From Escherichia coli (lineage in GTDB: Bacteria; Pseudomonadota; Gammaproteobacteria; Enterobacterales; Enterobacteriaceae), in the NCBI RefSeq assembly GCF_044324875.1, contig NZ_CP172185.1: DNA of 64,000 nucleotides. The stretch is one strand, 5' to 3'. The notes beneath the pieces are model-generated. The model did no database searches and was not told the origin of the DNA. It was given only the letters and a program-made list of their open reading frames with translations. Positions 1 through 64,000 of the stretch are shown here, piece after piece; positions within the stretch are counted from its first letter, which is position 1; each line of letters opens with the position of its first letter. A program made the position numbers and the translations under genes.

Positions 1-678
1 ACACTTAATGAGTGTACAAAATCGCAGCAATCCGCACTGGTCGTGCTCTGGGAAATCGATCTGACAGAGGTCGGTGGAGAACGTTATTTTTTCTGTAATG
101 AGCAGAACGAAAAAGGTGAGGCGGTCACCTGGCAGGAGCGGCAGTATCAGCCGTATCCCATTCAGGGGAGCGGATTTGAGATGAACGGCAAAGGAGCCAG
201 TGCCAGACCAACACTGAAAGTCTCTAATCTGCACGGTATGGTCACCGGTATGGTGGAAGATATGCAGAGTCTGGTCGGCGGAACGGTGGTCAGGCGTAAG
301 GTTTACGCCCGTTTTCTGGATGCGGTGAACTTCGTCAACGGAAACAGCGACGCCGATCCGGAGCAGGAGGTGATCAGCCGCTGGCGCATCGAGCAGTGCA
401 GCGAACTGAGCGCGGTGAGTGCCTCCTTTGTACTGGCCACGCCGACGGAAACGGACGGCGCTGTTTTTCCGGGACGTATCATGCTGGCCAACACCTGCAC
501 CTGGACCTATCGCGGCGATGAGTGCGGTTATAGCGGTCCGGCGGTCGCGGATGAATATGATCAGCCGACGTCCGATATCACGAAGGATAAATGCAGCAAA
601 TGCCTGAGCGGCTGTAAGTTTCGCAATAACGTCGGCAACTTTGGCGGTTTTCTTTCCATTCACAAACTTTCGCAGTAA
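1..678 (+). CDS. Phage minor tail protein L (lambda gpL-like), 5' end outside the window
   Basis: Frame-1 translation from base 1 (TLNECTKSQQSALVVLWEIDLTEVGGERYFFCNEQNEKGE...) is near-identical to lambda L as I recall it; stop at 676-678. Confidence 0.85.
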   Translation, partial: TLNECTKSQQSALVVLWEIDLTEVGGERYFFCNEQNEKGEAVTWQERQYQPYPIQGSGFEMNGKGASARPTLKVSNLHGMVTGMVEDMQSLVGGTVVRRKVYARFLDAVNFVNGNSDADPEQEVISRWRIEQCSELSAVSASFVLATPTETDGAVFPGRIMLANTCTWTYRGDECGYSGPAVADEYDQPTSDITKDKCSKCLSGCKFRNNVGNFGGFLSIHKLSQ

Positions 679-682
679 TTCC

Positions 683-1426
683 ATGACAGAGACAGAATCA
701 GCGATTCTGGCGCACGCCCGGCGATGTGCGCCAGCGGAGTCGTGCGGCTTCGTGGTGAGAACGCCGGAGGGGGAAAGATATTTTCCCTGCGTGAATATCT
801 CCGGTGAGCCGGAGGATTATTTCCGGATGGCTCCGGAGGACTGGCTGCGGGCAGAAATGCAGGGTGAGATTGTGGCGCTGGTCCACAGCCACCCCGGTGG
901 TCTGCCCTGGCTGAGTGAGGCCGACCGGCGGCTGCAGGTGCAGAGTGATTTGCCGTGGTGGCTGGTTTGCCGGGGGACGATTCATAAGTTCCGCTGTGTG
1001 CCGCATCTCACCGGGCGGCGTTTTGAGCACGGGGTGACGGACTGTTACACGCTGTTCCGCGATGCCTATCATCTTGCAGGTATCGATTTGCCGGATTTTT
1101 ACCGACATGATGACTGGTGGAAATCAGGTCAGAATCTCTATCTTGACAATATGGAGGCGACTGGTTTTTACCGTGTCGCACTGACAGAGGCGCAGCCCGG
1201 CGACGTGCTGCTGTGCTGTTTTGGTTCATCGGTGCCGAATCATGCCGCCATTTACTGCGGCGACGGCGGGCTGCTGCACCATATTCCTGAACAACTGAGC
1301 AAACGAGAGAGGTATACCGACAAATGGCAGCGACGCACACACTCCCTCTGGCGTCACCGGGCATGGCACGCATCTGCCTTTACGGGGATTTGCAACGATT
1401 TGGCCGCCGCATCGACCTTCGTGTGA
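683..1426 (+). CDS. Phage tail assembly protein K (NlpC/P60 plus JAB/MPN metalloprotease-like)
   Basis: MTETESAILAHARRCAPAESCGFVV...; HSHP JAMM-like motif (EIVALVHSHPGGLPWLSEADRRL); position between L and I. Confidence 0.85.
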   Translation: MTETESAILAHARRCAPAESCGFVVRTPEGERYFPCVNISGEPEDYFRMAPEDWLRAEMQGEIVALVHSHPGGLPWLSEADRRLQVQSDLPWWLVCRGTIHKFRCVPHLTGRRFEHGVTDCYTLFRDAYHLAGIDLPDFYRHDDWWKSGQNLYLDNMEATGFYRVALTEAQPGDVLLCCFGSSVPNHAAIYCGDGGLLHHIPEQLSKRERYTDKWQRRTHSLWRHRAWHASAFTGICNDLAAASTFV

Positions 1427-1971
1427 AAACGGGAGCCGAAGCCATCCGGGCGCTGGCCACGCAGCTCCCTGCGTTTCGTCAGAAACTGAGCGACGGCTGG
1501 TATCAGGTGCGTATTGCCGGGCGTGATACAGGCGAAAACGAATTATCAGCCCGTCTTAATGAACCGCTGGCAAATGGTGCCGTGATCCACATCGTGCCGC
1601 GTCTGGCGGGAGCCAAACGTGGTGGTGTGTTTCAGGCAGTGCTGGGCGCGGCGCTGATTGCGGTGGCATGGTGGAACCCTGCAGGCTGGCTGGGGGCTGC
1701 GGCTTTATCGGGCATGTATGCGGCAGGGGCCAGTATGGTGCTCGGTGGTGTGGCGCAGATGCTGGCACCGAAAGCCAGAATGCCCGGAGTATCAGCCACG
1801 GATAACGGCAAACAGAACACCTATTTCTCCTCACTGGATAACATGGTTGCCCAGGGGAATGCTCTGCCCGTTCTGTACGGTGAAATGCGCGTGGGGTCAC
1901 GGGTAATTTCGCAGGAGATCAGCACAGCGGATGAGGGGGATGGCGTCCGGGTTGTGGTGATTGGTCGCTGA
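1324..1971 (+). CDS. Phage tail assembly protein I (lambda gpI-like)
   Basis: MAATHTLPLASPGMARICLYGDLQRFGRRIDLRVKTGAEAIRALATQLPAFRQKLSDGWYQVRIAGRD... matches lambda I; overlaps the K 3' end as in lambda. Confidence 0.85.
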   Translation: MAATHTLPLASPGMARICLYGDLQRFGRRIDLRVKTGAEAIRALATQLPAFRQKLSDGWYQVRIAGRDTGENELSARLNEPLANGAVIHIVPRLAGAKRGGVFQAVLGAALIAVAWWNPAGWLGAAALSGMYAAGASMVLGGVAQMLAPKARMPGVSATDNGKQNTYFSSLDNMVAQGNALPVLYGEMRVGSRVISQEISTADEGDGVRVVVIGR

Positions 1972-3659
1972 TGAAAAACGTTTTATGTGAAACCGCCTCC
2001 GGGCGGTTTTGTCGTTTATGGAGCGTGAGGAATGGGTAAAGGCAGCAGTAAGGGGCATACCCCGCGCGAAGCGAAGGACAACCTGAAGTCCACGCAGTTG
2101 CTGAGTGTGATCGATGTCATCAGCGAAGGGCCGATACAAGGACCGGTGGATGGATTAAAAAGCGTGCTGCTGAACGGTACGCCGGTGCTGGACAGTGAGG
2201 GGAATACCAATATATCCGGCGTCACGGTGGTATTCCGGGCCGGTGAGCAGGAGCAGACGCCGCCGGAGGGATTTGAATCCTCCGGCTCCGAGACGGTGCT
2301 GGGTACGGAAGTGAAGTACGACACGCCGATTACCCGGACCATCACGTCGGCAAACATCGACCGTCTGCGCCTGACCTTCGGTGTGCAGGCACTGGTGGAA
2401 ACCACCTCAAAGGGGGACCGGAATCCGTCGGAAGTCCGCCTGCTGGTTCAGATACAGCGTAACGGTCGCTGGTTAACGGAAAAAGACATCACCATTAAGG
2501 GCAAAACCACCTCGCAGTATCTGGCCTCGGTGGTGGTGGGTAACCTGCCGCCGCGCCCGTTCAGTATCCGGATGCGCAGGATGACGCCGGACAGCACCAC
2601 AGACCAGCTGCAGAACAAAACGCTCTGGTCGTCATACACCGAAATCATCGATGTGAAACAGTGCTACCCGAACACGGCACTGGTCGGTGTGCAGGTGGAT
2701 TCGGAGCAGTTCGGCAGCCAGCAGGTGAGCCGTAATTATCATCTTCGCGGGCGCATTCTGCAGGTGCCGTCGAACTATAACCCGCAGACGCGGCAATACA
2801 GCGGTATCTGGGACGGAACGTTTAAACCGGCATACAGCAACAACCCGGCCTGGTGTCTGTGGGATATGCTGACCCATCCGCGCTACGGCATGGGGAAACG
2901 TGTTGGCGCAGCGGATGTGGATAAATGGGCGCTGTATGTCATCGGCCAGTACTGCGACCAGTCAGTGCCGGACGGCTCTGGTGGCACGGAGCCGCGCATC
3001 ACCTGTAATGCCTGGCTGACCACACAGCGTAAGGCGTGGGATGTGCTCAGTGATTTCTGCTCGGCGATGCGCTGTATGCCGGTATGGAACGGGCAGACGC
3101 TGACGTTCGTGCAGGACCGACCGTCGGATAAGGTGTGGACCTATAACCGCAGTAATGTGGTGATGCCGGATGATGGCGCGCCGTTCCGCTACAGCTTCAG
3201 CGCCCTGAAGGACCGCCATAATGCCGTTGAGGTGAACTGGAGTGACCCGGATAACGGCCAGGAGACGGCGACAGAGCTTGTGGAGGACACGCAGGCCATT
3301 GCCCGTTACGGTCGTAACGTCACGAAGATGGATGCCTTTGGCTGTACCAGCCGGGGGCAGGCACACCGCGCCGGGCTGTGGCTGATTAAAACAGAACTGC
3401 TGGAGACGCAGACCGTGGATTTCAGCGTGGGTGCTGAAGGGCTTCGCCATGTACCGGTGCAAAATGGCATCTGAATCGATCGCAGTTTGGCATTCGAATC
3501 GATCATGATTTGGCATCCATCTCCGATCACAGTTTGGCATCACAATCGATCACGATTTGGCATGCTTCCGATCATTGATTGGCATCCTGCCAGTCACTCC
3601 GGGAATTAACTCTTTTCACCACAGTCTCCATTGCCGTGTTTAAACCAGTGGAGACGTCA

Positions 3660-5225
3660 ATGTCCAGAAAGAGAAAATCCAGGAGCACTATGGAAACCTG
3701 TTTTAAGATCCTTCAGCTCAAGTTCGACAAGAAGCTGACTAACCGTTGTATCGGACTGACGTTACACATCAGCGCCTCAACCGTTTTTGAGGTTCTTGCC
3801 CGCTTCAAAGCCTCTTCTCTGTCATGGCCATTACCTGCTGATATATCCCATGACACGCTGGAGAAACTCATTTTTCCGCCCAAAGACACCTTTGCATCAG
3901 AGCTTGTAATGCCTGACATGTTGTACTTCGATACGGAAATGAGAAAACCAGGTGTGACGCGGCAACTGTTGTGGATGGAATACAAGGCACAGGCGGGTAA
4001 CAAAGCGATGGGATACTCGCACTTCTGCCGTTGCTACCGGGAGTGGAAAAAAACGCGACGTCTCTCCATGCGCCAGGAGCATCGTGCCGGCGAAAAGCTT
4101 TTTATCGACTTCTGTGGTCCTACGGTTCCTGTTATTAATCCGGACACCGGTGAGATACGCCGCGTGGCAATCTTCGTGGCCGTAATGGGGGCGTCCAACT
4201 ATACCTACGTTGAAGCGTGCGAAGGTCAGGACATGATGTCATGGTTAAATGCCCACAGCCGTTGCCTGACCTTCCTGGGCGGCGTACCGAAGCTGCTCAT
4301 CCCCGATAACCTCAGAAGCGCAGTGAAAAAGGCCGATCGATATGAGCCTGTCATCAACGACAGTTATCAGGCACTGGCTGAGCACTATGGCACGGTTATC
4401 ATCCCGGCCCGACCACGCAAACCTAAAGATAAACCAAAAGCAGAAAACGGCGTCCTCATCGTTGAACGATGGCTTCTTGCCCGCATCCGTAATGAAACCT
4501 TCCACACGCTCAGGGCGCTGAATGCGCGCCTTAGGGAGTTACTGACAGACATGAATAACCGGCCAATGAAGGGGTACGGCAATCAAACCCGTGCAGAACG
4601 CTTCCGCATACTGGATGCGCCAGCACTCTCTCCGCTGCCTCTGGCACCTTATGAATACACGGAATACAAAGCTGTGAAGGTTGGCCCTGACTACCACGTT
4701 GAATATGCCCGTCACTGGTACTCCGTTCCACACGAACTGGTCGGTCAGCGTCTGTCACTGAAGGCGGGGCAGTCGGTGGTACAGCTCTGGCACAAGGGGC
4801 AGTGTGTGGCGCAACATCCGCGCAGCACACATGAATATAAACACACAACCAATCCGCTTCACATGCCAGAGCGCCACCGGCAGCACGGGACATGGACACC
4901 GGAACGCCTGATCGAGCAGGGAAAACGTACGGGCCCGTCCACAGGCCGGGTGGTTGAATCCATGCTGAAGGCAAAACCCCATCCGGAACTGGCTTATCGT
5001 GCAGTTCTGGGGCTGCTGGCACTTCAGAAAAAATACGGCCCGGAACGGCTGGAAAAGGCCTGTTACGTTGCCCTGCACTATAACGCCCCTGACAGACGCT
5101 TTATCGACAATCTGCTGCGTCACCATCGGGAGAACCTGGAGCTTCCATTATCCCGCCAGGGCGAACAACATCCGGCATATGCTTCAGAGCATGAAAACCT
5201 GCGTGGTCCGGGCTACTACCACTGA
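3660..5225 (+). CDS. istA: IS21-family transposase IstA
   Basis: About 520 aa with N-terminal HTH region (...LSWPLPADISHDTLEKL...) and an IstA-like central/C-terminal region; start chosen at ATG 3660, upstream alternative start possible. Confidence 0.75.
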   Translation: MSRKRKSRSTMETCFKILQLKFDKKLTNRCIGLTLHISASTVFEVLARFKASSLSWPLPADISHDTLEKLIFPPKDTFASELVMPDMLYFDTEMRKPGVTRQLLWMEYKAQAGNKAMGYSHFCRCYREWKKTRRLSMRQEHRAGEKLFIDFCGPTVPVINPDTGEIRRVAIFVAVMGASNYTYVEACEGQDMMSWLNAHSRCLTFLGGVPKLLIPDNLRSAVKKADRYEPVINDSYQALAEHYGTVIIPARPRKPKDKPKAENGVLIVERWLLARIRNETFHTLRALNARLRELLTDMNNRPMKGYGNQTRAERFRILDAPALSPLPLAPYEYTEYKAVKVGPDYHVEYARHWYSVPHELVGQRLSLKAGQSVVQLWHKGQCVAQHPRSTHEYKHTTNPLHMPERHRQHGTWTPERLIEQGKRTGPSTGRVVESMLKAKPHPELAYRAVLGLLALQKKYGPERLEKACYVALHYNAPDRRFIDNLLRHHRENLELPLSRQGEQHPAYASEHENLRGPGYYH

Positions 5226-5241
5226 CAGAAGGAACAACAGT

Positions 5242-5997
5242 ATGAGTGATAACCTGTTAAACAAACTGACCCAACTGAAACTCCCGGCGATGGCCGGGAG
5301 CCTGATACGGCAGCGGGAAACGCCTCAGACCTACGACGAACTGTCGTTCGAGGAAAGGCTGACGCTGCTGGTTGATGACGAGCTTCTGAGCAGGGAAAAC
5401 AGCCGTGTGGCACGGTTGAGAAAAAATGCCGGCCTGAAATACCAGGCAACACCGGAAGGGCTGCGCTATCCGGCCTCAAGAGGTCTGCGGGCTGAACAGA
5501 TGAGAGAACTGCTGAACGGCCACTACATAACCCACAGGAAAAACCTGCTGATAACCGGTCCGACAGGATGTGGCAAGAGCTGGATAGCCAATGCGCTGGG
5601 CGAACAGGCATGTCGACAGAAACACAGCGTCCGGTACTGTAGAACCGGGCGATTACTGGAACAACTGGCTCAGGGACGTGTTGATGGCAGCTGGCTGAAA
5701 TATCTGAAACAGTTGCAAAAAATACAGGTTCTAATCCTGGACGATCTGGGGCTGGAACAGTTAAGTAACGCCCAGTGTAATGACCTTCTGGAGCTCATAG
5801 AGGATCGTTACGGACAAAGCAGCACGATAGTGGTAAGCCAGTTCCCGGTAGATAAATGGCATGGTCTGATGGAGAACCCAACAACAGCAGATGCCATCCT
5901 GGACAGACTGGTACATAACTCACACCGAGTGGTCCTTCAGGGAGAGTCACTGAGGAAAAATCCCCCGGTAGTGGAAAGCAGCGAAAAAACGCGTTAA
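5242..5997 (+). CDS. istB: IS21-family helper ATPase IstB
   Basis: 251 aa; Walker A GPTGCGKSWIANALG; Walker B LILDDLG; typical IstB size and position after istA. Confidence 0.85.
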   Translation: MSDNLLNKLTQLKLPAMAGSLIRQRETPQTYDELSFEERLTLLVDDELLSRENSRVARLRKNAGLKYQATPEGLRYPASRGLRAEQMRELLNGHYITHRKNLLITGPTGCGKSWIANALGEQACRQKHSVRYCRTGRLLEQLAQGRVDGSWLKYLKQLQKIQVLILDDLGLEQLSNAQCNDLLELIEDRYGQSSTIVVSQFPVDKWHGLMENPTTADAILDRLVHNSHRVVLQGESLRKNPPVVESSEKTR

Positions 5998-8218
5998 AAA
6001 GCGGTAGAAAAAGTTAAGTTCCCGGTTGATCGAATGGATGCGAATCGCTGATCGGACTTCGATGCCAATCCGTGATCGAATAGAGCGGAATACGCATACC
6101 GGGCGATGTCATTGAAATCTGTGATGATGACTATGCCGGTATCAGCACCGGTGGTCGTGTGCTGGCGGTGAACAGCCAGACCCGGACGCTGACGCTCGAC
6201 CGTGAAATCACGCTGCCATCCTCCGGTACCACGCTGATAAGCCTGGTTGACGGAAGTGGCAATCCGGTCAGCGTGGAGGTTCAGTCCGTCACCGACGGCG
6301 TGAAGGTAAAAGTGAGCCGGGTTCCTGACGGCGTTGCCGAGTACAGCGTGTGGGGGCTGAAGCTGCCGACGCTGCGCCAGCGCCTGTTCCGCTGCGTGAG
6401 TATCCGTGAGAACGACGACGGCACGTATGCCATCACTGCCGTGCAGCATGTACCGGAAAAAGAGGGCATCGTGGATAACGGGGCACACTTTGACGGTGAC
6501 CAGAGCGGCACGGTGAATGGTGTCACGCCGCCAGCAGTGCAGCACCTGACTGTCGAAGTCACCGCAGACAGCGGGGAGTATCAGGTACTGGCCCGCTGGG
6601 ACACGCCGAAGGTGGTGAAAGGCGTGAGTTTCATGCTTCGCCTGACCGTGGCAGCGGATGACGGCAGTGAGCGGCTGGTCAGCACGGCCCGGACGACGGA
6701 AACCACATACCGCTTCAGGCAGCTGGCGCCGGGGAACTACAGGCTGACAGTCCGGGCAGTAAATGCCCGGGGGCAGCAGGGAGACCCGGCGTCGGTATCG
6801 TTCCGGATTGCCGCACCGGCAGCGCCGTCGCGGATTGAGCTGACGCCGGGCTATTTTCAGATAACCGCCACGCCGCATCTTGCCGTTTATGATCCGACGG
6901 TGCAGTTTGAGTTCTGGTTCTCGGAAAAGCGGATTACCGATATCAGGCAGGTTGAAACCACAGCCCGTTATCTTGGTACCGGAAGTCAGTGGCTTGTCTC
7001 CGGCCAGAATATTAAACCTGGCCATGATTATTACTTTTATATCCGCAGTGTTAACACTGTCGGTAAATCGGCATTCGTGGAGGCAGTCGGTCGGGCGAGT
7101 AATGATCCTGCCGGTTACCTTAATTTTTTCAGGGGGGCGATAAATAAAACGCATCTGGGACGGGAGATCAATGAACGCATTGATGCCTCTGCACGGCGCA
7201 CTGAAGTTGAGCAACTGGAGAATGCGATTAACCGCGAAATGACGCAGCTGGAGAATGCGATTAACCGCGAAATGACGCAGCTGGAGAAAGATGTGAGGCA
7301 GCGTGCGGAGCGTGATATCGCAGAGGTGACGAAAAAAATCACGGCGTCTGAAAACAGCATAACGGAACTGGTGGCGAAAAAGAGCGGTGAACAGTCGCTG
7401 GCCATTGCGAAAGTCGACAGGAAAGTTGACAGCGTGAGCAGTGAAATCCGGCAGACAGTAAGCAGGAGCACGGAGGAGAACAGCCGACAGATAGCGCAGG
7501 TCAGGCAGTATGTTGATGATAAAAGTGCGCAAATAAGTACTGTTGTGGCGAAAAAGAGCGGTGAACAGTCAATGGCCATTGCGGAAGTTGACAGAAAAGT
7601 TGACAGGATGGGCAGCGAAATCCGGCAGACAGTAAGCAGGAGCACGGAGGAGAACAGCCGACAGATAGCGCAGATCAGACAGTATGTTGATGATAAGGGA
7701 AGTCAGATCAAACAGAGCACGGATAAAAAACTGGGATCCTGGAATGCCAGCATTGAGCAGATACAGAAAGTTCAGGAGGACACGCGCCGGAACCTGAACA
7801 GCATGTGGGCTGTGAAGCTGCAGCAGACACGGGATGGACGTCTCTATATTGCAGGTATTGGTGCCGGAATCGAAAATACGTCTGACGGAATTCAGAGTCA
7901 GATCCTGATGCAGGCAGATCGTATTGCGATGATTAACCCGGAAAATGGCAATACAACACCTTTGTTTGTGGCTCAGGGTGATCAGCTGTTCATGAATGAT
8001 GTTTTCATGAAAAAACTGACCGTGGATTTTGCCAGAGTGACGGGAGATATCCGGTCAGATAATTTTCATTCCGGTAGTCCGGGGTGGCGTTTATCAAGAA
8101 ACGGCAGCCTTGAAATTAACTCAGGAAGGCCCGGCGCAGGCCGCCTGTTTTTCAATGGCGAGCGAATCGACGTATATGACGATAACAATGTGTTAAGAGT
8201 ACGACTGGGGAGACTGTA

Positions 8219-8479
8219 ATGTTCGGAGTCCGGGTATGGCGCAAAGGGCGCCTTGTGACACATGAAATAAACCCAACAGGGGTGCTGGATGTGATCACTG
8301 AAGGGACGGGGCAGCGTTCTTATACTCCTTTGCAGGGCTGGCGTCTGGAAGTCTGTTCACCGGCCATTCTGATTAACGGTCAGGGAAGTCATACCAGTGC
8401 CAGTGTATCCGGCTGGACAGTGCACTATGCCAACACAAGCTGGCTAAGACCCGTGCTGGTCATGATAAGGGGGATCTGA
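8219..8479 (+). CDS. Hypothetical phage protein, translationally coupled to J (TAATG overlap)
   Basis: 86-aa ORF starting on the J stop codon; no motif I can recognise. Confidence 0.4.
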   Translation: MFGVRVWRKGRLVTHEINPTGVLDVITEGTGQRSYTPLQGWRLEVCSPAILINGQGSHTSASVSGWTVHYANTSWLRPVLVMIRGI

Positions 8480-9141
8480 TGTTTGCACTTAAATTAACTG
8501 ATGAGCGGGGGAGAGAATGGATATCACCTGTTGCGCCGCCACTGAACCTTGTGCGCCGTTTTCATTTCACACTGAGTGCGCGTGATGCGGTGATGCAGTT
8601 TATCGACACCGGGGTGCCGACGAATTATCGTTGCGTGATTTTTATTAAACAGATAAGCGGTAATCAGTCCTTCCATGGTGAAATGGTTCAGCTTAACGGT
8701 ACCTGGCAGTATGACATTTTCAGCGCTGGTACAGGGCAGGAGCCGGGCATGGAACAGGACAGCACATATGTTGTTTATGTTTTTGCCAACATGGTGAATG
8801 TATGGCCGCAATGGGGAATACAGTTGTGCGACAGTCATGGCAGGGTGGTCTGGAACACGGAAATGCTGCCACTGGAAGTAAAAATGACGCGAATATGGGA
8901 AAAGGATGTACCGATCAGTGTGGGACATGATGTGGCCGTAATGCCGGGGTGTACCCAGTGGACGACAGTTCAGGAAGGGGAGAGTTATTACTGGTATACC
9001 GCCAGTTTTAATGCCAGAAACTCACAGTTATGGCGTCAGTCAACTTTTGCTGAAGATAACGTAGCGGCGCCCAATGATAATTCAGGTGTTGTTAATAACC
9101 TCTGTTATTACATAAATGCAGAAATTTATGATGCGTACTGA
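8479..9141 (+). CDS. Hypothetical phage protein (tail-associated or moron), coupled by TGATG overlap
   Basis: 220-aa ORF, Trp/Tyr-rich, no recognisable catalytic motif; sits between J and the side tail fiber. Confidence 0.45.
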   Translation: MFALKLTDERGREWISPVAPPLNLVRRFHFTLSARDAVMQFIDTGVPTNYRCVIFIKQISGNQSFHGEMVQLNGTWQYDIFSAGTGQEPGMEQDSTYVVYVFANMVNVWPQWGIQLCDSHGRVVWNTEMLPLEVKMTRIWEKDVPISVGHDVAVMPGCTQWTTVQEGESYYWYTASFNARNSQLWRQSTFAEDNVAAPNDNSGVVNNLCYYINAEIYDAY

Positions 9142-9162
9142 TAGTTATGTTGAGGGCATGTA

Positions 9163-9408
9163 ATGAAAATAATCGTCTGCACTTTTTTGCTGTTTCTTGT
9201 ATCAGGTTGCGCGGGGTACCGTTCCGTTACGGAGAGAGTCCGGTGCACCGGTGTGCTGAGTCCCGGGGTTTTACAGCGAGCTTATACGGTAGATCTTACA
9301 GGGAAAATAGAAACGAAAAGCGGCACTGTGTATAAAGTATCAGCTCCGAGATTTTATGGTCAGTGGGTGAGTGAAGATATGTTTACGAAAGTTTCGTGCG
9401 TGAAGTAA
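9163..9408 (+). CDS. Small phage lipoprotein, candidate Cor-like superinfection-exclusion protein
   Basis: 81 aa; signal peptide with lipobox MKIIVCTFLLFLVSGC; lies where lom/cor-type genes sit in lambdoid phages. Function is inferred. Confidence 0.5.
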   Translation: MKIIVCTFLLFLVSGCAGYRSVTERVRCTGVLSPGVLQRAYTVDLTGKIETKSGTVYKVSAPRFYGQWVSEDMFTKVSCVK

Positions 9409-9483
9409 TCATAAAAACACCCGATTGTAAATGAATGACGACGCCCGCAATTTTGCGGGATTATTTTTATTTGTGGAGCGAGT

Positions 9484-10812
9484 ATGGCGGCTGTAAAAAT
9501 TTCAGGCGTGCTCAGGGACGGAACCGGAAAACCGGTACCGGGATGCATTATTGAGCTGAAAGCGAAGAGAACCAGCGAGACAGTCATCGCCACGACAGTG
9601 GCTTATGGCATGCCGGAAGAGACGGGGAGTTACAGTATGGATGTGGAGCCAGGAATATACAGGGTGACACTCAATACAGAAGGTTACCGTCCTTCGTATG
9701 TGGGAGATATCGTGGTCAGGGAGGATTCTTCACCGGGAACACTGAATAAATTTCTGATGGAGATGGAAGATGCTCCTTATTATCCGAAGGCGTTGTCAGA
9801 GCTGGAGGCTGTGGTGCAGTCCATACTGCACAGAGCAGAGTCCGCGGCATCTGAGGCGGAGGAAGCCCGGAAGCGAGCAGCATCTGCCCGGGGACCACGA
9901 GGAGAGAAAGGGGATACCGGCGCTCGTGGTGAAAGAGGCATTACCGGGCCACAGGGGCCAAAAGGTGAAACAGGAGCACGTGGCCCGGCAGGACCACAGG
10001 GACCAAAAGGTGAAACAGGTGAACGCGGTCCGGCAGGTCCACAGGGACCAAAGGGCGATACAGGTGAACGCGGCCCGGCAGGTCCACAGGGACCAAAAGG
10101 TGAAACAGGTGCACGTGGTCCGGAAGGTCCACAGGGAGCAAAAGGTGAAACAGGTGAACGCGGCCCGGCAGGTCCACAGGGAGCAAAGGGCGAAACAGGT
10201 GCACGTGGTCCGGAAGGCCCTCAGGGTCTGAAGGGAGAAAAGGGTGAGCGAGGAGAAAAAGGCCCTAAGGGGGATAAAGGAGATCCGGGAGGTCCACAGG
10301 GACCAAAAGGTGAAACAGGTGAACGTGGCCCGGCAGGTCCACAGGGACCAAAAGGTGAAACAGGTGAACGTGGCCCGGCAGGTCCACAGGGACCAAAGGG
10401 CGATACAGGTGAACGCGGTCCGGCAGGTCCACAGGGGCCAAGAGGGTATACAGGTGAACGCGGGCCGACAGGTCTACAGGGGCCAAGAGGGTATACAGGT
10501 GAACGCGGGCCGGCAGGTCCACAGGGGCCAAGAGGAGAAGCGGGGCGGCCAGCGAGCGTCGGAAGTGTTTATTCCGTGGGGTCTTATGTTCTGGGGATCA
10601 TAGAACGAAATCATGAGATAACAAATACCCGTCAAATACCCGGGTATCGTATCAGACAGGCCGTTATTGTGTCGTCGTCATCGGATAAACTTACAGATAT
10701 CCGCTTTTTATTTGGCAATCCTATGCTTGGTACATGGATGTTATGCACAACTAACATGGCGGTGAATAATATCAGTGGGACGATTTGGGGCCTGTTTCAG
10801 AGAATACTGTGA
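9484..10812 (+). CDS. Prophage side tail fiber protein with collagen-like Gly-X-Y repeat region
   Basis: N-terminus [29 protein letters not shown]... resembles the Stf N-terminal domain of E. coli prophages; about 220 aa of GxY triplets ([19 protein letters not shown]...). Confidence 0.8.
9886..10548 (+). repeat. Tandem, roughly 45-bp coding repeats (collagen-like Gly-X-Y) inside the tail fiber gene
   Basis: Repeated [15 protein letters not shown] units at nucleotide level; the ORFs in other frames and on the opposite strand over this stretch are repeat artefacts. Confidence 0.8.
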
Positions 10813-11002
10813 CAGGGGGAGAAATGAATGAAGGTCGATAAAATCACGTCACCAGTGTGGGCTGACAGGGGTCATACGACCATAAACTGTATAGTGAAGT
10901 TTTCAGACGCGGAAACAGAATGTGTATTTACAGCAAGTGCGGATGATCCGTAACCGGCTCATTTAAACCGTCTGGTCTGTTTCCTCCGGCTCTACAAAAA
11001 TA

Positions 11003-11680
11003 ATGTCCATCATTTTTAATGGACACTATCGTATGAAACACCGGACCTGGATCACTGAAGCTTTACGTCTTCACTTTGAAGAACATTTACCCCGGGTTGT
11101 GGCCGGGCGTCGCCTGGGTGTACCAAAATCAACAGTTTGTAGTATGTTCGTGCGCTTTCGGAGAGCTGGCCTTTCGTGGCCTTTGCCCGCAGGCATGTCG
11201 GAGCAGGAACTTGATGCCTGCCTTTACGGACAATTTTCCACGGTACCAGTCGTACGTCCTGAAAGCACCGTTATATCCGAAGCCCCCGTGGTAAAAAAAC
11301 GTCCCCGGCGGCCCAACTTCCCTTATGAGTTTAAAATCGCCTTAGTGGAGCAGTCACTGCAGCCCGGAGCCTGTGTGGCGCAGATCGCCCGGGAAAACGG
11401 AATCAACGATAACCTGCTCTTCAACTGGCGCCATCAATACCGGAAAGGTGGCCTGCTGCCTTCCGGAAAAAATATGCCGGCACTGCTTCCCGTGACGTTA
11501 ACGCCGGAGCCGGATAATAAAATCCCGGCCCCCGCACAGGAACCAGAGCAGATAAATACACCGTCCGACAGTCTGTGTTGTGAGCTGGTTCTGCCGGCCG
11601 GAACTCTCAGGCTTAAAGGTAAACTGACGCCGGCGTTATTACAGACACTTATCCGCGAAATAAAAGGGAGCAGCCACTGA
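11003..11680 (+). CDS. tnpA: IS66-family accessory protein (orfA/TnpA) with N-terminal HTH extension
   Basis: C-terminal part ...PNFPYEFKIALVEQSLQPGACVAQIARENGINDNLLFNWRHQYRKG is IS66 orfA-like; N-terminal part carries an LSWPLPA HTH-like motif. Start codon uncertain. Confidence 0.7.
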   Translation: MSIIFNGHYRMKHRTWITEALRLHFEEHLPRVVAGRRLGVPKSTVCSMFVRFRRAGLSWPLPAGMSEQELDACLYGQFSTVPVVRPESTVISEAPVVKKRPRRPNFPYEFKIALVEQSLQPGACVAQIARENGINDNLLFNWRHQYRKGGLLPSGKNMPALLPVTLTPEPDNKIPAPAQEPEQINTPSDSLCCELVLPAGTLRLKGKLTPALLQTLIREIKGSSH

Positions 11681-12027
11681 TGATATCTCTCCCTGCAGGT
11701 TCGCGTATCTGGCTGGTTGCAGGTATCACCGATATGCGAAATGGCTTTAACGGCCTGGCATCAAAAGTTCAGAACGTCCTGAAGGATGACCCGTTCTCCG
11801 GACACCTGTTCATCTTCCGCGGACGCCGGGGTGACCAGATAAAAGTGTTGTGGGCTGACAGTGACGGACTGTGCCTCTTCACCAAACGCCTGGAGCGGGG
11901 CCGCTTCGTCTGGCCAGTCACCCGTGACGGCAAGGTGCACCTTACTCCGGCTCAGTTATCCATGCTTCTTGAAGGTATCAACTGGAAGCACCCGAAACGA
12001 ACGGAACGCGCTGGAATCCGCATATAA
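11680..12027 (+). CDS. tnpB: IS66-family TnpB (Orf2)
   Basis: 115 aa MISLPAGSRIWLVAGITDMRNGFNGLASKVQNVL...; overlapping start with orfA stop. Confidence 0.85.
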   Translation: MISLPAGSRIWLVAGITDMRNGFNGLASKVQNVLKDDPFSGHLFIFRGRRGDQIKVLWADSDGLCLFTKRLERGRFVWPVTRDGKVHLTPAQLSMLLEGINWKHPKRTERAGIRI

Positions 12028-12046
12028 CCCGTTGTAAAGTGAGGAT

Positions 12047-13618
12047 ATGGACACCTCACTTGCTCATGAGAACGCCCGCCTGCGGGCACTGTTGCAGACG
12101 CAACAGGACACCATCCGCCAGATGGCTGAATACAACCGCCTGCTCTCACAGCGGGTGGCGGCTTATGCTTCCGAAATCAACCGGCTGAAGGCGCTGGTTG
12201 CGAAACTGCAACGTATGCAGTTCGGTAAAAGCTCAGAAAAACTTCGTGCAAAAACCGAACGGCAGATACAGGAAGCACAGGAGCGAATCAGCGCACTTCA
12301 GGAAGAAATGGCGGAAACGCTGGGTGAGCAATATGACCCGGTACTGCCATCCGCCCTGCGCCAGTCTTCAGCCCGTAAACCGTTACCGGCCTCACTTCCC
12401 CGTGAAACCCGGGTTATCCGGCCGGAAGAGGAATGCTGTCCTGCCTGTGGTGGTGAACTCAGTTCTCTGGGATGTGATGTGTCAGAGCAACTGGAGCTTA
12501 TCAGCAGCGCCTTTAAGGTTATCGAAACACAACGTCCGAAACAGGCCTGTTGCCGGTGCGACCATATCGTGCAGGCACCAGTACCTTCAAAACCCATTGC
12601 ACGCAGTTATGCCGGAGCGGGGCTTCTGGCCCATGTTGTCACCGGGAAATATGCAGACCATCTGCCGTTATACCGCCAGTCAGAAATATACCGTCGTCAG
12701 GGAGTGGAGCTGAGCCGTGCCACACTGGGGCGCTGGACAGGTGCTGTTGCTGAACTGCTGGAGCCGCTGTATGACGTCCTGCGCCAGTATGTGCTGATGC
12801 CCGGTAAAGTCCATGCTGATGATATCCCCGTCCCGGTCCAGGAGCCGGGCAGCGGTAAAACCCGGACAGCCCGGCTGTGGGTCTACGTCCGTGATGACCG
12901 TAACGCCGGTTCACAGATGCCCCCGGCGGTCTGGTTCGCGTACAGTCCGGACCGGAAAGGTATCCATCCACAAAATCACCTGGCCGGTTACAGCGGTGTG
13001 CTTCAGGCCGATGCTTACGGTGGTTACCGGGCGTTATACGAATCCGGCAGAATAACGGAAGCCGCGTGTATGGCTCATGCCCGGAGAAAAATCCACGATG
13101 TGCATGCAAGAGCGCCCACCTACATCACCACGGAAGCCCTGCAGCGTATCGGTGAACTGTATGCCATCGAGGCAGAGGTCCGGGGCTGTTCAGCAGAACA
13201 GCGTCTGGCGGCAAGAAAAGCCAGAGCCGCGCCACTGATGCAGTCACTGTATGACTGGATACAGCAACAGATGAAAACACTGTCGCGTCACTCAGATACG
13301 GCAAAAGCGTTCGCATACCTGCTGAAACAGTGGGATGCACTGAACGTGTACTGCAGTAATGGCTGGGTGGAAATCGACAACAACATCGCAGAGAACGCCT
13401 TACGGGGAGTGGCCGTAGGCCGGAAAAACTGGATGTTCGCGGGTTCCGACAGCGGTGGTGAACATGCGGCGGTGTTGTACTCGCTGATCGGCACATGCCG
13501 TCTGAACAATGTGGAGCCAGAAAAGTGGCTGCGTTACGTCATTGAACATATCCAGGACTGGCCGGCAAACCGGGTACGCGATCTGTTGCCCTGGAAAGTT
13601 GATCTGAGCTCTCAGTAA
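12047..13618 (+). CDS. tnpC: IS66-family transposase TnpC
   Basis: 523 aa; N-terminal coiled coil, Cys cluster CCPACGGEL...CCRCDH, DDE-type catalytic region. Confidence 0.85.
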
Positions 13619-14475
13619 ATATCAATACGGTTCTGACGAGTCGCTTACGATGATCCTGAGTCTTACGGTCGTGAAATATTTGAAGCCTGCATAAGAGGTG
13701 ATGCAGGGCCGGTAGGTGAGTACCGGGCAAATGATGATATGGCTGTGGAAGAAGCACGCAGGATGAAAAACGCGGAGATAAATGCCTGGCGTGATGCGAT
13801 GGAGGCGTCAGGGTATGTTTTTGAGCACAGAGGACGGAAATGGGATTATGGAAAGGAAACCATGACACGTCTTGGAATGTCGGCATCAGCGGCCAGAGGC
13901 GGTGTGTTGCCGGAAGGATTTTTCTGGACGGACGCAGAGAATAATGATGTACCGATGACGGCAGATGAACTGATATCCCTGAGTGATGCTGCTGGTAAAG
14001 CGATGTTCAGGAAAGGCCTTGAAATACATATAAGGCAAAGGGAGATGAAAAAGGCAATAGCAGAACTGAGTGACAGTGAAACCATTCTGGCGTACAGGGT
14101 TGGATGGTGAAACTGATAAAAAAACCCCTCTGAAAATTCTGTCAGAGGGGGGCAAGGATCTATATTTATTATGCGGTAATGCTTTCACTCCGGTAATTAA
14201 TTTCAGTGATTAACTGCTTTCGATCAATAAAGGAATTGCAAAAAGGTGATCTTGTTCACGACATTGTGGATGATAATATGCCTGATGTCTGAATCCGGAA
14301 ACAGTGATCTGGCGGGTTTCATGTGAAGTTGACGGATAAAAAATCCGCACGACCAGACAGACGTGCGGTTTACGAAATTCGTAACAAGAGGCTTTTCTAG
14401 GGATCACGTGGTGCGTGCCACGTGAAATTTTTGTAGCGCAAAATGTGTAATGTGTAAATACAAGGAAGGAAAAAG

Positions 14476-14805
14476 TTAAATCGGTGGAAGTCCATACCGG
14501 GAACGTGCACGGTTACATGCTTCGTTTTCAATACCATTTTCACCAGACATGGCAAATTCCCGGCACGTTGATGAACGGTTTTCGTAGATGGTACAGCTCG
14601 CTTCTTTACCTGGTGTTCCTGCAAGGGCAATACATCTGGGGTTTTTCTGGTTTGTACCGATCATGCATCGGTGCAAAGGCGATACTTGTTCAGTAAGTCT
14701 GGCTGGAATGGTGCCGCCAGCATCGTCGGCTTCGGCCCAGTAAAAAGAGACGCGGAAAAATGCACAACAGGCACCACACGTTATGCATGGATTTGGATTG
14801 CTCAT
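14476..14805 (-). CDS. Small Cys-cluster protein (CxxCxxCC, YkgJ/UPF0153-like putative zinc or iron chelating domain) at the prophage edge
   Basis: 109 aa [28 protein letters not shown]...; motif C-x2-C-x2-C-C plus further conserved Cys. Confidence 0.5.
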
Positions 14806-15166
14806 AATTCACCACAGCTATAAATTATAAAGAAAACCGCAGCATGTCGTATGCAAGAACGTGCTGCAGCTGGCTGGTTAACTTTCGATAGTGCGAGTAT
14901 TGAATGATTTCCAGCCGTTACCGATTTTATATAACTGCAGTGGAATTATTCAACACAGGCAAAACGGAATAAGCTGAGAAAAAAGCGTACTTTCCCAATC
15001 TGGGGCAAATCACGTCTGAATGACACCTGACAACAGATGGTGGCCTCAAGAAGGCTTGGAATATTCTTCTTTAATGTTATGTAAATTATTGATTTTTCGT
15101 GTACGATTTTAAGACATTTATTCCAAGAAAAATTTTTAACTCTTTGATTTTTCGACTCTGTATCAT

Positions 15167-15228
15167 CGGTCTCGAAAACCGGAGTAGGGGCAACTCTACC
15201 GGGGGTTCAAATCCCCCTCTCTCCGCCA
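15167..15228 (+). other. Prophage attachment site (attR): 62-nt 3' fragment of the tRNA-Ser (CGA, serU-type) gene without the 5' half
   Basis: CGGTCTCGAAAACCGGAGTAGGGGCAACTCTACCGGGGGTTCAAATCCCCCTCTCTCCGCCA matches the 3' part of tRNA-Ser from the anticodon stem onward; no complementary GGAGAGA acceptor strand upstream. Confidence 0.75.
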
Positions 15229-15895
15229 CTTTATCAATGACTTATCTCCCGACTTCCCGCCTTGCTTTTCCTAAACAGAACAATCGTAGAATATTCTTGA
15301 AGGGTTAGATCGTCACTGTTTTCTGTTCGATACTGTGACATTCAGCACTTGATTCGCTATGGATCTGACAGGAAGGTTTCGAGCGAAAATCTGCAATTAT
15401 TCAGTCGTTTTCTTATCGGTCACCATTATTCTTTTAGACATTGATCCTACAAAGCTGCCGCAAAGTTGGTGGTGGGAACTGAAGTTGCGTAGAGAAGTGG
15501 TCAATAATTGAGCAAAAAAAGGAACGCGGCCGTCAGATTAAAGCCGCGGGACAAAGTCCATAATTTCCAAGAGTTGTTGAATTTCCCAGCTTTTTTGAAA
15601 GCCTTCGTATCATACTAACAAGTAAAAAAGGTTTAAATACCAAAATTAACCTATATTTCTGGTTAGCTTTACCATGACAGATGACTTGCTCCTGGAGACA
15701 TTGGCGCAGCCAGTCTGTATTGGTGAGTTGTGTATTTATTGTTCGCCGTTTTCTCAGTTTTTTCTACAGACATAATAAAAAAGACACGTCTCAAGCATGA
15801 GCGTGTCTGAGTTTGTCTTATTTATTTGTCTTGGTAAATTATTGTCGTTACTACCAGGCACTGTTCTGTTAAATAATTGAATCAGCGAAAAAAAA

Positions 15896-16546
15896 TCAAT
15901 GAGACATCATTTCCTCGACCACTTCTTCGCTACTCAACTGATAGGGATAATACGTTGGCCAGTTTTCCATTTCATTTAATAAAGATTGCTGTGAATCATT
16001 ACCCATAAAAATGTGAAAATGAGATGATTTTCGTGGTGCAATTATATGATCGCTAAATTGAATATATTTAGGGGCTTTGCTTTCAGGATCTTTACATTCG
16101 AATAAATAACGAACGCCTTTCTTACCTGATTTATAGGTGAGTATTTTGTATCCATCGTAATCATATTTACAGGATGTTGTTTCATTATTTCTATGGAATT
16201 CAACAATGCCGTCCTCAATGCCAATCATCTCGATATCTGTCACATAACCTTTGCGATAATAATCTTTAATTTCAGCAAATGTTTTGGTTTTATCTGCATC
16301 CGCTTTCTTCTGAAAGACGGGGTCAAGTTTGCCACTTTGCAGTAAAGGATAAACGGATTGCCATACTCCATCCCAGTCACTTAGCGTTCGGTTTTGTACA
16401 TTGGCATCATCAAAAACACCATTAGCAGCTTTTTGTTCGACCTCTGTTAAGGGTTTGCCGTGTGAGTGATGACCATGCGAAAAGGCAGGAGCGCTAACAA
16501 TAAAGACACCTAAAGCAACAGCCAGTTTATGAAGACGAATCGCCAA
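15896..16546 (-). CDS. zinT: Zinc/cadmium-binding periplasmic protein ZinT
   Basis: 216 aa; signal peptide then His-rich HGHHSHG; matches ZinT (YodA). Confidence 0.95.
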
Positions 16547-16582
16547 AACAGTTTCCTCCAGAGTTAATGTATATAATGTGTA

Positions 16583-16605
16583 ATGTTATATTGTAACATA
16601 TAACA
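16583..16605 (-). promoter_or_regulatory. Putative Zur box in the zinT promoter
   Basis: AT-rich palindrome-like ATGTTATATTGTAACATAT just upstream of zinT; zinT is known to be Zur-regulated. Confidence 0.4.
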
Positions 16606-16734
16606 AAATGCAACAACTCTTAGGAAACGAGTGCAAAGTTACCTCAGGTATATTTTCCTATCTTATTGAAATGACATAAATTATGTCGATGATTTGAGGT
16701 TGATGACAAACGAAACATAACCTGATGTGATCTG

Positions 16735-16775
16735 CGTAGGCCGGATAGGGCGCTCGCGCCGCATCCGGCAGGGAT
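16735..16775. repeat. REP-type palindromic element between zinT and msrQ
   Basis: GTAGGCCGGATAGGGCGCTCGCGCCGCATCCGGCA, a typical GCCGGATG...CATCCGGC REP palindrome. Confidence 0.5.
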
Positions 16776-16802
16776 AACGCGTACTTTGTCGGTAATATGA
16801 AG

Positions 16803-17438
16803 TTATAGAGATAATTTGTTGTGAACCTGCTTGCGTAACCGGTTGAAAAGGGAAAGCAACTTCTTATACCGTAAGGCTAAAAGCAGTACCGCCAGCCCAG
16901 CGTAGATGAGTGGCTGCGGTGAAATAATCTTCACTGACCACAGATAATGTATTGGGGCCAGGATCGCGACAAGATAGACGAAATTATGCAACTGTTGCCA
17001 GTGCTTGCCGAGTTTTCGCTGCATCGCCTGGGTTGAAGTAAACGCTAAAGCAAGCAAAATAACCCAGCTGATAATTCCTAACGTTAAATAAGGCCGGGTA
17101 ATTAACTCCTTACCTAATAACGCCAGATTATTCACGCCCAGCTCCAGTAATGCGTAACTGGTTAAATGCAGTGTCGCCCAGGCAAAGCACCATAAGCCTA
17201 ACAGGCGGCGAGTGCGTATCAATAACGGCTGTTTTGCGTAGCGTGCCAGAGGTGTGATTAACAAGGTCGCCAGCAAAAATTTCAGTGCAGTGCGACCAGT
17301 AAAATGCTGAATATCTTTCACTGGATCGGCACCCAGTCCACCGTGATTGATCGCCCAGACCAGCCAGAGAAACGGCAACAATCCGGCAAGATGCAGGCAA
17401 ACTTTCATCCATGTCACCTGTTTTGCTGTCAGACGCAT
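16803..17438 (-). CDS. msrQ: Methionine sulfoxide reductase haem-binding subunit MsrQ (YedZ)
   Basis: 211 aa multi-pass membrane protein; position downstream of msrP. Confidence 0.95.
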
Positions 17439-18449
<1,011 letters not shown>

Positions 18450-18551
18450 TCACACTTTTTTGTCGTTAGCCAGCAAGAGCCGTTTACTGTTAATCTGTCA
18501 GGGAGTGTCCTCCCTAACAGTAGCAGAGATCTGCTTTTACATATTTATGCA

Positions 18552-18965
18552 TTAACTGCCACGATAGGTTGAATACCCATATTGGCTAAGTAATAAAGGC
18601 ACATGATAATGCTCGTTCACTTTATTAATATGAAATTCAACGGGGATCTCAGGGAAGAAACTTTCAAGATTTTGTTTCTTGAAATAGTCCCCGGTTTTAA
18701 ATACGACACGGTAATCGCCCGTAGTTGCAGTTTGCTCGGGCCACAGTGCCTTAATTCGTCCATCCTTATCTGTTTTGGCGGTATTAAGTTGTAACCAGCC
18801 GTTGTCCGCTTTCTTTTCAAGAGTGACTGTCACGTCGGCAGCGGGTTTTCCTGTTTGCTGGTTCAAAATGTGCACGCTAAGAATGTTTTGTTGTGCAGCA
18901 TAGACCAAAGAAGGTAATGAAAATGCAGCCGTTACTACGGAGAGTACTAAATAACGCTTTAACAT
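18552..18965 (-). CDS. hiuH: 5-hydroxyisourate hydrolase (transthyretin-like) HiuH (YedX)
   Basis: 137 aa with signal peptide; C-terminal YRGS typical of the HIU hydrolase family. Confidence 0.9.
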
Positions 18966-19097
18966 GTTTATATCCTTGTCATGTGAATGAGTTTTGAGGA
19001 TAGCGAAAAAGCGTCCAGGGTAACCTTACAGCAGCATTACAATTTTGTAATGAACCAGGCTGTTTCTATAACATATGATTTATGGCATATTATTTTC

Positions 19098-19769
19098 ATG
19101 AAGATTTTACTTATTGAAGATAATCAAAGGACCCAGGAGTGGGTAACGCAGGGGCTTTCCGAAGCGGGTTATGTCATTGATGCCGTTTCTGATGGCAGAG
19201 ATGGGCTTTATCTTGCGCTGAAGGATGATTATGCATTGATCATTCTGGATATTATGCTTCCGGGTATGGATGGCTGGCAGATCTTACAAACGTTAAGAAC
19301 AGCAAAGCAAACCCCTGTTATTTGCCTTACTGCAAGGGATTCTGTCGATGACAGAGTCAGAGGGCTGGACAGTGGAGCAAATGATTATCTGGTAAAACCT
19401 TTTTCATTTTCTGAGTTGCTGGCAAGGGTTCGGGCACAATTAAGGCAACATCATGCTTTGAATTCAACATTAGAAATCAGTGGCTTAAGAATGGACTCTG
19501 TTAGTCAAAGTGTGAGCAGGGACAATATCAGTATTACACTGACGCGCAAGGAGTTTCAGTTACTTTGGCTACTGGCCTCCAGAGCTGGCGAAATTATACC
19601 CAGAACGGTTATTGCGAGTGAAATTTGGGGAATCAACTTTGATAGTGATACCAATACGGTGGACGTCGCCATTCGCAGGCTCCGCGCAAAAGTTGATGAT
19701 CCTTTTCCTGAAAAGCTAATCGCCACAATCCGGGGGATGGGCTATTCATTCGTAGCGGTAAAAAAATAA
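19098..19769 (+). CDS. hprR: OmpR-family response regulator HprR (YedW)
   Basis: 223 aa MKILLIEDNQRT...; receiver domain plus winged-helix; start set at MKILLIED rather than the upstream alternative start of the ORF track. Confidence 0.9.
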   Translation: MKILLIEDNQRTQEWVTQGLSEAGYVIDAVSDGRDGLYLALKDDYALIILDIMLPGMDGWQILQTLRTAKQTPVICLTARDSVDDRVRGLDSGANDYLVKPFSFSELLARVRAQLRQHHALNSTLEISGLRMDSVSQSVSRDNISITLTRKEFQLLWLLASRAGEIIPRTVIASEIWGINFDSDTNTVDVAIRRLRAKVDDPFPEKLIATIRGMGYSFVAVKK

Positions 19770-21127
19770 TGAAAAGATTATCTATAACCGTCCGTTTAAC
19801 CTTGCTTTTTATATTGGTGCTGTCTGTTGCTGGCGCTGGAATTGTCTGGACTCTCTATAATGGCCTGGCAAGTGAGTTGAAATGGCGCGATGATACAACA
19901 CTCATTAACCGGACAGCGCAGATCAAGCAGTTGTTAATTGATGGGGTAAATCCAGATACGTTACCTGTGTACTTTAACCGGATGATGGATGTTAGTCAGG
20001 ATATCTTGATCATTCATGGTGATAGCATCAACAAAATTGTTAACCGGACGAATGTCAGTGATGACATGTTAAATAACATACCTGCTACTGAGACAATCAG
20101 CGCAGCTGGCATTTACAGAAGCATTATTAATGATACAGAGATAGATGCTTTACGAATTAATATTGATGAAGTTTCGCCATCATTAACGGTTACTGTGGCT
20201 AAATTGGCTTCAGCCAGACATAACATGCTTGAACAGTATAAAATTAATAGCATTATAATTTGCATTGTCGCCATTATACTTTGTTCAGTATTAAGTCCGC
20301 TGTTAATCAGAACGGGGTTACGAGAGATCAAAAAGTTGAGTGGTGTAACGGAAGCGCTGAATTATAACGATAACCGGGAGCCTGTTGAGGTTAGCGCATT
20401 ACCGAGAGAACTAAAACCTCTTGGGCAGGCGTTGAATAAAATGCACCAAGCCTTAGTCAAAGATTTTGAACGCCTAAGTCAATTTGCTGACGATCTCGCT
20501 CATGAACTTAGAACGCCAATTAATGCATTACTGGGTCAGAATCAGGTTACGCTCAGTCAAACCAGAAGTATCGCTGAATATCAAAAAACAATTGCCGGAA
20601 ACATTGAAGAGCTGGAAAATATTTCGCGGTTAACAGAGAACATACTGTTTCTTGCCAGGGCAGATAAAAATAATGTTTTGGTGAAACTGGACTCGCTTTC
20701 TCTCAATAAGGAAGTCGAAAATTTGTTGGACTATCTTGAATACCTTTCAGACGAGAAAGAGATTTGCTTTAAGGTCGAGTGCAATCAGCAAATCTTTGCG
20801 GATAAAATTTTACTACAACGAATGTTATCGAATCTTATTGTTAACGCTATTCGATATTCGCCAGAAAAATCGCGCATTCTTATAACCAGTTTTCTTGATA
20901 CCAACGGCTCTCTTAATATTGATATCGCCAGCCCTGGTACGAAAATTAATGAGCATGAAAAACTCTTCCGTAGATTTTGGCGCGGAGATAATTCGCGTCA
21001 TTCCGTAGGTCAGGGACTTGGTCTTTCTTTAGTCAAAGCGATTGCCGAATTGCATGGGGGAAGTGCTACGTATCACTATCTCAATAAGCTTAATGTGTTC
21101 CGGATTACGTTACCGCAAAGAAATTAA
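19769..21127 (+). CDS. hprS: Sensor histidine kinase HprS (YedV)
   Basis: 452 aa; two transmembrane segments, H-box LAHELRTPINAL, ATPase domain; coupled to hprR. Confidence 0.9.
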   Translation: MKRLSITVRLTLLFILVLSVAGAGIVWTLYNGLASELKWRDDTTLINRTAQIKQLLIDGVNPDTLPVYFNRMMDVSQDILIIHGDSINKIVNRTNVSDDMLNNIPATETISAAGIYRSIINDTEIDALRINIDEVSPSLTVTVAKLASARHNMLEQYKINSIIICIVAIILCSVLSPLLIRTGLREIKKLSGVTEALNYNDNREPVEVSALPRELKPLGQALNKMHQALVKDFERLSQFADDLAHELRTPINALLGQNQVTLSQTRSIAEYQKTIAGNIEELENISRLTENILFLARADKNNVLVKLDSLSLNKEVENLLDYLEYLSDEKEICFKVECNQQIFADKILLQRMLSNLIVNAIRYSPEKSRILITSFLDTNGSLNIDIASPGTKINEHEKLFRRFWRGDNSRHSVGQGLGLSLVKAIAELHGGSATYHYLNKLNVFRITLPQRN

Positions 21128-21233
21128 CATAGGGCTTCAGTACGCCATAAATTAACCGTGAAAAACGCAGCCACGTCGTGAGTATTAACGTGGCTGCGAT
21201 TGATTATGCGCTTACATTACAATGTAACAGGGA

Positions 21234-22085
21234 TTAACTCGAGTAAGCGGCCAGCATTTCCTGCGCCGCCAGTTTACCCAACGCATTCGCTGCGAAAGGA
21301 CTGTCGCCGGTGAGAACTTTACGGTCCTTATGTACTCGCCCGGTGATGTCGTCATTAATAATGTTCATGCCCATTTTCTTCAGCTCTTCGCCGAAGTACC
21401 AGGTGAGATGACCCGGCATATAGCCTATCTCTGGCGTTTGTTTGTCTGCGGCGTCTGGGAATGCGCAAATGGAATAACCATTCAGTGGGTTATCGCCGTG
21501 GCGAAGTGCCAGAAAAGCCGCCGGACCGTGGCAAAGGGATATAACAAAACGGTCATTTTTGATTGCCCACTGTAAAGCGGCAGCCACGTCCTGGCTTTCT
21601 GGTAAACCAATAAGTGCGCCATGACCACCAGGAACAAAGATTGCTGCATATTCGCTGTCAGCGTTGAGGCTGGCGACAACATCCGCGAGTTTATTCGGAT
21701 TGCGGAACAACGATTTATGCTGCTCAAAGAATGGCATTACTTTTTCATCTTTGTGTGGCATAGCCCAGTATTCAAACTTGGTCATCAGACCGGAAATGGT
21801 CGCCACTTCGAATTCGAAACCTGCAGCATGGAGATGATACAACGGCAGCAACGTTTCAATCGGATGGTTACCGGTCGAAAACAGTTTGCCGTTATCGGTC
21901 GGCAAATAACGTTCGTCCGCGGCGATCACCAGAATTTTATGTTTACCACGATAAGGTTTTGGGTAGTCCACGCCATCAAGATCAGAGACAGGACTAGTAT
22001 ATTGGCTAAGCGAATATTCTGAAGGGAAGAATGCATTATCTTCAGCAATATCGACCTGCGGATTTTTACTTGTTTGAACAGTCAT
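21234..22085 (-). CDS. hchA: Glyoxalase III / protein deglycase HchA (Hsp31)
   Basis: 283 aa, DJ-1/PfpI fold; matches HchA. Confidence 0.95.
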   Translation of the reverse strand: MTVQTSKNPQVDIAEDNAFFPSEYSLSQYTSPVSDLDGVDYPKPYRGKHKILVIAADERYLPTDNGKLFSTGNHPIETLLPLYHLHAAGFEFEVATISGLMTKFEYWAMPHKDEKVMPFFEQHKSLFRNPNKLADVVASLNADSEYAAIFVPGGHGALIGLPESQDVAAALQWAIKNDRFVISLCHGPAAFLALRHGDNPLNGYSICAFPDAADKQTPEIGYMPGHLTWYFGEELKKMGMNIINDDITGRVHKDRKVLTGDSPFAANALGKLAAQEMLAAYSS

Positions 22086-22676
22086 AGTGTATTCCTTATT
22101 GTTGCTTAGTTAGGGTAGTCACTATATTTGCGACTGAGCTGGTCGCTATTTTTAACCAGGCTGGAAAATTGAGTCAATATATCGAAAGCGGTAGTCGGCG
22201 GGTGTAAGTATGTAATGATGATGCTGCACTGGTGTTGAATATTATTCACGCCAAATTTTCCTTATTGAGCAACGTCGTCGCAAGTGGCCTCAATGATTTT
22301 AGACCATTATCAGAGGTCCGGGGCGGCAGGGAGAGATTTAGTGCTGTGGAATATTGTGGTGCTGATGAATATTTATATCCCGGATTGGTAGAGAAAAAGC
22401 TTTTTCCATGCACTTTTTTTGCAAATATTTCTGTATGGGAGGCGGTTTTGTTGCAGATTAATTCATAAAGAAATGCATTTGGGTGTTGGCTGGAAGAGTC
22501 GCGGGTAGATGTTATTGTGCCAGCAGGGGCAGGGTAAGGTACTGTATCGATATGCTTTGGCAATTGCATGTGCCGCAGAGGGAGATGAAATGCCAATAAA
22601 AAAGCCTGAGTTCGATGAGGGACGAACTCAGGCTAGTGTTAACTTTTACAGTAACACGCCGCGGCGCGTTGGCTGA

Positions 22677-23870
22677 TTAGAACTGGTAGACTAAGCCCAC
22701 AGCAACGATATCATCGGTAGCGATGCCGTTTGCTTTGTAGAAGTCGTCGTCGTTGTCCAGCAGGTTGATTTTGTAATCAACGTAGGTGGACATGTTTTTG
22801 TTGAAGTAGTAAGTCGCACCAATATCAACGTATTTAACCAGATCTTTATTGGTGTAACGTGGGTCGCCGTTGCCGTCATGAGCCCAACCACCTAAATCCT
22901 TACCTTTAGATTGCAGGTAAGCGATGGACGGGCGTAGGCCGAAGTCGAACTGATACTGAGCAACAACTTCAAAGTTTTGGGTTTTGTTCGCAATACCACC
23001 TCTGTCAATGTCGTTATTGTCTTTTCCGCTGCCATATGCAGTCATATTACGTGTTTCTGCATACATTGCCGCTAAATAGACATTATTCGCATCATATTTA
23101 GCACCGACTGTCCATGCTTCAGCTGTTTCACCACCAGCATATTTATTCGAGCGTTGCTCACCTAAACCAGTAGCACGTTGGTTATCAGTACGGTCAGAGT
23201 TTGAATATGCAGCCCCGAGGCTTAACCCGAAGTCAAAGTCATAGGAAGTGGACATACCGAAACCGTCACCATTTTCTTTAGACAGTTTACGATTATTACC
23301 ATTACCAGAACCTTCTTGATCCCAAAGCCCACCCGATCCTTCATTATTACCCTGATATTGCAGAGCAAAGTTCAGGCCATCGACCTGACCAAAGAAGCCA
23401 TTGTTACGGTAGGTTGCAACACCATTAGCACGACCGTTCAGGAAGTTGTCGGCACCAGCATAGGTATCGCCACCAAATTCTGGCAGCATATCGGTCCATG
23501 CTTCGATGTCATATACGACACCGTAGTTACGACCATAGTCGAAAGTACCATTCTGACCAAAGCCTAAACCTGCAAATGCCAGACGCGTTGCGGTATTACC
23601 TTTGTCGCTTTCAGGACCGTTTGCGCCAATGTTAAATTCCCACTGACCATAACCAGTGAATTGGTCAGCGATCTGAGTTTCACCTTTGAAACCGATACGG
23701 GCATATGACATGTCGCCATCGCTGCCAGCATCATCAGAGAAGTAGTGCAGGCCCGCTACTTTTCCGTACAAATCCAGTTTATTACCATCTTTATTATAGA
23801 CTTCAGCCGCATTTGCTGCGCCAGCAACTAATAACGCCGGGACCAGCATTGCCAGAACTTTTCTTTTCAT
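22677..23870 (-). CDS. yedS: OmpC/OmpF-family general porin YedS, apparently intact
   Basis: Signal peptide [37 protein letters not shown] porin N-terminus, C-terminal ...VGLVYQF; uninterrupted frame. Confidence 0.85.
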
Positions 23871-24498
23871 TATGTATTCCCTTGTGATTATAATCTTCAT
23901 GAATATATCAATAAGTGCCGTTATCCAAAAAAAAGCACATTTGGATACTATTCTATGAAGTTCATTTTATTTTAAAGATTACATGTAACAAATATATTTA
24001 AAAGATTTCAAAATGTTTCTAATCTATTTAATATAATTCAGAATTATGAATTCTAAATATAAATATTCATGAAAATTATAAATGTATATCAATATGTTAT
24101 GAGTTGAGCGGAAACATAGGGGGTATCAATGATTGTTGCGCCAAACGGCTGGTGTGATCACGCGCACATTAATGAAGGCATAAAAAAAGCCGGCATCATG
24201 CCGGCCCAAAAAAAATAAACAAGACGATAAAAGGCTAATAACGGAAGCATCATGACACAGAATAATAAAAAGGTATAATTGTAATCAGTGCTAATATATT
24301 GATTGAATGAATTAATAAAGCCGATATCAAAGATAAATAAAATCGCTCAAAACGATTTTTCCTGTATTCACTGCCGTTGCGCAAAAATTATCTATTTGTT
24401 CAAAAAATGATTGAGTCTTGACTGGCTCATCCAATGTGGAAAAATGTGACTTTTATCACATAATAGTACTAAGTCTGAATTTTCCGGGTTATCTCAAA

Positions 24499-24801
24499 AT
24501 GGAATACGGTTCGACAAAGATGGAAGAGAGACTCTCTCGCAGCCCTGGCGGCAAATTGGCTTTGTGGGCTTTCTATACATGGTGTGGCTATTTCGTCTGG
24601 GCAATGGCGCGTTACATCTGGGTGATGAGCCGGATCCCTGATGCCCCGGTGTCGGGATTTGAAAGCGATTTAGGCTCTACCGCGGGAAAGTGGTTAGGGG
24701 CACTGGTTGGCTTTTTATTTATGGCTCTGGTCGGGGCATTGTTAGGCAGCATTGCCTGGTACACCCGACCTCGTCCCGCACGTAGCAGACGCTATGAATA
24801 A
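24499..24801 (+). CDS. yedR: Inner membrane protein YedR
   Basis: MEYGSTKMEERLSRSPGGKLALWAFYTWCGYFVW...; two predicted transmembrane helices; start uncertain. Confidence 0.7.
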   Translation: MEYGSTKMEERLSRSPGGKLALWAFYTWCGYFVWAMARYIWVMSRIPDAPVSGFESDLGSTAGKWLGALVGFLFMALVGALLGSIAWYTRPRPARSRRYE

Positions 24802-24840
24802 AAACTGCTAAGGTTGCGATTCTTTGGCAACGGAGCGCGT

Positions 24841-25535
24841 ATGGACTTACAACACTGGCAGGCACAGTTCGAAAACTGGTTGAAAAACCATCATCAGCAC
24901 CAGGACGCGGCCCATGACGTATGTCATTTTCGCCGCGTCTGGGCTACGGCACAGAAGCTGGCGGCAGATGACGATGTCGATTGCTGGTGATTTTAACCGC
25001 CTGTTATTTTCACGATATTGTGAGCCTGGCGAAAAATCATCCGCAACGGCAGCGTTCTTCAATCCTGGCGGCAGAAGAGACGCGTCGCCTGCTCCGTGAA
25101 GAGTTCGTGCAATTTCCGGCGGAGAAAATTGAGGCCGTTTGTCATGCCATTGCCGCGCACAGTTTCAGCGCGCAAATCGCCCCCTTAACAACGGAAGCTA
25201 AAATCGTCCAGGATGCGGATCGGCTGGAAGCCCTGGGGGCGATTGGCCTGGCGCGCGTGTTTGCCGTTTCAGGGGCATTGGGCGTGGCGCTGTTTGATGG
25301 TGAAGATCCGTTCGCACAGCATCGCCCGCTTGATGATAAACGCTACGCGCTGGATCATTTCCAGACTAAGTTGCTGAAGCTACCGCAAACCATGCAAACC
25401 GCAAGAGGCAAGCAGCTGGCGCAGCACAACGCGCAATTTTTAGTCGAGTTTATGGCGAAGCTCAGTGCCGAACTGGCGGGGGAGAATGAAGGTGTCGATC
25501 ACAAGGTGATAGATGCGTTTTCACCCGCGGGCTGA
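24841..25535 (+). pseudogene. yedJ: HD-domain phosphohydrolase yedJ, reading frame broken by an apparent 1-nt deletion near 24980
   Basis: ATG 24841 gives [49 protein letters not shown] then stop; the rest ([18 protein letters not shown]...) continues in another frame from 24981; the H...HD motif spans both parts. Confidence 0.7.
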
Positions 25536-25601
25536 GCGCGTGGCCCTAAATGGCTGTAATTATGTTAACCTGTCGGCCATCTCAGATGGCCGGTTAAATC
25601 T

Positions 25602-27020
25602 ATGCAGGAAAATATATCAGTAACCGATTCATACAGCACCGGGAATGCCGCACAGGCAATGCTGGAGAAACTGCTGCAAATTTATGATGTTAAAACGCTG
25701 GTGGCGCAGCTTAATGGTGTGGGTGAGAATCACTGGAGCGCGGCAATTTTAAAACGTGCACTGGCGAATGACTCGGCATGGCACCGTTTAAGTGAGAAAG
25801 AGTTCGCCCATCTGCAAACGTTGTTACCCAAACCACCGGCACATCATCCGCATTATGCGTTTCGCTTTATCGATCTATTCGCCGGAATTGGCGGCATTCG
25901 TCGCGGTTTTGAATCGATTGGCGGACAGTGCGTCTTTACCAGCGAATGGAACAAACATGCGGTTCGCACTTATAAAGCCAACCATTATTGCGATCCGGCG
26001 ACGCATCATTTTAATGAAGATATCCGCGACATCACCCTCAGCCATAAAGAAGGCGTGAGTGATGAGGCGGCGGCGGAACATATTCGTCAACACATTCCTG
26101 AACACGATGTATTACTGGCGGGTTTTCCTTGTCAGCCATTTTCGCTGGCTGGCGTATCGAAAAAGAACTCGCTCGGGCGGGCGCACGGTTTTGCCTGCGA
26201 TACCCAGGGCACGCTGTTCTTTGATGTGGTGCGCATTATCGACGCGCGTCGTCCGGCGATGTTTGTGCTCGAAAACGTCAAAAACCTGAAAAGTCACGAT
26301 AAAGGAAAAACGTTCCGCATCATCATGCAGACGCTGGAGGAACTGGGCTATGACGTGGCTGATGCAGAAGATAACGGGCCGGACGATCCGAAAATCATCG
26401 ATGGTAAACATTTCCTGCCGCAGCACCGTGAACGCATCGTGCTGGTGGGGTTTCGTCGCGATCTGAATCTGAAAGCCGATTTTACTCTGCGTGATATCAG
26501 CAAATGTTTCCCTGCACAGCGAGTGACGCTGGCGCAGCTGCTGGACCCGATGGTCGAGGCGAAATATATCCTGACGCCGGTGCTGTGGAAGTACCTCTAT
26601 CGTTATGCGAAAAAACATCAGGCACGCGGTAACGGCTTCGGTTATGGAATGGTTTATCCGAACAATCCGCAAAGCGTCACGCGTACGCTGTCTGCTCGTT
26701 ATTACAAAGATGGCGCGGAAATTTTAATCGATCGCGGTTGGGATATGGCCACGGGTGAGAAAGACTTTGACGATCCGCTGAATCAGCAACATCGTCCACG
26801 TCGGTTAACGCCTCGGGAATGCGCGCGCTTAATGGGTTTTGAAGCGCCGGGAGAAGCGAAATTCCGCATTCCGGTTTCGGACACTCAGGCCTATCGCCAG
26901 TTCGGTAACTCGGTGGTCGTACCGGTCTTTGCCGCGGTGGCAAAACTGCTTGAGCCAAAAATCAAACAGGCGGTGGCGTTGCGTCAGCAAGAGGCACAAC
27001 ATGGCCGACGTTCACGATAA
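25602..27020 (+). CDS. dcm: DNA-cytosine methyltransferase Dcm
   Basis: 472 aa; motif [13 protein letters not shown] motif [11 protein letters not shown] motif. Confidence 0.95.
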
Positions 27021-27471
27021 GGCCACTCGCAGCAAAAATATGCGCGCGATTGCCACGCGTGATACGGCGATTGAGAAGCGCCTCGCCAGTCTGTTAACCG
27101 GGCTGGGCCTGGCGTTTCGCGTTCAGGACGCCAGTCTGCCCGGACGCCCGGATTTTGTCGTTGATGAATATCGCTGCGTGATATTTACCCACGGCTGCTT
27201 CTGGCACCATCATCACTGCTATTTGTTTAAAGTGCCTGCGACTCGAACCGAGTTCTGGCTGGAGAAGATAGGTAAAAATGTTGAACGCGATCGCCGCGAT
27301 ATCAGTCGCTTGCAGGAACTCGGCTGGCGCGTATTGATTGTCTGGGAGTGTGCGTTACGTGGGCGCGAGAAGCTGACGGATGAAGCGCTTAGCGAGCGTC
27401 TGGAAGAGTGGATCTGCGGCGAAGGTGCCAGCGCGCAGATCGACACGCAGGGGATTCATTTACTCGCTTGA
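27001..27471 (+). CDS. vsr: Very-short-patch repair endonuclease Vsr
   Basis: 156 aa [32 protein letters not shown]...; 20-nt overlap with the dcm 3' end, as known for dcm-vsr. Confidence 0.95.
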
Positions 27472-28380
27472 TGCGTCCTGAATAACGGGCGCAACTACGG
27501 GTTTTGCCGGGAAGAGATATTTTCCCAACGTGACCAGTAACACCGCGAAGACAATCACGCCGAGCGCCAGCCATTCAATCTTCGACAGCGTCTCTCCGCC
27601 CAGTCCCGTACCCAGCAAGACCGCGACCACCGGGTTAACGTAGGCGTAGCTGGTGGCGAGAGCCGGACTGACGTTGCGGATTAAATACATATAAGCGTTA
27701 ATGGCGATAATTGAACCAAACAGCGCCAGATAGCCGACCGCAAGGAAGCCTGAAAGGGAAGGGAGCGCCGTCAGTTTTTCACCCGCAATCATCGACGCGA
27801 TCATTAACACCACGCCTGCTGCCAGCATCTCAATCGCACCCGCCATCATCCCTACAGGTAAGGTAATGCGCGAGCCATAAACCGAGCCAAACGCCCAGCT
27901 AATCGAGCCGATTAAAATCAGAATCGCGCCCCACGGATTGCCGCTTAAATTTCCACCGCTATAGAGCATGATGATTCCGGCAAGCCCAATGGCGATACCC
28001 ACCCATTCCAGTTTGCGCGTTTTAATGCCAAACAGGCGGCTGAAGCACAGGGTAAAGAGGGGCACGGTTGCAACCACTACGGCGGCGATGCCGGAAGGAA
28101 CATTTTGATGTTCGGCAACCGTCACCATGCCATTACCGACAGCCAGCAATAACAGGCCAATCAGCGCGGCATTGAGCAGCGGACGTAGCGGGGGGAGTTT
28201 GTGTCCGCGCAGTAGCAAAAATGCCAGCAATAAAATACCGGCTGCCAGGAATCGAACGCCCGCCATCATTAACGGCGGCCAGCTTTCCACGCCAATCCGA
28301 ATGACAAAATAGGTTGAGCCCCAAATGATATACAACGCAAACAACGCGCCAAAAAGCGGTAACAACTGGCGGAAACGCAT
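27460..28380 (-). CDS. yedA: EamA/DMT-family inner membrane transporter YedA
   Basis: 306 aa, ten predicted transmembrane helices. Confidence 0.9.
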   Translation of the reverse strand: MRFRQLLPLFGALFALYIIWGSTYFVIRIGVESWPPLMMAGVRFLAAGILLLAFLLLRGHKLPPLRPLLNAALIGLLLLAVGNGMVTVAEHQNVPSGIAAVVVATVPLFTLCFSRLFGIKTRKLEWVGIAIGLAGIIMLYSGGNLSGNPWGAILILIGSISWAFGSVYGSRITLPVGMMAGAIEMLAAGVVLMIASMIAGEKLTALPSLSGFLAVGYLALFGSIIAINAYMYLIRNVSPALATSYAYVNPVVAVLLGTGLGGETLSKIEWLALGVIVFAVLLVTLGKYLFPAKPVVAPVIQDASSE

Positions 28381-28552
28381 AATCCCTCACGGTGGAAATA
28401 AAAAGGTGGTTCATAGTAAACGTGAAAATCATTCTGCTGGCGAGAGATATAATTGCACTTGATTGTTAAAAAAATGTTGACCTGTGAAGCAAGTATCAGA
28501 GCTACCGTTTTTGCTTCATACTTACACCCTTCAACAATAAAAATGAGAGGGA

Positions 28553-29470
28553 ATGCTTTTGGCCGGGAGTAGTTTACTGACGTTGCTCGATGATATCGCC
28601 ACACTGCTGGACGATATCTCCGTGATGGGCAAACTGGCGGCGAAGAAAACCGCCGGTGTATTAGGGGATGACTTATCGCTCAATGCGCAACAAGTTTCAG
28701 GCGTGCGGGCCAACCGGGAACTTCCCGTGGTCTGGGGCGTGGCGAAAGGATCGCTGATCAATAAAGTGATTCTGGTGCCGCTGGCGCTGATCATCAGTGC
28801 GTTTATCCCGTGGGCGATTACGCCACTGTTGATGATTGGCGGCGCGTTTCTCTGCTTTGAAGGGGTAGAGAAAGTGCTGCATATGCTGGAGGCGCGTAAA
28901 CATAAAGAAGATCCGGCGCAGAGTCAGCAGCGTCTGGAGAAGCTGGCGGCGCAGGATCCGCTGAAGTTTGAAAAAGACAAAATAAAAGGGGCGATTCGTA
29001 CCGATTTTATATTGTCTGCGGAAATCGTCGCCATCACGCTGGGGATTGTGGCAGAAGCGCCGTTGCTTAATCAGGTGCTGGTGCTTTCAGGCATCGCGCT
29101 GGTAGTGACCGTGGGCGTCTATGGTCTGGTAGGGGTTATCGTTAAGATTGATGACCTGGGGTATTGGCTGGCGGAAAAATCCAGCGCGCTGATGCAGGCA
29201 TTAGGTAAAGGGTTATTGATCATTGCGCCCTGGTTGATGAAGGCGTTATCGATTGTCGGCACGCTGGCGATGTTCCTCGTCGGCGGCGGGATTGTGGTAC
29301 ATGGTATTGCGCCGCTGCATCACGCCATTGAACATTTCGCCGGGCAGCAAAGTGCAGTGGTGGCGATGATATTACCGACTGTTTTAAATCTGATTCTTGG
29401 TTTTATCATCGGCGGCATCGTGGTGCTGGGAGTGAAAGCCGTAGCGAAAATGCGCGGTCAGGCACATTAA
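28553..29470 (+). CDS. yedI: Inner membrane protein YedI (DUF808)
   Basis: 305 aa membrane protein; conserved position. Confidence 0.9.
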
Positions 29471-29548
29471 TACTCGCACTGGCTATTATGCAAAATTCGC
29501 CATCTTAAACTAAGGTGAACAAGTTTCACTCGAAAAAAGGAGGCGAGT

Positions 29549-29731
29549 ATGAGCTTTATGGTTAGTGAGGAAGTTACGGTTAAAGAGGGCGGCCCGCGGA
29601 TGATTGTCACCGGATACTCCAGCGGTATGGTTGAGTGTCGTTGGTATGACGGTTACGGGGTCAAGCGGGAAGCTTTTCATGAAACCGAGCTTGTTCCAGG
29701 GGAGGGGAGTCGTCCTGCGGAAGAAGTTTGA
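29549..29731 (+). CDS. yodC: Small protein YodC
   Basis: 60 aa MSFMVSEEVTVKEGGPRMIVTGYSSGMVECRWYDGYGVKREAFHETELV... Confidence 0.8.
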   Translation: MSFMVSEEVTVKEGGPRMIVTGYSSGMVECRWYDGYGVKREAFHETELVPGEGSRPAEEV

Positions 29732-29901
29732 AAGGGTATCATTAACACCAGGCCGGATCACATCCGGCCTGGTGTGCCAATGCCTGCAATGAATGATAGT
29801 CGCGTCTTATCATGCCACCATTATAAAATTATCGCTGTTTTGCGGTACGTTATCGCCGGGTTATGCCAGAATCATAAAAAAGCAGGTTGGGAGTCGTCAG
29901 G

Positions 29902-32426
<2,525 letters not shown>

Positions 32427-32605
32427 TTACCAGGATGATTCTCAAAACAGCACAAATTATCAAAGATGTTTTTTTCGGGAGCGATCCCGTTGACGCCAGA
32501 GCCACCAAGGGGTGACGCGCGTCACATTTCTATTCATAAGTAGCGTTAATCATTCATATCACGAATATTTTCTTGTCAGCGAAAAAAATTGCGGATAAGG
32601 TGATG

Positions 32606-32693
32606 AACACATCAGATTTCCTGGTGTAACGAATTTTTTAAGTGCTTCTTGCTTAAGCAAGTTTCATCCCGACCCCCTCAGGGTCGGGATTTT
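32606..32693 (+). ncRNA. dsrA: Small regulatory RNA DsrA
   Basis: AACACATCAGATTTCCTGGTGTAACGAATTTTTTAAGTGCTTCTTGCTTAAGCAAGTTTCATCCCGACCCCCTCAGGGTCGGGATTT; matches DsrA, with the terminal stem-loop and U tract. Confidence 0.9.
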
Positions 32694-32705
32694 TTTATTG
32701 TGCAT

Positions 32706-32933
32706 TCAACGATTCACTTCAGAGACGCTGAAGTCATGAATATCCAGTTCGAAGGCATCCGCCAATTCACGCCATGTATGATATTCACGTCCATCGACGC
32801 TAACGTGTTCAGAATCGTTCTGGCTGCGATGAACTTCGCTTTCGCTAATTTCATTGATCGCCGCCAGCAGGGCATCGACATCGACGCTGACCTCACGTTT
32901 TGCGGTATCGCTGTACTCTTTTGCGGTTTTCAT
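32706..32933 (-). CDS. yodD: Stress-induced protein YodD
   Basis: 75 aa MKTAKEYSDTAKREVSVDVDALLAAINEISESEV... Confidence 0.85.
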   Translation of the reverse strand: MKTAKEYSDTAKREVSVDVDALLAAINEISESEVHRSQNDSEHVSVDGREYHTWRELADAFELDIHDFSVSEVNR

Positions 32934-33005
32934 CATCTTTCCTCGCAACCGTTACTCTGGTGTTGCCGCCAGTCGTTAAGTCCGCCTGGCATCTCTTAAG
33001 TATAG

Positions 33006-33284
<279 letters not shown>

Positions 33285-33327
33285 TCTAATTCAGCCTGAC
33301 TGGTGGGAAACCACCAGTCAGAATGTG

Positions 33328-33951
33328 TTAGCGCATGTTGACAAAAATACCATTAGTCACATTATCCGTCAGTCGGACGACATGGTAGATAACCTGTTTA
33401 TTATGCGTTTTGATCTTACGTTTAATATTACCTTTATGCGATGAAACGGTCTTGGCTTTGATATTCATTTGGTCAGAGATTTGAATGGTTCCCTGACCTG
33501 CCATCCACATTCGCAACATACTCGATTCGGTTCGGCTCAATGATAACGTCGGCATATTTAAAAACGAGGTTATCGTTGTCTCTTTTTTCAGAATATCGCC
33601 AAGGATATCGTCGAGAGATTCCGGTTTAATCGATTTAGAACTGATCAATAAATTTTTTCTGACCAATAGATATTCATCAAAATGAACATTGGCAATTGCC
33701 ATAAAAACGATAAATAACGTATTGGGATGTTGATTAATGATGAGCTTGATACGCTGACTGTTAGAAGCATCGTGGATGAAACAGTCCTCATTAATAAACA
33801 CCACTGAAGGGCGCTGTGAATCACAAGCTATGGCAAGGTCATCAACGGTTTCAATGTCGTTGATTTCTCTTTTTTTAACCCCTCTACTCAACAGATACCC
33901 GGTTAAACCTAGTCGGGTGTAACTACATAAATCCATAATAATCGTTGACAT
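33328..33951 (-). CDS. rcsA: Capsule synthesis regulator RcsA (LuxR-type)
   Basis: 207 aa; C-terminal LuxR HTH; convergent with dsrA as in K-12. Confidence 0.95.
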
Positions 33952-34240
33952 GGCATACCCTCACTCAATGCGTAACGATAATTCCCCTTACCTGAATATT
34001 TCATCATGACTAAACGGAACAACATGGGTCACCTAATGCGCCACTCTCGCGATTTTTCAGGCGGACTTACTATCCCGTAAAGTGTTGTATAATTTGCCTG
34101 GAATTGTCTTAAAGTAAAGTAAATGTTGCGATATGTGAGTGAGCTTAAAACAAATATTTCGCCGCAGGAGTATCCTGGAAGATGTTCGTAGGTATTATTT
34201 TTCGGATAATCCTTAGGATAACATGATAAACGTTACGGAA

Positions 34241-50420: not shown

Positions 50421-51089
50421 TCAGATAGGTTGAATTAACTCCGCGCCCTGGTTTTTAACATTACCCACCGCGCGCGATACCGGGTGCCAGGTGAACTGGT
50501 TTGCTGGCACACAGCCACTGGTAGCGATTTCTGAGGCTTCTTTACCGCCAATATCTTGCCGCATCCATTCCCGCGCAGCTTCTGGCGACAGTACCAGTGG
50601 GCGGCGGTCATGAATATCTACCAGACCCTGGTCTGCTGCTGCAGTGACAATCAAAAATCCTTCGGCTTCGTCACCGCGCTCGAACGGTGTGCTACCTATC
50701 GCGGCCATAAAAACAGGTTGTCCATCAGCACGATAGATAAAATAAGGCTGCTTTTTGTCGCCTTCTTTTTTCCACTCAAACCAGCCATCGGCAAAACAGA
50801 TTGCCCGACCATGTTGCCAGAGCGGTTTAAACATGCGACTGGTTGCGGCAGTTTCTACACGGGCGTTAATCAGCGGCGGTTTATCCCACCATCCGGGAGC
50901 ATATCCCCAGAAAACCGGATCCAAATGAAGGTGTTCATCACGTTCACTGAGCAGAAGGACTTTGGTTCCCGGCGCGACGTTGTATCTGCCAATGGGTTCT
51001 GTATCGTAGGGAATATCGCGTTCAATATCTTCCGCGAGAAGCGCAAGGTAATCTTCACGCGTTTGGGATTGGGCAAAGCGTCCACACAT
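50421..51089 (-). CDS. yedK: SOS-response-associated peptidase YedK (abasic-site processing protein)
   Basis: 222 aa beginning MCGRFAQ with catalytic Cys2; SRAP family. Confidence 0.9.
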   Translation of the reverse strand: MCGRFAQSQTREDYLALLAEDIERDIPYDTEPIGRYNVAPGTKVLLLSERDEHLHLDPVFWGYAPGWWDKPPLINARVETAATSRMFKPLWQHGRAICFADGWFEWKKEGDKKQPYFIYRADGQPVFMAAIGSTPFERGDEAEGFLIVTAAADQGLVDIHDRRPLVLSPEAAREWMRQDIGGKEASEIATSGCVPANQFTWHPVSRAVGNVKNQGAELIQPI

Positions 51090-51195
51090 AGCAACCTCCT
51101 GAGATCATACTGAAAAGAATAGGAGAGGGGGCGGGTAAAATCTATGTGTCAGAGGCAACGATGTTCCCGCTGTGGGCCACAGCGGGAATGAGGGA

Positions 51196-51426
51196 TTATT
51201 TCTGAATTAAATAACGAATGGTCGGCCCGTCTTGCTGAATATCCAGCACCGTATAGCCGTGATTACGCGCATCTAGTGGAATATTATTCGACTGCGGACA
51301 GTCGCTCACCACTTCCAGGATCTCACCTTTTTTTAATTGCGGCATCGCCTCAAGGGTTGCGACTGCCGGATAAGGGCAGGGTTCACCCACCATATCAAGG
51401 CGGTAATCAGGAACGATATTTTTCAT
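51196..51426 (-). CDS. yedF: TusA-like sulfurtransferase YedF
   Basis: 76 aa with conserved CPYP motif (GEPCPYPAVATLEAM). Confidence 0.9.
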   Translation of the reverse strand: MKNIVPDYRLDMVGEPCPYPAVATLEAMPQLKKGEILEVVSDCPQSNNIPLDARNHGYTVLDIQQDGPTIRYLIQK

Positions 51427-52628
51427 GCGATCTCCTTAGCAGTCTGCGGTGCCGCACGGCGGAAGAAGCGTTTTTCCCAGCCGATAATCAACATCAGCGC
51501 AGCAAACAGCAGCAAATATGTCACCAGCAGGCCACCCATCGGACCAAAGGTTTTCAGTAGGTTGATTTTGTCCCAGTCGGTGGCCAGCGCCGGAGCGAAA
51601 TCATCCCAGTAGTACGCCAGAATCGTCGAGCCGATCACGTTGCCCAGACCGACCCACCAGTAGTGCACCTGGCCTTCTACCGCGCGGTACATCCAGCCGG
51701 TTTCGCAGCCGCCAGCCAGCACGATGCCAAAACCAAACAGTAAACCACCAATTACCGCGTTTGGTCCCGCCCACATGATTTTGGGTTCAACGCCTAACTG
51801 TACGTAACTGAAGATCCCGATGGCACTCACCGCCATACCAATAATGATTGCTTTCGCCATATGGGTACGTCCGGTGATCCACATATCGCGGAACGCCGAA
51901 GTAAAGCAGATTTGCGCACGTTCAATCAGTAAACCAAAGCCGACGCCAAACAGCATTGCCAGCCCCAGTTTGGGTTGGTTCATCGCTGTGAGCAGCGCCC
52001 AGCCCAGCATGCCGAAAAAGACCAGCATCCCGAGACGAAAACGACGCCGCGCCTGATCCGGTTTTTGCGTCAGCGGTGAGGCGGCAGAAACTTTCTGCAT
52101 TTTCACGGGAATACGGAAGATGGGCAGCAGGGTAAAGCGCGCGCCAAACCATGAGCCAATGGCAGTGGCGATGGCAAAGAACCAGGCATGCAGCGAGAAC
52201 TGAGGAATGCCGGTAAAGAACGCCGCCAGGTTACAGCCCATTGCCAGACGCGCGCCAAAACCAGCGATAATGCCGCCAATAATGGCTTGCATAATGCGGA
52301 TACGGCTGCGTGGCATGCGTAGTTTGACATTGTTGGCCCACAGCGCTGCAGCAAAGCAGCCGCCAAACATACCGAGGATCATCATCCCGTCGATGCGGGT
52401 TAATGGCGATCCTTCCAGATGGATAATTTTAAAATAACCCCACTCTTCAGCATGGACGCCGAACAGCTGCAGGAGCTGACCGCCCCAACGGGTAAATTCA
52501 CCCGTGACAGCCCAAAAGGTGCCAGTGATGCCAAAATAGTAAGTGGAGAGAATACCCGCCGCGATGACCGCAGGGATGGGCGCCCAGAATTTAATCAACC
52601 AGGCGTGTTTGAATTGCTGCCATGACAT
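51423..52628 (-). CDS. yedE: YeeE/YedE-family membrane transporter (selenium/sulfur-related) YedE
   Basis: 401 aa polytopic membrane protein; overlaps the yedF start by 4 nt. Confidence 0.9.
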   Translation of the reverse strand: MSWQQFKHAWLIKFWAPIPAVIAAGILSTYYFGITGTFWAVTGEFTRWGGQLLQLFGVHAEEWGYFKIIHLEGSPLTRIDGMMILGMFGGCFAAALWANNVKLRMPRSRIRIMQAIIGGIIAGFGARLAMGCNLAAFFTGIPQFSLHAWFFAIATAIGSWFGARFTLLPIFRIPVKMQKVSAASPLTQKPDQARRRFRLGMLVFFGMLGWALLTAMNQPKLGLAMLFGVGFGLLIERAQICFTSAFRDMWITGRTHMAKAIIIGMAVSAIGIFSYVQLGVEPKIMWAGPNAVIGGLLFGFGIVLAGGCETGWMYRAVEGQVHYWWVGLGNVIGSTILAYYWDDFAPALATDWDKINLLKTFGPMGGLLVTYLLLFAALMLIIGWEKRFFRRAAPQTAKEIA

Positions 52629-52811
52629 GAATGTAGCCTCTGAACTCAGAAGGTTTGAAACAGGAGTCGCGAATCATACATCAAGCAAATTTATTTTCAG
52701 GGTAATAATTCACAAAAATAATAGTTAGATCAAATTTCTCTCTGAACCTGGAAAGGCTGGCGACATCAGGGCTTTAATGCCACAATCCTCTTTTCTTCTC
52801 ATGCAGGACGA

Positions 52812-53228
52812 ATGATGAAAAAACTCGCAATTGCAGGCGCGCTCATGTTGCTGGCGGGCTGTGCCGAAGTCGAAAACTATAACAATGTCGTGAAAACCCC
52901 CGCGCCGGACTGGCTGGCGGGCTACTGGCAGACCAAAGGGCCGCAACGTGCGCTGGTCAGTCCGGAAGCGATAGGCAGCCTGATTGTCACTAAAGAGGGC
53001 GATACCCTGGATTGCCGTCAGTGGCAGCGGGTGATTGCCGTGCCGGGTAAGTTGACATTGATGTCTGATGATCTCACTAACGTTACCGTAAAACGTGAGC
53101 TGTACGAGGTTGAGCGTGACGGTAACACCATTGAGTACGATGGTATGACGATGGAGCGTGTGGATCGCCCGACGGCAGAGTGTGCCGCCGCGCTGGATAA
53201 AGCGCCGTTACCGACGCCACTGCCGTAA
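52812..53228 (+). CDS. yedD: Lipoprotein YedD
   Basis: 138 aa; lipobox LAGCAE. Confidence 0.9.
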   Translation: MMKKLAIAGALMLLAGCAEVENYNNVVKTPAPDWLAGYWQTKGPQRALVSPEAIGSLIVTKEGDTLDCRQWQRVIAVPGKLTLMSDDLTNVTVKRELYEVERDGNTIEYDGMTMERVDRPTAECAAALDKAPLPTPLP

Positions 53229-53261
53229 TGAAATCTCCCCGGCTTGCCGCCGGGGATGAAT

Positions 53262-54749
53262 TTAAATCACCTCTTCGATAACCCACACGCTGACGCTGCC
53301 GCCGTTGCAAAAGAAGGTTGCTTCGCCGTTTTCGTCGGTCACTACGCTCTCTTGCCGGTTCCCCAGAAAATCACGCCAGGTTTTATTGCCGTAATTCTCT
53401 CCCAGATGAATGGTTTTTTCGCCATCATCCCCGTTCGACATGACCACCACGCAACCGGGATATTCGTCAGTGCCACTGCGGCTAAAGGCAATGCAGTTCG
53501 GATGGTCGAAAAATAACGTCTGTACACCGTGGGCGAAACGCTGACGGGCGAGAATTAACTCATCAAGCTGTTCGATTATTGGCATATCTATCGGATAGGT
53601 TTGCCCGTCACCGCCAACATCTTCGTAATGCGCGCCATAGAGGTCAGGATAGAACACCGAAGGAACGCCATTTTCCCGCAACAAAATTAGAGCATACGCC
53701 AGCGGTTTAAACCACGGTTCGACGGGGGCTTCGAGGGCTTGCAACGGTTGGGTGTCGTGGTTGGCAACGAGGGTTACGGCGTGAAAAGGATCGGCTTCCA
53801 CTAATGTACCCGTGAAAATCTGCGTCATGTCGTAGTCGCGCCCCATGCGCGATGCTTCATGGAATTTCATCTGCAGCGGTGCATCGAACAGCATGGTTTT
53901 GCCTTCCACCTGATCAATATACGTTTGCAGTTTATCGACTTCATGCGACCAGTACTCTGCCACAATAAACAGCGGCTTTGGCGCAACTTCCTGTACGTGT
54001 TCGATCCACTCTTTATAAAACCACGCCGGAATATGTTTGACCGCATCAAGACGAAAACCGTCGCACTGCGTTTGTTCCATCACCCAGCGCGCCCAGTATT
54101 TAATCTCTTCCGTCACGGCATGATTGCGGAAATCGATATTCTCGCCCATCAGATAATCGAAATTACCTAATTCATCATCAACCTGATCGTTCCAGCCTTC
54201 GCCGGTGTAGTCGTTAACAATTTTAAATATGCCATCTTCATCAGGGTTTTCGATATGGTCGATACCGCTAAAACATTTGAAATCCCAGATAAACTGTGAG
54301 TATTGCCCGGCACGGGCGGGGAAGGTGTAACGCGTCCAGCCTTCGCACTCAATGATTTCTTCATCAATTTGCGTACGGTCGTCAGCATTTACACGCTGCA
54401 CGCGAATAGCTTCTTTTTCATCCGCGCCCATTTTGTGGTTGACTACCACGTCCAACAGCACCGCAATGTCATTACGTTTCAGGGCGTCAATGGCGGCCAG
54501 CAGTTGTACTTTATCGCCATATTTAGTAGGGATGCTGCCTTTCTGATCAAACTCACCTAAATCAAATAAATCATAGGAGTCGTAGCCGACCGAATACCCG
54601 CCCGATGCGCCTTTATAGGCGGGCGGCAACCAGACCATATTGATACCAATATCATTAAAACCGTCGGCGCGCTCGGCCAGTTCAGGCCAGAGCTTACCGC
54701 CTTCCGGGTAATACCAGTGAAAACATTGTAACAGCGTGGGATTACGCAT
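53262..54749 (-). CDS. amyA: Cytoplasmic alpha-amylase AmyA
   Basis: 495 aa GH13 protein, no signal peptide. Confidence 0.95.
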
Positions 54750-54826
54750 TCTTCGACTCCATTCAAGGGGAACATTAGAAGCGTAGCCGTAATCGGATTA
54801 TTCGCGAGCCATCGACTCGTTCAGAT

Positions 54827-55192
54827 TCAAAAGAGGTTATCCTGCGGAGCCAGCACAAAGCCGCCCTGATCACCATAGGCACTTAACACCGATTTTTGCA
54901 CCGATGACTGACCGACCAGTTTCGCCAGTTCATCCATCCGAATCTGTAATAACTGCTTTACCTTGCTTTCGTTGTCGAGAATCAGGCGCAGCATCGGGCG
55001 GAGCTGCTCCTGCATCATGGTGGACGGGTCAACCTCTTCAGTCAGATGTGCAATCTCCTGCACCGCATTCACATACGCCATTTCGCTGGCGATGAGTTCG
55101 TCCCATTGTTCTTCCGTTGCCAGGCGTAACATGAGCTGGCTTTTTTCGACGAGTTGTTGCCAGGCGAAATACAAATGCGGTGCGTGGTTCAT
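54827..55192 (-). CDS. fliT: Flagellar chaperone / FlhDC antagonist FliT
   Basis: 121 aa; last gene of fliDST. Confidence 0.95.
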
Positions 55193-55602
55193 CAGACTGG
55201 GTCCTGAATCAAAGAAGGGGAGAGTAACGACTCTTTCCAGGCATCGGCAATATTACGCATTAATGCTTCCACTTCTTCGACTGCGGAGACATCGTTGCGT
55301 AAATTGGCTTGCAGCAAGCGCCTGACCATATAGCTATAAAGAGCAATCAAGTTTTGGGTTAATTCGTCTTTGCTCTCTTCATCAAGACTCACCCGCAGTC
55401 CGTTCTCAATGATGTTGATCGCTTTTGACAATGAGACGCCTTTGCCTTGCTGATTGTTGTCCTGCATAAACAGGCGCGCTCTAACCAGTGCGCTCAGCAC
55501 TCCATCAAATAGCATGGTGACCAGCTGCTGTTGACTGGCGCTCATTACGGCGCTTTCGACGCCAATTTGTGCATAGGCCTGGGTGCCTTTTGCCGCGTAC
55601 AT
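55192..55602 (-). CDS. fliS: Flagellin-specific chaperone FliS
   Basis: 136 aa. Confidence 0.95.
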
Positions 55603-55626
55603 GACCTGTCTCCCGATGAATAATGA

Positions 55627-57042
55627 TTACTTGGAATTACTGTTGTTTTCGAACTGCTGCGTTAAGTAGCTGCTGGTGCTGTTTAACGAGGTCATTAAAA
55701 CGTCCAGTTGGGTAAATTGTTCTTTGTAGCGCGCGACCTGCGCATCAATGCGATCGCTGGCGGCGTTGTAGTCTTTAGTTAACTTATTCAGGGTCTTACT
55801 AACGCCATCGGTAGCGGCTTTAATAATGCCCGTTGTCGAAAGCCAACTAGTCAGGTTGCTGCCGATGGTGGTCGTGATACCGGTTTTTTTACCATCGCCA
55901 ACAATCAATGCACCTACGCCGCTGGCATCTTTTTTCAGTGCAGCGGTGAGTTTGTCGGCATCCAGCTCCAGTTTGCCATCGCTGGGATCGGTCGTGATAC
56001 CAATCTGCGCCAACGTTTTATAGTTGGAAGAACTGACGGTATTACTCAGCATCGACTTCAACTGCGTCTGAATCGTCCGCAACGTGGAGTCGCCGAGCAG
56101 TGCGCCATTGCTAGAACTCTGGCTATCAGCCCCCGCATCTACGGCGGTGTATTTGGTCAGGCTGCTGAAGGTATCTATTAGCGAGTTATAGGCATTCACC
56201 CAGTCTTTAATCGCCGTTTGCGCTTTGGAGGTGTCCTGAGTGATGGTTAGCGTCTGGTTGCCCGTGGTGACATCGTTCAGGTTCAGGGTGATGTTTTCCA
56301 GCGCGTCGCTGATGGTGTTGCTGCTGTTCTCAATGGCGACGTTGTTGACCGTCAGTTGCGCATTCTGAGCGGCGACCGAGACCTCCATGCCGTTGCTGCT
56401 GGCACTGGCGTCATAGCCCATAAAACTTTGTAGCGCATCATCACCGCTAACCGAGAGCGTCATCGCATTGTCAAGGCCGGTGTCATTTGATGTGACTGAC
56501 AGACGATATTCACCGTTACCCACGTTAATGATGCTCGCGCTAACACCCGCTTTTGCGTTGTTGATGGCATCACGGATCCCGCTTAACGATGAGTTAGCCG
56601 CGCTGATATCAATGGTAATCGGCTCTTTGTCGCCGCCTTGTTGAAGGGTGAGTTTGCTGTCGCTGGTGGCGATCGCCGTTTTCGTATCATCTCTGGTGGT
56701 GCGCGTGGTCAGGGTTTGCGCCTGCGCCAGATGGGTGACGCTGATGGTGTATTTCCCGGCGATGGCGTTACCCGCGGTGGTGGCACTGAACGCGGTGGTG
56801 CTGCTGGTGGTGCTGGTGGTGCTGGTGGCGGAAAAAAGATCGGCTTTAGACAATGCAGTATTGGCGGTCTGGAAAGTCGTCAGCGCGCTTTTCAGCGTAC
56901 CGTAGGCGCTAAGTTTAGCGGTAAACGACGATTGCTGATTTGAAATAGGGGTTAGCGTCGCTTTTTGCGCGGCGGTGAGGCTATCAAGGATTGAACTTAA
57001 ATCCAGGCCTGACCCGACTCCCAGCGATGAAATACTTGCCAT
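55627..57042 (-). CDS. fliD: Flagellar filament cap protein FliD
   Basis: 471 aa, Thr/Ser-rich cap protein; divergent from fliC. Confidence 0.95.
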   Translation of the reverse strand: MASISSLGVGSGLDLSSILDSLTAAQKATLTPISNQQSSFTAKLSAYGTLKSALTTFQTANTALSKADLFSATSTTSTTSSTTAFSATTAGNAIAGKYTISVTHLAQAQTLTTRTTRDDTKTAIATSDSKLTLQQGGDKEPITIDISAANSSLSGIRDAINNAKAGVSASIINVGNGEYRLSVTSNDTGLDNAMTLSVSGDDALQSFMGYDASASSNGMEVSVAAQNAQLTVNNVAIENSSNTISDALENITLNLNDVTTGNQTLTITQDTSKAQTAIKDWVNAYNSLIDTFSSLTKYTAVDAGADSQSSSNGALLGDSTLRTIQTQLKSMLSNTVSSSNYKTLAQIGITTDPSDGKLELDADKLTAALKKDASGVGALIVGDGKKTGITTTIGSNLTSWLSTTGIIKAATDGVSKTLNKLTKDYNAASDRIDAQVARYKEQFTQLDVLMTSLNSTSSYLTQQFENNSNSK

Positions 57043-57204
57043 GCGATTTCCTTTTATCTTTCGACACGTAAAACGAATACCGGGGTTATCGGCCTGAATT
57101 GCGCAAAGTTTACGTTTAATTGTTTTTTTTAATAGCGGGAATAAGGGGTAGAGAAAAGAGTATTTCGGCGACTAACAAAAAATGGCTGTTTGTGAAAAAA
57201 ATTC

Positions 57205-57231
57205 TAAAGGTTGTTTTACGACAGACGATAA
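57205..57231 (+). promoter_or_regulatory. Sigma-28 (FliA) class 3 promoter of fliC
   Basis: TAAA at 57205-57208, 15-nt spacer, GACGATAA at 57224-57231, close to the TAAA-N15-GCCGATAA consensus; about 75 nt upstream of the fliC ATG. Confidence 0.7.
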
Positions 57232-57307
57232 CAGGGTTGACGGCGATTGAGCCGACGGGTGGAAACCCAATACGTAATCAACGACTTGCAATATAGGATA
57301 ACGAATC

Positions 57308-59014
57308 ATGGCACAAGTCATTAATACCAACAGCCTCTCGCTGATCACTCAAAATAATATCAACAAGAACCAGTCTGCGCTGTCGAGTTCTATCGAGCGT
57401 CTGTCTTCTGGCTTGCGTATTAACAGCGCGAAGGATGACGCCGCGGGTCAGGCGATTGCTAACCGTTTTACTTCTAACATTAAAGGCCTGACTCAGGCTG
57501 CACGTAACGCCAACGACGGTATTTCTGTTGCACAGACCACCGAAGGCGCGCTGTCCGAAATCAACAACAACTTACAGCGTATTCGTGAACTGACGGTTCA
57601 GGCCACTACCGGTACTAACTCTGATTCGGATCTGGACTCCATCCAGGACGAAATCAAATCTCGTCTGGACGAAATTGACCGCGTATCCGGTCAGACCCAG
57701 TTCAACGGTGTGAACGTACTGGCGAAAGACGGTTCGATGAAAATTCAGGTTGGTGCGAACGACGGCCAGACTATCACGATTGATCTGAAGAAAATTGACT
57801 CAGATACGCTGGGTTTGAATGGTTTTAACGTTAATGGCAAAGGTACTATTGCGAACAAAGCTGCTACAGTCAGCGATCTGACCGCTGCTGGTGCAACGGG
57901 AACAGGTCCTTATGCTGTGACCACAAACAATACAGCTCTCAGCGCTAGCGATGCACTGTCTCGCCTGAAAACCGGAGATACAGTTACTACTACTGGCTCG
58001 AGTGCTGCGACCTATACTTATGATGCGGCTAAAGGGAACTTCACCACTCAAGCAACAGTTGCAGATGGCGATGTTGTTAACTTTGCAAATACTCTGAAAC
58101 CAGCGGCTGGCACTACTGCATCAGGTGTTTATACTCGTAGTACTGGTGATGTGAAGTTTGATGTAGATGCTAATGGCGATGTGACCATCGGTGGTAAAGC
58201 CGCGTACCTGGACGCCACTGGTAACCTATCTACAAACAACGCCGGCATTGCATCTTCAGCAAAATTGTCCGATCTGTTTGCTAGCGGTAGTTCTTTAGCG
58301 ACAACTGGTTCTATCCAGCTGTCTGGCACAACTTATAACTTTGGTGCAGCGGCAACTTCTGGCGTAACCTACACCAAAACGGTAAGCGCTGATACTGTAC
58401 TGAGCACAGTACAGAGTGCTGCAACGGCTAACACAGCAGTTACTGGTGCGACAATTAAGTATAATACAGGTATTCAGTCTGCAACTGCGTCCTTCGGTGG
58501 TGCTAATACTAATGGTGCTGGTAATTCGAATGACACCTATACTGATGCAGACAAAGAGCTTACCACAACCGCATCTTACACTATCAACTACAACGTCGAT
58601 AAGGATACCGGTACAGTAACTGTAGCTTCAAATGGCGCAGGTGCAACTGGTAAATTTGCAGCTACTGTTGGCGCACAGGCTTATGTTAACTCTACAGGCA
58701 AACTGACCACTGAAACCACCAGTGCAGGCACTGCAACCAAAGATCCTCTGTCTGCCCTGGATGAAGCAATCAGCTCCATCGACAAATTCCGTTCATCCTT
58801 GGGTGCTATCCAGAACCGTCTGGATTCCGCGGTCACCAACCTGAACAACACCACTACCAACCTGTCCGAAGCGCAGTCCCGTATTCAGGACGCCGACTAT
58901 GCGACCGAAGTGTCCAACATGTCGAAAGCGCAGATCATCCAGCAGGCCGGTAACTCCGTGCTGGCAAAAGCTAACCAGGTACCGCAGCAGGTTCTGTCTC
59001 TGCTGCAGGGTTAA
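57308..59014 (+). CDS. fliC: Flagellin FliC (H antigen), 568 aa
   Basis: Conserved N-terminus MAQVINTNSLSLITQNNINKNQSALSSSIERLSSGLRINSAKDDAAGQAIANRF and C-terminus ...VPQQVLSLLQG with a long Thr/Ala/Gly-rich variable centre. Confidence 0.97.
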   Translation: MAQVINTNSLSLITQNNINKNQSALSSSIERLSSGLRINSAKDDAAGQAIANRFTSNIKGLTQAARNANDGISVAQTTEGALSEINNNLQRIRELTVQATTGTNSDSDLDSIQDEIKSRLDEIDRVSGQTQFNGVNVLAKDGSMKIQVGANDGQTITIDLKKIDSDTLGLNGFNVNGKGTIANKAATVSDLTAAGATGTGPYAVTTNNTALSASDALSRLKTGDTVTTTGSSAATYTYDAAKGNFTTQATVADGDVVNFANTLKPAAGTTASGVYTRSTGDVKFDVDANGDVTIGGKAAYLDATGNLSTNNAGIASSAKLSDLFASGSSLATTGSIQLSGTTYNFGAAATSGVTYTKTVSADTVLSTVQSAATANTAVTGATIKYNTGIQSATASFGGANTNGAGNSNDTYTDADKELTTTASYTINYNVDKDTGTVTVASNGAGATGKFAATVGAQAYVNSTGKLTTETTSAGTATKDPLSALDEAISSIDKFRSSLGAIQNRLDSAVTNLNNTTTNLSEAQSRIQDADYATEVSNMSKAQIIQQAGNSVLAKANQVPQQVLSLLQG

Positions 59015-59020
59015 TCGCCT

Positions 59021-59047
59021 GAATGCCTCTCAAACCCCGCTCCGGCG
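59021..59047 (+). terminator. Rho-independent terminator of fliC
   Basis: Hairpin CCCCGCTCCGGCGGGG followed by TTTTTT. Confidence 0.75.
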
Positions 59048-59177
59048 GGGTTTTTTACAATTGGCTTTTTGCGTAACCCCCAAATAACCCCTCATTTCAC
59101 CCACTAATCGTCCGATTAAAAACCCTGCAGAAACGGATAATCATGCCGATAACTCATATAACGCAGGGCTGTTTATC

Positions 59178-59897
59178 GTGAATTCACTCTATACCGCTGA
59201 AGGTGTAATGGATAAACACTCGCTGTGGCAGCGTTATGTCCCGCTGGTGCGTCACGAAGCATTGCGCCTGCAGGTTCGACTGCCCGCGAGCGTGGAACTT
59301 GACGATCTGCTACAGGCGGGCGGCATTGGGTTACTCAATGCCGTCGAACGCTATGACGCCCTACAAGGAACGGCATTTACAACTTACGCAGTGCAGCGTA
59401 TCCGTGGCGCTATGCTGGATGAACTTCGCAGCCGTGACTGGGTGCCGCGCAGCGTGCGACGCAACGCGCGTGAAGTGGCACAGGCAATAGGGCAACTGGA
59501 GCAGGAACTTGGCCGCAACGCCACGGAAACTGAGGTTGCGGAACGTTTAGGGATCGATATTGCCGATTATCGTCAAATGCTGCTCGACACCAATAACAGC
59601 CAGCTCTTCTCCTACGATGAGTGGCGCGAAGAGCACGGCGATAGCATCGAACTGGTTACTGATGATCATCAGCGAGAAAACCCGCTACAACAACTGCTGG
59701 ACAGTAATCTGCGCCAGCGGGTGATGGAAGCTATCGAAACGTTGCCGGAGCGCGAAAAACTGGTATTAACCCTCTATTACCAGGAAGAGCTGAATCTCAA
59801 AGAGATTGGCGCGGTGCTGGAGGTCGGGGAATCGCGGGTCAGTCAGTTACACAGCCAGGCCATTAAACGGTTACGCACTAAACTGGGTAAGTTATAA
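59178..59897 (+). CDS. fliA: Flagellar sigma factor sigma-28 FliA
   Basis: 239 aa; sigma-70 regions 2 and 4. Confidence 0.97.
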   Translation: MNSLYTAEGVMDKHSLWQRYVPLVRHEALRLQVRLPASVELDDLLQAGGIGLLNAVERYDALQGTAFTTYAVQRIRGAMLDELRSRDWVPRSVRRNAREVAQAIGQLEQELGRNATETEVAERLGIDIADYRQMLLDTNNSQLFSYDEWREEHGDSIELVTDDHQRENPLQQLLDSNLRQRVMEAIETLPEREKLVLTLYYQEELNLKEIGAVLEVGESRVSQLHSQAIKRLRTKLGKL

Positions 59898-59942
59898 CGT
59901 CAGTAAATGCCGCACTTTAATTTTGACTACCAGGAGTTCTTA

Positions 59943-60494
59943 ATGATGGTGCAGCACCTGAAAAGACGGCCATTAAGCCGCTATCTTAAAGACTTTAAAC
60001 ACAGCCAGACCCATTGCGCGCATTGCCGTAAATTACTCGATCGCATTACCCTCGTTCGCGACGGCAAAATAGTGAATAAAATCGAGATTTCCCGCCTGGA
60101 CATGCTGCTTGATGAAAATGGCTGGCAAGTGGAACAAAAATCATGGGCGGCATTGTGCCGATTTTGCGGTGATTTACATTGCAAAACGCAGAGTGATTTT
60201 TTCGATATTATCGGCTTTAAGCAATTTCTTTTTGAGCAAACTGAAATGAGCCCAGGTACGGTGCGTGAATATGTCGTTCGTCTGCGCCGTTTGGGTAATC
60301 ATCTACACGAGCAAAATATTTCCCTCGATCAGCTGCAGGACGGTTTCCTTGATGAAATCCTCGCCCCGTGGCTGCCCACCACCAGCACCAACAATTACCG
60401 CATTGCGTTACGGAAGTATCAACACTATCAGCGTCAAACGTGTACCGGACTTGTGCAGAAATCCTCCAGCCTGCCTGCTTCTGATATATATTAA
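59943..60494 (+). CDS. fliZ: Regulator FliZ
   Basis: 183 aa starting MMVQHLKRRPLSRYLKDF... Confidence 0.9.
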   Translation: MMVQHLKRRPLSRYLKDFKHSQTHCAHCRKLLDRITLVRDGKIVNKIEISRLDMLLDENGWQVEQKSWAALCRFCGDLHCKTQSDFFDIIGFKQFLFEQTEMSPGTVREYVVRLRRLGNHLHEQNISLDQLQDGFLDEILAPWLPTTSTNNYRIALRKYQHYQRQTCTGLVQKSSSLPASDIY

Positions 60495-60581
60495 ATAAGA
60501 ATAAGATGTAGCGGAGTTGTTTTTGTGTTTACAAACAATGGCTCTACACTGCAAACAGACATAACAACATTCGGGGTGAAT

Positions 60582-62473
<1,892 letters not shown>

Positions 62474-62487
62474 CTCCGGAAACGCTC

Positions 62488-63156
62488 ATGCAAGAAAGTA
62501 TACAACTGGTTATTGATTCCTTGCCGTTCCTGCTGAAAGGGGCTGGGTATACGCTGCAACTCAGTATCGGCGGCATGTTTTTTGGCTTACTGCTAGGGTT
62601 TATTCTCGCGCTGATGCGCCTTTCGCCAATCTGGCCCGTGCGCTGGCTGGCGCGTTTTTATATCTCTATTTTTCGTGGTACGCCACTCATCGCACAACTG
62701 TTTATGATCTATTACGGCCTGCCGCAGTTTGGCATCGAACTAGATCCCATTCCGTCAGCAATGATTGGTCTGTCGCTAAACACTGCCGCCTATGCTGCCG
62801 AAACGCTGCGCGCCGCCATTTCTTCTATTGATAAAGGTCAGTGGGAAGCTGCTGCCAGTATTGGTATGACGCCGTGGCAGACCATGCGTCGCGCGATTTT
62901 GCCACAGGCGGCGCGGGTGGCGTTGCCGCCGCTGTCGAACAGCTTTATCAGCCTGGTAAAAGATACGTCGCTGGCCGCGACAATCCAGGTGCCGGAGCTG
63001 TTCCGTCAGGCGCAGTTGATTACCTCACGCACGCTGGAAGTGTTCACCATGTACCTGGCGGCTTCGCTCATCTACTGGATCATGGCGACAGTGTTATCGA
63101 CGTTGCAGAACCATTTTGAGAATCAACTTAATCGCCAGGAGAGAGAACCAAAATGA
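62488..63156 (+). CDS. tcyL: Cystine ABC transporter permease TcyL (YecS)
   Basis: 222 aa polar-amino-acid ABC permease. Confidence 0.9.
   Translation: MQESIQLVIDSLPFLLKGAGYTLQLSIGGMFFGLLLGFILALMRLSPIWPVRWLARFYISIFRGTPLIAQLFMIYYGLPQFGIELDPIPSAMIGLSLNTAAYAAETLRAAISSIDKGQWEAAASIGMTPWQTMRRAILPQAARVALPPLSNSFISLVKDTSLAATIQVPELFRQAQLITSRTLEVFTMYLAASLIYWIMATVLSTLQNHFENQLNRQEREPK

Positions 63157-64000: not shown

Follow-up and report, generated by a model that had tools for sequence, protein, structure and literature searches.

An intact ISSso4-like element of the IS21 family has very probably transposed into the lambda-type tail-tip gene J of an Escherichia coli prophage, separating codons 475 and 476 of the gene. 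This lambdoid prophage adjoins zinT-msrQP-hprRS in the chromosome; its left part extends beyond the 64-kb stretch of DNA analysed here (the window). The element is an already known one and the lesion a routine gene disruption, probably recent. The relevant features are:

2032..3474, plus strand: 5' part of tail-tip gene J, codons 1-475, then five fused codons (VQNGI) and TGA
3452..3457, unstranded: left copy of the target-site duplication TACCGG, present as a single copy in the AR_0085 empty site
3458..6096, plus strand: complete IS21-family insertion sequence, 2,639 bp, TG...CA ends, PGAP label ISSso4 family
3458..3586, plus strand: left terminal inverted repeat region, terminal site TGCAAAATGGCATC and five internal GATC-N5-TTGGCAT sites
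3660..5225, plus strand: istA, DDE transposase, start at 3660 or 3690 (NF033546, Pfam and IS5376 homology)
5242..5997, plus strand: istB, AAA+ helper ATPase (NF038214 and IS5376 IstB homology)
6027..6096, minus strand: right terminal inverted repeat region, two internal GATC-N5-TT(G/C)GCAT sites and a terminal site ending ...GCA
6097..6102, unstranded: right copy of the target-site duplication TACCGG, a perfect 6-bp match to the left copy
6103..8219, plus strand: 3' part of J, restored codons 476-1180, with FNIII-like and coiled-coil repeats and the C-terminal fibre/receptor-binding part
10950..13648, plus strand: second insertion sequence, IS66-family (ISCro1-like; tnpA, tnpB and transposase gene), with an 8-bp duplication GATGATCC

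The interrupted J gene

The target of the insertion is a lambda-type J gene whose frame is restored by excision. Removing the element and one TACCGG in silico yields an ORF of 3,543 nt (1,180 codons) with no internal stop, as the first-pass annotation had proposed. Alignment of this ORF to intact J genes, the check that the annotation had suggested, showed the full-length collinearity characteristic of lambda gpJ (PDB: 8iyk; residues 1-838 collinear at 1,805 bits, with a further C-terminal match), and the region of the excision joint matches lambda gpJ exactly. Both halves are recovered by the PHROG family phrog_31 'central tail fiber J' (E-value 2.4e-302 for the 5' part), and the 5' part is identical or near-identical to residues 1-475 of lambda gpJ. 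The ORFs upstream encode the minor tail protein L, K (of the C40 peptidase type) and the tail assembly protein I, placing the gene at the end of an L-K-I-J module. A second comparison is with the intact gpJ of E. coli AR_0085, to which the restored protein is 92% identical overall; the sole large difference is one coiled-coil repeat, and the first 2,500 nt differ by 11 synonymous and 3 non-synonymous changes. The exact empty site, 60 nt in which TACCGG occurs once, is likewise found in AR_0085, at position 8571 of its locus sequence, and the joined J flanks have uninterrupted homologues in more than 4,400 genomes.

As it stands in the window, J has no intact reading frame, being split at codon 475/476. 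Codon 475 ends within the TACCGG at 3452-3457, and the last base of this hexamer opens the first fused codon, GTG; five sense codons then precede a TGA at 3472-3474, inside the left end of the element, which corrects an earlier description of J as stopping 11 codons after the RHVP motif. The 3' part has no upstream start of its own, its first in-frame start being the GTG at 6159. Neither half contains stops or frameshifts, in agreement with the earlier remark that the flanking J sequence shows no decay. A 512-aa ORF on the minus strand (5994-7532), which is antisense to J, was taken to be spurious.

Structure of the element

The assignment of 3458-6096, which has the same orientation as J, to the IS21 family is supported by its istA and istB genes, its TG...CA ends (TGCAAAA...ACGCA), its multi-repeat terminal inverted repeats and the short, 6-bp target-site duplication. 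The istAB element in J with a TACCGG duplication that had been proposed in the first-pass annotation is thus confirmed, coordinates included. The duplication ends at exactly 6 bp, with the 7-mers differing, and a random 6-bp match at fixed boundaries has a probability of about 1/4096. Target-site duplications in the IS21 family range from 4 to 8 bp.

Terminal inverted repeats of IS21-family elements comprise multiple direct repeats, and a terminal CA is required (PMC10122671); the window's element has inverted repeats of this kind. A repeat search recovered five copies of a 20-nt unit, 22-24 nt apart, between 3475 and 3586. When sites are counted by the presence of TGGCAT, the left end has six of them: four exact copies of TTTGGCAT, one ATTGGCAT and the terminal AATGGCAT, with the internal ones likewise spaced at 22-24 nt. 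At the right end there are three such sites, inverted relative to these, with the internal ones at 6038-6053 and 6062-6077. The earlier description of five iterated left-end repeats was therefore right as to their iterated, IS21-type nature, while the count becomes six sites, four of them exact. Searching for GATC-N5-TTGGCAT with at most one mismatch gave eight matches in the window against 1.57 expected from shuffled sequences; five lie in the left end on the plus strand and two in the right end on the minus strand. The left-end sites are presumably the binding sites of IstA.

Both genes are intact and follow one another on the same strand with a 16-nt gap, in the two-gene layout of the IS21 family. 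IstA scores 284.6 bits against NF033546 (NCBIfam curated cut-off 160) and contains the Pfam domains rve (131-245) and Mu-transpos_C_2 (316-387), that is, a DDE core of the RNase H-like type followed by a Mu-type beta-barrel. It is homologous to the IS5376 IstA (PDB: 8b4h and 8q4d) in an alignment that spans the core, from which acidic residues in the FIDF, PDN and KAENG motifs can be read as aligned with those of the IS5376 protein. Its translation could start at either of two in-frame ATGs, at 3660 and at 3690, both of which have a Shine-Dalgarno sequence (GGAG and AGGAG, respectively); PGAP chooses 3690, giving a protein of 511 aa. IstB scores 257.8 bits against NF038214 (curated cut-off 200), shows the Walker A (GPTGCGKS) and Walker B (LILDD) motifs of an AAA+ ATPase, and is homologous to the IS5376 IstB (PDB: 8q3w and 5bq5), with the Walker motifs aligned to those of 8q3w.

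IS21 from plasmid R68.45 and IS5376 from Geobacillus serve as mechanistic models for this element. It shares with them the istA-istB layout, the TG...CA ends, a DDE transposase with a Mu-like beta-barrel, a DnaC/MuB-like AAA+ helper, terminal repeats of iterated IstA sites and a short, variable target-site duplication (PMC10122671). The relationship to the IS5376 proteins is distant (E about 1e-13 for IstA and 1e-24 for IstB), the window's IstA exceeding the 400-residue IS5376 protein by about 110 residues, and the element's six left and three right sites differ from the usual L1-L2(-L3)/R1-R2 arrangement. By analogy with these models, IstA would bind the iterated sites in both ends and synapse them, while IstB would assemble on the target DNA and recruit and activate IstA; staggered strand transfer and subsequent repair would then generate the 6-bp TACCGG duplication.

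A further difference from the IS21 model concerns the promoter: when the right end was joined in silico to the left end with spacers of 0-8 bp, no junction promoter was detectable, the best candidate matching the sigma-70 consensus at 7 of 12 positions. Likewise, an in-silico search of 3300-6300 on either strand found no scoring sigma-70-like site. With no istA promoter detectable in silico, the window's copy can be called no more than apparently active. Indirect indications of transposition competence are its intact genes and ends and the identical copies at many sites, conjugative plasmids among them.

Other copies of the element and the integrity of the junction

Full-length copies, 100% identical over 2,639 bp and annotated as istA/istB, occur in other E. 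coli chromosomes and in conjugative plasmids. Such ISSso4-like elements of Escherichia and Shigella (PGAP 'IS21-like element ISSso4 family') encode the same IstA and IstB products (WP_045147483.1 and WP_001282653.1) and have the same ends and a similar range of duplication lengths, so that the window's element differs from the identical copies in its insertion site only; the name ISSso4 rests here on the PGAP family label of identical IstB proteins and not on an ISfinder reference. Copies whose IstA is labelled 'ISSso4 family transposase' by PGAP include one at 96.3% nucleotide identity. Since the literature on ISSso4 yielded no stated length of target-site duplication, nor any end structure, we measured the duplications directly on individual copies. 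Nine other full-length copies from other E. coli records have the same first and last base, unrelated flanks and 0-1 nt differences; eight are flanked by duplications (5, 6, 5, 5, 7, 4, 7 and 6 bp) and one by none. Among 50,697 deposited phage records the full-length element is absent, and only remnants of 91 bp at 92% identity occur, in Stx2a phages. The same element has independently entered another J gene, that of strain VTB97074v, where it lies in the opposite orientation at about codon 767.

Many strains carry several copies of the element, at up to 23 places per genome, and multi-copy repeats are classic sources of misassembly. Given also that the J::IS junction is unique to the window, a repeat-induced misjoin that placed a copy inside an intact J was weighed. 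A misjoin would not, however, create a perfect 6-bp target duplication at both exact ends of the element, of a length typical for its other copies, nor would it leave the J halves adjacent, collinear and in frame after excision; we accordingly give an assembly artefact almost no credence and retain genuine transposition as the explanation.

A search of 5,426 complete E. coli genomes did not recover the filled junction, no GTDB species-representative genome matches its 38-nt left part, and the truncated 480-aa J protein has no exact copy in a public gene-position index. With no record of the truncated protein and no junction in the GTDB representatives, the insertion is seen only in this window. 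It can reasonably be regarded as recent, since the element is 0-1 nt from other copies, both J halves are open, few differences separate the gene from that of AR_0085 and the junction is unique. Relative dating through the second, IS66-family insertion was tried and set aside: AR_0085 and TUM9803 are empty at that site and have insertions of their own elsewhere, leaving no marker shared by descent.

Consequences for the prophage

The insertion divides J in two: an N-terminal fragment of 475 residues, extended by 5 residues that the IS encodes, and a remainder of 705 codons that lacks both promoter and start. Full-length gpJ cannot be made from the window's prophage. Lambda tails cannot be assembled without J, whose C-terminus binds the receptor. 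Because of this established role of J in lambda genetics, loss of tail-tip function is to be expected, and the induced prophage should be unable to build tails unless another prophage provides J, recombination restores it or the element excises precisely. For annotation, this means that the two J fragments are best treated together as a single pseudogene that a mobile element has split, and that the prophage should be scored as tail-defective instead of intact.

J is not the only lesion of this prophage: 4.8 kb further downstream, the second insertion sequence interrupts a DUF4376 tail-fibre-type gene and retains an intact 8-bp duplication. The J insertion could thus be real and yet functionally irrelevant, a further hit on a prophage that was already defective and decaying. 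Compatible with this are the recurrence of ISCro1-like insertions in the same region of related prophages at the locus and the location of the head, lysis and regulatory parts outside the window. Against it, the remaining tail ORFs in the window are open, namely K, I, both J halves, the collagen-like fibre and L up to the window edge. Moreover, the IS66 lesion alone need not be lethal, unlike the loss of J, because lambda can form plaques without its side tail fibres and the factor that assembles them, lambda PaPa itself being stf-defective. We hold prior inactivation to be possible but rather unlikely.

Still less likely, in our estimate, is that the lesion is masked in vivo by another lambdoid prophage that supplies gpJ in trans or repairs J through homologous recombination. 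Potential donors are common, the median E. coli genome having J-homologous DNA at 3 places, and defective prophages of O157 have been packaged, transferred and rescued through complementation by, and recombination with, co-resident prophages (PMC2669165). The window itself holds no second copy of J within its 64 kb, however, and the disrupted gene would persist in any particles complemented in trans. The defective Sp prophages of O157 Sakai resemble the present case in having an insertion sequence in a morphogenesis gene of a recognisable lambda-like prophage, with scope for complementation and recombination among sibling prophages (PMC2669165); they differ in the IS family and in the locus, which for the window's prophage adjoins zinT/msrPQ.

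From the geometry of the insertion, we also considered whether it does more than damage, and regard this as very improbable. Read-through of istAB is conceivable because the element is co-oriented with the late operon and a search of that strand found no terminator-like site; if it occurred, late-operon transcription on induction could drive istAB, tying a burst of transposition to the SOS response. Alternatively, the 480-residue J fragment, whose identity to lambda J over the same region is about 95%, could, if stable, act as a dominant negative and poison the assembly of tail tips in lambdoid phages that are co-resident or superinfecting. On the preferred reading of simple gene disruption, the insertion adds one more case, dated by inference, of IS traffic degrading prophages and opens no new question. 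As a separate observation, related prophages at the same locus repeatedly carry ISCro1-like insertions in their tail-fibre region, with three separate hits in the region neighbouring J.

Disruption and restoration of the tail-tip gene J

In the sequence between 3200 and 6400 we found the hexamer TACCGG twice, at 3452-3457 and 6097-6102, separated by 2,639 bp with TG as the first and CA as the last two bases. The flanking identity is exactly 6 bp, with the 7-mers differing. The J-type ORF, upstream of which lie homologs of lambda L, K and I, starts at 2032, is interrupted by foreign DNA from 3458 onward and ends with a stop codon at 3472-3474. The truncated protein accordingly ends in GAEGLRHVP followed by VQNGI, i.e. 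five fused codons, rather than the 11 that the first-pass annotation had counted after RHVP. The 3' part of J is devoid of a start of its own save an internal GTG at 6159.

Removal of 3458-6102 yields an ORF of 3,543 nt (1,180 codons) free of internal stops, whose product matches lambda gpJ (PDB: 8iyk) residue for residue over positions 1-838, exactly across the joint, and again in the C-terminal fiber part. Compared with the 1,238-aa gpJ that E. coli AR_0085 carries intact, the restored protein has an overall identity of 92%, and the sole large difference is one additional coiled-coil repeat of ~58 aa in AR_0085; 14 differences, of which 11 are synonymous, separate the two genes within their first 2,500 nt. 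AR_0085 also provides the empty site, in that the joined 60-nt sequence with a single TACCGG has an exact copy there (L002:8571). In addition, gpJ genes of more than 4,400 genomes show uninterrupted alignments with the 1,200-nt sequence formed by joining the flanks. As excision yields a continuous J ORF, the lack of such an ORF, which had been named in advance as grounds for rejecting the insertion, did not materialize.

J codons ~840-1010 (window 7050-7650) encode a coiled coil of ~58-aa repeats along with an 11-aa sequence in two tandem copies. The repeat number of this tail fiber shaft varies, with the window J being one repeat short of the near-identical AR_0085 J.

Ends and coding content of the IS21-like element

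ORF listing and repeat searches recovered the following features in the element (3458-6096):

3660 or 3690 to 5225, same strand as istB: istA
5242-5997, same strand as istA: istB
Left end: one terminal site and five internal GATC-N5-TTGGCAT sites, spaced 22-24 nt
Right end: one terminal site and two internal sites, in inverted orientation

With one mismatch allowed, eight matches to GATC-N5-TTGGCAT are seen across the 64-kb window where 1.57 would be expected, seven of them in the two ends of the element. The earlier description of five TTTGGCAT repeats was close; four are exact, one reads ATTGGCAT and the terminal site reads AATGGCAT. Structural work on IS21 has described multiple direct repeats per terminal inverted repeat and a requirement for the terminal CA (PMC10122671), both as in the window element.

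The two same-strand ORFs code for an IstA scoring 284.6 bits with the NCBIfam model NF033546 (IS21 family transposase; curated cut-off 160 bits) and an IstB scoring 257.8 bits with NF038214 (IS21-like element helper ATPase IstB; curated cut-off 200 bits). In Pfam searches IstA has hits to the rve integrase core and to the C-terminal barrel of Mu transposase, and it aligns with the solved IS5376 IstA structures (PDB: 8b4h, 8q4d). IstB aligns with its IS5376 counterparts (PDB: 8q3w, 5bq5) and displays Walker A (GPTGCGKS) and Walker B (LILDD) motifs. Together, the 6-bp flank match, the curated models and the end repeats confirm the TACCGG duplication and IS21-family identity proposed in the first-pass annotation.

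Two in-frame ATGs, 10 codons apart, are seen at the start of istA (within 3650-3692), each with a Shine-Dalgarno sequence (GGAG ahead of 3660 and AGGAG ahead of 3690). The arrangement is reminiscent of IS21, whose transposase and cointegrase are distinguished by 8 residues at the N-terminus. In IstA, the HTH region at the N-terminus (3660-3900) matches the IS66 TnpA accessory-protein model NF038385 with a below-cut-off score of 54.8 bits and has the motif LSWPLPA in common with the TnpA of the IS66-family element located 7 kb downstream (11003-11250); the two families thus appear to share a DNA-binding module. No promoter-like sites were found in or around the element.

Distribution of the element and age of the insertion

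Megablast recovered full-length copies, many 100% identical, in 225 of 5,426 complete E. coli genomes, where they are named "istA: IS21 family transposase" and "istB: IS21-like element ISSso4 family helper ATPase" by PGAP. In PLSDB 506 plasmids match, mostly conjugative ones from Escherichia, Salmonella and Shigella, and 232 plasmid records contain a near-full-length copy; none of 50,697 deposited phage genomes has a full-length one. The element is hence already known and circulating, and the present case is that of a known element in an ordinary gene disruption.

For comparison of boundaries and duplications we retrieved nine other copies, each of 2,639 bp, 0-1 nt from the window copy, and with the same end bases in unrelated flanks, which fixes the element boundaries empirically. 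Their target-site duplications are 5, 6, 5, 5, 7, 4, 7 and 6 bp long, with none in one copy; the 6-bp TACCGG is therefore typical. In the strain VTB97074v the same element, 1 nt different (L001 6009-8647), has independently inserted in another prophage J, near codon 767 and in reverse orientation, flanked by the duplication ACCAAG; its excision gives a 1,160-aa J ORF.

A 600-nt left-junction probe recovered no record spanning both halves among the 5,426 genomes, the 38-nt junction was not found in GTDB representative genomes, and look-up of the truncated J protein returned no record. The junction being unique to the window, the insertion is known from the window alone, a circumstance in keeping with a misassembly having put the element inside J. 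However, a misassembly would not yield a perfect target duplication at the exact element ends with both J halves in frame. The insertion is real, and the first-pass annotation had its location right and its interpretation right in essentials, with two small descriptive errors. We infer that the insertion is recent, since the element has hardly diverged from its other copies, neither half of J is damaged and the junction was found nowhere else.

Predicted mechanism and consequence

By analogy with the systems described in PMC10122671 and PMC11208146, IstA tetramers would synapse both repeat-bearing ends, target-bound IstB oligomers would recruit and activate IstA, and staggered joining followed by repair would generate the duplication. 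Of this scheme, which is modeled on the homologous elements IS21 and IS5376, the window provides structural evidence only.

In lambda, tails cannot be initiated without gpJ, whose C-terminal part recognizes the receptor; it follows from this established biology that the 480-residue J fragment would be unable to form a functional tip. Nevertheless, gpJ may be supplied in trans by another prophage, given that E. coli genomes contain J-like DNA at a median of three places each and that cases of defective-prophage rescue have been described (PMC2669165). The prophage may also have been defective before the IS21-like insertion.

A second insertion in the prophage and its chromosomal setting

The window derives from the E. 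coli chromosome, where the prophage, whose left part falls outside the window, adjoins zinT-msrQP-hiuH-hprRS. The region 3' of J includes:

Genes: two small ORFs, a Cor-like lipoprotein, a collagen-repeat tail fiber gene and a DUF4376 tail-fiber-type gene
10950-13648: complete IS66-family element (ISCro1-like), 2,699 bp, with tnpA, tnpB and a transposase gene
10942-10949 and 13649-13656: its 8-bp target-site duplication, GATGATCC

The IS66-family element splits the DUF4376 gene, and its excision gives a 191-aa ORF. Related prophages at the same zinT/msrPQ locus in AR_0085 and TUM9803 carry the empty site for this insertion and harbor ISCro1-like copies of their own at other places in the tail-fiber region (L002 12080-14782 and L011 1857-4557, respectively); hence, the window prophage has at least two lineage-specific IS lesions. 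An ISCro1-like element occupies a different position in this region in each of the three related prophages, suggesting either that the region has been hit repeatedly and independently or that it is a preferred target.

The segment 15170-15240 is similar to the 3' portion of a tRNA (…GGTTCAAATCCCCCTCTCTCCGCCAC) and probably represents the att core, duplicated at the right prophage end; ARAGORN predicted no tRNAs in the window, and Rfam gave only weak sub-threshold matches at this segment. The side tail fiber gene (9484-10812) encodes a long collagen-like G-X-Y run, resulting in many internal DNA repeats.

Follow-up and report, generated by a model that had tools for sequence, protein, structure and literature searches.

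Tandem in-frame repeats in the helical shaft of a lambda-type J protein and their copy number among Escherichia coli genomes

The J gene of a lambda-like prophage in Escherichia coli contig NZ_CP172185.1 carries two tandem duplications, and our analysis of a 64,000-nucleotide stretch of this contig (here, the window) very probably explains them as in-frame module duplications that lengthen the alpha-helical shaft of J and whose copy number shifts by recombination or slippage. The explanation builds on the observed position of the repeats, the helical character and module structure of the segment that holds them, and their polymorphism. The shaft itself is predicted to be a parallel trimeric rod of ~27 nm, and fibre length or receptor reach may plausibly depend on copy number. 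The features of the shaft are as follows.

7113..7802, + strand: alpha-helical shaft (coiled-coil segment), J residues 813-1042, delimited by lambda-matching flanks, periodicity and AlphaFold2
7215..7280, + strand: 33-bp tandem duplication of 11 codons per copy, exact copies at 7215-7247 and 7248-7280
7371..7718, + strand: two 174-bp (58-codon) units, A (7371-7544) and B (7545-7718)
7284..7805, + strand: six older 29-residue modules, J residues 870-1043, from offset-29 self-similarity

Tandem repeats and module structure of the shaft

The initial annotation had placed both tandem duplications in frame within J, and re-reading of the sequence together with Tandem Repeats Finder confirmed this at the same coordinates; for 7211-7288 the program reported a period of 33, 2.4 copies and 97% matches. 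A chance origin of the 33-bp repeat is excluded, since the probability of an exact adjacent 33-mer is ~4^-33 per position. A short direct repeat, CA(A/G)CTGGAGAA, is found at both edges of this duplication. Units A and B are 93% identical over their first 152 nt, and over the full 174 nt they have 27 differences (84.5% identity) and 11 amino acid changes in 58 residues, which are concentrated in the last seven codons; the longer duplication thus stands as first described, but the "few substitutions" attributed to it were somewhat too low an estimate. The codon differences between the two units comprise 11 non-synonymous and 8 synonymous changes, so that purifying selection has been mild at most. 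Of the two repeats, the 174-bp one arose earlier, when a block of two modules (58 residues) was duplicated, and the 33-bp one is very recent.

Both repeats lie inside the shaft, which follows the second Ig/FNIII domain of J, leads into the beta-prism and is ~4.7-fold longer than that of lambda J (~230 residues versus 49-53). Residues 813-838 and 842-941 of lambda J align on either side of ~185 extra residues, which bears out the earlier statement that lambda J lacks this segment. Its coiled-coil-like character, also proposed earlier, is upheld by a hydrophobic period of 3.63-3.64 (power 151 versus a shuffle maximum of 104) and by a single-chain AlphaFold2 monomer model in which one continuous helix runs across both repeats from J residue 826 to 1004 (pLDDT 70-93, pTM 0.27). 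Charged residues make up 33% of the shaft and Ala/Ser/Thr/Val 32%, a composition similar to that of the lambda shaft. In a Pfam search of J the shaft matched no family, the coil alone had no significant sequence match in the PDB, and Foldseek with the monomer model returned only weak matches to phage SU10 and lambda central fibre chains (TM-scores 0.10-0.16).

The older modules were seen as an offset-29 self-similarity of 0.50 against a shuffle maximum of 0.35, with the recent copies collapsed beforehand. One 58-residue unit equals two such modules, each of roughly eight helical turns, and the A/B duplication has retained the coil periodicity despite 16% nucleotide divergence. In a crude Fourier register test with artificial inserts of 50-66 residues, 58 was in phase (power 144, with minima of 94-108 at 53, 57, 60 and 64) and was not uniquely best among the in-phase insert lengths; inserts of 7-15 residues at the 11-residue site were not separated by length. 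Selection for helical register was considered on this basis and is not claimed, because duplication between periodic units yields in-phase lengths automatically.

We propose that the shaft would have grown from ~50 residues, as in lambda, to ~230 as a 29-residue coiled-coil module was duplicated in tandem, repeatedly and in frame, and that the duplication of the 11-residue stretch may have formed between the short direct repeats at its edges. Unequal recombination or replication slippage between units would keep altering the copy number, and E. coli prophage alleles of different shaft length would be the consequence. As a trimeric rod, the shaft would hold the distal tip at a set distance from the tail, with an estimated gain in reach of ~8.6 nm for each 58-residue unit and ~1.6 nm for each 11-residue unit. 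The tip would consist of a T1/HK022-type end, to which separately encoded receptor-binding proteins would probably be attached.

The interrupted J gene and its distal end

In the window, J is not an uninterrupted frame. It is split at 3457/6103 by an insertion sequence upstream of the repeats, a feature absent from the initial annotation, and the gene and its surroundings are arranged as follows.

2032..3457, + strand: 5' segment of J (hub domains), cut by the insertion sequence; ORF 2032..3474
3458..6096, + strand: IS21-family (ISSso4-like) insertion sequence of 2,639 bp, with istA at ~3660-5225 and istB at ~5242-5997
6103..8219, + strand: 3' segment of J including the stop codon, 99.2% identical to TUM1886 gpJ
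6504..7130, + strand: two Ig/FNIII domains of J (Ig_J, Ig_J_second), from Pfam
7803..8216, + strand: distal 138 residues of J, with the beta-prism start (MWAVK...) and a short T1/HK022-type end (...LRVRLGRL), PF09327
8255..9141, + strand: two coupled small ORFs after J, of 74-75 aa (8255-8479) and 220 aa (8479-9141), candidate tip or receptor-binding proteins

The 5' segment, up to 3457, shares 97.6% identity with the gpJ region of TUM1886, and the joined parts give 1180 aa with no stop codon. The element has the characteristics of the IS21 family, namely an istA transposase and an istB helper ATPase (ORFs 3579-5225 and 4999-5997), TG...CA ends and a short target duplication (TACCGG, 6 bp, at 3452-3457 and 6097-6102), and matches annotated istA/istB copies of the ISSso4 family at 100% identity. 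The junction between J and the element had no match in 5,426 complete E. coli genomes. As the element splits J, the allele is non-functional here and the copy number of its repeats is without present consequence in this genome; the biological consequence of the repeats for this strain is nil.

The domain order of J is lambda-type (hub domains, two Ig/FNIII domains, shaft, Phage_Tail_Tip beta-prism), with Pfam E-values of 2e-43 for Ig_J (ORF residues 116-220) and 2.5e-40 for Ig_J_second (ORF residues 222-324). The gene order L-K-I-J was also found, the ORFs at 43-1971 corresponding to minor tail protein L, a C40 peptidase and a tail assembly protein in the TUM1886 annotation. A second insertion sequence hits the side-fibre module, which encodes a side fibre with a lambda-Stf-type N-terminal domain (PF08400). 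The collagen-like side-fibre gene at 9484-10812 differs from its TUM1886 orthologue by one 45-nt Gly-X-Y block.

The distal part of J matches Pfam Phage_Tail_Tip (PF09327, E = 1e-34), and its PDB sequence matches are lambda residues 842-941 and the C-terminal ends of T1 gp33 (9l9p), 9ze4, 23gd and 7z4b. In homologues, the number of residues after the MWAVK-type motif is constant at 137-143. A lambda-type C-terminal Ig-like receptor-binding domain was not found, with no lambda alignment beyond approximately residue 941. The repeats therefore do lie just before a distal domain, as had been noted, but this domain is of the short T1/HK022 type and not a lambda-like receptor-binding domain. From the sequence of this short end, it appears that receptor binding is probably carried out by separately encoded proteins.

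The two small ORFs are present after this J at every locus examined. The 220-aa ORF has weak homology to HK022 gp26 (E = 5e-8) and to mEp390 gp21; searches returned no Pfam family for it, only PHROG 425, no PDB sequence match, and two database clusters. An AlphaFold2 model from the two-sequence alignment was unusable (pLDDT 42). A homologue of this ORF in an Stx2a phage is unannotated and contains a stop codon.

Copy number among Escherichia coli genomes

This shaft type was present in 22 complete-genome records among the 5,426 complete E. coli genomes surveyed. The 33-bp unit is single in 18 of the 22 records and doubled in four, and the 174-bp unit is present as two copies in 20 and as three in the remaining two, so that copy number varies among homologues and is not fixed. 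The three-copy arrangement is A-A-B (AR_0085 and ECCNB12-2), with a third copy that exactly matches unit A. Complete genomes have gpJ lengths of 3510, 3543 and 3717 nt. No link between copy number and C-terminus type was found among the compared alleles.

Beyond this survey, shaft-length classes of 49, 77, 150, 161, 186, 219, 230, 248 and 277 residues were seen among the retrieved E. coli J proteins, and the AR_0085 allele has a shaft of 288 residues by calculation. Related lineages have their own shaft duplications of 29 and 7 residues, and in distant homologues the coil arrays repeat every 28, 29 and 32-33 residues. None of the isolated phages in the phage collection has this shaft type, the nearest being 44.5% identical, and a search of a large protein database with the coil alone as query returned just 7 fragments. 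In open-access text, we found no paper describing repeat-number variation in the J shaft.

It is scarcely credible that the repeats were made by misassembly of the window. Short-read assemblies do fragment in J because of the repeats, and many database fragments begin or stop inside the 174-bp repeat. However, the same arrangement of two 33-bp and two 174-bp copies recurs at two loci of TUM1886 and in F1022, both of them independent complete genomes, for which reason the repeats are not an assembly artefact here, and other arrangements occur in further complete genomes. Alleles with one 58-residue unit (P0007, P0016-18) occur solely on short draft contigs, as do the two exact 87-nt duplications of P0001, and both could be assembly collapses or artefacts; apparent single-unit alleles should be treated with corresponding caution.

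A second alternative, possible though on balance unlikely, is that the duplications are neutral products of slippage, tolerated in a permissive rod without an adaptive role and seen here in a decaying gene disrupted by an insertion sequence. Consistent with neutrality, J has been inactivated by one insertion sequence and the side-fibre module struck by a second, the shaft type is rare, copy number is unlinked to the type of C-terminus, and selection on units A and B has been mild. A very recent origin, to which the exactness of the 33-bp copies and of the extra A unit points, also fits. On the other hand, the J ORF is intact and of full length in every complete genome examined, the A/B duplication is still coil-periodic after its divergence, and variation in shaft length is recurrent in many lineages.

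The preferred reading, lengthening of the shaft by module duplication, invites a further, adaptive proposal which we consider rather doubtful: that the copy number of the 58-residue module (or of the 11- or 29-residue ones) acts as a fast-evolving fibre ruler, with steps of ~1.6-8.6 nm selected for the thickness of O-antigen or capsule or for the stroke of a conformational change after receptor binding. Were this the case, the natural two- and three-unit alleles, and the one-unit alleles if real, would form a length series for the transmission of the receptor signal along the shaft, which would probe a lambda-type tail that has a long shaft without the fold-switch motif of the F7 type. Natural variants in unit number offer a genetic handle on how shaft length relates to adsorption through surface polysaccharide or to the triggering of ejection.

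Comparison with known systems

Recent structures show the central-fibre shaft to be more than a passive spacer, as both the lambda shaft and the F7 pyocin coil refold. In lambda gpJ the alpha-helical shaft comprises residues 809-861 (PDB 8IYK, 8XCI); receptor binding makes it flip and refold in part, with residues 841-861 turning to beta-strand once LamB is bound (PMC11101478). The J described here resembles lambda gpJ in having its shaft in the same place, between FNIII-2 and the beta-prism of the central straight fibre, with homologous flanks; the shaft is highly charged in both, and the upstream Ig/FNIII region has ~88-92% nucleotide identity. It differs in its 29-residue modules and recent tandem copies, inserted as ~185 residues between lambda positions 838 and 842, and in ending after 138 residues, whereas lambda has a long fibre and an Ig-like LamB-binding domain.

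At its distal end, J is closer to HK022, N15, mEp390, HK639 and T1 gp33, whose proteins are of 1149-1183 aa (1180 aa here), with shafts of 190-230 aa and a stretch of 137-142 aa beyond the MW/YxxK motif. The C-terminal motif ...GW.L...G..E.N...LRV..G is shared with HK022/T1-type J proteins, and in HK022, HK639, mEp390 and N15 two coupled small ORFs likewise follow J, with an stf-like fibre gene next. The J proteins of HK022, HK639 and mEp390 align end to end with the C-terminal 369 aa (27-28% identity, 99-100% coverage). Since the N-terminal two-thirds are lambda-like, the J described here is a mosaic. Unlike the present shaft, which is charged, has a period of 3.64 and is without motif enrichment, HK022-type shafts are Ala/Ser/Thr-rich, with a heptad-like period of 3.52 and the motif SxSxxMxxLxS. 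What the window contains is a charged, lambda-type shaft that has reached roughly the length known from HK022-type fibres and occurs naturally with different unit numbers.

A third system, the F7 pyocin, was compared by description. A 163-residue coil of its central fibre protein converts to a beta-prism and drives the opening of the tail, the same fold switch is predicted for the HK639 and mEp390 phage proteins, and two small proteins encoded directly downstream have been proposed as a receptor-binding tip (PMC12874032, preprint). Shared with J are a long helical segment that directly precedes a beta-prism seed, a C-terminal region of ~139 residues, and two small downstream ORFs; the shaft here is of 230 aa and the tail of 138 aa.

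These likenesses raise the possibility of a corresponding switch in J, in which a metastable trimeric coil would become a beta-prism on receptor contact and open the tail tip, the extra units adding stored energy or prism length. The end-to-end alignment with the J proteins of the two phages for which the switch is predicted, and with that of HK022, the shared layout of J and two small ORFs, and the conversion of the distal lambda shaft to a beta-strand on LamB binding are in its favour. Nevertheless, the motif SxSxxMxxLxS, counted in either orientation, is not enriched here (2 matches versus 1.4-1.5 expected, P = 0.41-0.44), although it is in the controls HK022 (10 versus 2.5), mEp390 (7 versus 2.0) and HK639 (6 versus 1.9), with P ≤ 0.017 for these three, and in distant homologues (P < 0.001). 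In motif-bearing coils, charged residues account for 18-21% and Ala/Ser/Thr/Val for 37-51%, values that differ from those of the present shaft, and their hydrophobic period is 3.52. With both the motif and the composition tests negative and the positive controls behaving as they should, a switch of the F7 type was rejected for this shaft, for which we consider it improbable.

The side fibres are a further point of comparison. The central fibre protein of the F7 pyocin has an Asp-rich gap in its coiled coil, to which three side-fibre trimers bind, and each 58-residue unit of J has conserved acidic motifs (YVDDK, VDRKVD). By analogy, each unit might offer an acidic patch that binds one set of side fibres, so that copy number would govern the number of sets attached. 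This is very improbable, as the side fibre encoded here carries PF08400, a domain which in Ur-lambda attaches to the gpV/gpM collar and not to the J shaft (PMC12617516). The side fibres of this prophage are thus probably borne on the collar, in contrast to those of F7 on the coil.

Lengthening of the shaft by module duplication has a parallel within the same prophage, where the collagen-like side fibre also shows in-frame gain or loss of periodic structural units, in a collagen triple helix rather than the alpha-helical coiled coil of J. Evolution by module duplication and change in copy number is nothing unusual for a phage fibre.

Interruption of the J gene

The gene for J, the central tail-fibre (tip attachment) protein of a lambda-like prophage, is not a single ORF in the window. 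In an alignment against the intact gpJ of E. coli strain TUM1886 (3543 nt, WP_264831589), homology ends at 3457 and restarts at 6097 with six bases in common, and the intervening segment is an insertion sequence that codes for IstA- and IstB-like proteins; other E. coli genomes carry copies at 100% identity, annotated there as ISSso4 of the IS21 family. Joining 2032-3457 to 6103-8219 restores an uninterrupted J of 1180 aa, whose residue numbers are used here. Since the rejoined gene reads through, the insertion is recent; its junction with J was found in 0 of 5,426 complete E. coli genomes. A second element lies within the DUF4376 gene, which comes after the side tail fibre gene; the host-recognition module of the prophage has thus been struck twice.

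3458-6096: IS21-family (ISSso4-like) element, 2,639 bp, begins TG and ends CA, splits J
3452-3457 and 6097-6102: target duplication TACCGG flanking the IS21-family element
10950-13648: IS66-family element, ends GTAA...TTAC, in the DUF4376 gene
11003-11680, 11680-12027 and 12047-13618: tnpA, tnpB and tnpC of the IS66-family element
10942-10949 and 13649-13656: 8-bp target duplication GATGATCC flanking the IS66-family element

At ~43000-47000, the chromosomal fliE/fliF region adjoins an integrase gene. The window is E. coli chromosomal DNA, as shown by 98.8-99.6% identity between this region and E. coli genomes; in the best match, MLI105, the span exceeds the query by ~2.2 kb and has an annotated ISEcp1-family transposase.

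Tandem repeats and the helical shaft

Two tandem repeats lie in ORF 6159-8219, the downstream part of J, and both share its frame, as the initial annotation had proposed. The 33-bp pair (7215-7247 and 7248-7280) consists of identical 33-mers that encode the same peptide twice; Tandem Repeats Finder reported this period with 2.4 copies and 97% matches, and the 174-bp period with 1.9 copies and a score of 575. At the 174-bp spacing, a repeat finder returned 152 nt at 93% identity.

7371-7544: unit A, 174 bp, J shaft
7545-7718: unit B, 174 bp, J shaft

Both repeats far exceed chance expectation. The 58-residue duplication is evident, and its description as differing by a few substitutions was slightly generous: across the full 174 nt, units A and B differ at 27 positions, giving 8 synonymous and 11 non-synonymous codon differences clustered in the last seven codons. 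A short direct repeat, CA(A/G)CTGGAGAA, flanks the 33-bp duplication; its copies are already 33 bp apart in alleles with a single 33-bp unit, which fits an origin by slippage.

Pfam placed Ig_J and Ig_J_second at residues 116-324 and Phage_Tail_Tip at residues 532-657 of ORF 6159-8219, and no family matched residues 325-531. The segment had been described as absent from lambda J, and a PDB sequence search bore this out, with ~185 residues lacking a lambda counterpart between the matches to lambda gpJ 813-838 and 842-941. In lambda, residues 809-861 form an alpha-helical shaft, a three-helix bundle beneath the second Ig/FNIII domain (FNIII-2), which flips and turns partly to beta-strand upon LamB binding (PMC11101478). 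The repeats are therefore placed as an expansion within the shaft, the helical rod between FNIII-2 and the beta-prism. Its suspected coiled-coil character was upheld by a hydrophobic period of 3.63 residues (power 151 vs a shuffle maximum of 104). AlphaFold2, run as a monomer on a 19-sequence alignment (pTM 0.27), predicted a single unbroken helix at J 826-1004 (pLDDT 70-93), with strands beginning at ~residue 1026; the model supports helicity, not trimeric geometry. In all, the repeats are real and were correctly located, and the structural reading of the initial annotation was largely right.

With recent repeat copies collapsed, the shaft is most similar to itself when shifted by 29 residues (0.50; shuffled sequences averaged -0.13 and reached at most 0.35). 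J 870-1043 fits six 29-residue rows with Ile/Val conserved at fixed columns, and the 58-residue unit comprises two such modules. With 3.63 residues to a turn, lengths of 29, 58 and 11 residues correspond to ~8, ~16 and ~3 turns. In a rough Fourier analysis of artificial inserts of varied length, 58 fell in an in-phase class, not uniquely best, and the 11-residue site gave no discrimination. Register preservation is read as a side effect of recombination between units that are themselves periodic, rather than as demonstrated selection, and variation in shaft length may itself be neutral.

On the best-supported reading, module number sets the length of a helical rod. An alpha-helix rises ~0.148-0.15 nm per residue, from which the predicted helix of ~179 residues is calculated to be ~27 nm long; each 58-residue unit would add ~8.6 nm and each 11-residue unit ~1.6 nm. 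Module number could tune how far the fibre reaches through surface polysaccharide, or the stroke of a post-binding change. In the window's own genome its role is moot, as J is split by the insertion sequence.

Copy number among genomes and proteins

The suggestion that repeat number might vary among homologues was borne out. The shaft type was present in 22 records among the 5,426 complete genomes and in no isolated phage of the collection searched. According to the match spans and the sequences extracted, 18 of the 22 have one 33-bp unit and four have two; 20 have two 174-bp units and two have three (AR_0085 and ECCNB12-2, gpJ 3717 nt in both), the third unit being an exact copy of unit A. 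The window's allele, with two copies of each unit, recurs among these records only in F1022 and in two prophages of TUM1886. The latter (loci L001 and L005) are both chromosomal and agree in the sequence of the J shaft and in the genes downstream, and are thus substrates for inter-prophage recombination.

Database proteins related to J, from short draft contigs, supply further alleles: P0005 has the order A-(B/A hybrid)-B, P0007 and P0016-18 have one unit each, and P0001 has two 87-nt duplications, both exact, within a single contig. Hundreds of J fragments in the databases, on contigs of 0.5-1.7 kb, start or end within the 174-bp repeat (e.g. P0013, P0271, P0272); short-read assemblies break at this repeat or may collapse it, so the one-unit alleles may be assembly artefacts, and the P0001 pair looks artefactual. 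Genuine one-unit shafts occur in relatives at 45-50% identity, among which the P0118 lineage shows two duplications of its own, a diverged one of 29 residues and another of 7 residues.

In the retrieved proteins, the GYLxFF-to-MWAVK distance falls into discrete classes of 49 (lambda), 77, 150, 161, 186, 219, 230 (window), 248 and 277 residues, and is 288 by calculation for the AR_0085 allele. Distant homologues of 1,100-4,233 aa all have 137-143 residues past the MWAVK-type motif, with coil arrays of periods 28, 29 and 32-33 residues. These length classes and varied periods indicate that tandem module duplication is the normal evolution of the segment.

Distal end and comparison with known systems

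The last 60-80 residues of J (...LRVRLGRL) match those at the C termini of T1 gp33 (9l9p), 9ze4, 23gd and 7z4b, and gave no match to the lambda receptor-binding domain in a PDB sequence search. The 369-residue C-terminal region aligns end to end, at 27-28% identity, with J of HK022, HK106, mEp390, HK639, T1-like and Pseudomonas phages. In P0010, P0014 and P0016-18 the window's shaft type is joined to a receptor-binding end like lambda's, and it thus behaves as a mosaic module. Two small ORFs always accompany the short-ended J.

8255-8479: ORF of 74-75 aa directly after J, no Pfam family
8479-9141: ORF of 220 aa, translationally coupled to the preceding ORF, no Pfam family

The layout matches HK022 gp25/gp26, N15 gp22/gp23 and mEp390 gp20/gp21, and the 220-aa product is weakly homologous to HK022 gp26 and mEp390 gp21. 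J-like proteins of this type have been proposed to carry separately encoded receptor-binding proteins (PMC8594841), such as PyoF11/F12 (PMC12874032), and the two ORFs may encode candidate tip or receptor-binding proteins. In the phages whose J aligns with this C-terminal region, as in the window, J and two coupled small-protein genes are followed by an stf-like fibre gene. The window's collagen-like side tail fibre gene (9484-10812; PF08400 N-terminal domain and Gly-X-Y repeats) has 1329 nt vs 1374 nt in the TUM1886 orthologue, and this 45-nt shortening adds another repeat-number polymorphism to the fibre cluster.

In the F7 pyocin central fibre, a 163-residue coil refolds to a beta-prism, and the same is predicted for HK639 and mEp390, with the strand motif SxSxxMxxLxS (2026 preprint, PMC12874032). 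The motif is enriched in HK022 (10 matches vs 2.5 expected), mEp390 (7 vs 2.0), HK639 (6 vs 1.9) and distant homologues (P < 0.001), and not in the window shaft (2 vs 1.4-1.5, P ~0.4). Although F7-type systems and the window J are alike in overall layout, membership of this fold-switching class is not supported. Motif-bearing coils are 18-21% charged and 37-51% Ala/Ser/Thr/Val with a period of 3.52, whereas in the window shaft 33% of residues are charged and 32% are Ala/Ser/Thr/Val, its period is 3.64, and its composition is similar to that of the lambda shaft (41% charged). The repeats are an ordinary example of fibre coiled-coil evolution, and the shaft alleles form a natural length series of some value.

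Follow-up and report, generated by a model that had tools for sequence, protein, structure and literature searches.

A rare, divergent copy of a predicted host-range cassette downstream of J in a lambda-like Escherichia coli prophage

What do the three small genes lying between the tail-tip gene J and the side tail fiber gene of a lambda-like prophage contribute to the phage or to its host? The genes are part of a 64,000-nucleotide stretch of the E. coli contig NZ_CP172185.1 (assembly GCF_044324875.1), referred to here as the window, and the original prediction was that they were uncharacterised or were exclusion genes of the lom/cor type. For the first two our comparisons lead instead to the family of N15 gp22 and gp23 and, as far as sequence comparison goes, the three genes make up a version of a known phage host-range cassette that is both rare and divergent. 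We put at about 0.78 the probability that the region is a variable host-range cassette of a lambda-like prophage, in which the J tip, ORF1, ORF2, and ORF3 travel together. Such cassettes set the outer-membrane receptor of a phage and the phages that a lysogen excludes, and tail-tip cassettes are obvious handles by which host range could be predicted or re-engineered.

Gene order, junctions, and expression signals

All three ORFs are present on the plus strand, with the sizes originally given: ORF1 (8219-8479, 86 aa), ORF2 (8479-9141, 220 aa), and ORF3 (9163-9408, 81 aa). The predicted coupling of the first two to J is borne out in its geometry, as the ATG of ORF1 overlaps the TAA of the J frame by one base (ctgTAATGttc) and that of ORF2 likewise overlaps the ORF1 stop codon, TGA, by one base (atcTGATGttt); through these overlaps ORF1 and ORF2 would be translated in step with J. 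The gene adjoining ORF1 is indeed J, although only its C-terminal fragment (ORF 6159-8219) is found there. ORF3 starts 21 nt after ORF2, in the position that cor has in N15, Midgardsormr38, and Fostie, and each of the three starts has a purine-rich, Shine-Dalgarno-like stretch 5–9 nt on its 5′ side (GGGGAGA, AAGGGGGA, and GAGGG, respectively). The unit J-ORF1-ORF2-ORF3 is closed by a terminator-like hairpin with a T-run (9444-9469, plus strand), which a terminator scan 3′ of ORF3 returned as CCCGCAATTTTGCGGG followed by ATTATTTTTA; in N15, too, a terminator is annotated at the corresponding spot downstream of cor. The next gene, a side tail fiber with collagen-like repeats (9484-10812, plus strand; PHROG 366, E 2.6e-103), lies outside the cassette. 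A promoter scan found none upstream of ORF3, and its sole promoter-like site (8603-8631) falls within ORF2. By eye, a weak candidate promoter (TTATTA-16 nt-TATGAT) can be seen at 9105-9132.

The PGAP annotation of related E. coli genomes places the ORF1 start 36 nt further downstream, giving a 74-aa protein, and leaves ORF3 unannotated. We consider the 86-aa ORF1 the better call because its homologues align from the Met of the TAATG.

The family of the coupled pair and its partner on J

Several routine searches were silent: none of the three proteins had a match in Pfam, neither PADLOC defence models nor megablast against the phage collection gave any match, and searches of PDB sequences with each protein and with family profiles returned nothing for ORF1 or ORF2. 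Word-indexed protein searches with ORF2 and ORF3 recovered near-identical clusters only, and the family was reached by an exhaustive profile search. Identities of the cassette proteins to characterised members are only 18–36%. The 220-aa protein, to which no function had been assigned, can nevertheless be placed. ORF2 matches PHROG 425 from end to end (residues 1-218, E 3.3e-27), and an HMM built from 111 sequences of its family gives Pseudomonas phage DEV gp54 a score of 29.6 bits (E 3.4e-11, as a single comparison), the best of 200 shuffled controls reaching 4.4 bits. ORF1 has a weak match to PHROG 557 (E 2.8e-4), which is consistent with synteny, and it aligns with the small genes of JenP1, haarsle, Stx2-86, Midgardsormr38, and Fostie, sharing 25–35% identity with the six homologues in the alignment. 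The N15 gp22/gp23 family has been proposed as the receptor-binding tip of J-type fibers (PMC8594841, PMC12309495). We thus regard ORF1 as a predicted small, beta-rich partner or adaptor of a tail-tip receptor-binding pair (N15 gp22/T1 gp32/DEV gp55 type) and ORF2 as the predicted receptor-binding protein itself (N15 gp23/T1 gp31/DEV gp54 type, described as “hand-like”). A match of the coupled ORFs to known tail structural proteins had been named beforehand as the result that would speak against the original prediction, and this is what was found for both.

Natural fusions of ORF1-like and ORF2-like domains exist, which argues that both act as one unit: the ORF1-family HMM matches the N-terminal domains of such proteins, 309–325 aa in length, with E values from 2.4e-9 to 3e-4. 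We rejected the idea that the fusions are proteins of the Rtp44/Oekolampad type; they occur in Pantoea and Pectobacterium phages. Also set aside was the possibility that ORF1 and the N-terminal half of ORF2 are paralogous, which remains an idea and not a finding (hhalign probability 23%; scores over 10 bits for 2 of 109 members of the family and for 0 of 545 shuffles; N15 gp22 at 12.7 bits).

Neither ORF1 nor ORF2 contains a signal peptide, a lipobox, or a hydrophobic or membrane segment. Both are predicted to be soluble, all-beta, and free of export signals. In the PDB, the ORF1+ORF2 model has one strong match only, and this is a receptor-binding protein of solved structure, that of Oekolampad (9RPT), whose fold the pair is predicted to share. 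At the sequence level this likeness is not visible, for hhalign gave the family a probability of 3% against the Oekolampad protein, the HMM score (10.3 bits, against 8.6 for the best shuffle) was not significant, and the ORF1 HMM found nothing in it. By the model, the two-gene pair has its fold in common with the solved LptD binder of Oekolampad, which connects receptor-binding families recently held to be unrelated or unplaceable by structure search and may be of use in annotation.

The Oekolampad protein binds LptDE directly, as seen by cryo-EM (10.1101/2025.07.07.663478; PDB 9RPT). Like the present cassette, the receptor-binding protein bas18_0025 and the small exclusion lipoprotein bas18_0026 of Oekolampad (Bas18), and likewise Rtp44/Rtp45, are encoded beside a J-like gene, but the Oekolampad protein is one 321-aa chain and not two proteins, and its gene is convergent with J and uncoupled from it. 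In phage DEV, gp56, gp55, and gp54 (429, 99, and 223 aa) have overlapping junctions, a J-like tip, and an ORF2-family protein in gp54, and gp55 resembles ORF1 in a single N-terminal motif of 13 residues; DEV differs in being a podovirus of another genus with a short, 429-aa fiber in place of a full J, in having no adjacent lipoprotein, and in using LptD as its receptor. Genetics and virion proteomics showed that the DEV pair is essential, and gp54, a virion protein in which mutations rescue growth on an lptD mutant, is its receptor-binding protein; in the published model, the fiber trimer bears a small protein and a large one, one copy of each (PMC12892993; PDB 9ZE4).

The J of the present prophage ends in a way that fits this arrangement. 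The last ∼900 nt of J (∼7300-8219, plus strand) are cassette-specific and encode a coiled-coil and beta-helical tip, of which 150–270 aa are homologous to the fiber tips of JenP1 (E 5e-33), haarsle (E 9e-27), N15 (gp21, E 6e-11), Stx2-86 (gp26, E 3e-11), and DEV (gp56, chain 9ze4_N, E 1.4e-6). It has the ending common to docking-type tips (S-[DN]-N-[FY]..G..GW ... LRV.[LI]G), and the match of this J to lambda J stops at about residue 941 of 1132. Judged by its sequence, the tip is without a lambda-like receptor-binding end and presumably carries a docking site for ORF1 and ORF2.

Small genes on the 3′ side of fiber genes often encode chaperones, the tail fiber assembly proteins, and ORF1 and ORF2 might on that precedent assemble the J tip without being kept in the virion, leaving the J C-terminus to bind the receptor as in lambda. 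The uncertain detection of DEV gp55 in virions would suit such a role (PMC12892993). We think it very improbable, however, in view of a J tip that has no lambda-like receptor-binding end and whose conserved, docking-type terminus is common to phages with different receptors, of the presence of DEV gp54 in the virion (PMC12892993), and of the direct binding of LptDE by an Oekolampad protein of the same fold (10.1101/2025.07.07.663478).

The stop/start overlaps, both between the fiber gene and the pair and within the pair, recur in a sister cassette of E. coli, N15, Midgardsormr38, and DEV. They are not universal, as T1 has a terminator between gp33 and gp32 and as Hanrivervirus and JenP1 have a pair that is convergent with J. 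N15 genes 21 (C-terminus), 22, 23, and 24 (cor) are homologous to the cassette in all four parts, which follow one another as they do here: the J tip, genes for ∼100-aa and ∼225-aa proteins, and the Cor lipoprotein, with the same overlaps, a terminator after cor, and then a side fiber. Midgardsormr38 gp28-31 and Fostie share the gene order, sizes, and overlapping junctions. T1 gp33-32-31-cor agrees in order, sizes, and homology of its parts, but there the terminator intervenes between gp33 and gp32, and cor is encoded by the opposite strand. What separates the present genes from N15 and T1 is an identity of only 24–30%, a shorter ORF1 (86 vs 100 aa), and an ORF3 that falls under the cut-off for Cor equivalogs. 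HK022 and phi80 also have the FhuA-type tail-tip cassette, according to PMC13164509.

These comparisons bear on the suggestion that all three genes form an envelope-protein module of the lom/cor type, for superinfection exclusion or lysogenic conversion, in which ORF1 and ORF2 would aid the lipoprotein in blocking the receptor. In FhuA-dependent phages the pair and cor are tightly linked, in Stx phages lom follows the pair, and the KanT1 paper (2026), which reported no structural matches for the T1-type pair and guessed at an exclusion role, speaks against the host-range reading (PMC13164509). Nevertheless, none of the three ORFs has a Lom match in Pfam, PHROG, or NCBIfam, and a Lom identity was rejected for this reason and because ORF2 lacks a signal peptide. 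Neither member of the pair has a signal peptide, lipobox, or hydrophobic segment that would place it in the envelope, the pair is coupled to the structural gene J and not to cor, cor of T1 lies on the strand opposite to the pair, and Stx podophages and DEV have the pair with no lipoprotein next to it. The virion location and receptor-adaptation mutations of DEV gp54 (PMC12892993) and the fold shared with a solved receptor-binding protein point the same way, and we hold an exclusion module of all three genes to be quite improbable.

As a host-range cassette, the genes might act as follows. On the pattern of the DEV model, a single ORF1 and a single ORF2 would dock on the end of the J trimer, and ORF2, a ∼220-aa all-beta protein, would, from its homology and fold, contact an outer-membrane protein of the host and trigger infection. 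Once exported and lipidated, ORF3 would be anchored to the outer membrane by its inner leaflet. There, on the precedents of Cor, Llp, and Rtp45, it may bind the receptor of ORF2 on the periplasmic face, which would stop adsorption by related phages and by the progeny.

The lipoprotein and the question of the receptor

ORF3 begins MKIIVCTFLLFLVSGC and has the lipobox that had been noted in the 81-aa protein (L-V-S-G-C), with Cys16 as the predicted acylated residue, a hydrophobic leader (Kyte-Doolittle maximum 1.87 in a 19-residue window), and a mature protein of 65 aa. It occupies the site of cor in N15, T1, Midgardsormr38, and Fostie, as its position had suggested. Its resemblance to Cor also held up: identities to named Cor relatives (T1, N15, and Midgardsormr38 among them) are about 28–38%, those to the Cor proteins of these three phages are 28–36%, and the key residues are kept, since ORF3 has in common with them the lipobox Cys, Cys28, Phe74, and Cys79. 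Among 108 aligned Cor-family sequences, Cys16 and Cys28 never vary, and Phe74 and Cys79 hardly do. ORF3 matches PHROG 27799 (E 1.2e-8) and PHROG 1119, Cor (E 8e-7). Because its score with the NCBIfam model for Cor (NF047972) is 28.4 bits, under the cut-off of 31, we regard it as a superfamily relative and not a certified Cor equivalog. It is the predicted superinfection-exclusion factor for the cassette's own receptor.

T5 offers a parallel in organisation, with a separate receptor-binding protein on a straight fiber (pb5) and a receptor-blocking periplasmic lipoprotein (Llp), although pb5 is an unrelated protein of 640 aa. Cys28 and Cys79 of ORF3 are at positions comparable to those of Cys11 and Cys58 of Llp, which form a disulphide (PMC9586334), and the match of the Cor-family profile to Llp (E 2e-4) consists mostly of the leader peptide and first Cys. 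The ORF3 model (pLDDT 78.5) had no Foldseek match in the PDB at E <= 0.001, and T5 Llp was not among the hits listed; predicted structures of such lipoproteins differ from the bound ones (10.1101/2025.07.07.663478).

That a Cor-like lipoprotein would block FhuA-dependent phages, as originally proposed, does not follow from the resemblance, as lipoproteins with the Cys pattern of ORF3 adjoin the pair in the BtuB-dependent Hanrivervirus phages. In KarlJaspers (Bas06) and haarsle, genes for a lipoprotein and for ∼92-aa and 204-aa proteins beside J are homologues of ORF3, ORF1, and ORF2; they differ in having a reversed order that is convergent with J, 21–29% identity, and BtuB as the terminal receptor. 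Among phages that have been characterised, the kind of pair goes with the receptor: N15 and T1 with FhuA, KarlJaspers (Bas06) with BtuB, and Stx phages of the tv24B type with BamA (PMC12309495). In phages of the 933W/tv24B type the same pair (Stx2-86 gp27-gp28) lies 3′ of a 422-aa fiber (gp26) with a tip homologous to that of J, but the standard version is followed by lom and not by a Cor-like lipoprotein. BamA is the reported receptor of these phages (Smith et al. 2007, as cited in PMC12309495).

ORF3 could still be a true Cor orthologue that inactivates FhuA, the cassette then being a divergent member of the FhuA type; its closest named relatives are, after all, Cor proteins (28–38% identity), and the gene order is that of N15, which is FhuA-dependent, and of Fostie and Midgardsormr38. 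We doubt this, though it deserves serious thought, as ORF3 falls below the curated Cor cut-off, ORF2 is equally distant from N15 gp23 (24% identity), BtuB-type proteins (21–23%), and Stx-type proteins (24–26%), and cassettes of the BtuB type are served by lipoproteins with the same Cys pattern. The receptor is not readable from the sequence, and FhuA is one candidate among several. More speculatively, the cassette and its sister in podophage-type prophages may recognise an outer-membrane protein other than FhuA, BtuB, LptD, or BamA, with ORF3 as the matching periplasmic blocker, and one superfamily may embrace the split pairs of the FhuA, BtuB, BamA, and DEV types together with the natural fusions and those LptD binders that are single chains, its three ∼100-aa repeats capping the J trimer as a pseudo-threefold unit; we offer this composite proposal tentatively and would not be surprised to see it fail.

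Distribution and the state of the present prophage

The middle of J (window 6160-7100) is found in 4371 of 5426 complete E. coli genomes, as compared to only nine for the J tip (window 7300-8216). The tip and ORF1-ORF3 have one common distribution, these 9 of 5426 genomes. The sister cassette in E. coli keeps all three ORFs and both overlapping junctions, with proteins 48–53% identical to those described here (ORF2, 52%; the lipoprotein 3′ of the sister cassette, 48% to ORF3), and it lies behind the 421-aa fiber of a 933W-like, podophage-type prophage. This conservation, with the profile matches, indicates that the three ORFs did not arise by chance. A distribution shared by the J tip and the three genes, together with a sister in a podophage context, is as expected of an exchangeable host-range module. 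The present cassette thus adds a divergent and rare subfamily, with a sister in podophage-type prophages, to those already described.

In the genome at hand J is interrupted. Its N-terminal fragment (2032-3457, plus strand; ORF 2032-3474) is collinear with the intact J of E. coli LH50-c (NZ_CP100500, 1506707-1510216) up to position 3457, where an IS21-family element with istA and istB begins (3458-6096, plus strand); the C-terminal fragment (6097-8219, plus strand) matches NCBIfam lambda_TipJ and PHROG 31. A 6-bp target duplication borders the element, as seen from blastn break points that overlap by 6 bp in the comparison with L001 (L001 7031-7036), and matches to the insertion are annotated “istA: IS21 family transposase.” The J::IS junction was found in none of the 5426 complete E. 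coli genomes. Because J is split by this element, the cassette cannot build a tail in the present genome; its tail-tip function is dead here, and the lipoprotein alone could still matter to the host. The practical consequence in this genome is accordingly small, as the prophage tail has already been inactivated by insertion sequences.

Tail genes of the prophage are broken by insertion sequences. The side tail fiber that follows the cassette is 162 aa shorter than the L001 version, a difference that arises from repeat copy number.

Gene order and prophage state

The region downstream of the tail gene J is probably a host-range cassette of the tail tip with a predicted exclusion lipoprotein, ordinary in type and present here in a rare, divergent version. 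We found the three predicted ORFs of 86, 220 and 81 aa (hereafter ORF1, ORF2 and ORF3) on the plus strand at 8219-8479, 8479-9141 and 9163-9408, and the first two are coupled as had been described: in TAATG the upstream frame's TAA and the ORF1 ATG have one base in common, and in TGATG so do the ORF1 TGA and the ORF2 ATG. Purine-rich ribosome-binding stretches are present at all three starts. The N-terminus of ORF3 (MKIIVCTFLLFLVSGC) is a hydrophobic leader followed by the expected lipobox, and a 19-residue hydropathy scan (maxima of 0.61, 0.88 and 1.87 for ORF1, ORF2 and ORF3, respectively) revealed no leader or hydrophobic segment in ORF1 and ORF2, which carry no export signals. A hairpin with a T-run (9444-9469) ends the J-ORF1-ORF2-ORF3 unit, and the next gene encodes the collagen-like side tail fibre (9484-10812). 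Within the 3' end of ORF2, ∼30 nt ahead of ORF3, there is a weak promoter-like element (TTATTA-16 nt-TATGAT, 9105-9132) that was seen by eye and not picked up by the promoter scan.

In related RefSeq genomes, PGAP begins ORF1 at a GTG 36 nt into the frame, making it 12 codons too short, labels ORF2 "hypothetical" and leaves ORF3 without annotation. Because ORF1 homologues align from the TAATG methionine (e.g., MYGIQVWRKGIL in the sister cassette of a podophage-type prophage vs. MFGVRVWRKGRL in the window), the long ORF1 is the right one. In E. coli LH50-c, a relative with an intact J (locus L001), the annotation faults are at 9156-9380 and 10042-10382 of that locus, with ORF1 too short and the lipoprotein gene missing.

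The frame directly upstream is J, as originally predicted, but alignment with LH50-c showed that 6159-8219 is only its C-terminal part. The gene is split by an IS21-family element (istA/istB, 3458-6096, 6-bp target duplication), and the prophage is therefore tail-defective; this J::IS junction was absent from all 5426 complete E. coli genomes searched. The same alignment delimited an IS66-family element (10950-13648, 8-bp target duplication, three ORFs at 11003-13618), which splits a DUF4376-domain gene 3' of the side fibre into fragments at 10828-10953 and 13739-14110. The prophage is a defective, IS-riddled one. Long runs of collagen-like G-X-Y repeats make up part of its side fibre, and apparently a change in their copy number leaves the protein 162 aa shorter than that of LH50-c.

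Relatives of the cassette

All three genes had been regarded as uncharacterised, with ORF3 Cor-like. This interpretation is upheld in part: the Cor-like assignment is supported (PHROG 1119, E 8e-7), and the coupled ORFs belong to a known cassette family. ORF2 matched PHROG 425 ("membrane associated protein"; E 3.3e-27) over its whole length and ORF1 matched PHROG 557 ("outer membrane protein"; E 2.8e-4), while Pfam, PADLOC and PDB sequence searches with the three ORFs returned no match. ORF2 relatives at about 25% identity were found by tblastn in 266 phage records, and an exhaustive profile search yielded 168 representatives of its family at E ≤ 1e-3. Thirteen of these are 309-325 aa long with an extra N-terminal domain, which the ORF1-family HMM matches (E 2.4e-9 to 3e-4, set of 150). 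Among phages, Pantoea phage Vid5 and Pectobacterium phage Sabo encode the fusion, which related Pectobacterium phages have as two separate genes; the fusions speak for ORF1 and ORF2 acting as a single physical unit.

The J C-terminus was compared, as proposed, with that of N15: its last 130-270 residues are homologous to the N15 fibre tip, and also to the tips of haarsle, JenP1 and Stx2-86 gp26 and to the DEV gp56 fibre (PDB 9ZE4 chain N). In N15, genes 21 (tail tip fibre), 22 (100 aa) and 23 (225 aa; 24% identity to ORF2 by direct comparison, E 9e-6) have overlapping junctions as in the window and are followed by cor, a terminator and a side fibre; the genes of Erwinia phage Midgardsormr38 and coliphage Fostie are laid out as in N15. 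T1 gp33-gp32-gp31 are alike in order and sizes, but a terminator separates gp33 from gp32 and cor is on the opposite strand. Hanriverviruses (haarsle, KarlJaspers) carry a lipoprotein, a 92-aa and a 204-aa gene that, unlike those of the window, are convergent with J. The pair is also present in Nonagvirus JenP1 and, after a 422-aa fibre and before lom, in 933W-like Stx podophages. N15 and T1 use FhuA as receptor. KarlJaspers (Bas06) uses BtuB (BASEL supplementary table), and BamA is named for Stx phage tv24B by a work cited in PMC12309495; with users of BtuB, FhuA and BamA all in the family, it is therefore not tied to one receptor.

The coupled pair and its predicted place at the tail tip

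Opinions in the literature diverge. The locus adjoining gpJ has been described as a receptor-binding locus with its exclusion protein by Maffei et al. (PMC8594841) and likewise in a 2026 preprint (10.64898/2026.04.02.716166). Matusiak et al. (PMC12309495) placed a small protein and a "hand-like" one, in models, at the tip of the spike in a Dhillonvirus, Stx phage tv24B and a Pseudomonas phage, and the KanT1 paper (PMC13164509) reported no structural hits for the pair and guessed at an exclusion role. Pseudomonas phage DEV serves as experimental anchor: its gp56-gp55-gp54 (429, 99 and 223 aa) have overlapping junctions, none of the three is dispensable, gp54 is part of the virion, and gp54 mutations restore growth on an lptD mutant (PMC12892993). 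An HMM of 111 ORF2-family sequences scored 29.6 bits against DEV gp54 (E 3.4e-11 as a single comparison; best of 200 shuffles, 4.4 bits), and hhalign gave E 1e-4 over 119 collinear columns; DEV gp55 has only an N-terminal motif in common with ORF1. If the window follows the DEV model, the J trimer would be capped by a single copy each of ORF1 and ORF2, and ORF2 would contact the receptor.

Modelled as one chain with the fusions as guide and an 85-sequence alignment, ORF1 and ORF2 gave an all-beta prediction (pLDDT 82.8, pTM 0.81) with one significant Foldseek match in the PDB (E 6.8e-4, TM 0.48/0.56), 9RPT chain C, which is phage Oekolampad's receptor-binding protein in complex with LptDE. ORF2 by itself may account for the match, and no similarity between the ORF1/ORF2 family and the Oekolampad protein was found at the sequence level; even so, the predicted fold groups ORF1 and ORF2 with a protein for which receptor binding has been solved experimentally (10.1101/2025.07.07.663478). 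The Oekolampad gene likewise adjoins J, with a small exclusion lipoprotein gene. The motif [FYW]G-x-x-[ILV]-x-[DN]-x-x-G occurs at the N-termini of ORF1 (8219-8260) and ORF2 (8479-8520), at ORF2 residues ∼104-118 (about 8788-8835), in DEV gp55 and gp54 (locus L018), and in about three copies, ∼105 residues apart, in the Oekolampad single chain (L016 10658-11620, minus strand). That the three repeats form a pseudo-threefold cap is speculative, the statistical support being weak.

The lipoprotein and inheritance of the cassette

ORF3 scored 28.4 bits against the NCBIfam Cor model, below its cut-off of 31, and is 28-36% identical by direct comparison to Cor of T1, N15 and Midgardsormr38. When ORF3 is aligned with 107 members of the Cor family, Cys28 and the lipid anchor Cys16 never vary, and Phe74 and Cys79 hardly ever do. 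In the mature protein Cys28 and Cys79 become residues 13 and 64, similar in place to Cys11 and Cys58, which form a disulphide in T5 Llp (PMC9586334); the Cor-family profile matched Llp (E 2e-4) mostly via the leader and first cysteine, and a Foldseek search of the PDB with the ORF3 model (pLDDT 78.5) gave no significant match. At most, ORF3 would be an exclusion lipoprotein of the Cor superfamily directed at the cassette's own receptor, which, by analogy with Llp, Cor and Rtp45, it would block from the periplasm. FhuA is a possible, though not a likely, candidate for that receptor; lipoproteins of BtuB-type cassettes have the same cysteine pattern, and ORF3 and its 48%-identical 81-aa sister stand apart from the named Cor proteins.

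Of 5426 complete E. coli genomes, only 9 contained the 1.4-kb region at ≥99.5% identity, and no deposited phage matched it. The middle of J (6160-7100) occurs in 4371 of these genomes and its end (7300-8216) in only 9, which places a mosaic joint inside J at about 7100-7300; the count for the last ∼900 nt of J equals that for the three downstream genes. The closest ORF2 relative outside the nine genomes (52% identity) is in a 933W-like podophage-type prophage, where it follows a 421-aa fibre with overlapping junctions as in the window and the cassette ends with the sister lipoprotein. Given this sister cassette and the equal distribution, the tip of J travels as one with the three genes behind it and, judged from sequence, moves with them between siphovirus and podovirus tails. 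In the E. coli contigs carrying the sister cassette (L011-L013), a hok/gef toxin gene comes next, at the place of lom in Stx phages.

Follow-up and report, generated by a model that had tools for sequence, protein, structure and literature searches.

What kind of protein contains the long run of Gly-X-Y triplets found in a 64,000-nucleotide stretch of Escherichia coli DNA (hereafter the window, meaning the whole stretch analysed), and does the length of that run change between otherwise similar genes? A preliminary inspection of the letters alone, here called the sequence-only reading, had pointed to a collagen-like tract in a prophage side tail fibre (Stf). The evidence presented below makes it very probable that the tract is the collagen-like triple-helical shaft of the Stf of a lambdoid prophage, that the protein belongs to the EPclP family with EPclC as its nearest type, and that the shaft changes in length unit by unit. 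Coordinates of the relevant features are collected in Table 1. The window is part of an E. coli chromosome, as many complete E. coli genomes match positions 16000-24000, in the hchA-hprRS-msrP region, at 100% identity.

Table 1. Features of the stf locus and its surroundings, in window coordinates.
Feature	Position	Strand	Basis or remarks
gpJ (tail tip protein)	2032..8219	+	split by an IS21-family element at ~3458-6098
Terminator-like hairpin with trailing T-run in the interval from the cor-like lipoprotein gene to stf	9444..9459	+	consensus scan alone; predicted
stf, side tail fibre gene, 442 aa, intact ORF	9484..10812	+	stop codon 10810-10812
N-terminal PfN / Stf collar domain (aa 3-133)	9490..9882	+	PF08400 'prophage tail fibre N-terminal', 137.9 bits (cut-off 26.6)
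Collagen block 1, 45 uninterrupted Gly-X-Y triplets (aa 137-271)	9892..10296	+	regular expression on translation; PF01391
45-bp tandem array A, 6.2 copies, 87% matches	9949..10226	+	Tandem Repeats Finder; also scored as a 90-bp period
Divergent Gly-X-Y linker between arrays A and B, ~58 bp	10227..10284	+	sequence; unchanged in relatives L001-L009
One-residue interruption GDPGGPQG (aa 266-273)	10279..10302	+	extra residue Gln272, codon 10297-10299
45-bp tandem array B, 5.7 copies, 90% matches	10285..10539	+	Tandem Repeats Finder
Collagen block 2, 28 Gly-X-Y triplets (aa 273-356)	10300..10551	+	translation
C-terminal 86-aa beta domain, ending GLFQRIL	10552..10809	+	putative trimerisation/receptor-binding tip
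Other-frame long ORF	9770-10231	+	
Other-frame long ORF	10244-10603	+	
Other-frame long ORF	9941-10204	-	
Other-frame long ORF	10265-10531	-	
DUF4376 gene, 5' part, 41 codons, in the tfa position	10828..10949	+	cut by the IS
ISCro1-like IS66-family element	10950..13648	+	tnpA 11003-11680, tnpB 11680-12027, transposase 12047-13618
DUF4376 gene, 3' part	13657..14110	+	PF14301, E 6e-21

The tract lies in a side tail fibre gene

The product of stf matches phrog_366 ('tail fiber protein') with an E value of 2.6e-103, and a protein search returned thousands of E. coli homologues named 'prophage tail fiber N-terminal domain-containing protein'. A conserved Stf N-terminal domain had been proposed to precede the repeats, and it is confirmed both by the PF08400 match (Table 1) and by the alignment of residues 3-94 (E 4.4e-29) with 9e7m_Ta, the Ur-lambda side fibre collar, whose structure is solved. 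Upstream of stf lies a lambda-like tail module with genes for minor tail protein L, a K-like JAB/NlpC peptidase, I and the tip protein J; small moron-type genes, among them one for a Cor-like lipoprotein, occupy the interval between J and stf. This synteny, together with the Ur-lambda collar match, bears out the earlier assignment to a prophage side tail fibre, and the open reading frame is a prophage side tail fibre gene with a collagen-like shaft. Searches of positions 8000-15900 on both strands gave no match to an Rfam structured RNA.

Comparison with a relative, the stf gene of strain F1022 (locus L001), over positions 9484-10328 showed that 7 of 9 differences fall at third codon positions. 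Differences from the relatives thus appear mostly synonymous, which supports the view that the reading frame is under selection.

Could the gene instead encode a bacterial cell-surface collagen-like adhesin of the Scl or Lcl kind, unrelated to a phage fibre? NCBIfam models for such proteins do give scores over the Gly-X-Y region (SclB, 188.5 bits; Lcl, 164.2 bits; SclA, 133.7 bits), but all fall far short of the curated cut-offs (325, 500 and 400 bits, respectively), and the matches are confined to the repeats. The N-terminus, moreover, is a Stf collar domain with no signal peptide, and stf is situated between gpJ and the putative tail fibre accessory gene of a prophage. An adhesin of either type was rejected, as every NCBIfam score lies below its cut-off, and we regard the probability of this identity as practically nil.

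Two 45-bp arrays are separated by a linker and a one-residue break

The tract comprises 220 collagen residues (aa 137-356), in agreement with the earlier estimate of about 220, and the limits first assigned to it, 9886-10548, were correct to a few bases (9892-10551 by our analysis). A chance origin is excluded, because blocks 1 and 2 of stf are the only runs of at least seven Gly-X-Y triplets in the six frames of the 64-kb window, and because the tract scores 127.7 bits against the Pfam Collagen family (PF01391, cut-off 27.2). Pro occupies the X position in 34 of the 73 triplets, 28% of residues are charged, and 14 KGE or KGD motifs are present, a composition that appears compatible with a collagen triple helix.

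Two elements of the original description require revision. The triplets had been called uninterrupted, but Gln272 moves the Gly register by one residue between a run of 45 triplets and a run of 28. The units had also been called near-identical at 45 bp, which is accurate for the two tandem arrays, whose core units are 78-98% identical to one another in a unit identity matrix, but not for the divergent linker between them or for the ~57 bp of non-repeat Gly-X-Y sequence that precedes array A. At offsets of whole multiples of 45 bp, no exact repeat is longer than 63 bp. Long open reading frames in other frames, which had been predicted as spurious by-products of the repeats, do exist over the tract; no Pfam family match was found for any of the four, and this supports their spurious appearance.

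A conserved one-residue break in the collagen sequence has been described for the EPclP family (PMC3368898), and the GDPGGPQG of the window fits the published motif exactly. The break is also present, as GDPGGPPG, in ORF-401 of P-EibA and in the viable phage PhiR12_2. Since both of these proteins have it too, the break is, as judged from the aligned sequences, an inherited feature and no sequencing error. It is probably a kink or hinge in the predicted triple helix.

The protein is a reduced relative of EPclC

Collagen-like proteins of E. coli prophages, designated EPclA to EPclD, were described in 2012 (Ghosh et al., PLoS One 7:e37872; PMC3368898). EPclA was shown experimentally to form trimers, whose collagen triple helix melts at 42 C, and the length of the collagen (Col) region was found to vary between copies of EPclP proteins; in EPclA copies it ranges from 63 to 144 residues and is mostly 111 (PMC3368898). 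The window protein is a member of this family and stands closest to the EPclC type, as a reduced variant rather than a canonical EPclC. Like the 479-residue EPclC protein encoded by ORF-401 of P-EibA, it passes directly from PfN to collagen (in the window from residue 137) without the PCoil segment, and it ends in a C-terminal domain of the 'VGSY...GTW...LFQRI' family and not in PfC (PF06820). The conserved one-residue break is common to EPclC and the window, and in both loci a DUF4376 gene lies downstream (ORF-191A in P-EibA).

The two proteins differ in the collagen region itself. In EPclC proteins, ORF-401 included, two Col domains are split by a Pf2 (PF03406) repeat region, whereas the window protein has one fused Col of 220 residues, in which neither a match to PF03406 nor an internal non-Gly-X-Y segment of more than one residue was found. 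Its highly regular 45-bp units are likewise unlike the collagen of ORF-401.

EPclA (for example ECs2717 of O157:H7 Sakai) resembles the window protein in having PfN, a single Col and a small C-terminal domain. EPclA alone, however, has a 116-residue coiled coil (PCoil) after PfN and ahead of Col, and ends in PfC; neither PCoil nor PF06820, which are found in the EPclA and EPclB architectures, was detected in the stf of the window. The usual EPclA Col is also only half as long as the one described here.

With the Stf of Ur-lambda the window protein shares a homologous N-terminal collar and the position of its gene after J and the lom region. The collar domain is present in Ur-lambda in twelve copies, which ring the junction of tail tube and tip and bear four trimeric side fibres; these quicken adsorption by binding an outer-membrane receptor (PMC12617516). 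The shafts are different: that of Ur-lambda consists of alpha-helical coiled coil, is hinged and carries a gp37-like distal domain, whereas that of the window protein is collagen-like. The accessory genes differ as well, being tfa in Ur-lambda and a DUF4376 gene in the window. The latter, which is not of the lambda Tfa family, is assumed from its position to be a putative fibre accessory (chaperone) gene. A paper on the lambda interaction map offered no information on a need for Tfa in the assembly of fibres.

When the whole gene was compared with phage genomes by megablast, an IS end was the sole match. A search of phages at the protein level identified the viable PhiR12_x phages, whose EPclC-type fibre has N- and C-terminal domains of the same classes as those of the window protein.

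The C-terminal domain has kin among other Stf-type fibres

No Pfam or NCBIfam match was found for the 86-residue domain that follows the collagen, and a word-indexed search with this domain alone returned only near-identical fragments. Alignments, with 30 representative clusters, place it in a small family of Stf-type fibre C-termini that share the motifs VGS[YF]...GTW...LFQRI. It aligns end to end with the C-terminus of P-EibA ORF-401 at 27% identity (BLASTP, E 0.001), so that kinship between the two would be weak; part of the case for it comes from a profile search.

An AF2 model of the domain, built from a 15-sequence alignment, has five strands and a pLDDT of 72.7. Foldseek found no match to this model in the PDB below an E value of 0.7, and weak matches in BFVD to phage tail fibre C-termini, the best with an E value of 3e-3. 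The modelled structure is therefore at most suggestive of a tail fibre tip fold. By its position and by analogy with PfC, the domain may nucleate the trimer and serve as the receptor-binding tip.

The tract changes in length by whole units

A comparison of repeat numbers with homologous stf genes, as the sequence-only reading had proposed, was carried out on 46 sequences parsed for collagen segments, including nine loci from complete genomes. The closest sub-family has N- and C-terminal domains more than 95% identical to those of the window stf and uses the same 15-residue unit. Its members range from 414 to 616 residues and differ from the window in unit number (for example P0024, 441 aa, found on 124 contigs, and WP_317740968.1, 604 aa); the genes on either side are also shared, with a DNA identity of 99.6-100%.

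Across the 46 sequences, collagen segments differ in steps of five triplets, equal to 45 bp or 15 residues. Alleles that lack the linker and the break have 19, 24, 29, 34, 39 or 44 triplets in their first collagen segment. In alleles of the window type, with linker and break, the block before the break contains 35, 45 or 55 triplets; the block after the break contains 17, 32, 37 or 47 triplets up to a globular insert that is described below, or 23, 28 or 63 triplets in alleles that have no insert. The last collagen segment across the relatives consists of 10 or 11, 15 or 16, or 20 or 21 triplets.

The flanks of stf are 99.6-100% identical to those of loci L001, L003 and L004 (strains F1022, AR_0085 and TUM1886). 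On this sequence comparison the window and these three strains represent one prophage lineage with differing tract lengths. The proposal that recombination or slippage varies the length of the tract between related prophages is thus supported, as differences of whole 45-bp units are seen between flanks that are nearly or fully identical.

Repeats of this kind raise the question of whether the unit number, or the absence of the insert, might be an assembly artefact produced by collapse or misjoining of near-identical repeats. Short-read assemblies do break in the tract: among the relatives in databases, many are incomplete proteins from contigs of 0.3-2 kb whose ends fall within the collagen repeats. 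The exact 442-residue protein was not found in a collection of ~15 billion sequences, nor was an identical allele found in any complete E. coli genome searched. The open reading frame is nevertheless intact and in frame across 1329 nt, and the longest exact repeat is short. Within the same contiguous window, two multi-copy insertion sequences of 2.6-2.7 kb are also present in full, set in unique sequence, which would be typical of a long-read or finished assembly. Alleles that have no insert but do have the same linker and break occur, within near-identical flanks, in two complete-level genomes, and a collapse would be unlikely to remove a unique segment of ~260 bp cleanly and in frame. We consider an artefact very improbable and take both the unit number and the fused state to be most likely genuine.

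The window allele appears to have lost a globular insert

In most relatives the collagen region is split by a globular insert of ~87 residues (GESARGQLLNGDLNRL...WKELGAQ), which is absent from the window allele. Among 22 complete genomes with this C-terminus, the insert is missing from two, AR_0085 and TUM1886; the short forms P0019, P0034 and P0035 also have none. The AR_0085 allele carries 55 and 63 triplets on either side of the break (118 in all), and the TUM1886 allele, of 457 residues, carries 55 and 23.

The insert had no Pfam or NCBIfam match. NCBI gives the name 'pyocin knob domain-containing protein' to a fragment 72% identical to it, and the knob label is putative. The AF2 model of the insert was poor (pLDDT 58.6), and the fold search run with it gave no meaningful match.

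Two insert-bearing relatives indicate how the window allele may have arisen. Positions 9484-10328 are 98.9% identical to L001, and positions 10447-10812 match the last collagen segment and C-terminus of L013 with one mismatch; by eye, the native match to L013 reaches ~10414 on the upstream side. Deletion of the insert from L013 in silico reproduced the 3' 366 nt of the window stf but not the junction units, and none of the relatives compared was an exact parental allele. The most likely origin is recombination between the arrays that flank the insert, fusing the two collagen segments and removing the insert. Because the 5' part matches L001 and the 3' part matches L013, the crossover would be bracketed within ~10329-10416. 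We infer that the direction was loss of the insert in this allele, the alternative being its gain by the majority.

Insertion sequences disrupt the prophage but leave stf intact

Two genes close to stf are interrupted. In gpJ, both halves retain Pfam J domains, with istA and istB between them, and apart from this insert the gene is collinear with the intact J of F1022. In the DUF4376 gene, the ISCro1-like element, which was named from Pfam matches and from the RefSeq names given to the same element in relatives, is flanked by a perfect 8-bp target duplication, GATGATCC, at 10942-10949 and 13649-13656. The rejoined halves encode a 191-residue protein identical to the intact copy in F1022 (WP_000861763.1). 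Because the duplication is perfect and the two halves, once rejoined, do not differ from intact copies of the gene, the IS66 damage is, to judge from the sequences, recent. Across 10 loci of this prophage lineage, ISCro1 was found in the stf-tfa region at five distinct insertion sites.

With gpJ and the DUF4376 gene each broken by an insertion sequence, the prophage is defective and decaying, and the fibre is probably not deployed from it at present. This raises the possibility that stf is itself a dead relic, an inactive remnant with a functionless and drifting tract. Both insertions, the absence of the globular insert carried by most relatives, and the RefSeq label of pseudogene given to the insert-less AR_0085 allele would fit such a reading. 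The window reading frame is intact, however, with Gly in register over 73 triplets save for the conserved break, and the largely synonymous differences from relatives and the recent date of the IS66 damage also argue against long decay. The AR_0085 'pseudogene' itself reads as a single uninterrupted open reading frame of 577 residues. Three insert-less alleles each have their own unit number, and the fused form therefore persists and keeps varying. Finally, intact fibre genes of defective prophages can be rescued by recombination with lambdoid phages, as discussed in PMC3368898. We consider a dead relic unlikely.

Proposed architecture of the fibre

Taken as a side fibre, the protein would be built as follows. 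Three stf chains would trimerise, with a triple helix extrapolated from EPclA, whose C-terminal domain differs. Their PfN domains (aa 1 to ~134) would attach to the tail just above its tip and form a collar there, as their counterparts do in Ur-lambda. Collagen rises 0.286 nm per residue, and if this value is assumed the 220-residue Gly-X-Y region would extend as a rod of ~63 nm, in which the GDPGGPQG break would be the single flexible point. At the distal end, the C-terminal domain would nucleate folding of the trimer and bind the cell surface.

Unequal recombination or slippage between units would add or remove whole units, each of 45 bp, 15 residues and ~4.3 nm. Rod length would thus differ between near-identical prophages because whole units are gained or lost; with the same rise per residue, rods of the observed alleles would measure between roughly 17 and 101 nm.

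To our knowledge, E. coli has no prolyl hydroxylase. Stability of the rod without hydroxylation could come from Pro at X positions, charged residues and KGE or KGD motifs, in line with the explanation offered for EPclA (PMC3368898).

A further idea is that unit number and insert state allow the reach and flexibility of the side fibre to be tuned quickly in evolution to the thickness of O-antigen or capsule, that the window allele was selected as a long rigid rod and is no accident of deletion, and that the stf-tfa region is a preferred target of ISCro1. We hold this to be improbable.

Relation to earlier work and uses of the locus

The family, its variable collagen length and the conserved break have been known since 2012, and current understanding of them is unchanged. 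What is new is the allele, which combines PfN, a fused Col with the break and an ORF-401-type C-terminus with no internal domain; its insert-less state and the IS-disrupted tail module around it are also new.

The tract is an assembly hazard. Because short-read assemblies break within it and annotation mislabels intact alleles, repeat counts in stf can be trusted from long reads only. Mislabelling arises from automated annotation, the AR_0085 allele being an example.

Even in a defective prophage, the stf allele could still serve as a recombination donor to other lambdoid phages, an idea put forward in PMC3368898. The locus also constitutes a natural series in which one fibre occurs, in a near-identical background, with rods that lengthen or shorten by 15 residues at a time and that may or may not hold an internal globular domain. 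With such a series one could test how the adsorption and host range of lambdoid phages, Shiga-toxin phages with related fibres among them, depend on the length and hinges of the side fibre.

Insertion elements in the tail genes

An ISCro1-like IS66-family element was present in or next to the stf/DUF4376 module in 5 of the 10 related prophage loci examined, at five distinct positions (see table). Two separate sites lie in the interior of the DUF4376 gene, while the others are downstream of that gene, in the intergenic region between a cor-like gene and stf, and within the PfN-coding portion of stf. Because the sequences flanking the element are unlike one another between the loci, the five insertions look independent, and the module may be an insertion hot spot for this element.

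The tail tip gene, gpJ, is split by an IS21-family element (window 3458-6098). On either side of it, positions 2032-3457 and 6099-8219 hold the two parts of J, which are collinear with the unbroken gene in strain F1022; a short target duplication (CCGG/TACCGG) was found at the insertion. Three small genes follow between gpJ and stf.

Annotation and assembly of collagen-tract relatives

The stf gene of E. coli AR_0085 (locus L003 4081-5814, NZ_CP029741.1) is labeled in RefSeq as a pseudogene "missing C-terminus"; its translation is a single unbroken ORF of 577 aa that includes 118 collagen triplets and has its C-terminal domain in full. The annotation pipeline seems to have been defeated by the long repeat. 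Dozens of the database relatives (P0121-P0139) are collagen-like or tail proteins labeled "partial", 60-180 aa long and encoded on 0.3-2 kb contigs. That these contigs end inside the repeats shows that the collagen tract is a routine break point of short-read assemblies.

Prophage right end

The right end of the prophage was placed at window about 15086-15230. Sequence from about 15167 onward is common to nearly all E. coli and coincides with tRNA-Ser in other genomes. ARAGORN found no complete tRNA in the whole window, and attR probably carries a partial tRNA-Ser copy. A YkgJ-family gene and a capsid-gene remnant separate the fibre module from this end.

Features of the fibre region and related loci (window coordinates unless a locus is named)
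Feature	Position	Remarks
ISCro1-like element	10950-13648	
ISCro1-like element	L001, 6741	
ISCro1-like element	L003, about 1300-4000	
ISCro1-like element	L006, 3759	
ISCro1-like element	L009, up to 1559	
istA	3579-5225	in IS21-family element
istB	4999-5997	in IS21-family element
86-aa product gene	within 8219-9408 (gpJ-stf interval)	weak PHROG match "outer membrane protein"
220-aa membrane-associated moron protein gene	within 8219-9408	phrog_425
81-aa Cor-like exclusion lipoprotein gene	within 8219-9408	NCBIfam 28.4 bits, slightly under cut-off of 31
Terminator-like hairpin	9444-9459	after the three small genes, immediately upstream of stf
YkgJ-family CxxCxxCC gene	14476-14805	minus strand
Capsid-gene remnant

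Follow-up and report, generated by a model that had tools for sequence, protein, structure and literature searches.

ISCro1, an IS66-family insertion sequence first named in Citrobacter rodentium ICC168, is common in Escherichia coli. Members of the family carry tnpA, tnpB and tnpC in this order on one strand, between imperfect inverted repeats, roughly 20-30 bp long and starting with 5'-GTAA, and duplicate 8 bp of their target; the E. coli relatives IS679, ISEc8 and ISEc23 have the same architecture and duplication length. To our knowledge, target specificity has not been described for the IS66 family, and a literature search on its choice of target sites found nothing. ISCro1 has expanded and is active in ICC168, with 24 copies, and mobile elements harbour more than half of the C. 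rodentium IS copies (PMC3072379). In ST131, where its length is given as 2,824 bp compared with 2,699 bp for the copy described here, ISCro1 was reported at a 'hotspot for IS integration' (PMC8764528). Lambdoid prophages of E. coli can be riddled with insertion sequences, such as IS629 in O157, whose build-up inactivates morphogenesis genes.

Small proteins encoded directly after phage fibre genes include the classical tail-fibre-assembly proteins (lambda Tfa, Mu U, T4 gp38), which belong to the Caudo_TAP family (PF02413). A fibre chaperone function has also been shown experimentally for DUF4376 proteins, namely gp27 of Alteromonas phage V22 (PMC7289586) and A5 gp9 (PMC10579305), both encoded just after the fibre gene, and a protein encoded downstream of the Campylobacter CJIE1 H-fibre (PMC7882524). 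In the P-Eib prophages of E. coli ECOR-9 (AF151675, AF151674, AF151676 and AF151091), which are lambdoid, the tail fibre gene is followed by ORF-191 and then by eib-type cargo. Here, we describe a P-Eib-type lambdoid prophage in which the corresponding DUF4376 gene, the last of the tail operon, is interrupted by ISCro1, and in which a second element has split the tail-tip gene J.

ISCro1 in a DUF4376 gene

The window, by which we mean the whole 64,000-nucleotide stretch of E. coli DNA that was analysed, contains a complete ISCro1-type insertion sequence at 10950-13648 (Table 1). Full-length copies with 100% identity occur in many E. coli records, where RefSeq/PGAP labels them 'IS66-like element ISCro1 family'. 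Copies of at least 99% identity were found in 1,791 records, and 1,492 of the 5,426 complete E. coli genomes hold a copy spanning at least 80% of the element. The element itself is without novelty, and its insertion site alone is new to these 5,426 genomes.

The original prediction, made from the letters of the window alone, had placed the element in the IS66 family and described a perfect 8-bp target duplication, and both statements were borne out. TnpA, TnpB and the transposase TnpC all exceed the curated cut-offs of their NCBIfam models (NF038385, NF033819 and NF033517), and the three genes follow the family order on one strand, with the tnpB start overlapping the tnpA stop in ATGA. TnpC, a DDE transposase, has the full set of four Pfam domains, including the leucine-zipper, zinc-finger and C-terminal domains (LZ_Tnp_IS66 at 46-121, zf-IS66 at 128-172, DDE_Tnp_IS66 at 186-472 with an E-value of 5e-103, and DDE_Tnp_IS66_C at 479-516). 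The inverted repeats are imperfect (GTAACCGGCTCA... versus GTAAGCGACTCG..., identical at 18 of 26 positions) and both start with GTAA. The flanking copies of GATGATCC at 10942-10949 and 13649-13656 match perfectly, with zero extra matching bases on either flank; random identity over 8 bp at two fixed positions has a probability of 4^-8, or about 1.5e-5. Duplications of 8 bp were also seen at other ISCro1 copies. Near the corresponding fibre module, L098 carries a distinct IS66-type element, whose TnpA has 141 aa and whose TnpC has 530 aa.

Table 1. Features of the prophage tail region in window coordinates; the ISCro1 sites in the last six rows are given as window-equivalent positions.
Feature	Position	Strand	Details
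J (tail-tip / host-specificity) gene, 5' part	2032-3457	+	
Left 6-bp duplication copy of the IS21 element	3452-3457	.	TACCGG
ISSso4-like IS21-family element	3458-6096	+	2,639 bp; istA ~3660-5225, istB ~5242-5997
Right 6-bp duplication copy of the IS21 element	6097-6102	.	TACCGG
J gene, 3' part	6103-8219	+	
Collagen-like side tail-fibre gene	9484-10812	+	intact, 442 aa; PHROG 366 'tail fiber protein', E 2.6e-103
Interrupted DUF4376 gene, 5' fragment	10828-10953	+	41 codons, then TAA from the GTAA of the IS end
Left target-site duplication copy of ISCro1	10942-10949	.	8 bp, GATGATCC; exact match to 13649-13656
ISCro1-type IS66-family insertion sequence, complete	10950-13648	+	2,699 bp, between repeats GATGATCC
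Left terminal inverted repeat	10950-10975	+	starts GTAACCGG...; 18/26 positions shared with the reverse-complemented right end
tnpA, IS66 accessory protein	11003-11680	+	225 aa; NF038385 IS66_access_TnpA 295.8 bits, cut-off 150
tnpB, IS66 accessory protein	11680-12027	+	115 aa; NF033819 IS66_TnpB 128.9 bits, cut-off 50
tnpC, DDE transposase	12047-13618	+	523 aa; NF033517 transpos_IS66 477.9 bits
Right terminal inverted repeat	13623-13648	+	ends ...CGCTTAC
Right target-site duplication copy of ISCro1	13649-13656	.	8 bp, GATGATCC; exact match to 10942-10949
Interrupted DUF4376 gene, 3' fragment	13657-14110	+	codons 42-191; whole DUF4376 domain (aa 73-180)
G+C-rich hairpin just past the interrupted gene	14125-14150	.	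terminator-like score on minus strand only
ISCro1 site	9404-9411		AR_0085
ISCro1 site	9703-9710		CP033635
ISCro1 site	about 10684		SRR14687536
ISCro1 site	10942-10949		window
ISCro1 site	13937-13944		TUM9803
ISCro1 site	14356-14363		F1022

Removing the element and one copy of the repeat restores the target exactly. Joined, 10828-10949 and 13657-14110 make 576 nt, or 191 codons and a stop, with no internal stop codon and with the break falling within codon 41. That this gene had once been intact, as originally proposed, is confirmed by uninterrupted alleles with 99.9% DNA identity in F1022 and 99.8% in AR_0085, the latter in the corresponding prophage at the same chromosomal site. RefSeq annotates the intact allele as a single gene, 'DUF4376 domain-containing protein' (WP_000861763.1), and 605 index blocks from public assemblies contain the exact 191-aa protein.

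We propose that a transposition-competent ISCro1 copy made a simple insertion into codon 41 and duplicated 8 bp of its target. Since the stop codon comes from the GTAA at the IS end, the product would be cut to 41 residues, and by this truncation the gene would be inactivated. Within the 3' fragment, an internal in-frame ATG at 13739 opens a 123-aa ORF. An exact-sequence look-up of the 41-aa product returned two short contigs, which we rejected as siblings of the interrupted allele: they hold partial genes cut by the contig ends, with the intact sequence (GATGATCC then TG) running up to the point where the contig stops.

The second insertion and the state of the prophage

A second element of a different family had been predicted in another tail gene nearby, and this also proved correct: an ISSso4-like IS21 element, flanked by its own TACCGG duplication, lies in J, 7.5 kb upstream of the ISCro1 insertion. 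Copies with 100% identity are annotated as 'IS21 family transposase' and 'IS21-like element ISSso4 family helper ATPase IstB'. The ORFs show the arrangement typical of IS21, an istA transposase followed by an istB helper ATPase, and the remaining features of that family (TG...CA termini, multiple terminal repeats and a short duplication of 4-8 bp) are all found. The element starts with TGCAAAATGG... and ends with ...GAATACGCA, and its left end has five copies of a 20-nt repeat at a spacing of 22-24 nt, with inverted copies at the right end. Joining 2032-3457 to 6103-8219 gives a J-like open frame of 1,180 codons, and the two parts are 97-99% identical to genes named 'phage attachment tail tip protein J' or 'phage tail protein'. 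The element would have inserted, in an independent event, into an essential tail-tip gene. We consider it very probable that the locus records a simple ISCro1 insertion into a formerly intact DUF4376 gene and an independent IS21 hit in J, both part of ordinary prophage decay.

With J split, the prophage should by that alone be non-infective, and it can probably no longer make infective particles. The earlier description of a defective prophage is therefore plausible, the break in J being the evidence for it within the tail end of the prophage, which is the part that the window covers. Neither the ISCro1 junction nor the IS21/J junction, used as queries, recurred in any of the 5,426 complete E. 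coli genomes, and both insertions accordingly look recent and strain-specific. As in the O157 prophages, insertion sequences have built up in morphogenesis genes, although ISCro1 and an ISSso4-like IS21, not IS629, are involved here. An ISCro1 insertion into a fibre-associated prophage gene is an ordinary event of an already known kind, routine in prophage decay.

Directly upstream of the interrupted gene lies the collagen-like side tail-fibre gene, which RefSeq names 'prophage tail fiber N-terminal domain-containing protein'. Downstream, the hairpin at 14125-14150 has its T-run on the minus strand and an A-run on the plus strand, and may also end the late operon. Two further hairpins, at 9444-9459 and 14404-14425, sit roughly 35-40 bp from two of the ISCro1 sites in Table 1. 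A YadA-like (Eib-type) gene follows the DUF4376 gene in F1022, TUM9803 and several other genomes. In contrast to these and to the P-Eib prophages, the cargo is absent here, and the chromosome (ykgJ-like, yodB, zinT) starts about 300 bp further on; the AR_0085 prophage likewise lies beside ykgJ-like, yodB, zinT and msrQP genes.

The DUF4376 protein as a candidate fibre chaperone

The target had been called a tail-fibre-assembly gene, a label that is reasonable as a tentative functional description and fails as a family assignment. In the 191-aa protein, Pfam DUF4376 (PF14301) covers residues 73-180 with an E-value of 3e-20, a C-terminal domain in a small protein, and a Pfam scan at E-values up to 10 gave no other domain, Caudo_TAP included. 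It shares with the classical Tfa proteins its size range, its position after the fibre gene and a modular build of one conserved and one variable part, but, judged by its domain content, the target gene is outside the classical Caudo_TAP family. Across 679 relatives, the C-terminal part is conserved and the N-terminal part variable; the 150 best relatives range from 75 to 362 aa in length and mostly measure about 130-260 aa.

Several observations bear on a role in fibre assembly. The protein matches PHROG 1141, a family of the tail category, and its gene starts at 10828, 15 nt past the fibre stop at 10812. The order of fibre gene followed by DUF4376 gene recurs in F1022, TUM9803 and AR_0085 and at ten other loci. 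In the lambdoid P-Eib prophages, ORF-191 occupies the same position after the fibre gene, has the same length of 191 aa and shows 57-60% full-length identity. Phage records name the homologues inconsistently, as 'tail fiber assembly protein', 'tail fiber protein' or 'hypothetical', and the experimentally characterised DUF4376 chaperones are distant homologues. As relatives among fibre-assembly and chaperone proteins do exist, the label survives as a functional guess. V22 gp27, A5 gp9 and the CJIE1 chaperone resemble the 191-aa protein in being small, in their C-terminal DUF4376 domain and in being encoded right after a fibre gene, although they are very distant from the E. coli protein and none is among its named matches. 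Its fold matches in BFVD are DUF4376 proteins, and comparison with solved structures, those of fibre chaperones included, gave no match by sequence or fold. Going by gene position, these distant proteins and the mixed names in phage records, a fibre-folding chaperone is the most likely identity for the 191-aa protein.

Repeated insertions in the fibre module

The insertion in the window is one of at least six that ISCro1 made independently, all at different sites, in a 2.25-kb stretch of IS-free sequence of the fibre/DUF4376 module (Table 1). The element points one way at the three sites as far as the fibre gene's 3' end, and the opposite way (+) at the three located within or beyond the DUF4376 gene. 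A seventh insertion lies around the start codon of a fibre homologue of 59% identity. Among some 14 distinct complete genomes with the DUF4376 gene, four have been hit. A survey for bridging matches, run with a 5.6-kb query free of IS sequence, had its matches broken up by collagen-like repeats and yielded a rough list of module-bearing genomes only.

Other families have entered the module as well. An ISSso4-like IS21 element, 99.96% identical to the one in J and with Pfam IstB_IS21 recorded on it, is found in L103 at the equivalent of 9682-9687; IS3-family elements occur in L094 and L098, IS1 in L100 and a nested IS256 in L097. With several IS families in one module, general tolerance fits better than targeting specific to ISCro1. 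We therefore read the repeated hits, unusually frequent in other strains, mainly as a sign that the module tolerates insertions, as had been suggested from the window itself.

It is nonetheless possible, if unlikely, that the module is a true regional hot spot, to which ISCro1 would be drawn by AT-rich DNA, hairpins, or the state of transcription or replication. The density of independent sites, the seventh insertion in the divergent homologue and the share of gene-bearing genomes hit would all fit such an attraction, and ISCro1 sites are AT-richer than their surroundings (mean GC of 0.42 versus 0.51, n = 37, Wilcoxon p = 3e-6). The ISCro1 copy at another integration hot spot in ST131 (PMC8764528) points the same way. 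Against this, the duplicated 8-mers have no common consensus, ISCro1 is present at only 1 of 49 loci encoding relatives of 55-67% identity, and the counts were made post hoc and without a proper neutral baseline. Among IMG/VR viral contigs, 5 of 38 copies lie near J, fibre or DUF4376 homologues, which is about what the share of tail genes would give and not clearly above expectation. A target consensus starting with GA, which the first three duplications fit, was dropped when wider samples showed none. For the P-Eib-type side-tail-fibre/DUF4376 module in particular, we regard a true regional hot spot for ISCro1 as quite unlikely.

An adaptive or regulatory insertion, by which a costly fibre function would be turned off or the transposase or the downstream DUF4376 domain tied to late transcription, seems highly improbable to us. 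ISCro1 is oriented as the tail operon, the entire domain lies downstream with its in-frame ATG (the 123-aa ORF from 13739), and the three insertions within or beyond the DUF4376 gene all share this orientation; however, a consensus scan found no outward promoter at the IS end, the break in J makes fibre function moot, and the orientation pattern was noticed post hoc in small numbers. We give similarly little credence to an error of assembly in which a repeated IS was collapsed or put in the wrong place. Many E. coli genomes contain several copies of ISCro1, repeats often cause misassembly and the junction is shared by no other genome, yet a wrongly placed repeat should not yield a perfect 8-bp duplication, as long as is typical for the family, or flanks that rejoin into a known intact gene, and the IS21 element with its own 6-bp duplication argues likewise. 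A deletion, inversion or recombination between two copies that brought together flanks not originally adjacent, for which the eib (YadA-like), sigma-like and dinI-like cargo present after the gene in F1022 and TUM9803 and absent here might speak, is effectively refuted by the perfect duplication and by joined flanks continuous and colinear with the intact allele at 99.9% identity; the right end in AR_0085 is equally cargo-less without an IS at the 10942 site, so the missing cargo is unrelated to the ISCro1 insertion.

Insertion-tolerant decay remains our reading, and the ISCro1 insertion, one more copy of a catalogued element, is mainly useful for annotation, marking a DUF4376 fibre-associated pseudogene and a broken J in a probably defective prophage. 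The ORF-191/DUF4376 proteins of E. coli lambdoid prophages form a large family, structurally unsolved and with a confidently predicted fold, and are probably fibre chaperones distinct from classical Tfa. The repeatedly hit fibre module offers a natural data set on whether IS66-family elements choose their targets or survive where they are harmless. If the hot spot were to reflect a rule of target selection rather than tolerance, with AT-rich DNA, local DNA structure and the direction of transcription or replication as candidate rules, it would provide a first handle on target choice in the IS66 family.

Two insertions in the prophage tail genes

Direct inspection of window positions 10500-14200 showed that the GATGATCC repeats bounding the ISCro1 element match over exactly 8 bp, with zero further matching bases on either side. 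The left end of the element is GTAACCGGCTCA and its right end is the reverse complement of GTAAGCGACTCG; 18 of the 26 outermost positions match between the ends, and no further copies of either end occur in the 64-kb window. Joining 10828-10949 to 13657-14110 yields 576 nt, equal to 191 codons and a stop, which places the insertion point within codon 41. The duplication, the element boundaries and the restored ORF are exactly as the original prediction described them.

The products of the three element ORFs matched the NCBIfam models for IS66 TnpA (295.8 bits, cut-off 150), IS66 TnpB (128.9 bits, cut-off 50) and IS66 transposase (477.9 bits, cut-off 180), respectively. The Pfam set of TnpC was complete (LZ_Tnp_IS66, zf-IS66, DDE_Tnp_IS66 with an E-value of 5e-103, and DDE_Tnp_IS66_C). 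Copies with at least 80% coverage were identified by megablast in 1,492 of 5,426 complete E. coli genomes, many of them 100% identical across the full 2,699 bp, and RefSeq labels such identical copies 'IS66-like element ISCro1 family transposase', plus tnpA and tnpB. The predicted IS66 assignment is borne out by these matches and labels: judged by its sequence, the element is the already catalogued ISCro1, and every IS66-family feature examined was present. ISCro1 is an active element with 24 copies in Citrobacter rodentium ICC168 (PMC3072379); in E. coli ST131 it has been described upstream of afaA, at an 'IS integration hotspot' (PMC8764528).

A second IS of another family had been predicted in a tail gene, and an ISSso4-like IS21 element flanked by a 6-bp duplication (TACCGG) indeed splits the tail-tip gene J. 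A 20-nt repeat occurs five times in tandem at the left end of the element and recurs in inverted form at its right end; the products of the element are IstA-like and IstB-like. In 100% identical copies the two genes bear the labels 'IS21 family transposase' and 'IS21-like element ISSso4 family helper ATPase IstB'. Without the element and one repeat, 2032-3457 and 6103-8219 form an open 1,180-codon frame that is 97-99% identical to genes labelled 'phage attachment tail tip protein J' or 'phage tail protein'. An internal tandem duplication of ~150-175 bp (7371-7522 versus 7545-7696) also lies in a coiled-coil-like stretch towards the 3' side of J, and J length varies by strain (3,543 nt in the window and F1022; 3,717 nt in AR_0085).

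The duplication lengths of both insertions are typical of their IS families. Two independent simple transpositions occurred, both into formerly intact genes. Neither the ISCro1 junction nor the IS21/J junction was found in any of the 5,426 complete E. coli genomes. Since both IS are identical to copies elsewhere, the insertions are presumably recent.

Features of the window and ISCro1 sites in the fibre/DUF4376 module (window coordinates; percentages are identities to the window copy)
Feature	Position	Strand	Remarks
IS21 element	3458-6096		2,639 bp; starts TG, finishes CA
ISCro1 site, AR_0085	9404-9411	-	98.6%; flanks overlap at 9404-9414; ~75 bp before fibre ATG
ISCro1 site, CP033635	9703-9710	-	98.8%; flanks overlap 8 bp; in fibre N-terminal domain
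ISCro1 site, SRR14687536 contig	~10684	-	99.9% over 842 bp present; fibre 3' end
ISCro1 site, window (query copy)	10942-10949	+	Duplication GATGATCC; DUF4376 gene codon 41
Left 8-bp repeat	10942-10949		GATGATCC
ISCro1 element	10950-13648		2,699 bp between the repeats
ISCro1 ORF 1	11003-11680	+	225 aa
ISCro1 ORF 2	11680-12027	+	115 aa; ATG overlaps TGA of ORF 1
ISCro1 ORF 3	12047-13618	+	523 aa
Right 8-bp repeat	13649-13656		GATGATCC
ISCro1 site, TUM9803	13937-13944	+	Duplication GAGAATAA; within DUF4376 gene
G+C-rich hairpin	14125-14150		Just 3' of interrupted DUF4376 gene
ISCro1 site, F1022	14356-14363	+	99.9%; duplication GACAGACG; 253 bp past DUF4376 gene

The interrupted DUF4376 gene

The IS-free reconstruction (893 nt) is uninterrupted in F1022 (99.9% identity), AR_0085 (99.8%) and TUM1886 (99.4%), where the intact allele is annotated as a single 'DUF4376 domain-containing protein' gene (WP_000861763.1, 191 aa). 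The exact protein occurs in 605 index blocks of public assemblies. A related strain with the same prophage and an uninterrupted gene, the comparison proposed in the original prediction, was found in AR_0085, which represents the empty site. Its tail genes are 97.7-99.8% identical, its DUF4376 gene is intact, and its prophage adjoins the same chromosomal genes as in the window (ykgJ-like, yodB, zinT, msrQP, hiuH and hprRS).

A Pfam scan of the 191-aa protein detected DUF4376 alone (residues 73-180, E-value of 3e-20) and no Caudo_TAP, and no NCBIfam model matched. The protein was assigned to PHROG 1141, 'tail fiber protein'. Its best deposited-phage matches (57-61% identity over the full length) are ORF-191A/C/D/E of the ECOR-9 P-Eib prophages and recent Escherichia phage genes, with homologues variously labelled 'tail fiber assembly protein', 'tail fiber protein' and 'hypothetical protein'. 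When 1.84 billion representative proteins were searched exhaustively, 679 relatives were returned. The best 150, for the most part 130-260 aa in length, are conserved over the C-terminal two-thirds and vary in the N-terminal third. Experimental function data are confined to distant DUF4376 members: Alteromonas phage V22 gp27 and A5 gp9 (PMC7289586, PMC10579305) and the gene after the H-fibre of Campylobacter CJIE1 prophages (PMC7882524) are needed for functional fibres. The predicted tail-fibre-assembly role of the target is a fair functional guess from gene position and domain; the protein falls outside the classical Tfa family, as it carries DUF4376 instead of Caudo_TAP.

Recurrent insertions in the fibre/DUF4376 module

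Because ISCro1 lay nearby in each of the first comparison genomes, we surveyed the module, mapping sites to window coordinates. Six independent ISCro1 sites, all distinct, span 2.25 kb of IS-free sequence, and each copy with both flanks seen has its own 8-bp duplication. A seventh copy (95.8%; locus L069, 1762-4460) was found at the start codon of a homologous fibre gene (59% identity), with duplication TGGCAGTC. An ISSso4-like IS21 element, 99.96% identical to the copy in J, interrupts the fibre gene of GCA_027274645.1 (L103, 1777-4414; window-equivalent 9682-9687); its 6-bp duplication reads GGTTAC, and the ISCro1 site of CP033635 is ~20 bp away. Other elements in or beside the module belong to the IS3 family (L094, L098), IS1 (L100) and the IS256 family (L097). 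ISCro1 is present in the module in 4 of ~14 distinct complete genomes carrying the DUF4376 gene, and at least one IS lies within or beside it in 5 of the 10 non-redundant loci returned for the intact 191-aa protein; these counts, like those for relatives, were made post hoc.

Two contigs, SRR14687536 (L092) and GCA_902163405.1 (L093), were rejected as carrying the same insertion: they just end at codon 41, where the intact allele runs ...GATGATCCTG, and their matches to the 41-aa product are an artefact, because an exact-match search across many short contigs selects such cut-off ends.

We read the module as an insertion-tolerant sink, since side tail fibres are dispensable even for live lambda (lambda PaPa lacks functional ones) and, for the host, a gene within a prophage is neutral. 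The tolerance proposed in the original prediction is supported by this dispensability and by the multi-family IS pattern. In our reading, a mild AT preference of ISCro1 contributes: its sites have a lower GC content than their flanks (0.42 versus 0.51; 37 distinct sites, Wilcoxon p = 3e-6), those in the module have a GC of 0.35-0.47 versus 0.52 for the module, and none of the latter falls in the GC-rich collagen repeats. The duplicated 8-mers showed no consensus among the module sites and the 38 IMG/VR loci that contain the left end of ISCro1. Six independent sites in 2.25 kb could also reflect a regional preference specific to ISCro1, but this explanation is weakened by the several IS families in the same module and by low frequencies elsewhere (ISCro1 at just 1 of 49 loci of more distant relatives; tail-fibre genes close to 5 of 38 sites on viral contigs).

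ISCro1 orientation differs by position, with - at the three sites up to the fibre 3' end (and in L069) and + at the three located within or beyond the DUF4376 gene, a split with a chance of ~2/64 for six sites, noted post hoc on few sites. Terminator-like hairpins (9444-9459 and 14404-14425) lie ~35-40 bp downstream of the AR_0085- and F1022-equivalent sites, and an IS256-type element is nested inside the CP033635 copy. The collagen-like (Gly-X-Y) fibre gene (9484-10812) encodes 442 aa in the window, compared with 529 to 676 aa in other loci, among them F1022 and TUM9803; the variation is in repeat number, while N- and C-terminal parts are conserved.

Consequences for the prophage

As just 41 residues precede the stop, a TAA from the GTAA of the IS end, the 191-aa protein would be lost, and side-fibre maturation with it if the protein is a chaperone. 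Infectivity would be lost through J. Lambda J is essential for infective particles, so with J split the prophage is very probably defective, as first proposed, judged from the tail end in the window, with head, lysis and regulatory regions outside it. The DUF4376 gene is the last of its operon and is followed by a hairpin, so downstream phage genes should be unaffected.

The insertion could instead have a regulatory role, as the IS has the same orientation as the tail operon and the entire DUF4376 domain remains 3' of it, preceded by an in-frame ATG (13739). A consensus scan found no promoter pointing outward from the IS end, and we give such readings little weight. The perfect duplications, together with intact alleles that are colinear, speak against both rearrangement and assembly artefact.

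In many loci, F1022 and TUM9803 among them, the DUF4376 gene is followed by YadA-like (Eib-type), sigma-factor-like and DinI-like cargo genes, none of which is present in the prophage studied here (14111-14830). Their absence was rejected as a sign of IS rearrangement, as AR_0085 equally lacks the cargo with no IS at the insertion site of the window. Homology to F1022 stops at ~14424, at the hairpin 14404-14425; next come, just as in AR_0085, a ykgJ-like gene (14476-14805, -) and a scrap of a capsid gene. As sampled, 14800-64000 is ordinary E. coli chromosome (annotation read to ~40000), with zinT, msrQP, hiuH, hprRS, hchA, a porin gene, dcm-vsr, yedA, dgcQ, rcsA and the fli operon. MLI106K3 has, at the same chromosomal site, a lambdoid prophage of a different kind whose fibre set is also distinct, which makes this a recurrent prophage integration locus.

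E. coli prophages are well known to accumulate IS, and the event described here is a textbook simple insertion; only its exact site is new, the element and type of event being already known. The modest added value lies in the pattern of recurrent hits and in the DUF4376 family, which is unsolved and probably chaperone-type.

Follow-up and report, generated by a model that had tools for sequence, protein, structure and literature searches.

The window analyzed here, a 64,000-nucleotide stretch of an Escherichia coli contig (NZ_CP172185.1), carries an IS66 family and an IS21 family insertion sequence, which lie approximately 5 kb from each other (Table 1). The plus-strand open reading frame (ORF) at positions 11003 to 11680 is tnpA of an intact copy of ISCro1, an IS66 family element. 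This identification follows from the near identity to known ISCro1 copies, the inverted repeats, the 8-bp target-site duplication, the host ORF restored upon excision and the IS66 domains of the gene products. ISCro1 spans positions 10950 to 13648 (2699 bp), and its three genes tnpA, tnpB and tnpC follow each other in the order found in IS66 elements. The inverted repeats are imperfect and begin with GTAA(G/C)CG, as is usual for the family (IRL, GTAACCGGCTCATTTAAACCGT; IRR, GTAAGCGACTCGTCAGAACCGT). The tnpB start codon overlaps the tnpA stop codon (TGATG). The tnpC product, which PGAP names "IS66-like element ISCro1 family transposase," also matched the Pfam families LZ_Tnp_IS66, zf-IS66 and DDE_Tnp_IS66_C. 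Deletion of the element together with one copy of GATGATCC restored an intact 191-aa DUF4376 tail-fibre-assembly ORF.

ISCro1, its TnpA (WP_001682408.1, identical to the protein encoded here) and the long-TnpA family NF038385 are already catalogued, and the same 678-nt ORF is called tnpA in another ISCro1 copy. The window copy shows 99.6 to 100% nucleotide identity to PGAP-labelled ISCro1-family copies (99.9% at 100% coverage), which were used for this comparison instead of the ISfinder reference entry. Gene order, inverted repeats, 8-bp duplication and the 225-aa tnpA call are all as in the catalogued element; the sole particularity of the window copy is its insertion site in a prophage tail-fibre-assembly gene. 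The segment from 10900 to 13800 was matched in 3017 of 5426 complete E. coli genomes, and near-full-length copies were present in at least 1328 of them, with many different flanks. Other E. coli copies with different flanks also start at the equivalent of position 10950.

The IS21 family element interrupts a lambda-like J gene, and its excision restores a 1180-aa J ORF. The istA ORF is open from position 3579. At the left end of the element, we noticed direct repeats that would be expected to serve as IstA binding sites by analogy to other IS21 elements, for which the role of terminal direct repeats has been described (PMC10122671).

Table 1. Features of the IS21 family element and of ISCro1 in the window
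Feature	Position	Strand	Evidence
IS21-family element, ISSso4 type, TG...CA ends, flanked by TACCGG	3458..6096	+	PGAP names in other genomes; terminal repeats
Direct repeats ATCGATCnnnnTTTGGCAT, five to six, 22-24 bp spacing, left end of IS21 element (candidate IstA sites)	3454..3586	+	Sequence
istA, IS21 family transposase	3660..5225	+	NF033546 E 9.7e-85; rve and Mu-transpos_C_2 domains
IstA HTH-1 region aligning with the TnpA N-domain	3711..3875	+	BLASTP; NF038385 positions 7-71, E 9e-15
istB, 3' of istA	5242-5997
Target-site duplication, left copy, 8 bp, GATGATCC	10942..10949	.	Sequence reading; excision restores host ORF
Left inverted repeat of ISCro1, GTAACCGGCTCATTTAAACCGTCTGG	10950..10975	+	Agrees with right end, IS679 ends and E. 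tarda element ends
Leader hairpin GTCCAT-N8-ATGGAC over SD-like GGAC just upstream of ATG 11033	11004..11023	+	Conservation in IS679 and E. tarda
tnpA, long form, 215 aa (probable start)	11033..11680	+	NF038385; leader conservation
N-terminal IstA-HTH-1-like domain	11033..11239	+	BLASTP to IstA E 2e-10; phmmer; AF2; dN/dS 0.23
Linker, poorly conserved, predicted disordered, ends in basic KKRPRRP	11240..11305	+	pLDDT <50; dN/dS 0.72
HTH_Tnp_1 domain, IS3 OrfA-type HTH, common to all IS66 TnpAs	11306..11479	+	PF01527 E 8.6e-15
tnpB, IS66 Orf2-like, 115 aa	11680..12027	+	PF05717 (TnpB_IS66) E 4.7e-40
tnpC, IS66 DDE transposase, 523 aa	12047..13618	+	DDE_Tnp_IS66 E 2.5e-103
Right inverted repeat of ISCro1, reverse complement GTAAGCGACTCGTCAGAACCGTATTG	13623..13648	-	Sequence reading
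Target-site duplication, right copy, 8 bp, GATGATCC	13649..13656	.	Sequence reading

An earlier note on this DNA had pointed out that the N termini of IS66 TnpA and IS21 IstA share the motif LSWPLPA and align over approximately 30 residues. Both peptides were indeed found in the respective genes (KSTVCSMFVRFRRAGLSWPLPAGMSEQELDACL at positions 11126 to 11224 in the tnpA ORF, plus strand; ASTVFEVLARFKASSLSWPLPADISHDTLEKL at positions 3774 to 3869 in istA). In all six reading frames of the window, LSWPLPA occurs only at these two sites, at 11171 to 11191 in TnpA and at 3819 to 3839 in IstA. The alignment turned out to be longer than claimed. When the 86 N-terminal residues of the tnpA ORF were compared by BLASTP with the whole IstA, TnpA residues 21 to 75 aligned without gaps to IstA residues 18 to 72, with 20 identities in 55 positions (36%; E 2e-10). 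In line with this, the Smith-Waterman score of 98 was not reached in any of 2000 shuffles of the 76-residue TnpA N-domain counted from Met11 (mean 29.6, standard deviation 4.6, maximum 52; Gumbel P about 3e-9).

Profile comparisons linked the two families as well. TnpA matches NF038385 (IS66_access_TnpA) with 295.8 bits over residues 13 to 206 and model positions 1 to 190, above the curated cut-off of 150, which by sequence places it among the long-form IS66 TnpAs. The window IstA matches the same model at positions 7 to 71, and so do the unrelated IstAs P0172 and P0252, which pass the IS21 model (positions 5 to 77; E 1e-14 and 1e-16, respectively). In the reverse direction, an ISSfl3-type long TnpA matches the NCBIfam model transpos_IS21 at positions 1 to 73 (E 3e-4); the ISCro1 TnpA N-domain gave no match to this model at E <= 1. 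A phmmer search with the 76-aa domain against 1.84e9 representative proteins yielded 509 matches at E <= 1e-3. Among the best 150 of them, 16 have the IstA catalytic region and another 12 show the HTH-2 motif of IstA. Thirteen proteins, 11 of them from the 112 matches whose alignment covers 55 residues or more, also resemble IS66 TnpA outside the N-domain. Examples of IstA matches are P0172 (52% identity; E 2e-8) and P0252 (511 aa). The others of the best 150 are short metagenomic fragments, mostly resembling IstA N termini, along with a few longer proteins that look chimeric or derive from frameshifted copies. Every classifiable protein among these 150 is an IstA or an IS66 TnpA.

Such a resemblance could in principle be that of any two small helix-turn-helix (HTH) domains, with LSWPLPA arising by chance or convergence. 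Pfam has no specific family for the N-domain and gives only sub-threshold or generic matches (HTH_23, Sigma70_r4, HTH_28) in both proteins, and fold searches rank many unrelated HTH regulators above IstA, as a generic likeness would predict. However, the conserved block extends past the HTH core into a G-L-x-W-P-L-P loop and a fourth helix (D-x-x-L-E-x-x-L-Y/F). Across 59 aligned N-domains of the two families, W49 and P50 never vary, and L13, R41, L60 and L64 reach a conservation of 90% or more. Together with the cross-family profile matches, the shuffle statistics and the composition of the 150 best phmmer matches, this makes a merely generic resemblance highly improbable, and we consider that explanation largely refuted. 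Moreover, since Pfam lacks a specific family for the domain, the link between the families does not stem from a broad model that both happen to match. We conclude from the profile matches, the database-wide search and the conservation into the loop and helix 4 that, at the sequence level, the N-domain of TnpA is truly and specifically homologous to IstA HTH-1. The non-homology that the earlier note had named as the finding that would overturn it was thus not observed.

AlphaFold2 predicted an N-domain (pLDDT >90) with helices at about residues 5 to 15, 21 to 28, 32 to 44 and 57 to 69 (numbered from Met11). The first three helices are modelled as a three-helix HTH, and the loop at residues 45 to 56 holds GLSWPLP, which includes the shared motif. 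When the predicted N-domain was compared with known structures, the best matches were HTH DNA-binding domains; a PDB sequence search with the TnpA profile returned no significant match. Residues 70 to 88 are predicted to be disordered (pLDDT <50), with KKRPRRP at the end. A second HTH at residues 98 to 137 corresponds to Pfam HTH_Tnp_1 and is followed by a further disordered stretch and a small beta/alpha C-terminal domain (residues 181 to 210). NF047595 matches TnpA residues 102 to 219. The suggestion in the earlier note of a shared DNA-binding module therefore holds for the homology, which pairwise, profile and database-wide searches all support, and for the fold, as far as it can be predicted; DNA binding by the N-domain would follow by analogy to IstA.

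This analogy can be drawn from the solved IS5376 IstA (PDB 8b4h, 8q4d; PMC10122671), in which HTH-1, a linker and HTH-2 are resolved. In every IS21 terminal repeat, HTH-1 contacts one conserved box and HTH-2 another, and the linker between the two HTHs sits in the minor groove (PMC10122671). In TnpA, the N-domain is homologous to HTH-1 and the start of the linker, and in both proteins a flexible linker and a second HTH come next. The sequence tie to the solved HTH-1 is indirect, since the window IstA aligns with the IS5376 protein solely from residue 85 on.

The likeness is confined to this module. The second HTH of TnpA is of the IS3 OrfA type (PF01527) and not IstA HTH-2, and TnpA has neither a DDE catalytic domain nor a beta-barrel; the DDE enzyme of IS66 is the separate TnpC. 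HTH-2, the rve DDE domain, the C-terminal beta-barrel and the partner ATPase IstB, which characterize IstA as a whole, are thus not found with TnpA. TnpA carries HTH_Tnp_1 and a small C-terminal domain in their place and did not match NF033546 at E <= 1; it is therefore not an IstA but has one module in common with it.

The tnpA frame is open from ATG 11003, which PGAP annotates as the start (225 aa). The conserved start, however, is most likely ATG 11033 (215 aa), which corrects the earlier note on this point. The NF038385 match begins at residue 13 and not at residue 1, and most homologues have been annotated with the Met at 11033 as their start. The region between the two codons contains the leader hairpin, which recurs in the Edwardsiella tarda element and, with another loop, in IS679. 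Its predicted RNA fold has an energy of -8.6 kcal/mol (z -2.2; the E. tarda copy, z -4.3). In IS679, the ATG equivalent to 11003 is out of frame and runs into a stop codon. Furthermore, the distance between IRL and the start codon (81 to 85 bp) and the leader are common to elements with long and short TnpAs. A start at 11003 is unlikely on these grounds, and the conserved "MSIIFNGHYR" is better read as the leader hairpin. Because the leader is conserved and the upstream ATG is out of frame in IS679, we prefer ATG 11033, which the sequence comparison makes the probable start; the first ten codons (11003 to 11032) would then probably be non-coding. The choice between the two codons does not affect the LSWPLPA motif.

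A start further downstream, at Met65 (MSEQELD) or later, would place the motif in an untranslated 5' leader, a possibility that the earlier note had raised for MSEQELDACL. There is no strong Shine-Dalgarno sequence before 11003 and the leader does contain a conserved hairpin, both of which would suit such a leader. The coding pattern argues strongly against it. Relative to an E. coli variant of 92% identity, codons 1 to 66 have a dN/dS of 0.23, the linker one of 0.72 and the C-terminal part one of 0.26, and relative to a Yersinia element, the differences in codons 1 to 66 are distributed over the codon positions as 20/6/43, an excess at third positions. In addition, the N-domain is retained, and many of its residues never change, in 17 homologues with 57 to 91% identity (from Escherichia, Salmonella, Pantoea, Erwinia, Yersinia, Klebsiella, Serratia, Edwardsiella and others); in most of these, Met65 is replaced by Ile or Val. 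The curated model, which begins well upstream of Met65, and the leader and start distance shared with short-TnpA elements also contradict a downstream start. Purifying selection upstream and the replacement of Met65 lead us to reject a start at this codon, and an untranslated N-terminal region is extremely improbable. We conclude that the N-terminal region is translated and under selection.

Short IS66 TnpAs (134 aa, and 141 aa in ISEc23) consist of the basic stretch, HTH_Tnp_1 and the small C-terminal domain. They align only with ISCro1 TnpA residues 87 to 212 and match NF038385 only at positions 80 to 189. Elements of this type (NF047595, ISRel24 type, for example ISEc23) resemble ISCro1 in the leader, in the distance between IRL and the start codon and in the GTAAGCG...CCGT repeat pattern, and TnpB of such E. 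coli elements is 66 to 76% identical. In contrast, their TnpAs begin at the basic stretch and lack the first approximately 85 residues of the long type, namely the IstA-like domain and the linker.

The size of typical IS66 TnpAs and the nearby IS21 element could point to a local accident, in which an IS66 element inserted into a 5' remnant of istA and a chimeric ORF was created at this one locus. Against this, the N-domain lies within the inverted repeats and the 8-bp duplication in all copies, the same 2.7-kb unit is seen with unrelated flanks in thousands of records, and diverged elements of Yersinia, Pantoea, Serratia, Edwardsiella and Salmonella keep the domain. A local fusion is thereby refuted and has practically no probability left. 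The N-domain is not, as the earlier note had offered as one option, acquired by this particular IS66 member: more than a thousand complete E. coli genomes carry the element that contains it, the domain is part of the curated family NF038385, and diverged forms occur in further enterobacterial IS66 elements, among them IS679 and those of the ISSfl3 type. If there was an acquisition, it took place in an ancestor of the long-TnpA subgroup.

Several deeply diverged lineages with long TnpAs, all of them seen in Enterobacterales, were recognized: the ISCro1 group, IS679, the ISSfl3 type (P0202), a Salmonella type (P0249) and a Serratia type (P0155). The TnpAs of IS679, P0202, P0249 and P0155 all pass NF038385. 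The N-domain thus marks out a group within the enterobacterial IS66 elements that reaches well beyond the window copy. In a neighbour-joining tree of 97 N-domains (about 66 columns, midpoint rooted, no bootstrap), all verified TnpA domains fell into a single clade that contained none of the verified IstA domains. The most economical explanation is that an IstA-type HTH-1 was captured once, long ago, in an IS66 lineage. The motif is spread across very diverse IstAs, whereas long TnpAs seem to have a narrow taxonomic range; a transfer from IS21 to an ancestral IS66 element is therefore more economical than one in the opposite direction, a point that the tree does not settle.

A close relative of ISCro1 is IS679 (IS66 family, 2704 bp, E. 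coli plasmids; TnpA also of the long type, 216 aa). Han et al. 2001 reportedly tested the three genes of this IS66 member genetically. The two elements are 93 to 100% identical from about position 11590 to the right end, including tnpC, and tnpB is identical. Over positions 11010 to 11347, which contain the N-domain and the linker, DNA identity is only 30 to 50%, and the same holds for the subterminal left end; the N-domain proteins are 26 to 38% identical. By sequence, ISCro1 and IS679 are mosaics that differ in precisely the module of N-domain, linker and left end.

Taken together, these data are very probably explained by a long TnpA of ISCro1 whose N-domain is homologous to IstA HTH-1 and which would likely act as a DNA binder with two HTHs. 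By analogy to the HTH-1/linker/HTH-2 tandem of IstA with its two boxes per terminal repeat, the HTH-1-like domain, the flexible basic linker and HTH_Tnp_1 would form one DNA-binding protein. The N-domain would give TnpA a second contact in the element's own DNA, most likely as part of a bipartite site, and this contact may support the assembly or control of the TnpC transposase complex. The left-end or leader region, which is co-inherited with the domain, would be the likeliest place for it.

As for the position of such a site, the terminal 25 bp of long- and short-TnpA elements are alike (GTAAGCG...ACCGT), and their comparison revealed no convincing extra conserved box that distinguishes the two types; therefore, no additional box in the inverted repeats explains the additional domain. 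A search of the ISCro1 ends for repeats like those of the ISSso4-type element (ATCGATCnnnnTTTGGCAT) also gave no convincing candidate. The near-identical right ends of ISCro1 and IS679, set beside N-domains as different as theirs, argue at the sequence level against specific recognition of both ends by this domain. Since the N-domains differ strongly and the right ends hardly at all, a target in the subterminal left end or the leader seems likelier than one in both inverted repeats.

The same observations would fit a protein in which the N-domain, though homologous to IstA HTH-1, is mainly a protein-protein interface for multimerisation or for docking of TnpB or TnpC, or makes TnpA a repressor of its own gene, with no part in end recognition. 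HTH-1 is also located at the protein core of the IstA tetramer, where it makes extensive protein contacts (PMC10122671), and the HTH_Tnp_1 relatives from IS2 and IS3 carry the name of repressors (NF006928 match). Besides the similarity of the inverted repeats in both element types, the N-domain co-varies between ISCro1 and IS679 only with the left end and leader, which contain the presumed promoter and the hairpin, and not with the right end. However, the predicted recognition helix (residues 32 to 44; STVCSMFVRFRRA) retains the basic and polar character that it has in IstA. We regard a regulatory or docking role as possible, if somewhat unlikely, and as a serious rival to the two-HTH DNA binder.

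A more far-reaching version of the DNA-binding model is suggested by the ISCro1/IS679 mosaic. One entire lineage within IS66 would have arisen by in-frame capture of an IS21-type end-recognition HTH-1 onto TnpA, and the module would now be a fast-evolving, exchangeable determinant of specificity for the left end or leader. This is rather unlikely in our judgment. If true, it would mean that a domain was exchanged between two unrelated IS families and that the N-domain sets immunity or cross-talk between co-resident IS66 elements.

The papers that could be searched contained no mention of the relationship between IS66 TnpA and IS21 IstA, and a prior description is possible. Little is understood of how IS66 elements move, and TnpA and TnpB have no known role. 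An IstA-type HTH-1 on the long TnpA offers a concrete and testable model, that of a bipartite DNA binder, with the IstA cryo-EM structures as a guide. Beyond providing this handle on IS66 TnpA function, the result is an annotation-level insight into a common, catalogued element: annotators should neither cut off the "extension" of long TnpAs nor take it for a product of fusion. Finally, ISCro1 and IS679 constitute a natural, near-identical pair that differs almost only in the N-domain module and is thus ideal for domain swaps.

The two IS66-family elements ISCro1 and IS679 (record NZ_CP147076.1) were near-identical in tnpB, tnpC and the right end (93-100%). In tnpA, we observed a steep gradient of identity within window 11010-11590, down to 30-50% at the linker and the preceding N-domain (the first ~70 residues of the long TnpA, homologous to the IstA HTH-1). 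ISCro1 and IS679 are recombinant mosaics. The overlap of the tnpA stop with the tnpB start suggests that the two genes are translationally coupled.

Features in the window
Feature	Position	Remark
IS21-family element, ISSso4 type	3458-6096	istA and istB; intact; TG...CA ends
Duplication TACCGG	3452-3457 and 6097-6102	6 bp; flanks the IS21-family element
DUF4376 tail-fibre-assembly gene	10828-10949 and 13657-14110	disrupted by ISCro1
Hairpin GTCCAT-N8-ATGGAC	11004-11023	ISCro1 tnpA leader; conserved
TGATG	11678-11682	tnpA stop overlapping tnpB start

The hairpin in the tnpA leader contains a Shine-Dalgarno (SD)-like GGAC, 10 nt ahead of the likely start codon ATG 11033. IS679 and an Edwardsiella element each retain it but differ in the loop; the fold z-scores are -2.2 (ISCro1), -1.0 (IS679) and -4.3 (Edwardsiella element). 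This hairpin may control translation or serve as a protein binding site. On the Edwardsiella tarda plasmid NZ_CP116676.1 (3501-6940), the tnpA of a related long-TnpA IS66 element is broken by an IS3-family element ~60 codons into the N-domain.

Removal of ISCro1 and one duplication copy yielded an intact 191-aa DUF4376 ORF. This gene belongs to the same prophage as the lambda-like host-specificity J gene, which is split by the ISSso4-type element and regained a 1180-aa ORF upon in silico excision. Since each of the two genes is IS-interrupted, we conclude that the prophage tail region received two independent IS insertions. The left end of the ISSso4-type element harbors five to six direct repeats ATCGATCnnnnTTTGGCAT at 22-24 bp spacing, and its right end two to three inverted copies. 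The 442-aa ORF at window 9484-10812, which lies upstream of the tail-fibre-assembly gene, includes an extended stretch of collagen-like G-x-y repeats, known from some phage tail fibres.

On the E. coli plasmid NZ_AP022070.1, IS100 (IS21 family) is inserted in the tnpC region of a short-TnpA IS66 element, a further instance of nested IS66 and IS21 elements. A group II intron adjoins this IS66 element.

Follow-up and report, generated by a model that had tools for sequence, protein, structure and literature searches.

An intact ykgJ-like gene at the attR end of a lambda-like prophage at serU in Escherichia coli, probably part of a mobile lineage that moves with its own leader

The window analyzed here, a 64,000-nucleotide stretch of an Escherichia coli genome (GCF_044324875.1, NZ_CP172185.1), opens with the right arm of a lambda-like prophage, which occupies its first 15.2 kb and in which the tail genes L, K, I, and J are present. 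On the plus strand these genes run in the order L, K, I, J and are followed by a collagen-repeat tail fibre gene and then by a gene of the DUF4376 type, upstream of the ykgJ-like ORF that is the subject of this report (Table 1). The gpJ tail-tip gene is found in two parts (2032-3474 and 6159-8219), with an IS21-family element (istA 3579-5225, istB 4999-5997) between them. The DUF4376 gene, whose undamaged 191-aa version is seen in the E. coli genome AR_0085 and in the comparison loci L097-L104, carries an IS66-family element, and this insertion constitutes the break in collinearity with AR_0085, the two flanks overlapping by 8 bp. Because IS21 splits gpJ and IS66 splits the tail-fibre-type gene, the prophage is now defective. 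Within the tail-fibre gene (9484-10812), a long run of collagen-type repeats at 9946-10539 aligns to itself and to AR_0085 at many 45-bp offsets.

The prophage boundary is marked by the 3′ end of a tRNA-Ser gene (serU), a fragment that matches the annotated tRNA-Ser of prophage-free strains at 100% and that is the displaced tRNA end expected at attR; ARAGORN found no intact tRNA within the window. Inward of this fragment lies the attP arm of serU-integrating phages. Phages ev099, PhiR70_1, and mEp332 show 94-98% identity from position 14972 onward, with the stretch 14972-15300 being 97-98% identical to their att region, and the serU prophage ends of APEC O1 and KFu019 match the arm at the same 94-98% level from 14930 on. 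The ykgJ-like ORF is missing from ev099, PhiR70_1, and mEp332 despite the common att arm. It thus occupies the position of an accessory gene ("moron"), being inside the prophage, after the tail-fibre genes, and dispensable, as serU phages without it exist. An earlier interpretation made from the DNA letters alone (the sequence-only reading) had placed the ORF on the opposite strand between the tail-fibre genes and the attR of a serU prophage, and the ORF map and serU fragment bear this out. The same reading called it the only sizeable ORF between tfa and attR; it is indeed the sole ORF there with family support, as no other in 14111-15166 has any, but the presumed tfa is the IS66-truncated DUF4376 gene.

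Past attR, the chromosome continues with zinT, msrQ, and msrP, zinT being 1.1 kb from the ykgJ-like ORF. The cytochrome b561 homologue yodB is missing between the serU attR and zinT (15676-15895), where about 995 bp of AR_0085 are swapped for 220 bp, as in APEC O1. Farther along the window, at 45477-48236, an IS1380-family (ISEcp1-type) transposase gene (45477-46739) is directly followed by a CTX-M extended-spectrum beta-lactamase gene (47027-47902); this unit has a chromosomal insertion point near yedE, yedD, and amyA.

Table 1. Features of the prophage end at serU, with the related remnant in E. coli K-12
Feature	Coordinates	Strand	Basis or remark
IS66-family element within DUF4376 gene	10950-13651	+	tnpB 11680-12027, transposase 12047-13618
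DUF4376 tail-fibre-type gene, C-terminal 123 codons, truncated by IS66	13739-14110	+	PF14301 E 6e-21; PHROG tail fibre families
Terminator-like palindrome, end of tail-fibre transcription unit	14404-14425	+	consensus scan; 50 nt past ykgJ stop codon
ykgJ-like CDS, 109 aa, CxxCxxCC cysteine-cluster protein	14476-14805	-	ATG-started ORF, PF03692, K-12 YkgJ identity
Shine-Dalgarno-like GGTGA	14809-14813	-	3 nt before ATG; read from sequence
Conserved non-coding core, ~105 bp	14827-14929	.	homologous to ykgJ/ecpE intergenic region and phage relics
Terminator-like hairpin, ~10-bp stem, 5′ of CDS	14837-14871	-	RNA fold
Sigma-70 promoter-like site TTGAAT-18-TAAAAT	14924-14953	-	consensus scan
attP arm of serU-integrating phages	14930-15166	.	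identity to phages and prophage ends
tRNA-Ser (serU) 3′ 62 nt, attR repeat and prophage boundary	15167-15228	+	exact pattern match, single copy in window
ykgJ pseudogene remnant, E. coli K-12 DHB4 ompW-yciC spacer	L091 1379-1468		90 bp

The protein encoded by the ORF contains nine cysteines, four of them arranged as C7-x2-C10-x2-C13-C14 (CITCGACC) and the others at positions 47, 58, 71, 81, and 97. A search with Pfam profile HMMs retrieved PF03692 (CxxCxxCC, putative zinc- or iron-chelating domain) at 42.7 bits against a cut-off of 23 (E 9.4e-11), with residues 6-98 spanning profile positions 1-85 of 85. This is no chance ORF; the gene is real and intact. The protein was aligned with 107 diverse homologues (841 hits at E ≤ 0.001 in a library of 1.84 billion proteins), and across the resulting 108 sequences conservation is complete or no lower than 90% at C7, C10, C13, C14, C58, C71, C81, and C97, whereas C47 is not conserved. 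An AlphaFold2 model built from the same alignment reached a pLDDT of 94.5 and a pTM of 0.84. No relatives in the PDB were found by sequence or fold, a BFVD fold search with the model gave no significant viral structural match, and searches of NCBIfam and PHROG returned no matching family. The sequence-only reading, which had described a YkgJ-type cysteine-cluster protein with the CITCGACC motif, further conserved cysteines, and a poorly characterised family, is thereby upheld on each count, all eight family-conserved cysteines being present.

On the ORF alone the finding is ordinary: the gene is already routinely annotated, the public record of the exact protein being named "YkgJ family cysteine cluster protein", and truncated relatives have been known since 2000. 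What the earlier interpretation overlooked is the close paralogy to the resident ykgJ of E. coli, the conserved leader that corresponds to attB-in-PP_2, and the phage-derived look of the resident copy.

The start of the gene is preceded by a conserved non-coding core. DNA homology to the K-12 ykgJ locus covers the gene down to its stop codon plus about 125 bp ahead of the start, and BLAST against phages revealed core matches in 197 phage records, including lambda (a relic at 24162-24259, in the b region), HK97, HK633, and many Stx phages. In these records the core directly follows the tail-fibre genes, and core relics that have no ykgJ beside them are widespread. Identity amounts to 84% with the K-12 intergenic region and 88-93% with the Sp15, HK97, and Stx copies, and, for copies with ORFs that match at just about 82%, conservation over most of the core reaches about 95%. 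The distal part (14872-14929, comprising the first hairpin, the loop, and TAAAAT) is nearly invariant, though the adjacent ORFs have a dS of about 1; att-site matching, a cis-regulatory leader, and gene conversion are candidate explanations. Rfam found nothing on the core at the K-12 ykgJ locus and, in 14300-15400 of the window, only sub-threshold hits, to CssrB and tRNA-like ones on the serU fragment. The match to CssrB, a Shigella chromosomal sRNA, covers 14803-14868 on the plus strand and so runs opposite to the start of ykgJ and its leader hairpin; it scores 37.6 bits (E 8e-6), the cut-off being 76, and has no counterpart at the K-12 ykgJ locus.

As an RNA read in the direction of ykgJ, the core is predicted to fold into two hairpins, the first of which is long-range (GGCUGG...CCAGCC); the segment between the two is nearly invariant across copies. 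When 17 copies were each folded singly, the second hairpin was stable in 15, at about -9 to -22 kcal/mol. At least five variants of its stem occur (GCGGUA/UACCGC, GCAGCA/UGCUGC, GCCGC/GCGGC, CAGACACGC/GCGUGUCUG, and CAGACAUG/CAUGUCUG), with pairing kept by compensatory changes. Followed by a U-rich tract (14820-14836), this second hairpin looks like an intrinsic terminator, one that would terminate intS in HK633, dinI in Sp15, and, on the chromosome, the ecp operon. The sole promoter-like site (14953-14924) is separated from the start codon by the terminator-like hairpin, which counts against the explanation favored below. Its -10 hexamer, TAAAAT, is the distal invariant end of the core and is present in all copies; further terminator-like sites lie downstream of the gene. 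No SOS box (CTGT-N8-ACAG, at most one mismatch) was detected upstream of the window gene. At the ribosome-binding region, GGTGAATTATGAGCAAT is conserved in K-12 and the other phage-type copies. Elsewhere in the window, on the minus strand at 49780-49832, a second terminator-like hairpin with the same loop sequence lies right after the stop of a 159-aa ORF (49831-50310); the profile hit (E 1.4e-5) covers the hairpin part of the core only.

A counterpart of the core is known as an integration site. Lambda-like prophages were found inserted at a 96-bp attB-in-PP_2 inside other prophages, and this site, together with up to 309 bp of flank, was traced to the ykgJ/ecpE intergenic region; Nakamura et al. 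(2021) concluded that attB-in-PP_2 came "from the chromosome" (PMC8112680). Judged by homology, the window core is this published site, and it likewise lies at a prophage end. At the window locus the core is single and uninterrupted, with no prophage integrated into it. The GenBank record of HK633 (L005 2523-2603) labels the core "attP". In argW-integrated prophages of the IntS type, however, tail fibre, core, and intS stay contiguous after integration, so the core is not the crossover site of the IntS integrase. The label is probably an annotator's inference, and the true attP of IntS-type phages probably lies on the other side of intS. An arrangement in which the core acts as an HK633-type attP with aberrant-excision geometry is set aside in view of the same contiguity.

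These observations raise the possibility that the DNA matters and not the protein, the core being kept as a landing site (attB) for prophage-in-prophage stacking and the ORF being its flank. Such an account would fit the lambda-like prophages that sit in attB-in-PP_2 with ykgJ-like flanks (PMC8112680), the higher conservation of the core than of the ORFs, and the ykgJ-less relics in the 197 phage records, lambda and HK97 among them. We consider it somewhat unlikely nonetheless, given that the core in the window is unoccupied, that it does not serve as the crossover site in IntS-type phages and prophages (HK633, argW), that copies at the potB site retain ykgJ without a detectable core, and that the compensatory stem changes speak for a hairpin in RNA or DNA and not for a fixed protein-binding sequence.

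The gene itself recurs at prophage ends. The window protein is 87% identical to K-12 YkgJ over its full length and without gaps, and extra intact 109-aa YkgJ genes are present in prophages of other genomes at dusA (L007) and potB (L008, L009). A common layout of tail fibre/DUF4376 (plus strand), ykgJ (minus strand), and prophage end or att is observed at dusA, potB, and icd; the dusA copy is additionally accompanied by an upstream dinI, like that of Sp15. When a single genome of each species was scanned, the five nearest relatives (76-86% identity) proved not to be in the customary chromosomal setting. In Escherichia sp. E1V33 and E. whittamii the gene adjoins icd, which is the attachment site of e14-type phages. 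In Citrobacter braakii (L012) a degraded prophage with prohead protease, tape-measure remnant, and Lom lies on one side of it and a 3′ fragment of icd on the other. Among the phage-borne alleles and K-12, pairwise dN/dS ranges from 0.04 to 0.07 at dS values of 0.45-2.3, which in these sequence comparisons reads as a strong signature of purifying selection, although the low dN/dS could have built up while the alleles were chromosomal in other hosts.

It is also conceivable, if quite unlikely in our estimation, that the gene is a neutral passenger, an old fossil of host DNA at the prophage end that is intact by chance and benefits neither phage nor host. Decay is certainly seen among its relatives. 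At the same serU site in the APEC O1 lineage and in KFu019, which have different tail modules and the same ykgJ-core-att arm, the gene has become a pseudogene; O111 strains and about 50 Stx-phage records have copies cut down to about 36-66 codons; and no full-length copy was found in phage records from E. coli (0 of 50,697), so that no isolated E. coli phage is seen to carry one. Moreover, the carrier prophage is itself decaying, and E. coli already has a resident ykgJ. Against chance survival stand at least four divergent intact alleles that keep the 109 codons, the eight cysteines, and the start region at dS of about 0.8-2.3, the presence of the exact protein on 557 public contigs though IS elements hit neighbour genes, and a sibling copy in essentially the whole species (4956 of 5426 genomes). 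In L101 (3288-5903) and L102 (4462-5670), IS66-/IS256-family elements lie just upstream of the identical-protein gene, in or next to the core/att arm, the insertion in L101 ending 97 bp from the start codon.

Whether the gene travels with serU prophages or is chromosomal in prophage-free strains, a question raised by the sequence-only reading, is answered by its distribution. All eight contexts read of the exact protein show the arrangement zinT-(yodB)-att-YkgJ-DUF4376-tail fibre-gpJ and thus place it at the serU prophage end, none was found at prophage-free serU loci, and the prophage allele is present in both yodB+ and yodB- chromosomes. A native chromosomal gene that only seems to lie inside the prophage, a reading with nothing more in its favor than closeness to chromosomal genes such as zinT, is refuted: relative to the displaced 3′ piece of the tRNA, the gene falls on the side of the prophage, it is bordered by phage DNA of the attP arm and of tail-fibre genes, prophage-free serU loci match only the tRNA part, from 15166 onward, and among 5426 complete E. 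coli genomes just two (AR_0085 and TUM1886, 99.3% identity) contain the whole 14200-15300 stretch.

The explanation that we favor, and regard as probable, is that the ORF is an intact prophage-borne member of a mobile ykgJ lineage that moves with its leader and encodes what is likely an iron-linked cysteine protein. The ykgJ-like gene is the last one before the attR of a lambda-like prophage at serU, the prophage having since become defective. In this proposal the gene and its own leader of about 105 bp, comprising the conserved long-range hairpin and the intrinsic-terminator-like hairpin, would move together as one module, and in related prophages that leader serves as a secondary attachment site (attB-in-PP_2). 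The eight conserved cysteines would hold metal, as an iron-sulfur center or, less likely, zinc, and the window copy would be repressed together with the host copy when iron is scarce, through RyhB. Directly supported by the sequences are the existence of the ORF, its family, its location, its tie to the serU prophage, the repeated layout in further prophages, and the signature of strong purifying selection. Weighing against the proposal are the decayed copies elsewhere, the finding of neither a full-length copy in the E. coli phage records nor a PHROG match, and the defective state of the carrier prophage.

The iron link draws first on the K-12 paralogue. Ribosome profiling has shown that K-12 ykgJ is translationally repressed by the iron-sparing sRNA RyhB (PMC4666370). 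The start region of the window copy keeps an 8-nt UGAGCAAU at the AUG that is complementary to AUUGCUCA of RyhB, and retention of this complementary sequence at the start codon means that the host's iron-sparing control is probably retained as well. In a test of the seed-region duplex, for which the RyhB sequence was checked against Rfam, the predicted duplex had an energy of -18.2 kcal/mol, a value reached by 8 of 500 shuffles. A further line of argument is by analogy: the FliB motif CX4CX3CC binds an oxygen-sensitive [4Fe-4S] cluster (PMC8598068). On our best reading the window protein is most likely a small cytoplasmic Fe-S protein, with a zinc protein being less likely. In addition, biofilm fitness and filamentation have been tied to K-12 ykgJ by a TraDIS study. 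For the window copy, we infer metal content, expression, RyhB control, and any benefit to the lysogen; that phages keep the gene under strong constraint and that RyhB controls the K-12 copy together argue for a real iron-linked cellular role of YkgJ.

The ancestral setting of the gene appears to be a different one. In 67 of 80 Enterobacterales species loci, ykgJ lies between a divergent ompW and yciC-yciB, and 7 more loci show this context in part; the window copy, at a serU prophage end, does not have the ompW-yciC position of a vertically inherited orthologue. A search of the ompW-ykgJ spacers with a core profile found nothing in the 74 ompW-context loci. An intact ompW-linked ykgJ is kept by E. 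albertii, Klebsiella, Citrobacter, and some 70 further species. In E. coli, K-12 included, the ompW-yciC spacer holds only a 90-bp remnant, annotated "YkgJ family..., missing N-terminus", and the working ykgJ is situated between yagU and ecpE. The remnant 3′ of K-12 ykgJ is annotated as a tail fibre assembly protein (Pfam Caudo_TAP, E 2e-4, just under the cut-off), and since this remnant flanks ykgJ, the resident locus has the prophage-end layout of tfa-ykgJ-core. Rfam reports IS009 in the K-12 yagU/ykgJ spacer. In a neighbor-joining tree based on 109 residues, all non-ompW copies, including that of K-12, constitute one clade (68% bootstrap) nested among the ompW-linked orthologues; this clade has 12 sequences, namely 11 target copies and that of K. 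indica (L013).

Together, these data suggest that the resident ykgJ of E. coli is phage-derived. With moderate confidence, we propose that the gene was captured once, long ago, and then lived on phages, and that the copy resident in E. coli is a prophage end that became fixed; in this scheme we infer the direction of transfer. The fuller scenario we consider about evenly balanced between right and wrong: an ompW-linked ykgJ would have been captured once by a lambdoid phage and travelled with the core as the last gene ahead of attR, the ancestral copy would have decayed to the 90-bp stub as one such prophage end was fixed in the yagU-ecpE interval, the window ORF would be the still-mobile sibling, and the core, by now scattered over prophages and the chromosome, would be a landing site for other phages. 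The gene ompW is itself a phage attachment site.

The added value of the locus is this evolutionary context: a ykgJ that moves together with its core, and a probable phage source for the resident gene of E. coli. If the phage-origin reading holds, the chromosomal source locus of attB-in-PP_2 may itself be a prophage end. The locus would also offer a clean case of a gene leaving its host for temperate phages, diversifying there under purifying selection, and apparently replacing the ancestral chromosomal copy in a major species.

Among known systems, one likeness is to DpdM (DUF3109), a phage preQ1 methyltransferase whose authors called E. coli YkgJ a homologue (bioRxiv 10.1101/2023.04.13.536721). 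DpdM is classed in another Pfam family, and the virulent Vibrio and Cellulophaga phages that encode it have 7-deazaguanine pathways, of which there is none here. FliB, the flagellin lysine N-methyltransferase of Salmonella, resembles the window protein in its N-terminal cysteine motif ending in CC and in having eight conserved cysteines (PMC8598068). The link is one of analogy only; the spacing differs (CX4CX3CC in FliB, CX2CX2CC here), and FliB is a much larger, oligomeric enzyme. The ompW-linked YkgJ proteins of Klebsiella pneumoniae, E. albertii, and Citrobacter are alignable over residues 1-109 and have the same cysteines. They differ in their lower identity (61-77%), in their longer mechanical ORFs (137-144 aa), in having no detectable core upstream, and in their fixed chromosomal context, ompW(-)/ykgJ(+)/yciC/yciB.

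H0002 of VT1-Sakai (Sp15), annotated as "similar to E. coli K12 YkgJ", and the attB-in-PP_2 flanks of Stx/EHEC prophages present the same module in the same orientation, at the same place by attR, and with the core. H0002-type copies are found at other integration sites (yehV/mlrA, yecE, ompW, ydfJ, and ssrA), are truncated to the N-terminal 36-66 codons, and have dinI and an SOS box ahead, whereas the window copy is full length and has neither. Compared with K-12 YkgJ (b0288, between yagU and ecpE), the window copy is located at a serU prophage end, does not have the downstream IS009/EcsR2 tail-fibre-assembly remnant, and has diverged to 81.7% nucleotide identity (dS about 1.06), with a leader-hairpin stem that differs but is compensated. 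It nonetheless shares with the K-12 gene the length of 109 aa, the conserved cysteines, the ribosome-binding and start region, and the hairpin leader of about 125 bp.

Follow-up and report, generated by a model that had tools for sequence, protein, structure and literature searches.

What is a 38-bp near-palindrome doing at two places in one stretch of an Escherichia coli chromosome? The DNA analysed here, which we call the window, comprises 64,000 nucleotides of contig NZ_CP172185.1. A preliminary description of it, made from the letters alone, had noticed the repeated element, once at a prophage edge and once beside yedL, and had offered three identities for it: a conserved operator, an att site or other relic of recombination, or a structured RNA. 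We propose that the 38-mer is the terminator stem-loop of a ~100-bp non-coding module of lambdoid phages, and that its two copies in the window act as a leader terminator and as the terminator of yedL, respectively. To this reading we give a probability of about 0.65. It is built on the conservation of the element, the covariation of its stem, the genomic surroundings in which it occurs, and an RNA 3' end mapped in vivo at the homologous site upstream of ykgJ in K-12. In kind, the element is an ordinary intrinsic terminator and prophage relic, real and widespread. Its interest lies in its breadth, in its presence in lambda, and in an uncharacterised short RNA of K-12 that is ended by the homologous hairpin.

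Two copies in the window

The two 38-mers were confirmed letter for letter on the plus strand, copy 1 at 14838-14875 and copy 2 at 49794-49831. Both sites are as first described, and so is the number of differences: 33 of the 38 positions are identical and 5 are mismatched. A degenerate search of the 64-kb window, allowing up to 3 mismatches, returned copy 1 and copy 2 and no third match, and none of 100 shuffled controls contained any match. When the copies are aligned with 200-bp flanks, the likeness ends at the borders of the 38-mer and the flanks are unrelated; therefore, the copies are not pieces of a longer common sequence. In particular, they are not parts of longer homologous coding sequences, an outcome that had been named in advance as one that would speak against an independent element. 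For copy 1, homology does extend further, but its partner is core ykgJ of K-12, outside the window (see below).

Each copy contains an inverted repeat, as had been noticed earlier. The arms of copy 2 are CGCAGCAC and GTGCTGCG, and the stem reaches about 11 pairs if it is extended with G-U pairs; those of copy 1 are CCGCAGCATG and CGTGCTGCAG, with 10 positions that include one C-A mismatch and one U-G pair. When folded, the inverted repeat of each copy gives a hairpin on either strand. The hairpin of copy 1 (14837-14869, minus strand) has an irregular top and a 4-nt loop, and its minus-strand fold has a predicted energy of -16.3 kcal/mol (z -2.45). It is identified from the fold, from covariation, and from the Term-seq data at its K-12 homologue. 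The 38-mer at this site consists of the hairpin and 6 nt of the next stem. The hairpin of copy 2 (49792-49826, minus strand) folds at -16.9 kcal/mol (z -3.0; -3.03) on the minus strand and at -25.2 kcal/mol (z -5.2) on the plus strand. By these predicted folds, both window copies have the stable GC-rich stem-loop of an intrinsic terminator. A simple terminator scan called neither of the two.

Covariation and strand of the stem-loop

The stem was examined in 49 homologues. The loci used for the covariation analysis were picked via a neighbouring conserved segment, the extension described below, so that the hairpin itself was not preselected. Since MAFFT places the bulge of the hairpin wrongly, the formal count covers 8 of the 10 pairs, and the count over all 10 was made by a script. 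In the formal count, 6 of the 8 testable pairs have changes on both sides, and the observed covariation was reached in none of 500 shuffles. Over the 10 stem positions, 87% of cells are Watson-Crick pairs. The compensation is evident in the variants themselves, in which a left arm CCGCAG is matched by a right arm CTGCGG, CCGCGG by CCGCGG, CCGTAG by CTACGA, CGGTAC by GTACCG, CCGTGG by CCACGG, and CATGC by GCATG. A 1-nt bulge, which can be any base, is variably present among the copies, and one variant has a wholly different hairpin top.

These data decide between most of the identities first offered. The structured element stands: folding gives a GC-rich hairpin, and the covariation exceeds that of every one of the 500 shuffles. 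Of an operator there is no sign, as the stem varies by compensation and keeps no fixed half-site sequence. A remnant of coding sequence can also be set aside, given that the 1-nt bulge comes and goes, that stop codons differ between copies, and that the 'capsid protein' called by PGAP has an internal stop. The att site is taken up with copy 1 below.

The covariation does not tell the strand. Wobble counts on the plus strand are 18 G-U cells versus 24 A-C cells, the latter being G-U on the minus strand, and favour neither. The flanks do: among 130 unique contexts, at least 4 U within the 8 nt past the stem are found in 49% on the minus strand and in 2% on the plus strand. It is because of this U-tract bias, with the wobble counts giving no choice, that we take the minus strand as the terminator strand. 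Note that the U tract is not universal, being missing in lambda and in the commonest type of copy found next to tfa.

The copy at the serU prophage edge

Copy 1 lies at the right-hand edge of a prophage. Comparison with K-12 identifies the segment 15167-15229 (plus strand) as the 3' 63 nt of the tRNA-Ser gene serU, followed by the native serU flank; the fragment matches K-12 serU exactly from the anticodon stem on, through the flank, and ARAGORN found no complete tRNA in the window. Copy 1 is separated from this fragment, the prophage attR, by 291 bp and is on its prophage side. To the left of copy 1 are tail-fibre genes, broken by an IS66-family element. Because of the serU fragment with its native flank and the tail-fibre genes on the left, we assign copy 1 to a lambdoid prophage integrated at serU, on the inner side of attR. 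Here the serU fragment itself is the att core, and elsewhere several unrelated integrases and att cores accompany the hairpin, which excludes the element as an att site or an integrase arm site.

On the minus strand, the hairpin of copy 1 is followed by a U-rich tract, GUUUUCUUUAUAA (14824-14836), that runs into the ribosome-binding region of an open reading frame at 14476-14805 (minus strand). This frame encodes a cysteine-cluster protein of the YkgJ family (109 aa, motif CxxCxxCC; PF03692, 9.4e-11) in which 95 of 109 residues are identical to YkgJ of K-12, and it is a paralogue of the core ykgJ gene. Copy 1 had been described as upstream of a minus-strand cysteine-cluster gene, and so it is, with a gap of 31 nt.

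On the other side, upstream of the hairpin, is a conserved extension of 60 nt (14870-14929, minus strand), delimited by an alignment of 55 unique phage copies and by folding. It forms a second stem-loop (GGCUGG...CCAGCC) with a highly conserved loop of ~33 nt, and it ends in TAAAAT, a sequence resembling a -10 hexamer. At copy 1, this hexamer is part of a promoter-like sequence, TTGAAT-18-TAAAAT (14924-14953, minus strand; 9 of 12 matches), which is a candidate start for an RNA of ~85 nt ending at the hairpin; such sites are weak indicators alone, as 2 were found where shuffled sequences lead one to expect 1.6. The -10 hexamer coincides with the conserved end of the module, and the -35 hexamer is not conserved across other flank types. 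With both extension and hairpin, copy 1 is a full module that marks a fairly intact prophage edge.

The copy beside yedL

Copy 2 has the hairpin without the extension. It starts 4 nt past the stop codon of yedL (TGA, 49833-49831, minus strand), a gene for a GNAT acetyltransferase (49831-50310, minus strand) whose transcript would run into it. The hairpin is followed by a U-rich tail, UUUAUUCAUCAC (49780-49791, minus strand), which is weaker than the tail of copy 1. Beyond it, and convergent with yedL over the hairpin, is yedN (48579-49693, plus strand), a disrupted form of the type III secretion effector gene espR3, which is intact at the position of yedN in O157 and O145 strains.

The preliminary description put copy 2 where K-12 carries the integrase remnant intG. 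That position has to be corrected: the remnant (~48295-48393, minus strand) lies about 1.4 kb leftward, next to fliE, and forms the left end of the cryptic prophage PR-G. In K-12, the sequence of copy 2 is identical, the genes have the same arrangement, and the region is labelled as cryptic prophage PR-G. About half of E. coli genomes are missing both yedL and the hairpin. In strain M15, the integrase remnant is present, whereas yedN is missing, as is a piece of ~600 bp, corresponding to 49759-50362 of the window, that contains the hairpin and yedL; the junction shows a 5-bp microhomology, GTCTA. Since M15 lacks yedL and the hairpin as one piece, the two travel together. Copy 2, a bare hairpin, marks where the decayed prophage PR-G ends on the right, and it links yedL and yedN/espR3 to the intG remnant as parts of one decayed prophage. 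The suggestion of a relic thus holds for both copies, which are relics at the right ends of prophages, one at the serU attR and the other in PR-G.

Distribution in genomes and phages

The motif recurs very widely, which removes the other outcome that had been named as counting against it, namely that it might be found nowhere else. Of 5426 complete E. coli genomes, 5184 contain the 38-mer, at 1 to 9 places each (median 2); it also has matches in 147 phage records, among them those of lambda, HK97, phi80, P27, Rac, and Stx phages. A search over all bacteria, with one genome per species, returned Escherichia only, plus three probable contaminants.

In lambda, the copy is at 24163-24201, with ea47 on one side and ea31 on the other. 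A reading frame of 17 codons with a good Shine-Dalgarno sequence passes over the lambda hairpin. In HK97, the copy (20947-20985) is past the stop codon of tfa and ahead of sib (21042-21091) and the att core of attP. The phi80 copy is 8 bp past the last tail-fibre gene and 81 nt past the stop codon of dinL, a LexA-controlled gene of the dinI family. The P27 copy is 8 bp past L57 and ~275 bp short of attR. The Rac copy of K-12 has ynaM on one side and the right end of the prophage on the other, and in those Stx phage records that are in prophage order the element is ~0.5-2 kb from the right end. For HK97, phi80 and P27, the records give the att core as a feature of its own, roughly 240-1800 bp from the element. 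The element itself is not annotated as a feature in the records of lambda, HK97, phi80, HK106 and P27. In practice, the sequence of the hairpin offers an easy way to recognise where a lambdoid prophage, or the relic of one, has its right end.

Anatomy and context of the module

To delimit the unit, IMG/VR was scanned twice, using the hairpin and the neighbouring conserved segment as anchors, which gave more than 200 phage contigs (loci L009-L221). The conserved unit consists of the hairpin and the 60-nt extension on its right, i.e., 14870-14929 in the window. Outside this unit, the sequence diverges into unrelated flank types, at least 5 on either side, and in two loci the joint is inside the left arm. 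Hairpin-only copies exist, Rac and copy 2 among them, and the commonest tfa-adjacent type retains little or none of the extension.

Among 68 unique contexts, most have on their left a plus-strand gene for Tfa (PF02413) or a Pin-type invertase (PF00239) that ends 0-41 nt from the unit, and most have on their right a minus-strand gene that stops shortly after the extension. The commonest right neighbour encodes a DinI-like protein of 82 aa (PF06183, 1e-19), and the full arrangement of dinI-like gene, extension and hairpin occurs in 1407 genomes. In contigs that are in phage order, tyrosine integrase genes of four types, with three arm-binding domains, end 156-710 nt rightward and read toward the hairpin. 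An inspection of the flanks of other copies for integrases and prophage ends had been suggested beforehand; both are indeed nearby, but the type of integrase is not constant, with at least four represented. From these neighbours and the four integrase types, we conclude that the element is the boundary between the rightward late operon and the leftward accessory and integration arm, whatever the integrase. Among the cargo genes swapped around the element are ykgJ-like and dinI-like genes, espR3, yedL, and genes for a GGDEF protein and a GIY-YIG protein.

The extension is also conserved in sequence. In 33 unique loci, its nucleotide diversity is 0.04-0.08, compared with 0.081 at codon positions 1 and 2 and 0.142 at position 3 of the adjacent dinI-like gene; this comparison is biased, because the loci were chosen by an exact 24-nt anchor within the extension. 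Read with that bias in mind, the conservation of the extension exceeds what a mere 3' UTR or spacer would require, which suggests a function beyond termination.

An RNA 3' end at the homologous site of K-12

A search for the dinI-type module showed that, in most E. coli, the spacer between ecpE and ykgJ contains a hairpin with extension, immediately ahead of core ykgJ. The spacer also carries the 3' remnant of a dinI-like gene. The hairpin, together with this pseudogene fragment, shows that core ykgJ of E. coli lies at an old prophage end. The window segment 14534-14929, which covers the ykgJ paralogue, the hairpin and the extension, is 85.7% identical over 399 bp to ykgJ and its upstream spacer in K-12.

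The K-12 homologue makes it possible to consult published Term-seq data (Adams et al. 2021, PMC7815308). An RNA 3' end is listed at 304212/304213 on the minus strand, with ~88,000-99,000 reads, and three ykgJ entries in supplement 3 suggest its presence under each of the three growth conditions. The sequence printed for it is that of the homologous hairpin. The 3' end lies 5 nt downstream of the stem, and the ATG of ykgJ follows after another 30-31 nt; the entry reads 'No' for a Rho termination region and gives an intrinsic-terminator score of 2.78. The rules by which entries are listed imply a mapped transcription start 21-282 nt upstream of the 3' end. The main text of the same paper does not discuss this 3' end, and its tables list none at the yedL or Rac hairpins. 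At the K-12 locus upstream of ykgJ, no promoter was called, and the Cappable-seq supplement has no coordinates near it.

Proposed role as a prophage terminator

In the phage, the module lies between the rightward late operon (tail fibre, tail-fibre assembly, Pin invertase) and the leftward arm (dinI-like or other cargo gene, int, attP). Its order on the minus strand, namely the 60-nt stem-loop segment, the GC-rich hairpin and usually a U-rich tract, corresponds to the form of an intrinsic, Rho-independent terminator. Its role there may be to halt leftward transcripts before they enter the tail-fibre genes in antisense; such transcripts could come from dinI-like genes, from int across attP, or from the host by reading in at attR.

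For the two copies in the window, termination is what we infer from their sequence and homology. Because copy 1 is ~30 nt upstream of the ykgJ paralogue, it may act as a leader terminator, in which case most transcripts would stop as a short RNA and read-through alone would reach the paralogue, so that copy 1 would gate the expression of that gene. Copy 2, the right-end remnant of PR-G between the convergent espR3/yedN and yedL, would most likely serve as the terminator of yedL.

The closest known counterparts are the intrinsic leader terminators of K-12 (PMC7815308), which yield short stable RNAs; a GC-rich stem-loop is common to both, and the U-rich tract of such terminators usually follows the stem here as well. 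The 3' end of the K-12 ykgJ leader in those data has the same placement as copy 1, ~30 nt before the start codon of a ykgJ-family gene. Unlike the leader terminators of that study, the hairpin described here is carried on a mobile phage module and is found in many contexts besides leaders. A further difference from them (PMC7815308) is that the top of the stem is irregular and fairly conserved rather than a small loop.

A regulatory short RNA as an alternative

The terminator reading overlaps with another, in which the extension and hairpin together are a phage-borne gene for a small RNA of ~85-180 nt, or for an sRNA or sponge derived from a leader, with its promoter at the conserved TAAAAT; the hairpin would then be merely its terminator and chaperone-binding end. 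One point in its favour is the abundance of an orphan 3' end at the K-12 homologue, for which a mapped transcription start upstream is implied (PMC7815308). The two hairpins with a U tail fit as well, and an extension less diverse than dinI-like coding positions, combined with a compensating terminator stem, is the usual pattern of an sRNA. The location of TAAAAT at the conserved edge, within the promoter-like TTGAAT-18-TAAAAT at copy 1, is of the same kind.

Several points weigh against this. The -35 hexamer differs from one flank type to another, and the K-12 locus has no called promoter; no Rfam family is found on the minus strand; and the diversity comparison suffers from the anchor bias already mentioned. 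In addition, copy 2, the Rac copy and the commonest tfa-adjacent type have lost most or all of the extension, and for this reason they cannot make the short RNA. We therefore regard a separate sRNA gene as a tentative alternative, somewhat doubtful as a general account of the element. The broader idea that lambdoid phages, lambda included, have carried such a short RNA into nearly all E. coli, and that it has been domesticated upstream of core ykgJ with a regulatory role of its own, is possible and equally speculative. It could act in trans as an sRNA or sponge, or as a sensing leader that gates genes of the ykgJ family, and it is possibly tied to the SOS-regulated dinI-like gene that it usually follows. 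If the abundant unnamed K-12 RNA upstream of ykgJ is functional, it would be a phage-derived regulator present in most E. coli.

Other alternatives

A known RNA family offers an unlikely third reading. CssrB (Rfam RF02799) would be a plus-strand RNA of ~180 nt that ends at the hairpin and is antisense to the start of the ykgJ-like gene. It is the sole similarity to Rfam: the 3'-terminal hairpin of the model is the hairpin of the element, with the loop variant GUCUUAAGCAAGAAC in some phage copies, and it aligns to both window copies on the plus strand. A Northern band of ~180 nt was reported in Shigella flexneri 301 between SF2021 and SF2022 (PMC3071730), and from the gene numbering, the Shigella locus is probably a serU-linked ykgJ-like locus. 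However, copy 1 scores 37.6 bits and copy 2 scores 17.2 bits, far below the gathering score of 76, and the alignment covers the terminal hairpin and a few flanking bases only, the first ~140 positions of the model being absent from the window copies. Neither end of CssrB was mapped in the defining paper, which set the 3' end by predicting a terminator and derived the 5' end from the band size (PMC3071730). The strand is opposite to that of the U tract, the plus strand has none, and the 3' end mapped in K-12 is also on the opposite strand (PMC7815308).

More improbable still is a retroregulator of the sib/tI type, in which an int transcript crosses attP into the hairpin and processing by RNase III destabilises the int mRNA; in the prophage, the site is parted from int, as in lambda. 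The position is suggestive. Copy 1 is on the int-sense strand at a site that lies just beyond attP in the phage and is parted from int by integration. The int genes of four types in phage-order contigs read toward the hairpin from 156-710 nt away, and the prophage hairpin is at the end opposite int, in several records ~280-600 bp from attR. A hairpin that would stop leftward transcription is a further likeness to lambda tI/sib. Nevertheless, the sequences are unrelated, no similarity to sib being detected, and HK97 has lambda's own sib annotated separately, between the element and attP, so that the two coexist. In the lambda record, the attP core is at 27724-27738; sib presumably lies near 27.5 kb, and the element at 24163-24201 is 3.5 kb from attP, with ea31 and ea59 intervening. 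The lambda element is therefore not sib. The element is also not tied to one integrase, and it follows dinI-like genes, yedL and others as well.

Least probable of all is a site that acts at the DNA level in the exchange of modules at prophage ends, be it as a hot spot or linker for recombination, as a cruciform, or by binding a protein. In its favour, mosaic joints do cluster at the edges of the element (at least 5 left and at least 5 right flank types, with two joints inside the left arm) and wobble counts are without strand preference. Against it, ordinary homologous recombination should produce such clustering at any conserved segment, the compensatory changes keep the pairing while the sequence varies, no recombinase regularly accompanies the element, and the in vivo RNA 3' end (PMC7815308) accounts for the structure.

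Relation to described elements

None of the papers in the searched library prints the sequence of the element, and we found no description of it. Several known RNAs with overlapping surroundings were compared and set aside. EcsR2 is on the other side of ykgJ, between yagU and ykgJ, and EcsR1 is between uspF and ompN; hence, neither is this element. The Anti-sRNAs and Pas sRNAs of EHEC and EPEC prophages occur only in pathogens and map to the neighbourhood of pR'/Q and the lysis genes, away from the tail-fibre end; in one supplementary file of the Pas preprint, the motif is absent.

The context of the module is a familiar one. The boundaries of morons and exchangeable effector loci in lambdoid prophages are an established concept, reportedly treated by Juhala in 2000 and Tobe in 2006. 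There, likewise, cargo is swapped around a conserved terminator-like punctuation near the tail-fibre end; we found no account of such boundaries that describes this conserved hairpin or its module.

Finally, two odd automatic annotations overlie the hairpin, one a 'capsid protein' pseudogene and the other a 'cyclic lactone autoinducer peptide'. The hairpin accounts for both.

The core ykgJ locus of K-12

In K-12, the spacer between ecpE and ykgJ (NC_000913.3 304183-304494; positions 884-1195 of L235, the homologous K-12 locus outside the window) contains three elements together: a dinI-like pseudogene remnant, the conserved 60-nt extension and the 38-bp hairpin. On this basis, the core ykgJ locus appears to be the old end of a lambdoid prophage. 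The same spacer is the site of an abundant, unnamed RNA 3' end in published Term-seq data. In addition, K-12 ykgJ is listed as a RyhB-repressed target in a ribosome-profiling study (PMC4666370), and thus iron may regulate, post-transcriptionally, the gene that follows the leader hairpin.

The yedL segment and the yedN/espR3 gene

At the second copy of the hairpin (49794-49831), the hairpin and yedL together form a segment of about 600 bp (window 49759-50362) that is present in some E. coli and absent from others; yedL is missing from about half of the complete E. coli genomes. A 5-bp microhomology, GTCTA, is found at the junction, and the intG remnant is retained in strains that lack the segment. 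The nearby yedN (window 48579-49693) is a disrupted form of espR3, a type III secretion (T3SS) effector gene; O157 and O145 strains carry an intact espR3 at the same position. The location of an effector gene beside the hairpin of a prophage end is consistent with an exchangeable effector locus.

The serU prophage and its flank

Identity to K-12 is 96% across the serU 3' fragment that marks attR (15167-15229) and the adjoining flank as far as position 15675, beyond which the K-12 match is absent for about 220 bp (window 15676-15895). Since, moreover, no yodB ORF was found before zinT in the window, and yodB is present in strain AR_0085, the closest relative, yodB appears to have been deleted or replaced here.

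Repeated GGGGCAAA(A/T)-like motifs occupy the stretch that separates the hairpin from the att core, both in the serU prophage (window 14940-15160) and, more strikingly, at the right end of the K-12 Rac prophage (locus L004, 3040-3130); these repeats may represent arm-type sites for an integrase. The tail-fibre genes of the serU prophage are interrupted by an insertion of an IS66-family element with an ISCro1-like transposase of 523 aa (window 12047-13618 and neighbours), so this prophage is probably defective.

Other hairpins and overlying annotation

The hairpin profile gives a third, weaker match at window 21161-21202 (nhmmer E 4.6e-4), which has a perfect 11-bp stem (CGCAGCCACGT/ACGTGGCTGCG) and a run of five Ts on the minus strand, and is flanked by the convergent genes hprS and hchA. 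This match could be either a terminator of separate origin whose stem happens to be similar, or an old relative.

Two RefSeq calls that overlap the hairpin itself look spurious. At copy 1 (14838-14875) the annotated feature is a "capsid protein" pseudogene of 69 bp that contains an internal stop (window 14861-14929, placed by homology to locus L001), and at copy 2, in some genomes, it is a CDS for a "cyclic lactone autoinducer peptide" of 18 aa (window 49777-49834, placed by homology to locus L223). Separately, window 14404-14425 holds a palindromic, terminator-like hairpin, TCACGTGGTGCGTGCCACGTGA, with a T-rich run after it on the plus strand. This hairpin is located just past the 3' end of the YkgJ-family ORF (14476-14805, minus strand), between this ORF and the tail-fibre side.
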